From the NCBI GenBank assembly GCA_051362555.1, contig CM120640.1, positions 68,922,788-68,986,787 of the forward strand: a stretch of 64,000 nucleotides of DNA. The letters are read 5' to 3'. The notes beneath the pieces are model-generated. The model was not told where the DNA came from. It worked only from the letters and a program-made list of their open reading frames with translations, and searched no databases. Made by a program: the position numbers and the translations under genes. Below are positions 1 through 64,000 of this stretch, in pieces. The stretch is from Lingula anatina. Taxonomy: Eukaryota; Animalia; Brachiopoda. How positions within the stretch are numbered: position 1 is the first letter of the stretch; every line of letters begins with the position of its first letter.

Positions 1-326
1 GGCAGGTAATGTTTATAGACATCAGGGGTTTCCCCAGGATTTGGGGGTACAGGGAGTGTAAAAGAATAACTTGAGGGGGAGGGGGGTGCTAGGTCACCCA
101 CAGACTGTCCTGATGAACCAACCCATCATCCCCCATAACACAGCTGTGTTGGTAAATCTTAGCTGTATTTTGAGGCCAGTGGCTGACCAAATGATGGCTT
201 GATAGCTCTCTGGGGAACTCTTGATAGATACACAAGTACAGTGTAACTGGAGTGCCCTAGATGTACATGTAATTTGCAACCTGGCATATAATTTCTAACT
301 ACAGTTATGGTTGATCTTCATTTCAG

Positions 327-3121
327 AGATTCTGAGAGAAAAAGCATGAGTGTTGAAAGGTAAGTACCTCCCCATTTGTGTGCAGTAGGTTGTTTATTGT
401 ATTGAAAAGAATAACAGTCAGTTGCTGCACACTGTGATGATAGCTTTAAGATATGATTTCATATATAGAGAAAACTTTTCATTTTGAGTTTTTTTAATGC
501 CTATGTTTTAAATGATGGTTTTTCTTTCCACATTGGCAGGACATTGATAGCTTTAACTTAAGATTTCATATATAGAGAAAACTTAACATTTTGAGTGTTT
601 TTAATGGCTATGGTTTAAATGATGGTATTTCTTTCCACATTGGCAGGACATTTCAAGAAATGAGCAAAACGACTGACCTCTATCAGAAGTGCAGTGAACT
701 GTGTGAAGAACTTGCCAGTGATCTTATGCAGGAGAACTTGAGTGTTTGTACATTTATTTCACTTTACTTGAATATTTAAAATTGGCATTGCAATAGCACT
801 GGATAGCAATGTGTTTTATATGTGGTCTGTTAATGTATGTCGTAGATGATGTAAAAAGTTCTCTCGACAAAATGACCTGTTTTAACAATGTACATATATG
901 CATAAAAGCTTTTAATTTTTTAATTGTATTAGAAACCATATCTCATTATGTTGTTTTATTGAATGATTTAATGATAACCGAATAAATAACACCATCTTTT
1001 ATCTTGAATTGATAGGGGAAAACTGTGACTCTCAAGCTGAAAACTGTCAAGTTTGAAGTCAAAACCCGCGCCCAGTCCTTAGTTGAGTATACCTGTGACA
1101 GTGACTGCATTTATAAAGCTGCACAAGATTTACTAAGAGCAGAAATTCTGGCGTGTTCTCCAAATCCTTTAAGGTTGAGGCTCATGGGTAAGTGATGCAC
1201 AATAATATATACTGTTGTACCTCTAAATATTTATAGATTTTGGTTTATTGCTAACAGTGTCATCTCAAATGAGCCCCCTTTAAAATATCCAGGTTGGATT
1301 TTATGAAGTGAGGTCATCTGTGCTATTGAGTTGTTACCAATGTACTGGTTCAATGGTACAAATTGATCTTTTATTGTACATTTGTACAGCTTATTTTGTG
1401 AATTAACAAAGCACTTTATTGAAGTAAGGGGGCATGAGTCCACCGAAGAATTGTGCAAAAATTCAGTGTTAGTTAATGAACTAACACCTCTCCTTTGTAC
1501 CTTGCCCATATAAAAATTTTGTTAGAATGATGATAAATTTGAAAAAAAAAATTGTCCAAATTAAATTAAATCTTCAACAATTGATGAAAAATTTCAAATG
1601 TTGGCTTGAACCAAGCTTAGATGTGCCTATATGATATTTTAAAATTTGGTGTTTTTTTCATTATTTTCAGGGGTCAGAATGTCTAACTTCCAGTCTCAAA
1701 ACGCAAAGAAAGATCAAAAGCAGACAACACTTGTGAGTTTTCTCAACAAGACTAAAGTGGCAACAGAGGCCAGTGTGAGCAGTGAAGGCTGCCTGGTGAA
1801 GGACAAACCCCTGGAAAACCTTTCTGGTTTTAATTTAAGCTCATTCATGAAAGGTGACACTTCATGTGACATGGATTCTGAGGTTGCTGTCAATTCCTCA
1901 AAACCCCTTTCAGAAGAAAAAGCTACTGGGCATGAAGAACTGGAAAACTCTGCTAGTTTTGTTGGAACTTTGTATCCCCCAGCTACTGCCAGCAGTAATA
2001 GAAATAGTATTAAACAGAGTGCAGCAGATATGGTTAAATATCAGTGTCCTGTGTGTAATATCATTCAACAGTGCAGAAACCTGGAGGAGTTTAACTGCCA
2101 TGTGGACCTTTGTCTAAACTCACAAAGCGATAATTCTATAGAAACAGATATAATTGAACCTCGCAGGCAGCGCCGGAGAGTTCATGCAAAGAATACAATA
2201 ACAGTATCAGAGTTTGAGACACAAGGGTCAGATGATGTTCACACTAATGATGCCAGTACATCTGAAGAGAGTCGCTGCCCGTCCACTGCACCACCATCCC
2301 TAGTGTGTCCTGTGTGTGGCATCCAGCAGTGGGATCCAGACCTGGACAGATTTAACAGACATGTGGATGCCTGTCTCAGCAAAACAACCATCAAGGAAAT
2401 CCTTCAGGAACAGGGGGGAGGTCATAAAAGGTGTGTTTGTATGCTTGATATAAATGATGAAAAATTGTCAGAATGAATTTGGGATATTTTAGGCCAATAA
2501 TTTGTTACCTATTCCTTATAATAAAGTGCTAAAGGAAATAAATACCAGGTAAAATGTCGGGCATTTATGTGACCAACTATGATCACTCACAACCACAAGT
2601 TGCACATTGGTCAGTGTGTTCATTACAACCACCAGCATAATTGCTGGCAATATTCTTGGGTTAAGTCCCAGCCCGTCTCATATGGCTCGGTGTCATGTCA
2701 GCAGATACATGTCACTGTTAACCCTCATCCTATACTAAAAGGACCTGTGTTCTCATCTCTTGGAGTTGGTCACATATAATATCAACTTAAACCTACTTTT
2801 GTTGATGCATTTGCCTAGGTGTGAAGATCCTCACAATGCATCCTTGTCAAAATTTTATATTCCCAAAAGTAGAAGAGATACATTAGTTACTATCAAACTT
2901 GAATTGGAAATCATATATCTGGAATCTTAATGTGACCTTGAATTTAACCTTGTTCTACTTTTGAGCCTAATCTCGCTAAAGTGGTTTAAAAGTTCAAGAA
3001 TGGTGTTTTTTCATCTTCCAGAGAAAACTGGACTGGGTTACAGCCATCAGCCAAACGTAGAAGAAGTGACAAAGCATTGAATGGACAAAATGGCCAGACG
3101 CTGGACAAATTCTTCATGTGA
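327..3121 (+). CDS. POLK: DNA polymerase kappa (Y-family), 3' exons; the 5' part lies outside the window
   Basis: GT-AG exons 327-359, 647-743, 1016-1187, 1671-2430 and 3022-3121 join in frame. They give RKSMSVERTF...GKTVTLKLKTVKFEVKTRA...PLRLRLMGVRMSNF (little-finger/PAD), two UBZ4 zinc fingers (CPVC...HVDLC, CPVC...HVDAC), a basic NLS (AKRRR) and a terminal PIP-like QTLDKFFM*. Confidence 0.95.
439..651 (+). repeat. 107-bp tandem duplication that copies a POLK splice acceptor
   Basis: gatagctttaa...ttccacattggcaggacatt occurs at 439 and at 546. Confidence 0.85.
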
Positions 3122-3989
3122 AAAGTTATGTAGTTGTAGAAATGTGGATATAAACAGATGTTTATTTCAGTGGTAATTAGGGACAGATGCAGGTGATGTG
3201 GTTGTACTGCATGTTAACAACATACTATCTGTCAGCCTTGTTTCTGCTCAGGAAGCATGTATAACCATAGTAACAGAGTTTTTTTTATAAGTAAGACCGC
3301 TTTCTTTTTGAATATTGGTAATGTCCAATTTTTTGGTTTTATCACCAGATGAGTAGAAATCAGTGGTGCAGGTGTTTTCCCCTCTTGCCTTCTCTTGAGG
3401 GATAATTCCTTATATAAGTGCATAGTTAAATGTTTATGTGCTATTGTTAATTGTATGCTGCTGTCATTGTTGTTTAAAAAGTATTTTAAAAAATTAATTC
3501 TTAACTATAGGATTTAAGTCACTCACCTATTCATACACTACCACCACAATTCCTAGAGTTTATGGCCAGACCAATTCTCCTTTGGTTACATTATACTTGT
3601 CTGCAGTCATTTCATGGGATATGCCAAGTGGTATAGGTACATGCATGAAAAATAAACTGTAAGGGGCAAGTCTGATATGGTGCTTGTAACAAGGGTGATG
3701 TGCTAAAGCTTGAGAGAAAATTTTTGAAAGATTCTGTCTGTAATTCAGACACTTCTCTTTATTACACAATACATATTGTACTCTGCAGTCTTATCTTTCT
3801 ATATTGTAAATGTACATTACTAGTCTCTTTGTCTATTGTTATTCTATATTGAACTTTAAGTTAAATTTAGACAGCTTGGTAGAGGTAAATTGTTTCATAG
3901 TCATGGATGTTTCTTAATTTATTTATTATATCTCAGTGCCAATGTCCAATAATGTCAGAGCCAATGCCCCATCTTCTCAATGCCAACGT

Positions 3990-4880
3990 CCCATCATCTG
4001 AACCATCTGTGCTTGTGTGCTACACCTCTCAGAGGCTTCTTCCTGTTGAAAGCTGTGTCAAGAAAACCCCTAAGTACTATCAGACTAGATAAGCTGGTGT
4101 AATTTATAAACTTGGTCTGGCTGAGGGTTAAATGTACTCCATTGATCTAACCACAGAAGATTATTTCATGTAGTTTTCCCCTGTCTCCTGAAGACCATCG
4201 ATCTGAGTGCTGCTCCCACTTTCTCTACAACCTTTGTCTTATTTGAATAATAATGTTTGTCTCTTCTCATCAATATTAGCACTTGTACTGAAAGCTGAAT
4301 GCCCCTCATTTTCAAAATACTTAGTGACATTTTGTAACAATAACTCCGACTGTGATCTAAACACTAACAAATAAAACAGGACTACAAGAAAACTGAGTTA
4401 AATGCACTTTGATCTATTTAGCATTAAAAACCATACTGAGCTATCTTTAAAATTAACTACTTTCAAGCATGGCATTATTTAATGTGTGCAATATTTGTCA
4501 ATATCATCCAGGAATTCTGCCATCCATTCCCAATGCTGAAATAGGAACTAGCCAAGCACCTTTTGCTGTTCCCATTGGCATGGTATTTCTTCTAATGATG
4601 TGGAGTTCTCTGGTCAGGATTATATATTTCTAAGATCTGGGATCCATGCTGGGCTCTTCATAATCTTTCATGGCTCTTGGAAGCTAAAAGGTGGGTAACA
4701 AAGAAAGTCGATTCTTGAACACCTTTATCTCTTTGCTATTGATATCAGTGGAATGCTGTCACCAAGCATGCAGAAGTTTCCTGGAGGTTACATTGACTGG
4801 ATTACTGCCATTCCATCAAAAATAAAGGCATCACCAGCTTTCAGAAGTTGATTAAGCAATCTACCCCTGTCTCAAATACG
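3990..4880 (-). pseudogene. Degraded DNA-transposase remnant, Academ-like (PIN/XPG-like C-terminal region)
   Basis: Minus-strand fragments AFIFDGMAVIQSM and RIDF, with many stops and frameshifts. Family call by motif recall only. Confidence 0.4.
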
Positions 4881-5014
4881 TTCTTTTCCCTAGTTTATTC
4901 ATTTCCTGCTTCATGCTCTTCTTCTTTTGTAGCAGATTGTTGAAGCTACCACAGGGTCAAAAGCTGGGGACAAAAGAAGTGGTGATTTCTGTCATGAGAA
5001 AGAAATCAGTCTCA

Positions 5015-7050
5015 TTAGTACCACCAGCGTATACGCTGGCGGTACTCATGGTTTTAGTCCCGACCCGTCTCGTACAGCTCCGCCGGCTCCTGCGGCTCCG
5101 CAGTCGGGCGCCGGAAACAAGTCACCGTTACCGCTTCTCCTCCTAGACCGCCAGGACCTGTGTCCCCATCTCTTGGATTTAGGTCACATATGATCTCAAC
5201 TTGAACACCCTGGTTTTTTTGTCTCTGTCGGTGCATTGGCCTGGGCGTGACACTTGTTGAAACGCACCCTTGTCAAAATTTTTGAAAATTCAAGGCTAAA
5301 TATCTCCCAAACCAAAGGAATTATGGGAAAAATTACCACAGAAGCCTGACCGAAAGTCATATCTGGAGATTCCAAATATGCCCTTGGATTTGACTTTTGA
5401 CCTTTTTTCAAGGTCAAACAAGCCAAAATTTTCTAAAAATGGGAATTTTCTGCAAAAAAATATTTGTTTGTGCTATTTTTTGGAAACTACACAGATCTAA
5501 GCTCTCCTGTTATAGTGAGGGGTTACAATTGGGGACTCCTTTCATCTTTGGGAGTTTGGGGTCAATCGGTGCATTTTCACGGGAGAAGCAGCCATTAGAT
5601 ACCGAAACTGAAAACTTGCTTTTATTCTGGAATGGTAAATGCCAGAGACCTTTTGTTCCTTGCATATTGTAAAATTTGTCAAGTGCAATACTGGAGGTGG
5701 TGTCCATTTTTTTGTTTAAGATATGGCTTAGGCATTGCGCTATATCAAAAATTACAACATCGCAATATTCAGTGGGGAAAATGTTAAATATTCCAAAATT
5801 ACCAGAGATATGCCCATAGTTACTATTGAACTTGAATAGGAAGTCATATACTGGTAATCTAACTGTGACCTTGAAATTGACCTTTGACCTACTTTTCATG
5901 ATGAACTGCACTTTGAAGTTTTCTGATCTTTATATCTCCAAAACTGGCAAAGATACGCCCATAGTTACTATTGAACTTGAATAGGAAGTTATATACAAGT
6001 AATCTAACTGTGACCTTTAAATTAACCTTTGACCTACTTTTCACCATGAACTGAACTTTGCAAATTTTCTAGCCCTTATATCTCCAAAACTGGCAGAGAT
6101 ACACCCATAGTTACTATTGAACTTTAATAGGAAGTTATATACTGGTAATCTAACTGTGACCTTTAAATTGACCTTTGACCTACTTTTCACCATGAACTGA
6201 ACTTTGCAAATTTTACATCCCTTATATCTCCAAAACTGGCAGAGATACACCCATAGTTACTATGAAACTTGAATAGGAAGTCATATACTGGCATTCTTAT
6301 TGTGACCTTGAAATTGACATTTGACCTACTTTTCAACATAAGCTGAACTTTGCAAATTTTTTTATCCCTTATATCTCGAAAACTGGCAGAGATAGGTCCA
6401 AAGTTACTATTGAACTTGAATAGGAAGTCATATACTGGCAATCTTACTGTGACCTTGAAATTGACCTTTGACCTACTATTTATGATGAATTGCACTTTGC
6501 TTGTTTCCTGGCCTTCATATCTCCAACATTGGCAAAGAAATGCCCATAGCTACTATTGAACTTATATAGGAAGTCACATACTGTGACCTTGAAATTGACC
6601 TTTGACCTACTTTTTATCACAAACTGAACTCTGCATATTTTCTTGCCCTTCATATCTTCAAAACTAGCAGAGATCTGCCCAGTGTTGTCCCTAGGTTTTC
6701 TCTTTTGTCAGCATACCGGTATATGCAATACTGATAATGCATTTCAAGGAAAACCAATAGGCCTATTGTCTAGAAAATCACAGGAGTGATCAGTGTTAGG
6801 AAAATACAGGTCAATTTGAACATCTCCTTGATTGGACCATTTAAACTGTTATGTTTTTTTGATTTTTTTTTTTTTTTTTTGCATATTTTGAGAACTCTTG
6901 TTTATTGCATTTTATAGAGCTTGTCAAGCACAAGACTGGTGGTGGTGTCCAATTTTTTTTTTTTTTGGTGGGGGGGGGGCATACGAATGCGCTTACTCCA
7001 GCTGGTGGTACAATATCCAGAGGCGGTATCGCCTCTCTGATCCTCTAGTT
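5015..7050 (-). mobile_element. Non-autonomous Helentron-associated element (HINE / pearl-like), copy 1
   Basis: Subterminal inverted repeat gtaccaccag / ctggtggtac. Palindrome gaggcg-gtat-cgcctc near one end and hairpin taccaccagcgtatacgctggcggta at the other. Short ccggctcctgcggct microsatellite and ~6 tandem 146-bp units (about 5800-6680). Near-identical ends recur at 50287-52671. Confidence 0.8.
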
Positions 7051-7590
7051 CCATTTGTAATTTATAGCTTCGAAGTTGGAACGAAATCGCTCGTCAAGGG
7101 CTTTCCAGCTCATTGATCTGGATGCCCACATTTCCAGGATCCTGCTGCCATAAATGATCAGATTTTGACTCTGTCCAGGGTATTTAAGGTTGTGCATGAT
7201 TTTGAATACATTAAATGCCTGTTGCCATTGGCCAAAAGTGATTTCCTTTTGCCTCTTTTCCTCTTTACTGAGGCCCAATGATTTCAGAAGGTTCGTTTCT
7301 GGTAGGTCATCAGCTCCTTCGCGTTCAGACCGGTTGGATGTGTTTGTAGTACGCGGAATGAGCTCTTTGAAAGGAACATATTCTTGGTTCCAGATTTTGT
7401 GGCATCTAGTTTTGGTAAGATGGGCCGAAAGAAGATTGGATGCAACTTTACCTTGCAAGTCGTCCTCATCAGTGTGGTCTGCTCTCTGTGTGATTTGTTC
7501 TGCTGTGTTAACTGTGGTGTGATGATCCAATGGAGGGTGTGACGTAGTCCAGGGTTGCCAAGTTGGTGCCATGCGTGGAGGGACAGCCAC
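7051..7590 (-). pseudogene. DIRS/Ngaro gag-like fragment, cut by the HINE
   Basis: KIWNQEYVPFKELIP...ITFGQWQQAFNVF...WKALDERFR matches the gag pattern of YR retrotransposons, also seen at 13.9-14.6 kb. Confidence 0.65.
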
Positions 7591-7801
7591 AGGGCCTGTG
7601 TACCCTCTGTGGGGATATGTATATACTTGTATAGTGGTACTTGAAAACAGAACATTTAATTATCTATGCAAAATATGTAGCATATGATTGGTGAGAGGTT
7701 GTTTATATCACAATAGTCTGTAGTCTCTGTAACAGTCAAAACTATTTTCTTCTCTTTCCAAATGTCCAAATTCTCTTGTTCTCTTGGCAGTGGATGAACT
7801 G

Positions 7802-9232
7802 TCAGATAGCCAATAAAACATACCTGTTGCATCTCCTATGTTTTGAAAAAGGTATTTCAGCGTTAAACCTGGTACACATACCATCTTTAAACATATCAAT
7901 TCCCCTCTCAAGGTAGAAGGCAAACATTTTAGCAACTGATTCCAGCATCGGTTCATTATCTTTGTTGTTATACCAGGTGAGAAAGTCGCACATTGTTTCC
8001 ACGTTGTTTTCCTCCCACACCTGTTGGCACAATGCTTAATCCTCCTCATTTATGGTTTTTTGCTTTAATTGTGAGGCAAATGCTTCACGTGGAGGGAGAC
8101 ATGGGTATTCGAGTTTATCCAAGGAGTCCATCCACTCATAGGGAAAGAACCCCTTAGATTCTGTGCACTCAAATGCCTTGGGAAACTGACTGTAACTACA
8201 ACCGAGGGCTAAATAATTTTTGACATCTAAGATTTTCAAACTATCTGACTTAAGCACAATAAAGTTATTGTTCCGCTTGACAACAAAGCGCAACTTTTCT
8301 CCTTTTATCAACACCGGAAAAGACAATGTTTTCATGGCATTCAAATCGTAATGCCCAATATTGAACCCTAAAACTGGTAATTCCTTTAAATGATTGCTAA
8401 ACTTAGAAAAAGATTGTTAGTTGATGGCCCTTTCTCAGGTTTTGTTAACATCTATTTCTTTGTCACTCGTTTCAACATCTAGTTCTACATCTTCCCTTAC
8501 TTTTTTGTAACCATATTAAATACCCAGTTAAATTAATCATTTAATATTACCATAGCTTCCTCACTAATTTCAATGAGGGCAGCTATAAATCTTCTCACTG
8601 TTCTCTCGGGATCACCGTCCGATATGAAGCACTTAGGCATGGTGTGTCCTGGCACATTGCTACAAATGCTTACACTCAGGAACTGGTGTTTGTGCTCCAA
8701 GTGCAGTTTTTCACTGTCGTTGGGGTTGTTCGCTGGTGGTAGTAGGCACTCGATATCGAAGGTTGCCCGATAGGGGTAATATCTATCTTCCTTGGAGATA
8801 ACCAGATCCTAATCCGCCAGTTCCTCAAAAATGGTTGGTGGGAAGAGGTGTTTGACGTAAGCTTCTTATGTCCATTCGTGAACATGTAAATTACCTTTAT
8901 GCTTGAACATTTTATCGCATTTTGAGTATATTTTTGAGTATATTTCCCCATGTCTTTTATGTACGAAAAGTGATTGTCATACACATTAAGCGACATGGTT
9001 TCCTTGTACTTGTTCAGCGATTGATGCACGTAATAAGCAAAAGTCGCGCCGTCTTCTGTTTCCTGCAACTCGTACAACCTTTCGATGTTCTCTCAAACCC
9101 TTTGATCTTGCATCTTGTCTTGGCTCTGTACTTCTCAAACAACTGTTTTGCAGTTTTTTCTAGTCCCAAGAACTGGCCACCCTCTGTGCAGGGCAAGGCA
9201 CCGAAATAGGCAAAGATTGTTGTTATATCCAC
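7802..9232 (-). pseudogene. Polinton/Maverick-type protein-primed DNA polymerase B fragment (frameshifted)
   Basis: LPVLGFNIGHYDLNAMK (exonuclease II motif), KILDVKNYL, KGFFPYEWMDSLDKL..CLPPREAF, CQQVWEENNVETMCDFLTWYNNKD. Confidence 0.8.
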
Positions 9233-9331
9233 TGCTTTTTGACCAAACCCTTGTTATTGGTGATATAGGTCTGTAAAAAGTCACCACTAACGATAGGGTG
9301 ACCCACGAGCTTTGTCACGTAGAATGTAGTG

Positions 9332-10030
9332 TTAATGATCATCTCGACTGTCCATCTGGAGTTGTTTTTTTCTCCTGTCGGGGCACAGTCCAGAATTGAA
9401 CTTTATCGTAAGTTTTTTTTTTAAGAGGTCTGAATATTCCTTTGACAAATCATTGCTCCTTACTTGAAGGTAGACTATATCTGGGTAACAAGTAGCTACC
9501 ACATTCATTTCCTTTTTCAAAGACTTGGGGCCCTCACTTACTGTACCTCTACCTGCATGTTTACCATGACAGACTACTTGTATGCTAGTGCCATCGAAAC
9601 CAAGGTTGAAATATTCTTCATGTGGATTTTCTACTATTTGCCCTGGCCTGCCAATGTATGAGTGTGTTAAAACTTTGTTCAAAATTCTGAATATATAACT
9701 CTAGTGAGGGACAAACAAAACATAGGTAAAAGTAAATATGTGCTTAAACCAAAATGTAGAATAACTAGGTTCAGTATACTATACAAGCTTTGAGTTTATT
9801 ACTCAAGAAAGTACTAGTAGTGTTATTTTTTGTTTCTTAGCATGTTGAGTTAAGAGGCTGACATAAGCATCAATTTGCTCTTGGGGAAGCCTGATCTCAC
9901 GCTTTTTAACATCTAGTTTCAAGCCTAAAAATGACACGACTTGGCCCAAAAGTTTTGACTGATGCCAAGGGAATGCTGAGCGACTTACACAGAGTGGTGA
10001 AATTGTATAATCATTCTTGACATTTTTCAT
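9332..10030 (-). pseudogene. Fragments of a second DIRS/Ngaro element: RT piece and SGNH-hydrolase-like piece
   Basis: 9803-10030 gives VVSFLGLKLDVKKREIRLPQEQI (DIRS RT C-terminal motif). 9332-9682 gives PDIVYLQVRSNDL (SGNH block III, G-x-N-D like). Confidence 0.55.
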
Positions 10031-10779
10031 TAGAATCAGCTATGTTTTCATCATAGCCCTGTAAAGGGTTGTTTAAGGCTAGCAGTCAAATGGGTGTGGG
10101 CATTCTGGTTGGCCATGTAAGTCATCTGCGGTTCTCTAAAATAAAGGCGATAACACTGGTCCATTTATGGAAAAGGAGTTGGAAAGTTTTAATTCATTGG
10201 AAATCTCACTTTTTTTTTTTTAAAGTATATATCTATCAAATAAACCCACTGATAAAATTAATGAAGTGTTTTATTTCTGAAACTGGTAAAGATTTAAGAT
10301 GAACATGCTGCACATTTTACCTAACTAAACTACTCGGCAATCTGAAGTAACACAAAAGTGTCTATACAAAGAAAATTGATAACACATATTATAAATCACT
10401 TTTAAGATTAGTGTTTACACAGTCATGTTCTGCGTCATAATACATAGACAAATATGGGGTCAAGAAGAATGACCCTTATAATGCTATTTATGTCTCCATG
10501 ATCAAAACAAGTTCAATACAGTGAAGAATAGAAAAGGTATTAAAGTGACAAACACAAGTATGATGTTCGAAATTTGGCCAATGACGCCCGCTTTTATTGT
10601 GAATCCCTCTAATAAATGAAATGAAGTAATTTTAGAAGCTAAAATGGAATAATTGTGACAGTGCCTAATTACGTAACTTTTACGTCTGAAAAAACTTTAT
10701 TTTATATATAATTCCCAAACAATGTAGTGCAGACGTTCTAATTTGTGGGGTTGCAAAGAGGCCGAGAAGAAAAACTCTG

Positions 10780-11361
10780 AACAACGATCGGACGAAGCAG
10801 GTCGATGGAATTTGAAATAAAGGATAAGCTAATAAGCAAAGTTGGTGGACGGCAGATAAGCTGCAGCGTGCTACCCAACCCTAACTCCCTCATTTTGAGG
10901 GAGGGGGAGGTATGCTCTTTTCCTTATGATAATCAGGCCTTATAGCGAGGAGTAGAGCTCTCCATTCTGCCATCCCTAGTTAGAGAAATTTAGATGTCGA
11001 AGAAATTTCAAATGTGCCCACCCGGTCTTTTATGAATTAGATTGGCCAATTCTAAATTAACTGATTAGGTAATCACAAATAACTGGTCCTCATGTCTTGC
11101 TGGACCAGAGAAATAACACAATGGAATGAAAAATATAAAAGAAATGGGTAGAAGGAGAGAATCTGCATGTCTTGCTAGATCTCTGGGAAGATAGGAATAT
11201 GAGGTCCGCATGTCTTGCTGGACTTCAAAATGAAATTGAGGCTGAACATGAAATGATAAATGAAAATACTTCTATGATTAATGTCACTAAGTGAAACATG
11301 TGAAAGTCCGATTTTTTCAAATGTCACTAAAATGTGTGTGAGTGCATACTAAAGTGAGTCC

Positions 11362-11416
<55 letters not shown>

Positions 11417-14400
11417 TGTAAATATACTAAAAAGTCCTATTCCACAAGTCCAGTTGCTTGACTAGACCAGAGCATGGGAGTGCGAATGTATTTCTTGAAC
11501 GAGTCCGAATTCCAACGACCAAGCTGTCTTATCTTAGCATCTGATAGGTTGTTCTGCACGGCCAGGGAAGCAGCTCCTATTCTGAAACTGTGTCCTTTGA
11601 AGCGGGAAGGGTTCAAGTGGCAGAACCGAAGATCCCTCTCCAGCTGTTTGTTGAAGAAATCCCGATGAATGGGTGTGGCATTCAGGTGACAAAAAAGTGG
11701 GCCTGGTGAATCCCCCCTCAGCTTGATGTATTGATCTAAGGCTTTTACCCCACATAAAGGATTATTTTTAGGGCCAATAACTATGGAAAATGGGGAGCCT
11801 TTAATGTTATGCTTGTAATGGGAAATTACCAGTTCGACTGCCTGCTCCCCTTCATGGTTGCAAAAGAATTTTTAATATTCCCGGGAGAGGGAGTGGTTGG
11901 GGCCCCCCGTTCCCCTAGCTGTCATCTCGCCTATACAGAAAAACCCGTGGAAAGCTGTAAGGTACATTGCTTTAAAGATTGACATGGTGTAGGAGTTGGA
12001 AAGAGTGAGCTCGACTGCCCTAACTAGTTTGTGAAGTACTCTGACTGTGATGGGAAGTCTAGAATTGGAGGATGGGTTCAACTTGTGAACACCTATAAGT
12101 TGTTTTTTAACATTGAATGCGCTGGTGGGGTCAGAATGGCCAGCCAGTTTGTGAAAATAACTTAATTTCGAGATTTCAGACACAATTGTGTTGGGAGAGA
12201 GTTTTTAATCTCGAAGGTGGGAAATATACAAAAGTATATCGGCAATCGTGGCTAGGAAGCGGGGGGAAGGAAGACCTATTGTGGTCGTCTGAAATGAAGA
12301 GAAATTAAGGAAAGCTTTATCGTAAGCCTTTTTGGAAGATGGTTCCAGAGCCGCGTCCACAAGTTCCTTGGTAGACTCAAGTTTTGAGGTAGAAAATGTG
12401 CCAGGAGGGAAGTCGGAGTTCTGGACATGGCCGGAGCAGGTCGTCTGAATGATTGTGCCTGAAGACGTGATTGAGAATCTGCTAAGTTATTCTCGCAACC
12501 GAGAATGTGTTTTGACTTAAACAGGATGTTATTCTTGAGACAAGATAGGACAAAGTGTCGAACCAGGTGCATGATGTGGGGGTCCCTAGATGTCTGTTTG
12601 TTTATGATGTGGAACAAAGCTTCATTGTCAGTGAAGAGCATGACACACCTATTTCTTAACTCCGAGGCCCAGAGGTCGACTGCCGCTACAATGGGGTAAA
12701 ATTCTAGCAAAGTGATGGTGCAGTTTAGAAAATGTTTTGGCCAAGCCCCAAAAACCAACTGTCCCTAAAAATAGCTCCATATCCGAGGGAGGCTGCCGCA
12801 CCAGTGTTCAGTTTCAGAGCGGGTGAGGTAAGCCATTTGAAATCAAGAAGAAACAATTTCTCATTATAGACAGAAAGAAAGTGGGCCCAGGTCTCCAGGT
12901 CCAACTTGGCCTGCATAGACAGCCTGATGAAGTGGTGGGGTTTTCTGATACCAATCGTTAGGTCAATTAGTCTGCGAAGAAAAGCCCTGCCAGGCAGGAC
13001 TAGTGAGCAAGTGAAATTCAAGAGCCCAATGAGCGACTGCAGTTGCTGTAATGTAACTTTAGATCTACCCAGGAACTTGGTTATGAGAGACCTGCATTTT
13101 GAGACCTTGTCCTCTAGAAGTATGGCTTCCATCAATTCAGTATCTAGTTCAATACCGGTGAAAGGTAGGACTCTGGTAGGGCCAAGCGTCTTCTCACTCA
13201 CAATAGGAACACCTAAATCGTTACAGAGCGCCAAGAAATTGTGGAGGTCCTGCTGACATTTTTCTAGGGTGGGGGCTACGAACAGAAAGTCGTCAATAAT
13301 GCAAACCATAGAGTGGGCCTTGACTTTTTCTCCGCAATCCGTTGGAGGGAGGTACTGAACATTTCAAATATTCTACAGGAGGAGGAGCAGCCCATTGGCA
13401 GGCGCGTGTCAAAATAAAACTTATCATTCCATATAAACCCTAACAGGTGTTGATCGTCGGGGTGAACCATAAGAATTCTGAAAGCAGATTCCACATCAGT
13501 CTTGCCATCCAAGAGGATCTTCCCGACATATTGATGAGTTCTATTGTATTCTCAATGGTAATTTACAGAGGAGAATTCTCTATCAATGCCATCGTTAACT
13601 AACTGACTGACCTGAAGAGAGATCGTGAATGAGCCTAAACTTGCCTGGATCTTTCTTTGGGTGAAGGCCAATGGGCAATATGGCTAAATGTGAGAATGGT
13701 TTCGAATTAAAAAGACCAGCCAACCTGCCTAGTTCTAATTCAGATGACAACTTTTGATCTACAACTTCGGGCCTATCCAGAGCTGACTTGTGATTATGGG
13801 CAGAAGATGGGGATTAAGAGCCATTGTGACCTAGTTTGAAACCAATCGTAAAACCCGATACTGGTTGCTTTCTTAATTCGGAAGGATAGCGGGAAAGGTA
13901 CTTATTGAGTTTGCTGGGATCTACTGGTGTTTTGAGAACCCTGGGAGGTAGATGGTGTGTTTCTGTTAGCCCGTGCGGGGTACGTGGGGTGGGCAGGTGG
14001 TCTATTCTCTGAGTGGGGACACTGGGAAGCTGGGTGGATCCCCCCTGAACAATGGAAACATTTGTGGTCATACCAGCAATCCCCCCTACAGTGGTTTCCG
14101 GAATGAAATTTGTAGCAGACCCCCGCAGGGAATTTACGAAATGGCTGTCTCGGTTTGAATGTTCCCCTTGGGCGAAAATGTTGGTTACTGTTGCTTGGGC
14201 GGGAGTTAAGTAGAGCCCTATTCCAAAGGTCCCAATTAGTGTCTTCCCATGGGTCGCCAGACCTCTCTTTGTTAGCCGTGAAGTTGCGGTCGTAAGCCAA
14301 CCAGTCCCCCCATAGCCCTGCTAAGACCCTAATGTCTTCAGTATACTTGAGTAAATTGGGAGCCTCATGGGGGTGTTTGAGAGTATACACAGACATGAAG

Positions 14401-15270
14401 GTGTGAGGCCATTGTCCATTGGGACATAGAGATGATCTGGGGCCTTTTACCCTGAGAAACTGCAAGTGTGAGCTTACCATGGTGGTTTTCCATGGCCAGT
14501 GGGAGGGAGTCGCCAGGTTGAGACAACTGAGTTGACTGGTCCTGGAGGAGTAGTGACAATTCTGTAAACTCGTTCCCCCAAATTTCAGTCTTTTAATTTG
14601 TCATCGACCAGGGCATGAAGGGGAATAGATTTTGTGGATTACCTGCTTGAAGTTTGGGGAGGTACTATACCTGTGTCCGCTGAAGAAGCCGTAGATGGAG
14701 GAACAGACTCGGGTACAGTGTGTTGGCCTGACTGGGCTGGCACCGAGTTGGCTGCTAGCGTGGACATGGCTTGCGACATCTCTTTGAGAATGTTGAAAAT
14801 AGTTTGGTTGTCCACGGGCGGGGTTGAAGGTGAACTCGCAGAAGTGGAGGGTGAAGAAGCGACCGCATTGGAGGGAGGTGTAGGTCTACGAAGAAGTTGC
14901 TTTCCTTTACCGCCTCGTGGACATTTGTCTGGTGCTGATGAGGGTCCCGCGTAAGAAGTGCTTGCAGAAGGAGGCGTTTTGTTTGCCCGGTGCTTGCTTG
15001 GAGTACTCTCGGGAGCTGTTGAACTTCTAGATCTCTTATGAGGCACTGAAAAGTGTAATGAAGACAGCAGCAGACAGATAAAATTTTTTGTAAATTTTTT
15101 GTAATTGAATTGTAATTTTGTTATTTGGAGGAGACGGGGAAGGTGGCGGGGATAAAAATCGTACAGTGGCGATTGTAATCCGTTGTCTGTTCTCTAGCGA
15201 ATGACGTGCTAAGAGTAGTGAGAGAAAGAATACTATCATTCGCTTCCTTAAATGCGACGGCGCGTACCTC
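10780..15270 (-). mobile_element. Near full-length but degenerate DIRS/Ngaro tyrosine-recombinase retrotransposon (boundaries approximate)
   Basis: Overlapping gag (15046-13902, Cys/His-rich C-terminus), RT (KFRLIHDLS, KTDVESAFR, LPMGCSSS, IIDDFL), RNase H (LEFYPIV, FTDNEA, NNLADSQSR) and YR (GHSFRIGAAS...LGRWNSDSFKKYIR, about 11470-12300). Several frameshifts. Confidence 0.9.
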
Positions 15271-16230
15271 GTGGAAACGCGTGACCTAGTTCATGCTGAT
15301 TGGGCCAGATGTCACGACCTAGTTACTGTGATTGGACGAAATGATTGGCCAATCACAACCAATTGCCAAAGATGTAGCGCTGAATCTGCTGCTTCATGGG
15401 AGTTTAAATGCAGCATTGAATCCGAGGCTCTATACAATTATGGCCAAAATTACATAGCGAATTAGGTTATAGACCGTCGCCATAAAACAACGTTTGACTC
15501 AGCTGCTAAACTTCCTTTTCTGCAGCTACAGTGTCCCATAGTCTGTATCTGAAACTGTTAAAACTGTTGATGAGATTTTTTTCTGTTTTCCTTAATGTGA
15601 TTGATAAAAGTATTACTAATGTTTTCATAGAAAGTGGGTTCCTAGAATTTACTGGTATGTGCAGGAGCAGCACATAGTCCTCGTAGGGGGGTAGTGGCAG
15701 TTTTTCTGAGCCACGTTTATCCATCAGCTAAGAAGGGAGTAAAGTTGGCATCTAAAGAAAGGATGTAAGCTAAATTCTGTCGCCAGTTTTTGTAAGACAT
15801 TATAGTTTCTTTTTTGGTGAGCTGCCACTGTTTTGGAGCTCTCACTGCAATCTTTATACGTGCGTACCCTTCTTGGTAGGGTGTGATCCACTTTCTACAG
15901 AACCAAAAATTACAGAAACATACGACATAAAAAAATTACACCTGTAAAACACAATTCGCTTTTTATTTGAGATAAGTATACACGATTAATAGAATCTTTT
16001 TATATACTATATTCTGTGTGAAAGTCTTATTTCCACACTTGTCCTGAATTGAAGATGTTGTGACTTAAACAAAAATGTTCTAGAATGACCTGGCTCTAGA
16101 GAATGCCACATAGAGTTGACCATGAGAAAAGACACTATTGGGTAGGTAAATACCAAGTTTGTGGAAGATCTGTCCCTGGGATTTATTGATAAGTCATGGA
16201 GTAAGTTAGACGAATAGGGAACTACTCTCT

Positions 16231-16460
16231 CTAGTGTAAATGGTTTTTATCAATCTTGCCAGACAAGCTTGCTGAGGGTTGGAAAAAGGTGATCCTCATA
16301 GACAGAGATTTACATCCATAATTTAAATTGTACACTGCTGTACCAAGCACATCCCAAAAATATGTGAAATGTTCATAGTTCTGAAATCCAATATAATACA
16401 AAGTGGCATCTGGATTGTTGACAAACTGCTGCACTGAATACTTGCTTTCTGCATCTATCA
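16231..16460 (-). pseudogene. Harbinger/ISL2EU-like transposase fragment
   Basis: YYIGFQNYEHFTYFWDVLG resembles the segment preceding the HTH in Harbinger-type DDE transposases. Confidence 0.5.
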
Positions 16461-16463
16461 AAA

Positions 16464-17294
16464 TCAGGCCTACCCAACTACCAGACTCGGCACCTACGGA
16501 TCCAGAATAAACCGGTATATCAGACCACACTACCCGTTTTCAAGGTGTGTGTCAGATCTCATTACAGAGTATCATACCCCATCACAAATTTTGTAAGCCT
16601 ACCTGTCATCCGGGTATCGCGCATAGTTTTCGTCAAGTAGGAGTCGTATGAATACAACACCATGGCGACAGACGACTCCCTCAATCAGGGGGTGGAAACG
16701 CGCTACTTTTATGATTAAGTCAATAACGGTTATTGTTTTGTGACCTTGAGGAACAATTAGGTTTGGTCGTTGTGGCACGCATGAACAGTAGTTGAACTAC
16801 CACACCTGGGTCTTTTGTTTTTGACACCTGTTCACTCGTCATCGAGGCGCTTGTTCTAGACTACAGGCTGATATCTACTAGTACTACCAGTGGCTTCATT
16901 AGTAACGTTTCCACAATACTTAGTTTTTTATCTGTGCGTACATACCCTGAAAAAGGCCAGCCTCGCTGACAAGAACAATGGACGTTTCTCACCCCTCTCT
17001 AGGATTACCCCTGCCCTCAATCTCGTCCATCCCGGTTATGATGAAAATTGCGGTATTGTCAGATTTTAGCATAAACAGGGAAAATTGCAGCAGCGATTGA
17101 ATCTAGATGAGATGCACTACTTTCCAACCCCGCTTAGGATCATTGCTATCACATCGCGCACCAGGCAAAATCGGTGTGGTGGCTGATACTCTGTAATGCG
17201 ATCTGACACACACCTTGAAAATGGGTAGTGTGGTCTGATAAACCGGTTTATTCTGGATCCGTAGGTGCAGAGTCTGGTAGTTGGGTAGGCCTGA
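16464..17294. mobile_element. MITE with >110-bp TIRs and 3-bp TSD (aaa)
   Basis: tcaggcctacccaactaccagactcggcacc... and its reverse complement ...gagtctggtagttgggtaggcctga. Related element at 60435-60754. Confidence 0.9.
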
Positions 17295-17589
17295 AAATGC
17301 TGCACTGCACCCCAGGCTGCATAGGTTCCTCCAGCTTCACCAAACACTCCACCTCCACTGCATCACTGCACTCTTCTGGCTCCGTCACAATGACTTCTTC
17401 ATTACCAATTTCTGGCACAGGTACATTCTCCAGTTGTAGTTCTGAGGGCTTCTGGGCTCTTTCAGTACTACGTGTAGTAGTGACTGCTGGACCCCTATAG
17501 ATGTCCTATAGATGGATGCTTTCACTCACAATTGCTCACTTACACTCACTTACACAAGTAAACCTTTCACTCTCACGATCAATCAGTTG

Positions 17590-17905
17590 ATAGTTTTTCT
17601 TCCTTGGGCACCTTGGAAGTATGTCTTAAAAATGATTTGCCAAGTTTAATACCCTCAATATAACGTTCCTTGACACCGCGAAACCACTCCTCACTCTCGT
17701 CCAACTGGTCATACTCCAGTTCCACGTGATACGCGTCATGCATTGCCTCGAAATGTTGAAACGTCCTTGAGTTTGTCCATTACAATTTTAACTGCACATG
17801 CCCTTGCCTTCTCATTCGCGACTGCTCTTTTAACATGTCCTTTGGCCTTTGTGACAGCACCCTTTCTGGCCCAACTCACATGGATCAATTCCTCTGAAGC
17901 CATTT
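17590..17905 (-). pseudogene. BEL/Pao gag N-terminal-like fragment
   Basis: RKGAVTKAKGHVKR, then a frameshift, then FEAMHDAYHVEL...EEWF...YIE. Confidence 0.4.
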
Positions 17906-18594
17906 TAATGTCTAAACAGGTGTCTTTCTAGTCCAATTTTGTCATTGTTATTTCACTGTAGCGAATGTCAACACAGAATTCCCGGTGGAGTAATAAACAT
18001 TTATTTATACTCATCTAGAAACAATATGGCGACGGTGAACTGAAATATAATTGAAACAAATCAAACAAATGAAAGTAAAAGAATAAACAAATATCAAATT
18101 TGAACTTAATACAAATATCACAATGAAAAAATTATAATAAAACACATACATTAAATAACTAAAAATACATAACAATGGTGCCACGTCCTCATGGTCTACA
18201 GGACTGTCCTCCATCTTCTTTGCTGATTCCTCGTGGCAGGTATTGCCTTCCTGCTCTGCCACTTCACAGAAGGCTGTCTTCTTCAGTTGCTCATTTACCA
18301 GTTCTTTGCCTGTTTGTATGCATCTTTTTTGGTGTCTTCACGTTTGAGGCATTGCTCCTTCTGTGTAGACTTGACTTGGACTGTCACATTATGTGGGAAA
18401 ATTGAGGGACAATAACCTGGATGCTCTGGATCTCTTACTCTGCCCACTATAGGAAGACAGTCATTTTGAGTAATTCTTTTAAAATAAAAACCATAAGAAT
18501 TGATAGATTATTCAATAAAAATCTTATGTTTGCAAGGAAGCACATATATATCAAAAATTACTAAAGATATTGAACTCGTTGATTTCTTATTGTA

Positions 18595-18820
18595 CCTGTG
18601 ACAAAATTGGCTGAACACACATATACAAATTTTGAGCTAGGGGTCCACATCTTGTTTATGTCAAAACTCCCATCTGGATTAACATATTTTATAAGCAGGA
18701 TTGATTGCTCATGGCCATTCGAGTCATGCTGATAATGTGGGCAGCTGACAAAATTTTTTTCTCTGGATTTTTACAACTGTTAGCTTGTACAGCCAGACAC
18801 ACAACATCCTTTTACCATTT
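18595..18820 (-). pseudogene. Degenerate THAP zinc-finger exon (transposase-derived)
   Basis: MVKGCCVSGC...MWTPSSKFVYVCSANFVTG followed by a gt donor; internal stops. Confidence 0.55.
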
Positions 18821-20199
18821 CCAGAATTCCTGTGATCATGTACCACTTGCATTTGTCATTTAAGAAACAAGCTTTAAAGCACCTTCCTGTTACTGTCAGC
18901 TTGAAAACGCATCGCATGGTGTTGTTATCATCATCACCCTGGCCGGCTCTGACAAACACTCCCAACAAGTCTGTCGTCTCTGCAAAAAGGTCAGTTATTT
19001 GTATAGAGATATCTGCTCTTGATCGAGGTCTTTGATCTGTTGTTAGCCATTATTGTAATTCTCTATACTAGCCTACTATAGTACAACACCCGTCAACTCT
19101 CCTCAATCTGTCAATCGCAAGCACTTGTCAGTGTCAGAATTTCGCGGTATTGACTGTGACGTCGGCGCAAGGGTAGCCAAGACCATTGACATGAGTGCCA
19201 TCTAGCGTCAAATCGAATTATCGCTTCTAGTTGCGTTTTCTAGACTAGTCATATTTTGCCGCATTTTAGAAATGTCTCGTTTAGTTCTTAAGTATTGCTG
19301 TCTGATCTGATAACTACAACGTCTAATTGTGTTTTTAATTTTTGTATAAACTGCCGCCCATACCATGCTAGTTCTGATGACAGAGTAATCAAGTAATAGG
19401 AAAGATCTATTTATGTGTTCATGAAAAGAGAGGAGCTAGTTTGCTGTCAAGGTTGTGACAGGGTTGTGTTTGAATAAATCTTCCAGTATTCATCCTTTAC
19501 ATTTTTCTTTCCTTTACACTGAACTACTAAATGTGAATTTTTCTGGAGAAGTGAGAGAAGGCTCTCCCTATTCTCAGTGACATTGAACTCCTTGTAGTAA
19601 ACCGTTAATTAGTGCTGATAACATAAATTTGAATACATATCATTTACATATCCAAATGGATCTTAGCATGACAGTTTGCTTGTGGTGAACTATTAATAGT
19701 ATTGAGAGCTAATTTCCATAAATGTGATCTACATATTAGTTAATGCAAATTGTACCCACAATTATATTTTAAGGTCCTGAGGCATGGCATGTCGCATGTC
19801 AGTCCTAGAAGTTAATCTAAAATGTAAATTAAGTTCATGTATAAAAGTAGAGAGAGTGAGAGAGTGAGGGATAGATACCACAGAGAGAGATGGTAGAAGA
19901 GACCTGAGTCTTCAGTCGGTTGAATAAATCATGTAGCAGAAAACTATTCCTGCCTGTCTCAGTGGACTTATTGGTGAAAAAGTAACTCTAAGAACAAGTG
20001 TATAACCACTGGCTGGTTATTACATCCTGTGCCTCTGATTGGCTGATCATACAGAGGCCAAGTGGCACTGTGAAACCATATGACTGTGGAGTCAATTTGT
20101 CTGATAGTGCTTGCGTATTTAGCCAAAATAAACCATAAAGTGCAAACATTCACCCTGCTACGCAATTACAGGTTCCTCCAAGGACCTTGCCGTTGACAT

Positions 20200-21760
20200 C
20201 CAGGCATACGGCAACATTGTAGATAATGCGCTTCATTGATGCCATGACTTTACACTTCCCCATAAACAATTCTGGTGACACAGAGTGGTCCACTAAAGCT
20301 GTTGTGTAGATTTTCTGCACATATCCATCTTGAAAATACCGTTAAGCTTTCAGACTTTTGAATGCCCGCACAGATTTCTTATCGTATGTCCTATCCTTGC
20401 TGTCTGTAAGATACGTTTTCAGTTCTTTCATGGAAAAGTCATCAGGTACGTCTGTTAAATTTCTATTCCAAGTACTCGCATGGATGTGTTTTCGAAAAAA
20501 TTCAGATCGAAACAAGCACTCGTCGATATGGCGTCCGTTGTGTAAGCTCCATACTTGCCCCTTTCAACTTCAAATCCTGCAAAATCTCGCATTCTCACGA
20601 AGAATTTAGCAGAAGTCACGTGACCGTGGAAACACTATTGGGTTTTTCATTAGTGAATTTTGATGAATAAATTGAAAAAAAAATGTCAAAGCTCTGGTTC
20701 CATGGGTAAATACTTCTGTGGAATTTTGCTTTTGGCTGAGAGATAATATTTCCATCTTTTTCTGTTGAAAGTTTTAAGGTTGTGCTCTGATCCGGGTATA
20801 AAAGATGTGCAAATTCCACAAATTCATTGTTAAAGATTTTTGCCTAGTTTTTTCATCCTCATGAAATCCCGAGGGCATAGTTGTATAAAGGTTTGTATCT
20901 GTCGTAGCTGTCATATCTGCACTTAGCTGTTTATCCTTGGAGGAACTTGGACTTGGTGGGGTGTTTGTAGGCGTCTCTGTTGTATTACTGGGGATATTTT
21001 GTTCTGCAGCTATCAGTCTTTGTTCCACTTTGTCTGCTAATTTATTGTAATCGATGGCTGCACTGTAGTGCACTTTTTTTGTCTGTTGATTAATCTGGAC
21101 AATTACCTGTCACTGTCAGCTTGGCCCTGCTAGTTCTGATGACATACAGACATAATAAGAGTGCACAATTGAGGCACCAATTGAGGCACTGATCGTATCG
21201 TTCAAGTAATAGGTAAGATCTGTTTCTGCCAGCTAAATCACCTGTAATGGTCTTCTGATAGGGAGAAATCCAGGCAAGTCCCATTCAAATGCTGTCAATG
21301 GGAGGTCTCCGCCAATTTCCCAAACACAGGCGGTCTACATACCTCAGTATTTTGCAGTTCAGAGTCAATTTCACTCAACATTGTGTCTGGATTGGCAAAT
21401 TCCTCCTCCCCTGAACTGTCACTCAACTGCCCCTCTTCCTCCACCCATGTGGAAGAGTCCCCAGTTGACATTGATGGCTCCATTTGGGAAACTTTTTCTT
21501 TCAAATCCCTTACCTTTTAGGCAAGGGGTCCCACGGCGGCGCTTCCCAACGCCTGTAATGTATCCATAGACTGATCAGTCCCACGTGCCTTTTGTTGTTT
21601 CCCTTTGTTGCTGCTTTTGTGTTTCTCCATACGTGCGTCCTTTTTCACTGTTTTTTCCCCACCATCTTGGCCTCGTTTGTCCTCCTCTAGCTCCTCCGCT
21701 GCTAAAATTTTGTCCATTCCTTTCATTAAGTTTTCAGCTACATGTTGCATGCTCACATTT
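20200..21760 (-). pseudogene. Further DIRS-like gag remnants
   Basis: GFHEDEKTRQK / EFAHLLYPD...WNQSFDIFFSIY, plus an acidic EEGQLSDSS...PPVFGKLAE stretch; frameshifted. Confidence 0.5.
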
Positions 21761-22550
21761 TTTACTGGTTTTGTAAAGAGGCCCAGAAGTACACACTGTC
21801 TGTTAATTTCTCAAAATTACTTACCATCCTTTCTAAATATGTTAAAGGAAACTATTAATTTCGTAAAACTTTCCTGCATATTATTTAACTTTCGAATCAA
21901 ACCATTTATTCTGTTGAAAATGCTCTCTTTCAGGTAATGTTGAATAGAGTTTATGTTGCATACTTGTGTTCATAGTGTTTATCCTTTTATTTACTACAGA
22001 GGCAAAAATTTTACCCTATGAGCGATCTCCCATTTCTCCTTCCTTGTTTCCGTAACTAACTTCTACATTGCTCCATTATCAGTACTTCTCAGATGAAATA
22101 GAAGAGCCCGCATTTAGACAGAGACAGCTGGCCAAAACTGTCTCAATCCACCTTACCAGCGACTACTGGCAATGTAAGCAAGGCTGTCTGAAAACTACCT
22201 ATCAGTCTTTGTTTCCATTGTTCCTTTGCCGCAGTGTTTATGAATCAACCTCTGCACACCCAAGTCATCTCCATTATTACTTCACCCAATTTTGCGGCAG
22301 TGGTCTCCATACACCAGATCATTAACATCTGCGGCTAGCACAATCATGTAATCTGCGATTGGCCAAATGTGGGATATTTCACATTGCAATCTTTTATTTC
22401 TATTGCCTTTTTTTCCATACTTTCACAACGTAATCTCTAATTCTATGTACTATATGTTACCAGGTATGATCAACTGAACTCTGTGGCTGGTTCAAAGTTT
22501 ATTTCAAATTCTAAACCAATAAAATATAAAAACAAAACCCTAAAAAATGT

Positions 22551-22575
22551 ACACACACACACACACACACACACA
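22551..22575 (+). repeat. (CA)n microsatellite, left flank of YR element 1
   Basis: Direct reading. Confidence 0.95.
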
Positions 22576-23689
22576 GTTGTGTGCACCTTTGTGATGAGTT
22601 TTCCTTGTGATGAACTCTTATCGGATCAGCATTGACTTGTGAGTAGTCAAAATATGCTCATCACAAGTCAATGTTGCCTTATTAGGTGTGTGCTTCAGTT
22701 GTGTGCACCTTTGTGATGAGTTTTCCTTGTGATGAACTCTCATCGGATCAGCATTGACTTGTGAGTAATCAAGAAATTATGCTTATCACAATATCCTTAA
22801 AGGAGCTAGTTCACAGACGAGTGGTAAAATTTCCGAAAATTTTGAATCCAGATTTAATAATGTCTTAGGATGTATGTAGGGTTACACGCCAATAAACTAG
22901 GATATCCCGCAAGCGGTCGCTGCGATCAGAAGAGTGGGATTCCGTCGCCGGAGGTGGCACATGGCCCGCCGCACTACCACGTTTTGATTTTACATCTATG
23001 TTGTTCCGTGCTAGTTATATGTCATTTTAACATCTATTTGACATAGGCGGGTGTCATGCATGAGGCAGGGTATGTTTACTCTATCCGGAGCACCTAGTAC
23101 CGCTTCCTAATTGGATATTTTACATCTGTCCATTTCATTATTTGGGAAGTCCTCTTAATTATTGCACGTAGATTTTTAACCTCAGGAGGAACTTATATTT
23201 ACAATGCATACATAACTTATTTTCATTTATAGATATTTCAGGAAAGAGTAAAAATACCTCATGCATGACATAATACATAAATACACAACCCAAATATTAT
23301 ATGCAATCAAAACTGCTTTAATTACAATACTATCCTAAAGGAGCAGAAAAGAAATATCAAATATGATTGAATACCATCTTTATTAGGAATAAACAACTAT
23401 CAATTATCCAGATACATTAATTGATAATAAAATCATATTATTAACATTAATAGTAAAGTTTTAAATCCTTTTTACCAATATAGGGCCAAATTTAGTCCAA
23501 AATTAACTGAACAGATTCAAACACATTCCAATATCTTGCAAACAAATAAGTGTTCCATGTTTTAACAGATGTGAAGAAATACTTAATGCTGGCAACAAAT
23601 TAAAATATAAAGATTGACAAGTTTACATGGAATTCTCCCACACTTAATGACAATAACCTCTATACAGTATGGTAATAGGAAAATGATTA

Positions 23690-24050
23690 CCAATTAGAGA
23701 CCTGTCTTTTAATATCTCAATTTTCTAAAACTTCATAAAAATTATTTATCAGATTAAAACAATCCATAGAAAAAGATAATGTTCTAAATGAAAGTCAGCA
23801 TGGATTTACAGCAAACAGGTCAATTGATCTCTCACAAGCAGAACTGACCAAAGAAATCACAAATGCTATTGAAAATATTGAAAACATGTTAAAAAACATT
23901 CCATACAAAAGATCATAAACTTTTACTAGAAAACATGAATATTATGAGAAAAATAATGTGGAAAATCTTTGATTCCATTAAAGGTTATCTAAAGAAACGT
24001 TCCAACAGGTGAAAAACGACCTTGAAAATATACATGTCGAAACTCCTTAC
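23690..24050 (+). pseudogene. Degraded CR1/L2-type LINE reverse transcriptase fragment inside element 1
   Basis: Remnants resembling (N)xRPVS...QFSK and LNESQHGF...SIDL...ITNAIE; many stops. Confidence 0.5.
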
Positions 24051-24338
24051 AAATTAAAAACATGAATTACTGTTGTGATTCATGGCAAAATGCTTATAAA
24101 ACAAATTTAAGACCTTTGGTATTATTAAAAAAGCAGTAAGAATAATAACACAATAGTCTAAATGTGGAAAAAATTGAACCCACTTAAAAAAAATTAATTG
24201 AATACAACTAGATGTTATAGCATATAAACACTGGTATGTAATGTTTAAAGTATATTTAAAAAAACTACTTTCTCCAAAAATACAAGGCAACCAAATACCT
24301 GAAATAGGTGGATATATAGATATGCACACATTTCATTA

Positions 24339-25471
24339 TTAATTTTTGGAAGTCTGCTGTCGTTTTATCTTTTGGACATCTGCGTTTATTTTATTACGGA
24401 TCTTGTAGGCAGGTACAATTTCCAACGCTGTTCCTGTTGTCATTTGTGTTATTGTGGAATTCCCTGGCACTTTCTTCTCCGCAATAATTGTTTTAAATAT
24501 CTTTTGATAATCTGGGTGGATTTTCCAATTATTGTCTTCTTTTCTCTCTGATTTTTTAGAAAATCAAAGCCGACAATTTATCATTCATGAATAAGAAGGA
24601 AGGAAGGAGATTTAGGAAATTTATGAAGATAACTATATATATATAAAGAGCTTGAGAGCAAAGCAAGATACATGTACATGGAAGAGATTTTTGGTCGATG
24701 AATAAAATATTCAAATAAACTAAGATCTCTACCTGTGTATTTTATCCGCTTCTTGTCTAAATCACTGTGGAGAGATCTTTTTGATGCTGACTGCTCTGAA
24801 CTCTGAAATGCTACATACACATTTGTTTTAATATTTTACATAATAACCAGTAATCAATCATTTATACTGTTATGTTGAGCCCATAGCCAGGAGGAAGGGG
24901 TGCAACAGGTGCACATGCACCCTTTCCAGATATCAATAGTTCCTCCCAACTGAAAAACTCTTGCCGCAGAGATAAATGTTTCACACAATCCCAGTTTTAT
25001 TAAAAAATGAGGTGTTAATAAATATCATATTTTGTAATAAAAGATATCAAATGTATGGGATTTAGCTTTGAGACCTTTTTTTTTTTTTTGCTCGTCAACT
25101 TTCTTCTGGTTTCAAAAGTTTCACTTGTATAATAGGAAGTTCCGCTTGCTGATTCTATGCACCCCTTCACTCAAAATTTTGGCTATGGGCCTGTATGCTG
25201 TGTAACTTGTATCATAAATCATGCCTTTAACTTTATTTTGACAATGAATATAAATGTTGAGCAAATTATCATATCTAAACTTCAGTCTTTCAAACACAGA
25301 ATGATATTACTAATGAATATTAGAGCAATGTTTAGTTGAGTATATACCAGTTGTTTGAGGCTGACTCGGAGACTGGACTTCATCATCCACGTCATCATCC
25401 AAAGCAGATTCAGGAATAACAACATCTGCACAAAACAGAAATGTTACATGACAATAAAGTGTACTGATGTG

Positions 25472-25550
<79 letters not shown>

Positions 25551-27043
25551 CTAAAATTTCTAGCTTTAAGTTCCTCTTAAGCTCAAAAGTTGTCATTTAT
25601 TTCATTTTAAATTGGTATAATACAGAAATAACTATATTTCTGTCATTACAATAAATGACATGATTTACATTGTTTCTAACATTTACTCCCCAACTACTCA
25701 TATCAACCCTTTGACTGCCAAAAATTAATGTGTCTACATCTGATTTTTTTCAAGTTGATTAAAATGTCATGTTATTTCAAGTTCTGCAATTACAGTTTAA
25801 ATAACACATCATGCCTGTAGGAAATGCACAATGTTCTATTAGAGTCAGTGAGCGAATGTTTGTTTGTTTATTCCATGTCCTTTATCAACAGCTGACAACC
25901 AAACGCCAATGCCGAGGTGACTGCTATAGCTCTTTGGGACAAAGTCCTGACGAGCTAAAAAAGGATTGAAGGATCATAAAGGAAAATATTAGAAAGAAAA
26001 AAGTATTAATGTATCAAGTGCAAAATTATAAATGTAAAACTTACCTTCACATGAAATTTTGTCAAGTGATTTTCCACGGTACTGATCAAGATTGCCACTT
26101 TCTGATAAGACCATCAATTTCGCCATCTTGGTTTTTTCGATTGTTGTCGACATCATTCTGTAGTAGTCTTTATGCACATGCATAGTATGGCCTAAATGAG
26201 ACGCCACCCACTCGAGTTCATACGCCTCAAGGGAAAATACCTGGGGATAGAATAGAAAAATAGTTAAATATCATTTAATCTATACTTCTTCCTAATATTT
26301 TTAAGTAACAAGATGAGTTACCAAACCATTATCCAGTAATAAATTGTCAAAGTCTGAGGACCTGTGTACGTGTTACTATTTTAGAATATAATATGGACCT
26401 TTTCCACATTGAAAATTTGAATTCCTATTATTATCAACTTAAAAAATGAAAAATATTAAAGTGGCAAATAGCTGACATATATATGTCTATCTATTTGCTG
26501 TTAACTCAAGTTTATATGACTGTGAAATTGCACGTCAAGGTCAAATTCAATGTCATCAAAATGAGACAATTATATGACTTCCTATTAGTGTTCAATAGTA
26601 ACCACTTCTAATTTTAATATTCTACAAGTTATATAGCAACCTGAAACCTACATGATATCAATTGACTGAAACATAAACTAAGGTACAAGGTGTAACTAAG
26701 GTGTAAGAGTCAAAGTCACCAAAACACTATCAATATAACTTCTTGTAAGAGTTTAATAGTAACCATTTATATTTTTGAATAGTCTATAAGTTTAAAATAT
26801 GGTTGTCGACATCATTTTGTAATAGTCTTTATGCACATGCATAGTATGGCTTAACTGAGATGCCATATCATGAAGTCATATAATTGTCTCATTTTGATGA
26901 CATAATATCAAATGAAATAAAATAAACATCAAAGTCACTAAAATGAAGCCAATAAAATTATGACTTCCTATTAATGTTCAATAGTAATAATTCACAAATA
27001 GTCCCGCTGTAATGAATCGGTTCAGCACCAATACCATTCCATC

Positions 27044-27089
<46 letters not shown>

Positions 27090-30000
27090 CCTGTGTCAGG
27101 CAATAATTGATCATACAGATGTTTCAGTGCAATGCAGACAATTCTATGTATGCTGTAGGATGAATACAGTGAACTTATTCACCCCATGCTGCCCTTGCAT
27201 ATTCTAAATGCAATCTGGACATACTAAATGTACATTTATACTAAATGTTTAAGATCTACATATTTTGTTGCTTATCATTAATATATTGTTATTGAACCAT
27301 GTTTTATAATTAGGCTCTGCTAGTCCTTTAATGTTGAATGCATGCATGGTATGATTACATATTATTGACATCTTCAATGGAGATTTAAATAGAAATCATT
27401 TGATAAAAAAGTACAATACACTACCTGTAAGGTTGTGGCTAAATATTTTCGTAATCTTGTAGCTTTGATTGAGGAAGGATCTTGTAGCTTTCTCTTCAGT
27501 GAATCAACAACTTTTGATAAAGATTCAACCGCTCGAACTACACCATCACCTAAAGGGACATCAAGAGCTTTTCATACTGTTGTATAATTATATTTCAATC
27601 TGTTGTATACTATCTTGTAAGAACTATAATCTACGATAAATTATTTATTTGCAAAATATAGTAAATAATTGAACTTTCACTTCAATAAACGTGACTTTCA
27701 ACCGAACATTCGCCATTTATTGATTTATGATTGATTGACTGATTAATCCATTAGAGTGCACTTTCAGCATCGAAGGCCATGCAGCACTAGATAGAAATCC
27801 GGGACAGGGTTACAATACCCTACTCTTACGATTGTTCTCAGGAGATCTTTATAGTGCGTGTCCCCATAGACAGTGCCACACAATACCAGGCCTTTTACAC
27901 AGTCGGGCTGCACTGCCAAACTCCTACCCTAATGCCTGCATGCAAAGCAGGGGGGGGGGGGCAGTTTGTACCATTTTGATGATGGTCTTTGGTATGACCC
28001 GGCCGGGGCCCGAACCCACGAACTACCACAAGAGAGGTGGATATGCTAACCACTAAGCCATCCCGACGAGGTCTATTTCATTTATGAAATACAGACTTAA
28101 ATCTCCTACCTGGCAATATTAAGTCAAAAGTGTTTTTGGCCTAGTGTTTTGTGAAATATGACTTGTCATTTTTTTACAGACTTAAGTCAAATAGTACATT
28201 TTTGGACTTGAAAAGGACTTAAGTCTGTTCGTGAAACCAGGCCCTGATCATAACGCAGACTCATCCTTTCCACGAGCAAAAACAAAATGATGTTCAGTAG
28301 CATGTTAGAAGTTTAACTTACCAAAATTTGGGAAAAGGTAAGGTGAATTGTCTACTTGAACTGCTTTTCTGACTTCTTCAGATGCTAACAGTTCCAGCAG
28401 GTCGTACAGATCAGGGGGCAGTAGAACTGGAACTCCACGTCCCCTCTTTCCTCTGACGGTTATAAGTTCATGTGTCGTCAATAAATATTTCTCCAAATCG
28501 GAAAGGGAAGACATGAACTGTGACATGTGTGGCTCACCTTCCTTTCTTCTCTTCTGGTAGTCATCAAGACTATTGAAAAATCATCAAACAGAAACTAAAG
28601 TTGATGTCGTCATAATTATAGCTATGTGATTCATCTACTTTTTCTTGTTGACCCCATTCTTCACTCATTTAATAAAAAAGTTAATCTACAAAACCAGCTA
28701 ATTAACCCACTGCCACAATCAAACACTAATTTTTGTTACATTAAAATTTTTACTCTACAAATCACACTGTGTCCCCATTGAAACATGCAACTTGAGCAAT
28801 GTGATAAAAAATAAAATAATACAAGTACTGTTGGGAAATAGGCAATTTATGATTTAAGATTTATTACGATTTTTTAATATTGTTTTATTGCAAATGTGTA
28901 AAAAAGCCAAGTTTATCTTGAACAGTATGGAAATATGATTGACTTTCACTCAATCAATGGATACCATGGAAGTAAAGGTGTCAAATTGAATTCATAACAC
29001 TTTAAAGTTGTAATATTGAACAATACTTAAATTTTTAGCATGTAATTGCTTGTTTTGGGTTTATATTTATTTTAAAATATATGTAATGGTTTCACAATCC
29101 CAAGAAACTTATTTTTTTAATGTTCAAAATCTAAGAATGTTCAAAATTTAAGACATTTTTGTGGAAATAATAGGTTATACTTACTATATAGCTTCTATCT
29201 CCCCTGGCCTTCGCTTATTGAATGTCACCAGTCTTGCTTGAGCGATCTCAACCCCTTCTCTAAACCCATCCTTCGTCTTAAGGATTGCTTCAGTGCTCAA
29301 TGAGTTTGATTTCCACTGAACATGTTGTGACAGAACCCTCAAATCTTCAGGAACAGGTAGAGACTGAACGGTAGTGTAACGACCTTCATCTAGAGTAGCT
29401 GTTGCTAGCGATGATACATTGCTGCTCCAGTTTTTCTCCATGAGCTTGATGACATCTGCTGCTTCCTCAGCTCTCTGCAGGTTTTTTGGGCTACTCATCA
29501 GAGCTGCACTTTCCTTGATGTTTGCGAGGTCTTTGATAACGTATCCTCCTTTCAAAGCATTTGATGGGGTTTCGTACGTATTTCCTTCTTTTCCTATTCC
29601 TGCAAGAGTTGTCACAGCTGTTACGATTATGGTAAAATTCTCCGGTTTCAGTACTTCATCCCATGTTATTTCTTTTGCCATTATTTTCCTTATTTCGATC
29701 AGAATTCTAGCTGCTAGTCGCATCTTATCAGATGCATACCTTCCTCGTTTCAGAAGATTTTTCGCCACATTCTTTATCGTTTGGTTTCCCAAATGCAGAA
29801 TAAGTTCATCTTTGGTTGCTACACAGCTGATTTCATCATTAATAAATTTACTGAGTACTTCACTTTTCAGGAATTCAGAGGGAATATGATCAGTTCCACT
29901 GTCTAAGAGTCCTTTAGCCAGTAAAGAGGCTCTTGAACTGGACATATCACCATCAAAACCTTTACATCTTTTCGTATAACTGCGATGCTTGGCCAAATCT

Positions 30001-31413
30001 TTAACGTATAAAAAACAAGTAGGACATGGCAGGAAATCGGTAGTTTTCATATCACCGTCAGTAAATCGACGAGATAGAAGCAGTTCACCCTTCTCCTGTT
30101 GCAACACCCTCTCGTTGTGGTCATGATCTCCTTTGTTACGCATAATTTCTAATGCATCCTTTTGCTGCTTTTGTGACATTTTGTTTAAGGCTCTAATTTC
30201 TTCATGATCTTCGTGGACATGAAGCAGATGATCACGAATTCGGAGTACCAGCTTCCCACAAATCATACAACAATGTTTTGAATTCAAAACCCTTTCATTC
30301 TTCTTTTTCTTCCCATTGTAGGACAACTTTGTTTTTTTAATCTTTTTTATATACACATGTCTCTTATCTGTAAAGAACAATTTGTCTTCATCCAACTTGA
30401 GTAGATCATCTGGAGAACTCATCAAGGGAATTTCAAATGATTCATCACTGCTGTTGTCTGAGCCATATACTATGGTGTCTTCTATGGATTCATCAGATGC
30501 ATCAATTTTCACAGCACTCCTACTCTCTTCTGCAAGAGAAAGCAATAAAACTAGAATTGATATTACATGACCGACGGAAAGCTTCCTGCTGGAAAAAATA
30601 GAATAAATATTATATGGGTTGCTTGGGGGATGTCTTGTATGCAGTGTGTATTTCCTTATTAGGTGTGTGTACAACTCAGATCTTATAATAGTAAACAAAA
30701 CGACACCTACCCACATCAGCGACAGCAGACTGCAACAACTGTTTGTTACTGCCGTGCGACTCCGAAAGGATTTCTTCTCCCGACGGAAAGCTTCCTGCTG
30801 GAAAAATAGAATAAATATTATATGGGTTGCTTGGGGGATGTCTTGTATGCAGTGTGTATTTCCTTATTAGGTGTGTGTACAACTCAGATCTTATAATAGT
30901 AAACAAAACGACACCTACCCACATCAGCGACAGCAGACTGCAACAACTGTTTGTTACTGCCGTGCGACTCCGAAAGGATTTCTTCTCCCGGCGAAAGGCT
31001 TCCTGCTGGAAAAATAGAATAAATATTATATGGGTTGCTTGGGGGATGTCTTGTATGCAGTGTATATTTCCTTATTAGGTGTGTGTACAACTGAGATCTT
31101 ATCATCAACAAAAGATATATTTTAACTAGTTGCATATTCAAAATATTATGAAAAAGGATTTTGATCTAAGCTCAATATATTTCATGTTCACATCCTTTGC
31201 AAATATAAAAATGTGCCTACCTTTGATCCGAACTGAAGCTATCTCATAAGCCTCTTTTATTATACAAGTCAAATCATGCATTTTCTCAGGGGATTTGCAT
31301 TTCTTCTTAATGATGTCTGGTAAGTATACAAGTTTTGAATAAAAAACACAGTTATTTTCTATATTCAAAATGAATTCACTTCTACACACATTCAGCATAT
31401 GCAATAATAACGA

Positions 31414-31463
<50 letters not shown>

Positions 31464-32838
31464 CAAAAACTTGAAATACAAACACAATATATTACAGATT
31501 TTCAATTTCCTTCATATGTACACTATATTATTGAGTTACAAGCACAGGATACGAAAAGAAATGTTGAATTCCTTTTTCCTGACATAAACATTACGTCCAA
31601 TGGGTAATGAATGCTAATTGCCAAAGATATGGTATGATAATGGGGAATATTACTAGAATTCTTTAAATTTGTGACACAATAAAGGTTTTTGATTTTTGTT
31701 CATAATAAGTATGATCATCATTATGATACTAAGGTTTTGAATTTTAGTGTCCGGAGATGGCTATTTGAAGTATTTATGTATAGATATTTTGATTAAATAG
31801 AACAGATATAATTCAAAAGGGTATTAGTATTTTCAACAGTAACGAGTTTGAACATTTGAAAATGAAACTAAACATCATAAACGTCTTATATATATTTCAT
31901 TTACCTAATGACTCCTGAAGATAGTCAACACTGGTGAATGGCACTACTCTCTTAAGAGAGCGTTTACCTATCTTAACCCTAACAACAACAAAAACTACTC
32001 AAATTCTCTCCACAAAAGTAAAACGATTCTAAATTTTGCTAAAATGTTAGATCAGATTATGACATTGTGTGAATAATCTAAGAAACAGTTTGTATTTTCT
32101 AATTACACTCAATTACAGCTATCAAAACATTTCATTGCAACAAAAAGTATAACAAAATATATCAATGGTGCTACATTTATGATGTAACCTTACATATAGT
32201 ATGCACATATGAGATCAGGGTATGTAACATTGTATGGTTGGGGAATAATGAAGTTATAGTCAATAACAAGGTCATCAAAATGAAGCTAATATACGACTTC
32301 CTATTAGTCATGTAAGTGTTCAATAGTAACCATTTTCCATATTTGTAATAATAAATAGCCAACTGAAAACTATGATAGCAAATGACCCTGAAAATATAGG
32401 TCAAGGTCAGATTCAAGTTCACCAAAATTAAGGAATTTGTATATGACTCTCTATTCATGATGTATAGTTACTATGTGCATATTTTGCATGGTTTCTTGGC
32501 TAAAAGCCGAATCAAATATAGTAGGTTATCATACCCAGAAGCTCATAATATTAAAAATATTGAAAAATAGTTCATACTGCAATGATTTAAAGAAACTAAA
32601 AATATGTACTTAGGTGCATGAGAAGTCATGAGAAATCAAAAATGTGTGTTCAGAAGTTTGTGCTGTTAAATGGTAGAAATAATACTCTTTTCAGGTTCAT
32701 TTAAAATAATAAATCTACATACCATCCTGACTCGTTGAACCAACCTATGTAAATATTTGGTTTCACAGCTGTAACGATACCCGGCCACCATATTTCAGTG
32801 TCTGTAGTCTTACACCATACTATTTCACCTGCATCCAT
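24339..32838 (-). CDS. Spliced PWWP - Zn finger - tyrosine recombinase - Myb-like protein (~908 aa)
   Basis: Exons 32838-32723, 31378-31221, 31005-30919, 30797-30711, 30529-29185, 28569-28322, 27549-27425, 26240-26045, 25425-25348, 24810-24733 and 24547-24339 are all GT-AG, phase-compatible and total 2727 nt. Motifs: GEIVWCK...IWWPGIV; CMIC...H...H; FLPCPTC; FNKRRPGE; GKRGRGVPVLL; TRLRKYLAT; HLGHTMHVHKDYY; C-terminal W...F...I.EKKVPG. Confidence 0.85.
24877..25193. mobile_element. Small MITE in a YR-gene intron
   Basis: Inverted ends gcccatagcca ... tggctatgggc. Confidence 0.55.
27718..28073 (-). mobile_element. tRNA-derived SINE (Meta/MESC-like core) in a YR-gene intron
   Basis: Minus strand: A box tggcttagtgg, B box ggttcgggccc, core ggtcataccaaagac...aaaatggtac...tgcc, and an (aatc)n-like tail. 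Confidence 0.75.
30572..31100. repeat. 208-bp tandem repeat (~2.5 copies), each full copy carrying an 87-nt phase-1 exon
   Basis: Near-identical sequence at a 208-bp period, also visible as duplicated ORFs in the track. Confidence 0.95.
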
Positions 32839-33800
32839 TTCAATCCTACAAAATTATGATCAATATCATTATTCTACTTATTAAACAATTTTTTTTGTGA
32901 ATTTTGAAAATACAGAACAGTGTTAACAATTAGATTAATAATGATAAGTGATTGTGGGTATCTGTGATTAATAGCATATCAGTTGCCATAAAAATCGACA
33001 TGAGATATTTATAATTATATAAAGGCGTCCGTTTTCGTGCAAAATAGTTACAATGAGCTACATGTATGTGCCCTATTTTAAGTTGATATATCTAGCTTAC
33101 TGCCACAGACAAGCTATCAATCTACCTAGAATAGTCCTCAGAATTCATTGTAACATGGACATATAATGTATATACAATTATCGAAGATTATTTGTCTATC
33201 GGAAAAGTGTTGTCTATTTTAGTAACCATTACTGCATTAGCCAACTTATCCGAAAAAAAAAATAGAGTAGATCTAACGACGTGGTGTGTTTCGTGAGCCG
33301 CTGACAAGTTTTTCTTTTCGGTAAATATTCAACAGAATTTTGAGAATTATATGCTATCAACAAAAGTGAATAAGTTTTATCAAACTTGACTGAAATTTTA
33401 TTTCATTACTCACCTATTTTTGTGCACAGCTATCAAAGTTTTCTGATGTGTGAATTTCCCGCTTCCCGCTATCGGGCAGCCATGTTGGATTGAATTTTCC
33501 ATGAAGTGAAGCACGCCGGGAAGCACGTGACGTAATTTTGCATGTAAGCTCCAGGTGGCGCCATGAGCCAATGCGAATGAAAAGTGTGTACACGCGTTAT
33601 AAATAGCAATTACACGCATCTCAATGCACGCTAATCGAATGGATTCCTTATGATGATGTTGAAAAAACTGTTCCACACGCATCACTAGACGAAAATAAAC
33701 GGATTTAAGAGATTTCCTTCTTGAAAGCTCATCACAAGGAAAAATGCTCATCACAAGTCAAACTATGTCGGATGAAACGCTTCACAAGTCCTACCTCGCC

Positions 33801-33806
<6 letters not shown>

Positions 33807-33853
<47 letters not shown>
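33807..33853 (+). repeat. (CA)n microsatellite shared by YR elements 1 and 2
   Basis: Direct reading. Confidence 0.95.
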
Positions 33854-33856
<3 letters not shown>

Positions 33857-34899
33857 TCTATGTGTACCAACCGAGGACATCAGCACAACACCATACAACC
33901 GAGGACATCTTATTCCTTGGTTAAATCAAAATAAAAACATTCAATTTAGGGTAAAATCTATTCGGGTATGAATGTTATAAATTAATTTTTTATAAAAACT
34001 AATTTTTTGCTGACAAGAATTTTACATTCTAACCGAGGACACACACGGACACACACACGGACAGACACTACACATTACAACCGAGGACATGCATGCATCT
34101 ACATGTAATAATGATTGTACTTTTAATGCAAAGCAAATTTTATATAGCGTTACTTTGCAGCAATTCACATTTTTATGAAATTCTTTCATATTTAAGGTAA
34201 ATTCCAAAATAACACCAGAGGTGATGATTAAATGAACAGTTATACAATATTTAATGCTGGGCTTTGCCACTTTTTTAGAATTGAAGATTATGAGATAAAA
34301 CATCAATTAATTTAGGAAAAGAAAGGATACTGATGAAATAAAATAAAAGACCAAAGAAATTCGTTTTCAAACATTTTATTTTCATAATGCTTATTTTCTA
34401 TTTAGCACTCTTTTATTATCATGAATTTTATATTTTGATAACACAAAGTGTCGTCCATTGGATACAGACTTGCACAGTACACAATTTTACAATTGAGGAC
34501 ATCATGCCAGCAGCACCCAAAATTGTGCTTTCTTCCAATTTGGTGCAATATTATATAATGCTTAACAGCATAATGATCATCAATTTTTTATAATAAAATA
34601 TTAGTATCATGAATATTCAGAAAATGTGACTAGCAAAGGTTTTCAGGTTCATGGAACTCCAAAGTCATACTTTGAAAATGCTAAATGTATACAAGAGAGC
34701 ACTGTACTGAAATGGGCTTCTTTCCATTTTTAACTTTTTTACATAAAATAATACAGTTTACTGCCATTTCACATGATCAACTAAGAAAATTGTTGAGATG
34801 GCAAAAATATCAATATAACAAGTTTAAATGTCCAATTTCCTCCATTCCAAACATTGTGAATGATTGAATCTGACAAACTACAATGATACGAGTTCATTT

Positions 34900-37330
34900 C
34901 CATTTTGGCACTTTTTTTACACAATACAAGATAACAGGTTTACCACCATTTTTATATAATCAACTAGCAATATTGTCAAGACGCAGAAATTGTCAAACAA
35001 CCCATTTTACATATCTAGTAAATTCAATAATGAGACTGTTTACATGCCTGACAATCAAATCTGAGGAAAACCACTTATATACAAATAATAGCTGAAGTCC
35101 CTCAAAACTCAACCAATCAATCTTATTTTTAAATTTGATTTGTATATAGATAACATTGATCACTCTTGTGAGTTTAATGACAACAGGCCTTGCGGTTCTC
35201 CCTGAAATGTGCTTACAGTGTTACTAATATGCTTTTACTAATAATCATCAGTTCTGTGAGTTTCATGAAAACAGGCTTTAAGTTATTGGTTCTCCCTGAA
35301 ATGTGCTTACAGTGTTACATATATGCTGAAAAAAAAAACAAAAAAACAAAAAAACAAAAAAAAAAAAAAAAAAAACAGCATAACATTTGAAAGAAAAGGG
35401 CCTGGTCTTGCTGATTTTCAATCTTGACCATTCTTTTACTAATAATCATCAGTTCTGTGAGTTTCATGAAAACAGGCTTATTGGTTCTCCTTGAAATATG
35501 TTAACAGTGTTGCATGTACACTGAAAAAAGGAGAAAAAAATGCAAAACTTTTGAAAATAATCATCCCATTTCCTCCATTTTGAGACACTGTATTACACAG
35601 TACATGATAACATGTTTACCGTCATATTTATATAATCAACTAGCAATGTTGTAAAGATGCAGACAATTTCAGAGAAACACTAACATATTTACATATCTAG
35701 TTAATTAAATAACGAAACTGTCAACATGCCTGACAATCAAATCTGAGGAAAACCACTTATATACTTGTTAATAAAAGCTGAAGTCCCTCAGAACTCAACC
35801 AATCTATCTTTTTTTTAAATTTGATTTGTATATAGATAACATTGATCACTCTTGTGAGTTTAATGACAACAGGCCTATCGGTTCTCCCTGAAATGTGCTT
35901 ACAGTGTTACTTATATGCTGAAAAAAAAAAAACAGCATAAAATTTGAAAGAAAAGGGCCTGGTCATGCTGATTTTCAATCTTGACCATTCTTTTACTCAT
36001 AATAATCAGTTCTGTGAGTTTCATGAAAACAGGCTTTAAGTTATTGGTTTCTTCCTGAAATGTGCTTACAGTGTTACTTATATGCTTAAAAAGAACAGCA
36101 TAACATTTGAAAGAAAAGGGCCTGGTCATGCTGATTTTCAATCTTGACCATTCTTTTACTAATAATCATCAGTTCTGTGAGTTTCATGAAAACAGGCTTA
36201 TTGGTTCTCCTTGAAATGTGCTTACAGTGTTACATATATGCTGAAAAAAAACCAGCATAACATTTGAAAGAAAAGGGCCTGGTCATGCTGATTTTCAATC
36301 TTGACCATTCTTTTACTTATAATCATCAGTTCTGTGAGTTTTATGAAAAGAGGCCTATTGGTTCTCCTTGAAATGTGTTTACAGTGTTGCATGTACAATG
36401 AAAAAAGGAAAAAAAAATGCAAAACTTTTGAAAATAATCACCCCATTGCCTCCATTTTGAGACACTGTATTACACAGTACATGATAACATGTTTACCGTC
36501 ATATTTATATAATCAACTAGCAATGTTGTAAAGATGCAGAAAATTTCAGACAAACACTAACATATTTACATATCTAGTTAGTTCAATAACGAAACTGTCA
36601 ACATGCCTGACAATCAAATCTGAGGAAAACCACTTATATATATCAAAACAAGGCACAACTTCCACAAAACTCAACCAATCAATCCTATTTTCAAACTTGA
36701 TTTGTATATTGGTAACATTGATCACTCTTGTGAGTTTAATGACAACAGGCCTATCGGTTCTCCCTGAAATGTGCTTACAGTGTTACTTATATGCTGAAAA
36801 TGGCAGAAAAAAAACAGCATAACTTTTGACAAAAAATGGCCCGGATATGCCGATTTTTGATCTTGACAACCCTTTTACTAATAATCATCAGTTCTGTGAG
36901 TTTCATGACAATAGACCTATTGCTTCTCCTTGAACTGTGTTTACAGTGTTGCATGTATGCTGAAAAAAGCAAAAACAACAGCAAATTTTCTGAAAAAAAA
37001 AAGGAGCCCATTATGAAGATTTTCAAACTTGACCTGCGTTTAACTAATATTCATCAGTTCTGTGAGTTTCATGAAAATAGACCTATCGGTTCTCTTTAAA
37101 ATGTTGCATCGCATATAATATTATGCTGAGAAAAGGGAAAAACAGCAACTTTGTAAAATTGGCCAGATCACACTGATTTTCGAACTGCGTTTTATAAATA
37201 TTCAACAGTTCTGTGAGTTTCATGACAATAGGCCTATCGGAAATATGTTAACAGTGTTGGAAATATGCTGGAAAAGGTGAAAAAAGCACAGCTTGAACCC
37301 CCCCCCCCCCATGCTGATTTTCGAAATTAA
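34900..37330. repeat. Complex, higher-order tandem repeat inside element 2
   Basis: Subunit atcagttctgtgagtttcatgaaaacaggc recurs about 8 times. The larger block gcctgacaatcaaatctgaggaaaaccacttatata recurs at ~35046, 35728 and 36606. Confidence 0.85.
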
Positions 37331-37335
37331 CTTGC

Positions 37336-39539
37336 TTAATTTGCATAAGTTAGTTTTAGTGGATCCTTTGTTTGCATTCTGTTTCTACAAAAGTCTTTCC
37401 AGCTCCTGCTATCCAAAGCAGATTCTTGTTCCACACATTCCATGATTGCTTCTTTTCCAGGCAGTTTTCCTTGAACCAGGAAACTTCCTAAATGCTTCAA
37501 TACAGCTGACACTTCTTCTTTTGTCCAAGGCCTTTTGCCTTTTGCCTTCTTTTTTGGGACTACAAATAAAAAAAGTATGGAACTATTCAGACTTAATGCT
37601 GTAGAGACTAATCATAACAAATGAGCTGCAGCTTAACTGAGCTGAAGCCTAAATCATCACACATGTTAAAAAAATAAAATTTTATCCTTTAACGAATCGA
37701 CCCGCCTTCCCTGCAGGGGGGGGAGAGCTATTAAAACAGCGAAGTTGCCTGAAGACATTCCATTAAAGAATTAGGTGTTATTCTTTCAAAATGTCACATG
37801 ATGAGTCAAACCCTGGCCCAGTTGTTGTGAAAGGCCTCTTAGGTTCCCCATAGAATATGGATCTAAGCATTTTGACAGCAAAATTAGTGTATAGCATATT
37901 TTCACCTGATATGTTATTAGATCATGTAACAAGTAATATCCAGAAAAAAATATGTTAGAATACCAATATAGAAATTTGAGAGTTCATTATATTATTCAAA
38001 TATTTTGATAAACATTTACTGTATGTAATTTCTTGCAATTCTTTTTACCTGGTTTTTCCACAAATGCATTAACTTCTCCACCATTATCTAAAGGGACCCT
38101 TGGAATCAATTGACCAACAATATCTGAAAAAGCAAAATTAAAGGTAAATATACTAAAGGGATAATAAATGACCATTTTAGCAAAAAAAAAAAAAAAAGGG
38201 GGGGGGTTAAGGGCAATTTTCACATACTTAAAACTATTGGTCAGTGAATCAGATCTGCAATTCAAAGTTAGTCCCTGTTTTTTTTCTAAAAAGTTTGGTG
38301 TTTTGTAATATTTTCTTAAGAGAATATTACAGAGTACAGTCATCTATGGAGGTCACGTGATGTGATAACAAGCACAGACTTCATAAAAATTGGGTTAACT
38401 GCCACTTTGGTGGTAAAATAGCATTTGTATTCATTGTCAAATAAGGATTTCATACTAACAGTTATCACTTTAAATGTAGCATGTAAATCTAGATAATTCT
38501 GACAGTTTTTATTGTACGTTTACACATAGAAGTGCACTCACTGCATGTTCCTATACTACGAAAAACATCACTTGTGCAACTCAACATTTTATCAAATTTT
38601 ACTATACCTTGAGCAGAGTCTTCATTTGCTGCGTCCTCCAACAATTCCTCTTCAAATACTAAAATTTGAAATCGTATAATGTTTGATTGATAAAACAACT
38701 AGTGAAATGAGAATTCAGTGTGTATTCTCTTACATACTTTGAATAAATTTTAATGATAACAGATTTTTGGTAATATCTCTCAGGTACACAACATCTTAAC
38801 ATTTAGAAATGTTTTCAGGGAGATGGATGGAAGTGTTTCACAATGATTTCTAAAGAAGGATCTAATACATACCATCTTCAGTGGTGACATTTATGTCATC
38901 GAGAGTCTTGCCTCCAATTTGCAGTCCTTGCTCTGAGGCAAGCAAAAGCTTGGACACTTTGGCCACCTGAACTGTTGCTTCTGGCAGTCTATAATATTCC
39001 CGATGTATACGAATATCATGGCCTAAAAACTTAGCCAAGATATCCAGCTCATTCTCTCTCAGATCTACCACCTGGGATATGGTGGCAATCTGCTTTCTCA
39101 GGGTGGTGGAATTGATCAGCTCTGGCTGCTTTGCTCCACTCTCTTGTGCTAGTTCTCTAAGGCAGTCCGACCACCGGATGTGACCCTCACTGCCATAGTT
39201 GGGCCTGGGGAAGAGATACTTGTTATCTTTGCTCACTCCAAATTTTGATCTTGTTTCAATGAGCAAATTTATTGCCTGTTGCACATCTGATGGGAGAAGA
39301 ACAGGGACTGTTCTTCCCCTTTTCCCTGTGATCTCCATTCTGTGTAGGGTTTGACATAACTCCTGCTCTACAGTAGTAAGACTATCTAAAACTACCTTCT
39401 CCCCATTAGGTGCTGGCCTATTCTGGTAATCATCTAATGTTATTCTGGAGGCCTCTCTACGGACGATCCATTTACCCTTTTCATTTAATTCTTGCACCCT
39501 CAAAAGATTGTCGGTCCTAAGATCTACCGAGTGAGCCAC
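37336..39539 (-). pseudogene. 5'-truncated spliced tyrosine recombinase + Myb-like gene of element 2
   Basis: Exon to 38873 has EASRITLDDY...GKRGRTVPVLL...TTLRKQIAT...LAKFLGHDIRIHREYYRLPE. Small exons 38658-38608 and 38123-38049. Last exon 37559-37336 has KRPWTKEEVSAV...GKLPGK...SRSWK. The N-terminal Zn-finger region is missing. Confidence 0.8.
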
Positions 39540-40067
39540 AAATTCAGACAGTTCTTTTTTATTTAAACCACTCCAAGTCAGTTGTACTAATAAAGAAGCG
39601 TGCCGTAATATGTACAGTGCGATGATAGTTATGTAGTTACGTAACGGCCTAGGAGAGCTTAATTTGATAAAAAAGACCTTTAGTTTAAAAATATGAACTT
39701 ACTGAATATATAGACATCTGAGATATAACATTAGTTGCAGTTTAGTCTGCCCTTTACAGCACAACCGAGGACGCGGAATTTGGTCCGCCCTTTACAGCAC
39801 AACCGAGGACGCGTGTGTATAGCACGATTTCAGACAAAAAGTTGGACAGTATTTCTGATACACTCGTGGCGGGAATTTGGCCCGCGTTATACAGCATAAC
39901 CTAGGACTGGCTCAGAATAGCGTCAAATTTCACCACCTAACTTGAGATGGGCCCCTTTATGCATTCCACTGCTTATGTCAACCGAGGACGTCCTCGGTTG
40001 GAGGTGTGTCCTCGGTTAGTGGGTTTCGGGCGGGTGTGTGTCCTCGGTTAGAATGCGTGCACAAGAG

Positions 40068-40093
40068 CACACACACACACACACACACACACA
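40068..40093 (+). repeat. (CA)n microsatellite, right flank of element 2
   Basis: Direct reading. Confidence 0.95.
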
Positions 40094-41734
40094 AAGATAT
40101 TTACAATACAGTCGAAAAAATAAATGATAGTGACAATTTAACATGTCATTGTTAAATTAAAATACTAGTCTTACTACTGTAGATAAATGCCACATTATAC
40201 GTGTATAGATTTGCACATAGCACTAAACCTTACGTACCCCAATGTCCAAGAGGGGGTTGTAAATGACTGAGACGGAGGATGAACAAGAGGATGTCTGTTT
40301 TCTGAGTCTGAAAGAAAAATGAATAAAAGCAGTGGAAAACACTTGTATAGTAAATACCATAGGAAATACGAATAGAAATGAAATACTAGAGCAACCAACT
40401 CGCCAACACAATTCTCAAGTGTCAGCCTTTCCATCATCTCAGTGTTGGAAATTGGCGCGCTGAGGCTTTATATAATGAAAGGTCACGTGATATAAGACCA
40501 GATGTCAAGAGATGTGTAAGTACTTAGCAGTCACGAGAGTTAATGAGAAGTATTCTGAGAATAACCAAATATATCACACGGTCACATTTATCTAGGATGA
40601 TTTTTTGGTTTTCTATCAAACTCTTCTTTTAGCTTGACCAGGTGTAAATTGTAACAATCTATTCAATCTAATCTGAGGATCTTACCCAATAATTTTTTCA
40701 GAGTAATGAAATTCCATTGTTTACTTGGAGATGAGGAAGAACAAGATTCTAGTGAAACATGGTTTTGCTAAGTTGAAAACTACTAAATTGAAGATATCAA
40801 TCATTGTGCGAGTTTGTTGAGTGGTGTCAAAGACAAGTGTGAAGGTGCAAATTTACCAACTGCAAGTGAATCAAGTTTGTTTTCATAATTAAATGTGCCA
40901 TCATACACTATTAATGCTTTAAGTGGAAATGCAAAAGGCTATTCTTCACTAGAATCTTTAGTTCTTAATCATCTACAAGTAAACAATGGAATCATGCACT
41001 GATTCAAAGAATGCGAGTGTTTCTTTCAGTTTATCTGTAATCCTCCTCCTTCACTACATCTCTCTCTACAGCTCTGATACACCCCCTCATGACGGCATCT
41101 TAACGTGTTCTTTACACACAAAGCAGATCCTCCATTTTCTCGTCTGTTTCCCTCTAAAGAAAGCACAAAGACTGACACAGACTCTCTACACAAAGACACT
41201 GCAGAGTTTTGGGGCTCATTTCCATTGAAATTATTGATTGATTAGCATGCCTTCTTTGTTAAGATTGTGGATATTTCTGCAATCCTTTTTTTCTTCAGTT
41301 ACATAAGTCTAAGAGTTTCACATGTTTATTTTCTGTAGTTTTAGATTCCACTTTGTCACAAATTCACCTTTAAATATAGTTACATATAGAATAAATTTAA
41401 ATAAATACTATTGTGTAGAGAAGCAATTAGCAATCACATTACAGTGGCCAGCATTACAGAAGTGAAGAGACTTCTCATGTAGTTACAGCTAGATGAAATA
41501 GTAATTTACCATCTAACCAAAAATTGTTTTTGGTTTGCAAACTGACATCCTTGATTTTTTCTTGACTCTTAAAAATAACTATCTTGAAAAATTATAGTTT
41601 ATTGGCAGCCCCTGTATTTTACAATACTTATTCAGACAGTTCAGGCTGTATTGAAGACCTAATGGGCTCTTAAATGATGCTAATAGGTTTCTGTGTTGCA
41701 GATATGCACCAAGAGTGTTTTTGATATTAAGGCA

Positions 41735-41890
41735 GAGGTTATATGGTATTGGGGTACAGGTGATTTAATATTGATGCACAGGTTATATGATATTGGGGTA
41801 CAGATAATATAAGATTTTGGTGCACAGGTTATGTGATATTGGGGTACAGATTATATAAGATTTTGGTGCACAGGTTATGTGATATTGGTG
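41735..41890 (+). repeat. ~46-bp minisatellite (about 3 copies)
   Basis: tgcacaggttatgtgatattggggtacagat.atataagattttgg repeated. Confidence 0.8.
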
Positions 41891-43214
41891 CTCATGACAC
41901 TGTCAGTTTATAATGCCTAGGCTTTGTCTGTGATACAAGAATGTAAAATTGAAATGAGAATATTTTATATGAAAATAAAGTTATTTGCAAATCAAATTTT
42001 GCTTTCATTTTAATGTATTAAGTATACAGATCAGTAACCAGATGTAAGGTTCTCAAAATCAAAGTGGTAATTAATGAGCATTGAAAGACCTAACATGAAC
42101 AGAAAATAATTATTGGTTAAAAAAGGAGGTAAACGTGTTGTAAGAAGGGGAAATTGCAAACATTTCATTTGTGGTCCAAATATAATGTAAGACTATTCCA
42201 TTATCATTTTAATAATGTATGCCAAAATTTGACGTAAACTTTATTTTAAAGATACACTCCATTAATATTAATGGATTTTCCACTAACGTATTTTCCCAGA
42301 AAAAAAAGTTTTCCCGTACTCATGAATCATTTGTGTATCCCTCTCTGCACTTCGATTCGACCTTTAATAAATAAAATTTGACTGGCCAGTCATTTTTATA
42401 TAAGTTCCAACAGAAATATCTACCTTGGGTACGCTCCAGAAAAAAATTTAAAGGGTTAAATCATTTTCAAGATGTATGTAAGGTTTTATGAGAAGCTGTG
42501 GATAGCAAAAATAAGCATTTTCGGGATTTTCAAAACCATGGAGTGTATCAACATTACAAGAATTGAAAGTAATTTTTTCTCAGTTTCAATGAACTGGATA
42601 AATTGAATAAGGTATTTCCTTTTCAAAAATGCTGCATCAACCAACTTAGTTAAAAGATGTCTACAGTAAGCTTTTTATACTAGCTGAACACTTGACAATA
42701 ACGTAAAGCAGTGTGTATGCACAATAAGGACAGCTACCTCCACCCCCCCCCCCCCTCACCCCCCAAAAGTGGTATCACCTATCCTCTGGTCCACTGCTGA
42801 ATAGCTCTTGTTATAAAGTTCTATTTGCTATTGCTAAGATTAATTGCACAGCAGTAGTGAAATACCCCCTCCTTCCTTCAGAAAGTAGGCTCTAGGTAGG
42901 TATATTTCATTTAATACCTTCATTAATTGGATTCCAGTGCAGCAAAAAATAAATAAATAAATAAAATAATAATAATAATAATAATTATAACAATAATAAA
43001 TAAATAAATTGATATTGCACATGTAAATAACATTTTATTCAAATCTACTACATAATGTTAAAGAACTTTATTTTACAATGGAAAAAATATACAAGATAAT
43101 GACCAATATTTACAATGATCTTTCCTATTGCTTGAAGTATTATTTTTACTTCCATGATTTTAACTGTTTGTTTTTAAACTCTCAGCAGTATTATTCAAGT
43201 TCTCCTGATAATGC

Positions 43215-46200
43215 TTAGTAGATGTATAATGAGCCATCATAGGGTCCAACATAACCTATTGCAATCAATATGACATCCACTATAGTCCACACTCCCAGAC
43301 CTCCAAAGCTGAACAGTTTGCCAATCCCTTCTCTCCAGAGACCTAAATAAAATCTGTCTGCTCCAAAACCACCAACTGTTACACTGAAATTGAAGAGTTG
43401 TTAAATAAGTTGCATTCTTAAACAAATTAGAAGATAAATAAAAAAAATGAAAAATCAGTTAAGTACTGTAAATAATTGCTCAACTTTTCCAAACATTAGA
43501 GAAAATTTAAGATTAAACTTAAAACACTTAAAAACAAATTATCTTAAGCTAAAAGAAAAAGAAAGTCACCTTAAAATGAGAGCAGTGGACCATCTGTAAC
43601 CCTTAGTCCAATTGCATGATCTGTTCTTGTAAAACTTTCTTCGTCCTAAAATATTTAAGAAGGGCATGTTTTGAACAGACATTTTTGGATGTAAGCATCT
43701 AGTACTCAGACAGCTAGTGAACCACAGCACGTGAAAGGGCTACACCATTCAACAAGAATCATCGGTTGTTGTGATGTTACAGATCTGATATAGTAGATGA
43801 GTGAAGGTTTTGTTTAATGTGGACATAGTTTAAAAATGGAAATTGCTCAGTCAAGAATCAGATGGGCATTCCTTACCTAGACAAAGAATATGGTCTTTGA
43901 CAGAGCAGTTTGCCCTATAGGTAGGACGCGGTGTGGTCACAGCCTGACAATTGGATTGAGTGGTGCAAGTATGCTGCCACTCTTCTGTTTGGTAGCAATA
44001 ACGACAGTTGAATTCCCTTGTGAAGTTTCTTTCGCCCTGAATTTAAAAGCAGAAAAGAATGAAGACAAACTTATGTTTAATCTAATATATTTTTAATGAT
44101 TCCGTAATCAAAATGTCAAAAATATCTCTTGAACAGATAAGCTACATTAATCCCAATAAATAAATAATTAATTAATTAATTTATTTATTTATTAATGTTG
44201 ATGTTTTTTTAAGTGTGTGTCCATGATAAGACCAGTCAGAGGGTGGCAAGGTGGGGGTCAACAGATTTCAACCAAATTCATAATATAGTTGCATACATAG
44301 GAGATATTCACATTGAAGGCAACAATCCCAAAAGAAATCATTGGATATAATTATAATATAATATTAAATGTTTTGGCCATTTTTGGCTTGATTTTCAGCT
44401 TCAGTCAATAAAGCCACTTCATAAGCAAATATGTCAAAACTGCTGACTTTTTAAAATAAATTGATAATTTACCTATTTAAACCAGCCATTTGCCATTGAG
44501 AATATGTTACTTAATTTCAGTTTAACCCACAAACTAACGAGCCACGCCCATTTTTATAACCCCACCCCCCAAACTCACTTTTCTACCAAGCAATGTTCAA
44601 GCATTCATATCTCTCTTTTTGCAGGGTTGACAGCCATAAAATTGAATAGGGATCCTGAGCATATATTGGTCTCATCATACAAATTTTAAAAAGTGTGTTA
44701 AACACAACAGAAGATATTGAAAAAGTGCCTCAAACATAAGCAATTTTAGCAGAAAACCAAACGACCAAAATCAAGATATCAGTACATTTTGAGATAATAC
44801 CTTCCAATAATCAAGTTTAATCAAAGACTCACAGCCAGGAATTCAAACAATGCTTTGATAAGGGCAAATCTATCCAATTTTTATAAATACAAGATGGCTG
44901 CCATCAATTCTGTCCCAAAATACAGTTACCATAATTCCTCAAAATAATCAAGAGGCCCATTTTTGCAGGTTTTTTTTTTTTATTTTGAGATCTGTAATAC
45001 AGGATTGCTCAGATAATATTCTTTTCAAACAGAGCCATACAACTTCTGAATAAATTTAAATTATTAGTGACAAGTTATTCACCCCCCCCCCCCATTTAAT
45101 GAGTTATTACTGTGCATATCCAATGTCATCAGCATTGTGTATATACCTTATTTTCAGGGAGCAATAGAGAAAAATAAAAAATAAAAAAAATTACAAAGGA
45201 TTTTTCTAAAGGTAAAAGGGAATGACTGTCTCATTTTATCAGTTTTCTCAAGTGCAACACTAATTAATCCACTTGAAATGATTTATATTGCATTTTTCAA
45301 CCATTCTTTTTCCTTTCAAATGATTCATAGGTTTTGTAAATACATGTGATATCTTGATATCTATATTCTTTATTTATAAAGAAAATTAAAACAGAGTCAG
45401 CAACATACAATGACAGGAGTACTTTATTTTCATATTATCAATTGGACAGTAAAAGAACAAAGCAATTTCTTTTTCACAGGAGTGAAATCAAGCTATGAAT
45501 CTCCAAGGTTCCAATATCACGGTCATCTTTTCCATATACTGAACACAACAGTGATGGGTAGTGTTCCAGAGATTTTAATCTTATAACTGATTGATCCCCA
45601 AGTTTCTTCTTCTGGTTGAGAGATCTAGGGTCTCCTTAGACAGTAATGATAATTCAGCAATCTTAGAATAAGTGTGGTAACTTGAAGCAACATGCCACTA
45701 TAGTTTAGTGTAACTGAACTGTCAATTGTCAATATTTGTCAATCCAATGGAAATCCAATTTGAAATCCAGAATTTCATAATAGAAAGACAGAGTTGGTGC
45801 TCACATCTGAATCTGATGAATTTGCCTGTGCAATTTCAGGTGAATCTTCTATTATTATCTGTACGATTGTCCAGGTCAAGGTTCACATCCAGGCCTAGGA
45901 TGTAAAATCTGAAAAATAAACATAACATCAATAAATGTTTTACAACAACAGAGGCTTACTGTGTTCAGAATAGAAACTACTGTAGCAGGATCAATCTATC
46001 TCAGCGGAGTATCACACTCAGGCTCAGTCACTGTAATCAGCTTAATTGTCTGGCACACCCCCTTGCAAAGCAACATGAACAACATAATGGACCGCAAAGT
46101 CTTCCTGATTTTACTTAAGTACTTTCTAGTTGTACAAGTGTTCTGTGTAAGTCTTGAAAATTGAAGCAGTGTGTTACAAAGTCACATAAAGCTAAGTGGT

Positions 46201-46702
46201 TAACTTCAACTTCATTGTAAACACATATAAATCTGCATATCAAACTAAAATATAAAAAACTGGCACAAGTAACATCCCCTAAAATGCCAAAACTTGAAAC
46301 TGAATGTGTGTTACATACCTTTGATTCTGGGTAAGAAATTTCTAATGAAGCTGTCTACAAGCTGTCTCTTAACTGTTTGTGTTATGATAACACATGTAAC
46401 AAAGCCCTAGAATTTAATGCACAAATATACTTCATAAGTTAGATACACAGTTAATTCTTTTCAGCAAATATATTTACCATGAAATAGAAATCAAGTAAAA
46501 TTCTATGAATTGAAATATACCAGAACATCTTTTAATTCTGCTTATATTCTTTATATTACTTAAAAATATTCAAACTTATTATTTAAACTGGTTTGAGTTT
46601 TTAGTGTATCTGATTCTAGTATATGTATGCTACCACTGGCCAACAACAGAGTAGGTTATTACTATATAAAGACTACCTGAAATAGTGACAGAACCGACTT
46701 TG

Positions 46703-46766
<64 letters not shown>

Positions 46767-48771
46767 CACTTACCTTACAACAAACATCCAGAGCTAAATC
46801 GATGAGCTGGATATATTGAGGAACCCAAGCCTGACAACAGTCTGAAGTGGTTCAACAACAACAACAAAAAAAAAAAAAAAATGCACATTCTAAAGACGAC
46901 CAGCTGCTATGGCCATTTCTTGTGATATTCTGGTGCACACCAATCCTTCTGAGATGTACCTAAGCATCTCTAGCGCATGTTCTTCATAAAATTAAGAAAG
47001 CATTATGTTTTAACACTGTAAAGACGATGTGCTTTTCTCCACAGTTGCTCCGGTGATAATCTTAGTACCCGCCATGTTGAAAATAGGTCACAGAGTTAGC
47101 ATTGTTATTTTACATTTAGTTTCTACAACATAAACAAATTTAAAAAATGTATTTTTGCTTCATAAGTTTGTCTGCAGGGCAAACATGGTTGTTTTAAGGG
47201 CTTTTCACAAACCTATACATGGTTTTGACTTATTAATTTAGTGGAAGAAACAGATTAGCATTTCAGTAGTATAAAAATATTCGTTTTTAGGCCCTTTTTA
47301 AAATTGTTATAGTTCTCATTTTACAAGGTTTAACACGGATTTTATTTCATAAAATTTATTTTGCAACCCTTTTCTATCAGCACATACCAAAATTATATGG
47401 ATACAACCTGCAAAAAAGAAGATGTGTGCATTTAAAGAAGGGGAGGGGGTCAAGCATACGGAAAACATGCCTTATTAGAATCAACCTTGTGTGGTCATGA
47501 CAGTGCCCTTTCGAAAAATCTGTACTGGGTATTAAAGGTCTGTCCTTAACCCATCATATGGCATACCTAAATAATTCCTTATGATGTACATGATTTTTTA
47601 AAATAATATTTAAAATTATAACTTTTCAAGAGCTGAAAAATGCTATATTTTGGCAAAATTGCGGATAAAAGACCTTCCCCCATATCTCTAAAACTAATGA
47701 TCCAAAATAAGAAAGCCAGTGGCTCACAATATCTTTCATGTTGATGGTTTACCACACCAAAAATTATTAAAATCTGCTGACCCCCACCTTGCCGCCTTCT
47801 GACCGATCTGTTTGGCTTTCTCATGGACGCGCTCTTAACACGTTTTGCTAAGATTAGGTGGCTATCTTCTGTTAGCAAAGATAATTTTGTTTTCAAACAC
47901 ACTATCTTACATCAACAAGAGATCATTAGTAATTTACACTTACATCACATACAATATCTGCCAGAGCTTTGCAAGTCACTGTCACATCATCTCCATAGGT
48001 GCATGAAGTATCAAATTCACATTCAATGCAACAGGCTCCTAGCTCACTACATTTTGCCTTGCTAGGACATGAAGATATGTACTGTTTGCTGCATGTGTTA
48101 TTAAAAAAATTAGGATCCAGGACGGTACTATTGGAACCTGAATGCCCTTGCCATATCACAGTGCTTTCATCTGATGGAAAAGTATGTGTTCCTCTATCTG
48201 GAAAATCTGTTGTTAGTTCTGAAATAGAAATTTATCATATTTGTTGATAATAAAGTTTTAGGAGTTGGAGTTTTAGCTGAAAGATATAAACAGATAGCAC
48301 CTATGAATACGATTAAAATAAATTGAACTGTTTTAACAAACGGATTTAAAAAGCCTTGCTTCACGGGCGTTGCTTCACTTAGAATTACAGTATCAGGAGA
48401 CCAGGATCAACAGTGGTCCGATTCTTCTGTCTTTAGACTGCTGGTCACGTTTTCAGATATTTATTGAGCGTGCTGGAACTACTGTGCATTAAAAGTAAAA
48501 AGGCCTATCATTTGGACTAGGTCACCACAACAATCACTCCTGTCAGTGATCTCAACCAAGGTAAAACAAATCATGAAATAAACATAACATGAAATAACAT
48601 TGCAGACCCATATTAAGAATAATTCAATTTGGATATCCTTACTACTGATTCGCTTGCGGGTGTGTATAAATCTGGCAAAAACCTACCTGTTTGGTCAGCT
48701 GTTGTTGTCAAAAAGTAAGAAAATACGAAAAGTATCAGCAATTTCGTTTTTTCCTCGTCGAAGGCCACCAT
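43215..48771 (-). CDS. TM2D3: TM2 domain-containing protein 3 (almondex orthologue)
   Basis: Exons 48771-48687, 48218-47944, 44036-43877, 43645-43570 and 43383-43215. Signal peptide, Cys-rich ectodomain (GERNFTREFNCRYCYQ...YRANCSVKDHILCLG), CNWTKGYRWSTAL, and TM2 motif GGFGADRFYLG..REGIGKLFSFGGLGVWT..D...GYVGPYDGSLYIY*. Confidence 0.95.
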
Positions 48772-48991
48772 GTTGTCATCCCGCAGATAATTAAATAAAT
48801 GTCAAACACAAATGAAACTTTCTGCTGTGATGCAATTTGAAGCTTTCCTCCTGATATTTTGTTTCAATTGTCCCATTAAATGCTATATTTCTACCGACTT
48901 TGGTTATTGGTTTTGTCAAAAAAGTGCTTTCGACCTCAGGCTGCTAATTGGCCTCTCTTTGAATGAACCAAGCACTTACCGTACCAAGAAG
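48772..48991. promoter_or_regulatory. Putative bidirectional promoter and 5' UTRs of TM2D3 and PGPEP1
   Basis: The two start codons diverge ~415 bp apart. A probable PGPEP1 5'-UTR donor aag|gtaaac lies at ~48991. Confidence 0.55.
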
Positions 48992-49186
48992 GTAAACATT
49001 GTGAACTAATGCATGGCTTTGTTTATATTTTTTACCCACAGCATTCGGCAAACGTCAAACACAAATTAATGTATAATTCTGCATTATGATATATTATTTA
49101 AAGTAGATTGCTCATGTACTGTCATTGCGATTGAAGTCGAAAATCTTCCTCATTTGTAGATCTAACATTAGTTAGTGCTTAGGAAA

Positions 49187-52100
49187 ATGACAGATCAACA
49201 AACTGTGGTTGTGACAGGTAAGTACTTTTACATCATGTGATATTGTTTTGTAATAGATAGTCTTTTTTTTTTGCATTTTTTTTTATTTAACACATTGTGA
49301 AATACATGAGTATATAAAAAGGAAGAAAATTCTACATATTTTAAAATCAAATCTTTTTTTATGAAAAAATATATTTTTATAGAATTCAGGGATACAACTG
49401 CATGTACTAGTATTTGGCCGTATTTCATTTAACTGGCACTGCTTTGTAAGTGGTACCATTTTACAAGTTTTTTAAACACTCATAGCAATAAATGGAAAAA
49501 GAGAACACACCATATATGATATACAATTTTGAAGGATTTGGACCCTTTGGTTCCCACACAATCAATGCCAGCTGGCTTGCTGTCCAGGAGTTGGCAAGGA
49601 AAGGTTTGGGACAAGGCATTAATCTTGTGGTGGACCAGCTACCAGTGGCCTACTCTGAAGTGAAAAATATTGTGCCCAAGTTGTGGAATCTTAGACCCAA
49701 GGTCAGTACGTATAGGTAAATTCTAATTTTTTTCTTTTTTGTTTTTTTAAATAAATATCCTCCATCATTTCAGGAATAACATGGCTCTTACATTGTACCT
49801 TCATAATTCTTACATTAAAGTTAACAGAAACACATTTTTATTGTGGTTTCTTTTTAATTAAAAAAATGTGAATGGTATAATATAATATAATATAATATAA
49901 TGCCCAGCAGGGTTTATTGGACCACAGTCAACTTGCTGGTGTCAGTGTGCCAATGACTTCATTTGCTGCACTGTATAATAACTTTCATCACGATACTCTT
50001 CCACTTTTAGTTAGTAGTACATGTAGGAGTGTCCGGGATTGCAGACAGACTGACACTGGAGCAGCTAGCACACAATGACGGCTATGAGAGAGAGGATATA
50101 TATAACTGTGTTCCTGACACCAAGTGTTGTGTGGACGGAGCAGACCACTGCCTGGTGTCGGCTATAGATATGACTAAAGTACAGCAGTGTGTTAATAGCT
50201 CTGCTTGTGGAGTGGAAGCCATTGTTTCTACTGATCCCGGAAGGTGAGAATCGAAGTTGATGTCAGATGGCATTCTCTGAATACTTATTGTACCACCAGC
50301 GTAGGCGCTGGCGGTACACATGGTTTTAGTCCCGACCCGTATGTTCCGCCGGCTCCTGCGGCTCCGCCGGCTCCTGCGGCTCTGCCGGCTCCTGCAGCTC
50401 CGCCGGCTCCTGCGGCTCCGCCGCCAAGTCACCGTTACCGCTTCTCCTCCTAGACGGTAAGGGCCTCCATACCCATCTCTTGGATTTAGGTCACCTATAA
50501 TCTCAACTCGTTCCACGTAAAATTTGGGCTTTGTCGGTATTGGGGTCTAGGTGTGGCACTCATTGCAATGCACCCTTGTCCAAAAATGGCAAAATTAAAT
50601 GCTAATTATCTCCCCTACGGAAGGAATTATGGGAAAAATTTCTACAGACAGCTTTCCAAAAGTCATATGTGTAGATTTCATATATGCCCTTGGATTTGAC
50701 CTTTGACCTTTATTTCAAGGTCAAACAGGCCAAAATTTTCAAAAAAACAAAATTTTTGCCGAAAAAAAAATTATTTGCGGCCTTATTCAGATACCACACA
50801 GACTTAACTAATAATATTAATGGAAAGTGTTACCCTTCGGGTCATCTTTCATCTCCGTGAATTTGGGGTCAATCGGTGCATTTTCACGGGAGTAGCGGCC
50901 ATAAGATATCGAAACTTAAAACTGTCTCTAATTTGGGAACTGTTAATGCTAGACACCCATTCTTTTTTGCATTTTGTAGAGCATGTAAAGCCCAACACTG
51001 GAGGTGGTCTCCGTTTTTTTGTATTCCATACCGTTTTCGAGTTACGCTGTATCAAAAAGTACATATTGGTGGTGAAAGCAAAATGTGCAGTACGGTAATG
51101 GATAATAAATTTTGAACTCCGAAAAAATAAAACATAAGCCTTGGCAAAGCAGACAACTTGTGGTCAAAAATGACATTATTTCATCAAATTTGAACATCTG
51201 GAACTTCAGAGCACCTCCCATTTCAAGAATTTTGACCAAAATGACCTTTTCTTTATTTTAATTAATTTTTTCTATAGGAAATTTATGGCACATTATTGTA
51301 ACTCCAAAATTATAACATTTAGTCCCTGATATCTCCAAAACTGGCAGAGATAGGTCCATAGTTACTATTGAAGTTGAATAGGAAGTCATATACTGGCAAT
51401 CTAAATGTGACCTTAAAATTGACCTTTGACCTACTTTTCACCATGAGCTGAACTTTGCAAATTTTGCTTCCCTTTTATCTCCAAAACTGGCAGAGATAGG
51501 TCCATAGTTTCTATTGAACTTGAATAGGAAGTCATATACTGGCAATCTAAATGTGACCTTAAAATTGACCTTTGACCTACTTTTCACCATGAACTGAACT
51601 TTGCAAATTTTGCTTCCCTTTTATCTCCAAAACTGGCAGAGATAGGTCCATAGTTACTATTGAAGTTGAATAGGAAGTCATATACTGGCAATCTAAATGT
51701 GACCTTAAAATTGACCTTTGACCTACTTTTCACCATGAACTGAACTTTGCAAATTTTGCTTCCCTTTTATCTCCAAAACTGGCAGAGATAGGTCCATAGT
51801 CTCTATTGAACTTGAATAGGAAGTCATATACTGGCAATCTACATGTGACCTTAAAATTGACCTTTGACCTACTTTTCACCATGAATTGAACTTTGCAAAT
51901 TTTGCTTCCCTTTTATCTCCAAAACTGGCAGAGATAGGTCCATAGTTACTATTGAAGTTGAACAGGAAGTCATATACTGGCAATCTAAATGTGACCTTAA
52001 AATTGACCTTTGACCTACATTTCACCATGAACTGAACTTTGCAAATTTTGCTTCCCTTTTATCTCCAAAACTGGCAGAGATAGGTCCATAGTCTCTATTG

Positions 52101-53341
52101 AAGTTGAATAGGAAGTCATATACTGGCAATCTAAAAGTGACCTTAAAATTGACCTTTGACCTACTTTTCACCATGAACTGAACTTTGCATATTTTGCTTC
52201 TCCTTTATCTCCAAAACTGGCAGAGATAGGTCCATAGTTACTATTGAACGTGAATAGGAAGTCATATACTGGCAATCTAAGTGTGACCTTGAAATTGACC
52301 TTTGACCTACTTATTATCATGAACTGAACTCTGCTAATTTCTTTTTCTTTTAACTCCAAACCTGGCAGAGATAGGCCCATAGTTACTATTGAAGTTGAAT
52401 AGGAAGTCATATACTGGCAATTTACTGTGACCTTGGAATTGACCTTTGACCTACCTTACAATGAACTTAACTTTGATTGTACCATTTGTAGTTATATATA
52501 TATTTTTTGCATATTTTGAAAATTCTTGTTGATTGCATTTTTACAGCTTGGCAAGCACAAGACTGGTGGCTGTGTTCCTTATTTTGTATATGTGGGGGTC
52601 TATATGAATGCGCTTGCTCCAGCTGGTGGTACAATATTCGGAGGCGGTATCGCCTCTCTGATCCTCTAGTTTAGTCTTAGGGCTCATTCTCAATGAAAAA
52701 AATCTTTCTTTCTTTGTAGACGAATCCAATTCCTCTGGGACTCTTGCTGAGTACAACCAGATTAACACACCTTATTTCCAATGCTCTCAATTAGTTACCA
52801 GCCTTCTTTTATTCTACTAAGTGACAGGAGGATAAATCTACCTACAATACAATATGATACAATACGATATCTTTGATAAATCTACAGACACAATTAAGAC
52901 GCCCATAGTAGTATGAATTTTGGTTAAACAATAGTTTCATTGGGAACAAACACTCACTAGCTTTATTGGAGAGTTATTTTTGTGCTTATCTAATCAGCCA
53001 CTGTCTCAGCTTAATGATTGTATGAGCAGTAGTTTTTAATAACCTTATTATTGCTGTTAAAAAGGTTTTGGTGGTCTCTGGATATGATATGATAAGATAA
53101 GATAAAACAGTTATTCTTGACTTTGAGATTAATGTGAATCTCCAGTATCAAGTCACTTTTGCACTTTTATTTTTCTTTCAGGTTCCTGTGTGATTTTTCC
53201 TATTATCTTTCCCTTCATGTCAACCAGGATTGTGCAGCTTTCATACATGTTCCAGATATCAATAAACCATACACAGTTGAGCAGCTGGCAGAGGGACTGA
53301 GAGTAGCCATATTAGCCATGCTGCAACAGTTGCCATCTTGA
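49187..53341 (+). CDS. PGPEP1: Pyroglutamyl-peptidase I (peptidase C15)
   Basis: Exons 49187-49217, 49535-49701, 50011-50243 and 53182-53341 give VVVTGFGPFG..INASW...LVVHVGVSG...LEQLAHN...DPGRFLCDF...FIHVP, with the Glu-Cys-His triad intact. Confidence 0.95.
50287..52671 (-). mobile_element. HINE copy 2, in PGPEP1 intron 3
   Basis: Same subterminal IRs, palindromes and ends as 5015-7050. Expanded 18-bp GC-rich microsatellite (about 50345-50425) and ~8 very similar 146-bp units (about 51330-52450). Confidence 0.85.
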
Positions 53342-54842
53342 TGTCAGGGCTTTTTTGAGTGATAAAGATTTAATTACAAGGCTGATGAAAGAAATCTGAT
53401 TTTGTTATATGATGCTATAGGAACACAAGTGGTATGGTTTCCTCTGTTCTAGTCATTTAGAACATTATAAAAAAATGATTTTTTTATTTACCAGTTGACA
53501 AGTGGAACTACTAGCTAGCTTTAGACATAAGTGATTGGTTCAAAAATAAATTGATGAACTGTTGATCAACTTTTGAAGATCAAGGTTAAATGAGATGTAA
53601 AAATCAGGTGTGCATGAACATTACTTTAGTAGGAGCATTGCATTGAGTGGAGGAAAACGAAGCCCCCTCAGCCTATATTTCAATTTCTCAATGTCATTTA
53701 CAATTTATGGAAATCCATTAAAACAAGTTCCCTGTATAGCACATGGACACTTCTTTTTGACCCATTTGTTAGGGTAATGAAATGATGCTTAAGGCAAAAT
53801 ATAGACCAAAATGACATTTTTTATTAAATTTATTTATTTCTAAAATATTAGCAACAGAACACTTCAACATGTATCAAGTGACTCAAAAGATCACATGATA
53901 TAAAACATTCATTTGTTCCTTAAACAATCGTTCTTTTAGTAAAACTATAATTTTTGTAACAACTACATGTATTCTGTTATTTGAATGTAAGTAGAAAGAT
54001 TGAAATATACATATCATTTTGAAAATAAAATGTTACTGAATGGAACAAGGTGTGTAAAGAATGGGAATCATCTGAGGTGTCCTAAAATGAGGCCTTTCAG
54101 ACCACGTGATATAAAAGACTGGAAAACAAGAAAATATGCGCTAGCGATATGCACCGAGAAAGTATTAAAAAGCATTGCAGTAGTGAGACCAAAAATGTGT
54201 GAATCCATATTGTTCTGCACAAGAACATAAAACAACCAGAGGGTACATAAATTCTGTCAGCTTTCACTCCGCACTTGCATTTCTGCCATTATTTCTGATC
54301 CCCCCATCTCCAAATCCTGCTAAATCTTGCTTGATTTTATTTCAAGTAACAAAGACCCGGTTCTTTCAGATGATTCCCATTAAACAGATAACATATTGCA
54401 ACAAAAAATATACGCACAACAATAATTGCAACAGAAAACAGTCATGCACACAAATAATTGCAATGAAAAGAATGGCTGACAATATTGCATAGACCATGTT
54501 GACGTACATGTACACTTATGTGTCAATAAACACAAATTTTAATGGTAATACTTTTGTATTTGACTGAAATGATGTTTGAGAAAGCTGGTTAAGCAGCAAT
54601 GACTAGTTCTATGACAGCAGTCTATGATGTCATAGATACTGTGTCAAGACACCTGCTGCACATAGCATCAGCCTAGTAAAAATGATTTTAAAAATTCAAA
54701 GTAACCACTGTGACTTAATTATATAATTACTATAATAATTATTAATCAAATTACTTAAAAACCTAATCTAGTTAATTTTAATTTGAACTAGAAGTATTCC
54801 GAGGACTTGTAGTCAGTTTGATCAGTGGTTTGAAATGTTTAA

Positions 54843-55057
54843 GACTGCATTCCCAGAGATTTAGATCGATCTATCTGGGTCGACCTAACTCCCTGGGGGT
54901 TCACGCTAAATTGCTGTCAGCCGAGCGAGCACGACAGTTAATTACCCCCTTACAGCTCTTAGTAGGCGGGACAGACATTTAAGCCAGCTAAGCTGATGGT
55001 AATCTAGTGAAACTCCCCACAGGGATAGATCGATCTAAAATCTGTGGGAATGGGGTC
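54843..55057. mobile_element. PIF/Harbinger (Tourist-like) MITE
   Basis: TIR gactgcattcccagagatttagatcgatctatc / gatagatcgatctaaaatctgtgggaatggggtc, with TAA on both sides. Confidence 0.8.
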
Positions 55058-56328
55058 TAAGGTTCAGACTCTTAATATATATATAGTATGTTACTGTGTT
55101 GGTTGCTTCAATACCAGAACAGTACAATAGAATAGCAAGCACATTAAAGCCCTTGGTAAACACAGACACTCAACAAACTTTGACATGCATCCCATTTTAA
55201 GGTTCAATGTATAGTATATTTTCTAGTCCTTGTAACATCTGCTATCTGACTATATATAAAAAAACAGTGACACACATCTCTGACTTAAAAAAAAGAAAAG
55301 TGAAAATATTTATTTTCTATCATCATAAGTTGAAATCCAAGTATTTGGCATTGGTAGTCATAAAAATATAATACAAAATTATTTATCCTTTTTACTCCTT
55401 ATTTACACAATTGATATTTTAATAAAAATTTGGGGAATATTTTGACCCCCCCCCCCAAAAAAAAAAAAAGGAAAAAAGAAAGAAAGAAAGAAAGAAAACT
55501 CGATTACAAGAACAGTGCTAAAGTAAAGAATAATGGCTTGGGCCCTGAGTTTCCACACGTTAAAAGAAGTAACATCTCAGTAGAACTTATTCTGCAACAA
55601 ACATAGTCCAATGAAAAATGACTAAAACAAATTTCTAGTATAAACTTCACAGGTCACTAATCAATTCAGTAAAATTTCTTGCCAGCTGTTCTACTAAAGA
55701 TGTTACTTCTTGGTGTAGAAAATAATGCTGATGACACTTTACTACATGTGTGCTTATAAACATGATTTATTACAATAATACCAATAACAATCTCCTCATG
55801 TACTTGAGAAGAGTTTTAAAGGGGAGGGCTGCTGTAACAGCCTCCTAAATGGTGTACTGCAATGGTTGAATTAGAATCCTAATTAAAAACGAAGTTAATA
55901 TTACAATGAGACATCTGCCATTTAAAGTAATGTTACAAACTATATAAAGATTAAATTACTAATTGTTTGATTAGAGACGTTCTGTTTTGAGTATGTTTTA
56001 ATGATAGTTTGAGAAATGTAATAGCTACAGATTCTGATGTGACAATGATTTTGCCAAGAGAAAAGCAATGCAACTATAAAAAACATTCTAACAATTTCCT
56101 TTCAATGTGTCAAAATAATTTAAACCCCCCCCACCCCCCAAAAGGTAATATTAGATCAAATCTAAAACCCCTTTGTCTTGACAGTAAATTGCTTTTAAAA
56201 GCATGGTTCAAATTCTAAGTTAACAAAATAAAACCATTTTCATTATTTGATGGCAATTAATTTTCCAACTTTGTTGAATAACAAACTTTGAATTCTGGTT
56301 ATTTTCTACACCTAAAAGAACCAGCAAA

Positions 56329-59300
56329 TCAAGAACGAACAGTGTAACCTACAAGTTCCACATTATTTTCACAAGAGGAGGGAATATTATTTTTAGGAGA
56401 AGAATTCATAACCAAATTGCCATCAGAAAGCTTTGTCTTTGTGCCATTTCCTGCACTATTTTGGCGAATTGGAGTGGCTCCATCTAGTGGCCTGTTTGCC
56501 CGCATTATGCTTCCACTTGTTATCAATTGTCCAAAACCCTCTTGGTGTGCAAAGGCATAGCCAGACCTTATGGAACCATGCTTGCTGCTGCGATTGAAGG
56601 AGGCACGACTTAGTTTCAATCCAAGGTCTCTTGATTTTGATTTTGACTTGGACAGTTTAGTTCTAAGCCTTACTCTGTCAGTTAACGTAGGTGCTGTATC
56701 CTGTTTATAAAATCTGTAGGCTACCACAGGTAACAGTAAGACCACATTGCCCAGCACAAGAGAGAACCAGAAGTTGGCTGTCGCCATGGTGTGTCTTGCC
56801 GCTCCTGTGTATGTCGTTGTAATGAGCCAGTTGTTCCCAAAAATGTCAGAGTACAGAAAGAATATAGAGCAAAAATAAAATATGATGCTGCCAAACGTCA
56901 TGATGGGATTGAATACTGACCAAAACTGTGTGTCTATTGCCAACTGAAAGGAAGAAATTGTCTGATTATGCTTGCTTTCATCGTGTATAATCTTCACAAA
57001 CAGAGTAATAATATATTTATTTAAGTCTAAAATCCATAAAAATATCTTCTATAGACTTCACAAATAAAACACAAAGTAGAAAGAATTATTTCAAATGAAA
57101 AAGAGAAGAATGTCCAATTAAAATGTTCAGTAAATTATTTAATGTCCAATCATAATTTTTTTTTCTTTAAGATAAGTTTTCTGTAGTGAGAAAAATTCTA
57201 TAAAGGGAACAGAATTCTTTCTCACCTTGAAGTGTTTTGAATGTGAAATGCACTTAATTATATAAAACTGGGCTGATACTTCCCATTACATTCAAATTCA
57301 ATTGAAACAAAGTTGCTTAAAGGGCACAGTTACCAAAATATTACCTTTGAAACTCTTTTGCGTCATATACAAACTCAACTTACCCGGAATGTCACTACAG
57401 GTATAAGTATAGAGGCCACTGTGACTCCGTAGGTATGAAAGTCGGCCACGTCATGGCCTGTGGGGTCCACCCCCATGTTGAAGGCCCCGTAAGGAATGAA
57501 GAACAGGAGAAGTGAAGAAACCACTCCCTCAAACACACTGTGAAGAAATACTTTTTTGTTGAACAGTAAGTTTGATAGGCCTGGTGCATACAGCTTGGGA
57601 TACTTGATTGAATATATATCATTCACATCCTGAAACAGATGAAAAGGTGTCATAATATTAGATGTTGATATCAGAATGTTAAAGCTATTGCTTATTTATC
57701 AAAAAATAAAAATGTTTGTATAAATGAAAAAAAATATTCTGTTAAAAACATTCATGGAAGCACTGGAAGACTGACAAAGTGCAATCATAGAAATGTCATG
57801 TACTGTCTTTAATATTCATCAGGGAGACAATGCAACATCTAAATAGGCACTGGAGCCTTAACTTCACTAACATACAAAAGAGAAGAGATATTCTATAAGT
57901 CATAAAGATGTTTCTACTAAACACTTCATCCAAACTTGCCTGCTCAAATATCCCTATTACCAACACTGGCATTGATGTGTAACATAAGTTGTACAATGAG
58001 ATGAAGAATGGGTCATATAATGTCTGAAAGAATACGATAAATTAAATATAGTAAATATGAAAATTATCATTTACATCATGAATTAAATGCTTGAAATATA
58101 ATTCTAATTATTTAAAACAGTTCCACAATAATAATATCAAAGTGTGAAATTTTTTCAGTTTACCTGTGCAGAAAATCCACAGAAGAATGCAAACCAGAAA
58201 TGACAAAATGTGAAAGTGAAGTTCTTGTAAAAGAAGTAGCGTAAAAATATGCACATCCTGACGTAGGACCAGCGGCCATGACATAGAAGTAGTCTCTCCA
58301 AGTACCGGAACTGAGCCAGCGAGAAATCACTAGCCAGCACTGCTTGCATGCCTTCCTGGCCACTGATGCCAACACCTATGTGAGCAGCTGAAATGAAAAG
58401 ATCATCTTTTAATTTACCCATCAGCAGCCCTGTAGGCAGGGGGGAATGGGGGGGGGGGGGGCAGTTTCAAACAAATAAAAAGACACACCATCTTCAAAAC
58501 TGATGGCTTCATACCTATCTATCCTTATGTACACATATAAGACTAAATAAAATGGCATTCTAGAATTGTACAAGAAACACTTTTCAATTCAAATTGATAT
58601 AAAACTTAGATGCTTAACAGGTTGTGACTGTACATAAAAATTGTGTTAAAATTTTTATTTTTTATCAGAAATTACAGAATTTTTGTTTTTCACTCATTAT
58701 TTCAGAAAAGTATTTAGTGTGTTTGTATACTGATATCATTTTTCTTAACAACCTTTTTTTGTTTAGATATATTGAATATTTTATGGAGACATTAAAATAA
58801 GACTTATCAATAATTTAGGCACTCACTTTTAATCATGCTAACATCATTGGCCCCATCTCCTATTGCTAAAGTGATAGATTTCTTATTGACCTTGACTAGA
58901 TCCACTACCAGCGCTTTCTGCAGCGGAGTGACCCTGCAACAGATCACTGCCTTACATAAACAACCTGTCTCCAGCAGAAGTTGCTCCATATCTTTATGTA
59001 GGGCAAATACCTTGGAAAAGAGAAACAAGTCGTCAAAAGAAAACTCAAGAAAAACTTAAAAGTGCAACAAAATTTTGAATAAAACCTGCTGTCTATTCAA
59101 TTAATTTAAGTCAACAGAAATGAATTTTCTTTGATATTCATCTGGATATTTCTATACTTTTGTGATATATTTCACTGTAATAATTTCCAGAGAATTCAGT
59201 GATGTTAAGTTTAATAAGCATGACTTTCATATAACCAACAATGCACCTTACTTATATTTCAATAATGAACTGTCTCTGGAAGTCTTAATCATCTTAACTT

Positions 59301-62300
59301 CACATTTGTTCACTTTAATTTGAAATTTAATTAACACTGTTGCCATACTAAAATGTCTCATCACTTCCTGTATATAAAGCCTAAAGCATACAACCATAAA
59401 CATAAATGTAGAAACTTCTCTGCCACAGCTCTACTTACCAGGCTGTGTCCATTGATGACCAGAGCATAGCCTCCAAACTCCTCTGTTGAATTTCCATTCT
59501 GCATGGGAGTAGCAGTTCCAGCATAGGAGACGACCTCCACACTGGAGTGCCCAGACATCATGTCTTTGGCATTCTGCAGCTGTTTGGCAACTTGTTCTTT
59601 AGATTCCCCGTCCACTACGAACACTTCTTCCATTTCTTCTGTCAACAGCTTGCAGGAATACCCAATGTTGATAGCCGTTTCTAGAGATTAAGTTGTAAAT
59701 ACTTAATGTTTTGATAAAATGGGAAAGGATCAGAATAAATTAATGTGGTCCAATATTTCAAACTTATAATAGTGTTTTTCATTAGGTTTATTTTTACCTT
59801 GTTTATCCCCAGTAAGCACCCAAATCTTAATGTCAGCTAATGCAAGGTTTGCAATGGTCTGCGGGACACCATCTTGTAGTTTATCTTCAATAGCTGTTGC
59901 ACCTATCAAAGTCAGATTCTGCTCTATTTCCTCAAATACTTCATCTAACATCTCATCTCTGTTTACCATTGATGTGCTGGAAATAGATTAGAGGATTTTT
60001 TTAAAAATATATAAAACATTCTAATTTAAAATATACATTCATGGGAGACAAACAGTGCTTCTTTTTTTCCCTTCTTTTTAAGGAAAGAATAGTAAGGCAG
60101 GTGTTCATGTGTTTGCAATACAAGTACTGTAACTATACAACAGACATTAGATGTATGCAACATTTCTCTGACCGCCAATGCATTACTGGAGTGGAAAAAA
60201 GTGGGATTGCTGAGATGTAATTACACAAAGAAGGAAGTAAGTAAACTTATATGTCATTTCAGGCTGCAGTGGTTAATGTTATAAATGCCATGACCCTTAC
60301 CTTGCTCGGTGGTGTTTTTTCTTCCACTCATTGTAATAATTGGAATCAATCTCCTTGGTTGCCAAGCACAGGGTTCGCAGTCCAATGTGAGCAAACTCCT
60401 GGGGAGAACACAGGACACACAGTCAACTACAGGGTCAGGCCTACCCAACTACCAGACTCAGCACCAAATGATCCTGAATTCACTGGCAGATTGGACTACA
60501 CTGCCTGTTTTCAAGGTGTGCGTCAGTACGCGCTTCGAAGTATCAGACACGAAATCGCTCTTGCCTAGTAGGCAATGTGATAGCAATGATTCTGAGCAGG
60601 ATTGTAAAGTAGTGCATCTCATCTCAAAATTAGTTCCGGGGTATGATACTGTGAAATGTGTACTGACGCAAACCTTGAAAACGGGTAATGTGGTCCAATC
60701 TACTGGTGAATTCGGAATCATTCGGTGCCGAGTCTGGTAGTTAGGAAGGCCTGAGGGTGTAGCTTCTTAAGCCATTACCACTATCTAACAATTACCCTAA
60801 TACTATTTATTCATTTATAAACTGTATTTATTGAGGGTAAAAACATGGTAATCATAAAATTATTCTTCTCCAAGATGCCTATTATCCAGTTTATGCATCA
60901 AACCAACTTTTTAGAATGTCATGCAGATAACCATGTGTTACCTATACATAGAACTAAGCAAAACATAAATATAAATATATAAAATAAAATAATAAATAAA
61001 AATAATAAATAAATAAAGTAAAGCACACTTACATTTAAATGACTAGTGGTTAGTTCTTTAATATCTCCACAGTTTTTATCCAGGTGGGCATAAACAGTGG
61101 TGTCAGCTCCTTTGCACATCAGCATTATCTTGTCATCTTTTTTCACGATCACCTGAACATACCAATAACAATAGTAGAGAACACGAACAGCAACATACAT
61201 TGTAATATTACCTACCATCTAGCCTTTATCCTCCCATAAATTTAATAAATGCTAAGTTAGTTGAATCCACTTTGACAAATGAATAGTATTACGTGTACAA
61301 GTACTTACAGACATTCTTTTCCTGACATTGTTGAAGTCTAAAATACACAACAGTTCATAGATTTCCTCCACCCCATTCACTTCAATGGTGATTGTAGTGG
61401 GAGTTCTAGTCTAAAAATATGGAAATTGTAGACAGTTATAAATCAAAAACTTCAAAAAGTTCAAAACTTAACATTTGCATTTTTCGATGGGTGATCGACA
61501 CTTGAAGACTTTCTCTTTTAAAAAACGAAACACCTGCTCTAAATATAGCACTGTCAAATTTCATGTCTCACCTTAAACACAAATCCAAAATTCCTTGCTG
61601 CAGACACCAGTGCCGCCTCATCAGGAGACTGTGCCTGGTATTCTAACTTGCCTGGAATGTAGAGTCAGTCCTTGGGTAAGAAAATCACTTTTAAATACAG
61701 TCTTGGACAATCAATCAAGATCACTGGTAACCAATCATTATTTTTATTTCACAGAATAGCACAGCATTCATGACCAAACTTACCATCTTTTTCTTCAGAC
61801 ATGACAGTATGACACAAAGCCAAAACACGGAAAAATTCATCTGCGTGGGGATCTTTATTCTGAACTGCCTTTAGGAGTCGGACATCATGAAATTCGAAAG
61901 ATTCCTCATACATATGGTTTCCAGAAAAATCAACTTTTGTTCTCTGGAAGAGGAGAAATGAAACTGTTAAGTGGCAGAACTCCAATGTCTAGCTGCAGCA
62001 CAGATGTTTCAGTAAAACCAATTGTTTGTTATCTATCAAAATGGGTAACCAACAAATCCTACTCATCAGAGCAAATAGACATTTATAGTATGAGAAACAT
62101 CATTTGCAGAGTGCATCACTTTACAATTTATAATAGGTTACATCATACTTTTTTCTCTAGTAATTTGTCACAGCCTTTAAATTGGGATACTTGTTAAAAG
62201 AGAATTGAAAACAGCAAATTTCCTAGGTTTAATAAATAATTCTAACATATACTTCTGACTCACATCACATATTTCCATGGGGTTGCCATCAGGATCATAG

Positions 62301-64000
62301 GGGTCGCCATACATTTTCCCATTGATAGAACATTTATTAAATGTCATAATGTTCTGGAATAAATGAATGCAAATCAACAGTTCATTCAAGTGCAAGGAAA
62401 ACAAAATCAAATAAAACATAATAGGCTGTTTGAAAATCTTAGAAAGCAACACATTTTATTTAAATAGGCTTGGTTTGTCACTTTAAGCCACCCAATCAGG
62501 CTTTCACAAAAACTTAAAAACAAAGGTTTCTGAATTTTTCCTCAGCCAATACAAGTTATCTTCAAATATTACGGGACAGGAGGGTGGATGGGTGGGTGGA
62601 GGGGGGGGGGGGGGGGGTAAAACCATTTCTACCCCTATTGCTCACAATGGTGGTAAAAAAAAATCAATTACCTGTGTAAGTGTCCCAGTTTTGTCTGAAA
62701 AAATATATTCTATCTGGCCTAATTCTTCATTGAGAGTGGTAGTCCTGGCCCTGGCTGGGGTGTCAGACTGGGGGTGGTGCATCTTCCTATCCCAGTTGAT
62801 CCACCAACTGTTCACAAAACGTATCACCTCAACACTGGAAGGGAGCAGCAGGCTTTCACATAATGTACAGAGTACAAAACTAAATAATATACTTCCAATA
62901 TGAACTCTGGGTGGAACAGTAAATGAATAAATGGGAAAAAATACACCAAAATATCTAAATTCCAGAAGTGTGTGTGACAACGTTCAGGAAGAGGAACATG
63001 ATTATTTCCTTGAGCAGGGATAAGACTGCCATATAATAAAGAGAAAAAATCAGAAAAGATGGCGTGGGGTCCAGGGGAACGCCTAAGCCAATGATATTTT
63101 TGGCTCCAAAAAAGCCAGAAATCTGCCAATAGTCTGAAAAATCTCATACCTGCTTGAGAAAGAAATTGCATAAATGTTATTTGGGATTGTTAATCAGGAA
63201 CAGTTGTGATAACGACTGCTATAACAGTCTTCTAAAAATGATGCATTTAATCAAAGATGTTTTGTGAAATTAATTTCTCTCACCTGACATACAAAGAGAT
63301 TGGCACCACTGTATTCAATATGATGACGTATGAGAAGAAAACCATGAGTGCCAGCACCGTGGCCCCAGCCTCTTTGGTGCCAGACGTGGTCCCCAGGGAC
63401 GTCCCCGGGATATAGTCCTCCCAGGGTAAGTAGAGCTGGAAGTCAAAGCCTGTGGTCGACTCCCAGATACCAAATGCCACCGTGCAAATAAGGCACAAAC
63501 AGCATAAGGCAATCACAATCTGGAAATGCATTTATTCAGAACTTTAGGAAAACATGAGATCTTTTCCCGTGTATTTTATATAAAGTTAAAAGAATTCTTC
63601 AATTCTATTGAAGATACTGAAGTTGTAATTCTTTCTCAATAAAATACCATCAAAATAATCATCATACTGCCTGTCAAATGGATTAGATCAAACAGAGGAA
63701 GTTTGGCTGCCATTCTAAGGTAAATGCTGCTGCCTCATCCCATTTGGACACCTCAGTATTCATTTTGTTTCTGTGCCATAATAACTCACTAAAACTCACC
63801 CTAATAATGAGAACATTCATGAGACGATCAATATTGGTCCTTTTGAACATGCTCTCTCCACAGTTCATCATGAGTTTTGTGTCTTGTCCAGCAAACACCA
63901 CCAACCCATAACACCACATGGTATTTCTTAGTACACAACCACGGAGGAGGATCTTGTCGTTATCCACTGAATACGCCTCCCCCTTCCACTTCAGGGTGCC
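56329..64000 (-). CDS. P4-ATPase phospholipid flippase, ATP8B class; 5' part outside the window
   Basis: Exons (>64000)-63800, 63519-63284, 62834-62672, 62353-62264, 61943-61784, 61651-61572, 61410-61309, 61152-61033, 60398-60301, 59976-59798, 59680-59439, 59010-58827, 58387-58164, 58023-57940, 57629-57384 and 56943-56329. Motifs [52 protein letters not shown] and C-terminal [13 protein letters not shown]. Confidence 0.95.
60435..60754. mobile_element. Short MITE related to 16464-17294, 3-bp TSD (ggg), in a flippase intron
   Basis: tcaggcctacccaactaccagactc...gagtctggtagttaggaaggcctga; largely palindromic; 36 bp from the exon 60398-60301. Confidence 0.9.

What the first reader, a model, noticed from the sequence alone, without database searches (positions are those of the whole stretch)
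24339..32838. Spliced transposon tyrosine recombinase carrying an N-terminal PWWP chromatin-reader domain
Seen in sequence: a 116-nt coding exon absent from the ORF track (32838-32723) reads MDAGEIVWCKTTDTEIWWPGIVTAVKPNIYIGWFNESG. The next exon supplies a helix resembling the PWWP C-terminal helix (LTCIIKEAYEIA). Splicing continues in phase through Zn-finger, YR (R, K, xxLR, LGH, YY) and Myb-like exons to give ~908 aa with no internal stop. Established: PWWP domains (LEDGF, DNMT3) read H3K36me2/3 nucleosomes, and LEDGF tethers HIV integrase in trans; CryptonV is a Repbase group of YR DNA transposons. Inference: this element carries its own histone-mark reader in cis, so it could choose targets by both a DNA repeat and chromatin state. 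I do not know of a described PWWP-YR Crypton.
Basis: partly seen in the sequence, partly recalled or inferred. Interest (0 to 1): 0.88.

Follow-up and report, generated by a model that had tools for sequence, protein, structure and literature searches.

The report
Microsatellite-seeking transposon with PWWP-like front exons
An 11-kb recombinase-encoding stretch with the hallmarks of a jumping gene sits between CA repeats in a lamp-shell genome and carries front exons resembling a chromatin-binding PWWP domain; these are likely, but not shown to be, spliced onto the recombinase, and their methyl-reading pocket is predicted to be incomplete, so they would more likely grip nucleosomal DNA than read a histone mark.

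Summary
Mostly real. The gene lies in an 11.2-kb element (22576-33806) between (CA)n tracts, with inverted subterminal motifs; a second, truncated recombinase element shares the tract. This fits microsatellite-targeting CryptonV. Exons 5-11 match a Lingula anatina RefSeq protein (723 aa, 99.7%) with intact R-K-R-H-Y residues, but that record lacks the PWWP exons. The first exon is PWWP-like by three weak tests (Pfam E=0.005, below cut-off; ESM top hits PWWP, 0.83; three predicted strands). The cage is incomplete by alignment (E15/W18/W33). No RNA junction was listed and no read covered exon 1 in six thinly sampled runs; a duplicated acceptor at 30588 could uncouple PWWP from the recombinase in this copy. 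One of 168 homologs has a similar PWWP-like start, two look Tudor-like, 6 of 99 carry SET. Reader-transposon fusions are published (Chromo, PHD, SET); my searches found no PWWP-Crypton. This scan noted CryptonV-like repeat-targeting elements on other DNA, none with PWWP. New variant; chromatin targeting untested.

The parts
22576..33806 (-). Element 1: CryptonV-like tyrosine-recombinase DNA transposon (inferred extent)
   Evidence: Bounded by (CA)n tracts and inverted subterminal motifs
22551..22575 (.). (CA)n tract, left flank / likely target
33807..33853 (.). (CA)n tract between element 1 and element 2 / likely target
22576..22777 (+). Left end: TTGTGATGAG-TTTTCCTTGTGATGA motifs, duplicated (82 nt, 95%)
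   Evidence: left vs right end local score 42, best of 500 shuffles 31
33725..33806 (-). Right end: same motifs in inverted orientation
33414..33502 (-). Putative exon 0 (GTGAGT donor at 33413); an ATG at 33502 is in frame with exon 1 and would add 32 aa; CpG obs/exp about 1.05 over 33000-33899
   Evidence: prediction only
32723..32838 (-). Exon 1: PWWP-like strands 1-3 (W8, W17, W18, P19, W33, F34, E36)
   Evidence: Pfam PF00855 E=0.0052, 17.7 bits < 25.6 cut-off; ESM top hits PWWP 0.83; strands 5-10, 17-25, 28-33
31905..31978 (-).
   Evidence: prediction only, not covered by run X1
31221..31316 (-). Exon 3: putative C-terminal helices (LTCIIKEAYEIA)
   Evidence: 1 synonymous vs 6 non-synonymous changes in X1
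30919..31005 (-). Exon 4a, 87-nt linker exon in a 208-nt tandem repeat
30711..30797 (-). Exon 4b, second repeat copy
30571..30588 (-). Third, partial repeat copy: acceptor at 30588 that leads to a stop after 8 codons
29185..30529 (-). Exon 5: acidic linker, two zinc-finger-like motifs, helical region, catalytic Arg (NKRRPGE)
   Evidence: RefSeq match; alignment
28322..28569 (-). Exon 6: RGKRGR (catalytic Lys)
27425..27549 (-). Exon 7: TRLRKY (second Arg)
26045..26240 (-). Exon 8: HLGH and DYYR (catalytic His and Tyr)
25348..25425 (-). Exon 9: acidic linker
24733..24810 (-). Exon 10: basic linker
24339..24547 (-). Exon 11: C-terminal helical domain, Myb/SANT-like in relatives; no Pfam hit here
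   Evidence: 9 synonymous vs 6 non-synonymous listed changes in X1
33854..40067 (-). Element 2: a different, truncated element of the same kind, AACCGAGGAC end motifs, YR C-half 39698-38862 (38% identical over 198 aa)
   Evidence: followed by (CA)n 40068-40093

Best explanation
This is an 11.2-kb element between (CA)n tracts whose spliced gene encodes a tyrosine recombinase with intact catalytic residues, likely a CryptonV-type transposon, and whose predicted front exons encode a degenerate PWWP-like domain that is likely spliced onto the recombinase and would tether it to nucleosomal DNA rather than read a methyl mark. Inferred mechanism: the zinc-finger-like and helical parts bind the inverted TTGTGATGA end motifs, the recombinase crosses over at the element/(CA)n borders to excise a circle and re-insert it in another (CA)n tract; site choice comes from the repeat, while the PWWP-like module on a long acidic linker adds low-specificity chromatin contact through basic residues and a partial cage (W18, W33, E36). 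In this particular copy the recent tandem duplication of exon 4 may divert splicing to a stop.
For: Ends and flanks; a second, different recombinase element in the same tract; microsatellite insertion reported for CryptonV (PMC8869645 passage). Catalytic residues invariant in 15 of 15; predicted-structure neighbours include XerC/integrase clusters, TM 0.34-0.39 by query. PWWP likeness; PWWP structures (DNMT3, MSH6) among weak Foldseek rows, none significant. Exons 1-4 lie inside the ends, on the same strand, with GT-AG sites and continuous phase into exon 5. Exon 1 is kept without indel in run X1, 4 synonymous vs 3 non-synonymous changes, none at W8/W17/W18/P19/W33/F34/E36 (P=0.03, or 0.10 allowing for transition bias). 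Homolog P0048, in the same 96-member clade (support 0.98), starts GRIVWAQVKG...MWP; its only PDB hit at E<=10 is the JASPer clone LD23804 chain 6kco (E=0.1; 0.014 with exon 1 aligned). Cage defined as three aromatics (PMC3119473); loss of two abolishes H3K36me3 binding in JASPer, which also binds DNA (PMC6877644).
Against: RefSeq XP_013383013.2 starts at M161 and its earlier version has a different first exon absent from the window. No RNA junction listed and zero depth over exon 1 in 6 of 6 RNA runs, though depth is about 1 or less everywhere and includes introns. Pfam score below cut-off; ESM 0.83 is 'lead only'; Foldseek 0 hits at E<=0.001. Exon 3 shows no constraint (pN/pS 1.45). 0 of 119 scanned proteins hit PWWP; P0048's stretch has no Pfam PWWP hit, folds poorly (pLDDT 43) and is not significantly similar to this N-terminus (190 of 1000 shuffles as good). 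No second copy or empty site was seen; X1 depth is flat at about 50-60 over the exons it covers.
Confidence: 0.57

Rival explanations
1. The front domain is a true methyl-lysine reader (DNMT3-like, W18/W33 plus acidic E36) fused to the recombinase, so the element chooses (CA)n sites within H3K36me2/3 or similar chromatin.
For: Two cage aromatics and the acidic residue after strand 3 are present and unchanged in X1; DNMT3 and MSH6 PWWP chains appear among weak structural rows; Royal-family and SET domains recur at N-termini of relatives.
Against: First cage position is Glu by the Y-x-x-W spacing of HDGF2 and JASPer and by alignment to DNMT3B; P0048 is still more degenerate; no binding or insertion-site data.
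Confidence: 0.17
2. The PWWP-like exons are real but uncoupled from the recombinase in this copy or family: splicing uses the duplicated acceptor at 30588, giving a 161-aa PWWP-only product, and the recombinase is made from M161 or not at all.
For: The 30588 acceptor is as strong as the true ones (pyrimidine 0.80) and lies upstream of 30529; with it the longest ORF starts exactly at RefSeq's M161; exon 3 looks unconstrained.
Against: The duplication is recent (98% matches), so it would describe decay of this copy, not the ancestral design; P0048 is on record as one chain with PWWP-like start and recombinase (a gene prediction).
Confidence: 0.16
3. The WWP exon is a chance or captured host fragment without function in the element.
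For: All PWWP scores are sub-threshold; no RNA read on exon 1; RefSeq omits it; selection signal marginal.
Against: 0 of 2000 resamplings give the motif; PWWP is the top family in Pfam and ESM; three successive exons keep phase; motif residues are kept in X1.
Confidence: 0.06
4. The locus is a domesticated, immobile host gene derived from a CryptonV element, with PWWP added as a chromatin function (as SETMAR or ZMYM).
For: Only one Lingula record among close protein hits; same site in the RefSeq haplotype (shared flank exon); flat single-copy-like depth in X1; exon 11 constrained.
Against: Both ends and (CA)n flanks are intact, a second element sits in the same tract, catalytic residues are all kept, and RNA reads are scarce.
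Confidence: 0.04

Closest known systems
CryptonV (Kapitonov & Jurka 2012, Repbase Reports 12:2034; seen only as cited in PMC8869645 and listed in PMC5753468)
   Same: DNA element encoding a tyrosine recombinase, inserted in microsatellites, animal host.
   Different: No CryptonV reference sequence was available, so clade membership is untested; no PWWP is mentioned in the passages seen.
Crypton A/F/I/S (Kojima & Jurka 2011, PMC3212892, passages)
   Same: Single YR gene, proposed excision as a circle and re-integration, no long repeats.
   Different: Those animal Cryptons have no terminal repeats and no C-terminal domain; this one has inverted subterminal motifs, zinc-finger-like and C-terminal domains, and no DUF3504 hit.
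Transposon-chromatin reader fusions (bioRxiv 10.1101/2021.11.30.470311, section 10 read; MAGGY chromodomain cited there)
   Same: Reader or writer domain carried in cis by a mobile element; 823 candidate fusions, 31% validated.
   Different: Mostly PHD, Chromo, SNF2 and SET with retrotransposons or DDE transposons; PWWP or YR fusions are not named in the main text; its Supplementary Table 6 could not be seen.
SET-bearing members of this same YR family (database records only)
   Same: Same recombinase core with a chromatin domain attached: 6 of 99 scanned proteins, and ESM clusters with SET in 79-99% of members.
   Different: Writer domain, not PWWP; mostly outside the 96-member clade; gene models unverified.
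LEDGF/JASPer and DNMT3 PWWP domains (PMC3119473, PMC6877644, PMC10018349 passages)
   Same: G-x-I-V-W-x-K...W-W-P start, W/F after strand 3, basic residues; LEDGF tethers HIV integrase in trans.
   Different: One extra residue before WWP, first cage aromatic replaced by Glu, sub-threshold profile score, in cis on a recombinase.

Membership tests
CryptonV | Encodes a tyrosine recombinase with catalytic residues | tested here: met
   R565, K614, R689, H715, Y724 invariant in 15 of 15; integrase/XerC structural neighbours; Pfam Phage_integrase only in relatives, sub-cut-off
CryptonV | Inserted in a microsatellite | tested here: met
   (CA)n at both ends of both elements
CryptonV | Groups with Repbase CryptonV reference proteins | not testable with these tools
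   No reference sequences held; tree has unnamed homologs only
CryptonV | Mobility: several copies or an empty site | tested here: inconclusive
   No genome held; one Lingula record; same site in the RefSeq haplotype
CryptonA/I (animal Cryptons of Kojima & Jurka 2011) | No terminal repeats, no C-terminal domain, DUF3504-type YR (CryptonA) | tested here: not met
   Inverted subterminal motifs, conserved C-terminal domain, no DUF3504 hit on P0002
PWWP domain | Pfam PF00855 above gathering score | tested here: inconclusive
   17.7 bits vs 25.6 on exon 1 alone, 38 of about 95 residues; the spliced domain could not be scanned
PWWP domain | Five-strand barrel plus C-terminal helices | tested here: inconclusive
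   Exon 1 gives three strands, pLDDT 70; Foldseek 0 hits at E<=0.001; strands 4-5 and helices inferred from sequence
PWWP methyl-lysine reader | Three-aromatic cage (HDGF2 Y18/W21/F44; JASPer Y23/W26) | tested here: not met
   E15/W18/W33 by spacing and alignment; sequence-level test only
PWWP methyl-lysine reader | Binds methylated nucleosomes | not testable with these tools
   Bench assay needed
PWWP-recombinase fusion | One transcript joins exons 1-4 in frame to exon 5 | tested here: inconclusive
   Phase is continuous; no junction listed in 6 of 6 low-depth RNA runs; RefSeq starts at M161

The most novel reading that the evidence does not exclude
A large clade of animal CryptonV-type recombinase transposons carries a fast-evolving Royal-family module (PWWP here and in P0048, Tudor-like in others, SET in sister groups) at the N-terminus, missed by gene callers because it lies on small upstream exons, and uses it to pick microsatellite targets by chromatin state: a two-key integration system in one polypeptide.
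Probability: 0.2. Interest if true: 0.8.

Novelty: new variant of a known kind. Interest (0 to 1): 0.5.

Why it matters
CryptonV elements are barely described outside Repbase (3 papers in the library hold the word) and how they choose among thousands of identical microsatellites is unknown. A self-carried PWWP-like module would be a cis counterpart of LEDGF tethering and makes the question testable with one protein with defined ends and target; a recombinase with a chromatin tether would also interest genome engineering. If the domain only binds DNA or is uncoupled, the finding is a useful element annotation.

Tried and rejected
No whole genome is held, so copy number and empty sites were not tested. 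The look-up of sequencing runs: no RNA holder listed. Six RNA runs laid (X2, X5, X8 on 24200-33600; X3, X4, X6 on 30450-33900; about 6% of each read, 25% of X8): 25, 8, 0, 8, 1 and 7 reads at >=99% identity, no joint reached the listing rule. Word-based protein searches were crowded and gave 1, 7 and 5 hits. Metagenome scan with exon 5 found 0 of 97 candidates; with alignment A2, 9 of 128, none with a PWWP-like exon upstream, but flanks are short or repetitive; viral contigs 0 of 77. PDB sequence search with exon 1: 2 rows, best E=0.95 unrelated, DNMT3B E=7.6. P0048 stretch: low-confidence fold, no Pfam PWWP. A two-sequence profile found no further N-termini among the stored proteins; a helix resemblance in P0057/P0062/P0065 was seen by eye and dropped. 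The wide structure search never ran. Direct exon 1 -> exon 3 (31316) splicing rejected: stop at codon 39. The (CA)n at 25476-25511 rejected as a boundary: it lies in an intron of the RefSeq-matched gene. Literature: Crypton+PWWP 0 papers; PWWP+transposon+tyrosine recombinase 4, 3 listed (PMC4738411 passages unrelated, the other two seen as listings only); Crypton+SET domain+tyrosine recombinase 2 reviews, listings only; PWWP+transposase+DNA transposon 7, 6 listed (PMC10018349 passages concern LEDGF); Lingula+Crypton 0; PMC13465315 has no CryptonV or PWWP.
Full report
Observation. The quoted exon is at 32838-32723 with an upstream AG and a GTATGT donor. A better model adds a 74-nt exon at 31978-31905 and uses the acceptor at 31316, giving 883 aa with one repeat exon or 912 with two, without internal stops. 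The added exon supplies W-V and V-P-F where strands 4-5 of a PWWP barrel are expected (motif knowledge recalled). A further upstream exon ending at 33414 is in frame and could add 32 aa.

The recombinase gene. Exon 5 hits RefSeq XP_013383013.2 of Lingula anatina at 100%; that 723-aa record equals residues 161-883 of my model with 2 differences, confirming introns 5-10 as far as a public gene model can, and lacks all upstream exons. Its earlier version has a different first exon not found in the window and a last exon identical to the flank at 21517-21700, so the public assembly is another haplotype of the same site. R565, K614, R689, H715 and Y724 are invariant in 15 of 15 aligned sequences, as are Cys/His residues of two zinc-finger-like motifs at 90% or more. 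Pfam finds neither integrase nor Myb on the window's exons; the ESM model of the record has integrase/XerC neighbours (TM 0.34-0.39 by query, up to 0.71 by target) and a Myb-type cluster at 0.92 by features. The family is large: 3107 cluster representatives at E<=0.001.

The element. The gene lies between (CA)n tracts at 22551-22575 and 33807-33853. Next to each tract stands TTGTGATGAG..TTTTCCTTGTGATGA in inverted orientation (5 matches at <=2 mismatches against 0.58 expected, 4 of them at the ends; end-to-end score 42 against a shuffle maximum of 31). A second element, 33854-40067, has its own end motif AACCGAGGAC (10 exact matches, 0.02 expected), a truncated YR 38% identical, and ends at another (CA)n. 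Two different YR elements in one tract fit the statement that some CryptonV families insert in microsatellites (PMC8869645, passages). Exons 0-4 lie inside the right end, on the gene's strand. Mobility is not shown: no genome is held and X1 depth is flat.

Is it PWWP? Only exon 1 could be tested alone. Pfam: PWWP E=0.0052 (17.7 bits, cut-off 25.6) and MUM1-like PWWP E=0.097, the only two families. ESM: top three clusters PWWP, 0.83, 171-172 shared features, 10 of 10 best family hits agree; the tool calls this a lead. AlphaFold: three strands, pLDDT 70. Foldseek: nothing significant; DNMT3 and MSH6 PWWP entries at ranks 2, 7-9, 12, 30. These tests use the same 38 residues and are not independent. 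In X1 exon 1 has 7 substitutions (4 synonymous), no indel, motif residues kept; pN/pS 0.19, P 0.03-0.10; exon 3 is unconstrained (1 vs 6), exon 11 constrained (9 vs 6 among the rows shown of a truncated table). The cage is three aromatics (HDGF2 Y18, W21, F44; exceptions MBD5 and NSD1-N; PMC3119473 passages), and Y23A/W26A abolishes H3K36me3 binding in JASPer, which also binds DNA (PMC6877644 passages). Here the positions are E15, W18, W33, with E36 where DNMT3 has an acidic residue (DNMT3B numbering recalled). So the domain is best called PWWP-like with an incomplete cage.

Is it fused? Not shown. Six RNA runs gave 0-25 near-identical reads each, some intronic, none over exon 1, and no listed joint; this is too thin to count strongly either way. 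The 208-nt tandem repeat (2.6 copies) leaves a third acceptor at 30588; using it stops translation at 161 aa and leaves M161 as the longest ORF, which is where RefSeq starts. That is a real rival for this copy.

Relatives. Of 168 stored proteins, 119 were scanned with Pfam (99 at E<=0.001, including the locus's own two records; 21 at E<=1, one repeated): 0 PWWP, 6 of the 99 SET. 78 of 168 end at the exon-5 boundary, that is single-exon calls that cannot show upstream exons. One, P0048 (1504 aa), begins with a PWWP-like motif, then long repeats, then the core (pattern written after seeing it); its sole PDB hit is 6kco, the protein of JASPer clone LD23804 (E=0.1; 0.014 with exon 1 aligned), but Pfam and AlphaFold do not confirm it and it is not significantly like this N-terminus. 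P0125 starts Tudor-like (E=1e-4) and P0100 Agenet-like (E=0.07), both picked by eye and below cut-off. In a midpoint-rooted FastTree of 143 cores (26 short or redundant rows dropped), this protein and P0048 fall in a 96-member clade with support 0.98 but are not sisters.

Mechanism and verdict. Shown: ends, flanks, catalytic residues, exon phase. Inferred: excision and re-integration at (CA)n by the YR, by analogy with the circle model for Cryptons (PMC3212892 passages); binding of end motifs by the zinc-finger-like region; N-terminal tethering to chromatin. My odds: CryptonV-like transposon 0.9; PWWP-like domain real 0.8; fused in the functional element 0.65-0.7; methyl-mark reading about 0.2. 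No paper in the library holds both Crypton and PWWP; Repbase Reports are not searchable. Two earlier scan notes describe repeat-targeting YR elements in other genomes, unchecked. New variant of a known kind; interest 0.5.

Noticed in passing
window 33854-40067: Second, truncated CryptonV-like element in the same (CA)n tract, own end motif, YR N-half missing, Myb-like last exon 37611-37336, and 157/166-nt tandem arrays inside.
   Followed up: partly
window 22576-22777: Left end is duplicated (82 nt, 95%) around an inverted end-like motif; 22666-22692 resembles the intron part of the exon-4 repeat (81-85%).
   Followed up: partly
window 26798-26875: Degenerate partial duplicate of exon 8 (67 nt, 91%) in the preceding intron.
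   Followed up: no
window 27720-28075: tRNA-like head and very high depth in run X1: looks like a SINE inserted in an intron (label by eye).
   Followed up: no
window 11437-15193: Minus-strand fragments of gag-like, reverse transcriptase, RNase H and tyrosine recombinase ORFs: DIRS/Ngaro-like retroelement remnant (labels recalled from motifs); similar gag-like pieces at 7045-7659 and 20774-21810.
   Followed up: no
window 8036-9209: Fragments resembling a protein-primed DNA polymerase B of Polinton type (by eye).
   Followed up: no
window 5788-6681 and 51323-52475: 146-nt satellite arrays; related motif fragments occur in introns of element 1 and draw most of the 90-95% RNA reads.
   Followed up: no
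window 16464-17294: 118-nt inverted repeat (94%) with a 595-nt spacer and transposase-like ORF pieces.
   Followed up: no
window 1643-2476 and 56329-62983: Host-gene exons: two UBZ-like zinc fingers (polymerase-kappa-like tail) and a P4-ATPase-like gene (labels by eye).
   Followed up: no
P0073, P0101, P0105: Database proteins that join this YR family to DUF3504/ZMYM-type or SET domains; possibly chimeric gene models.
   Followed up: no
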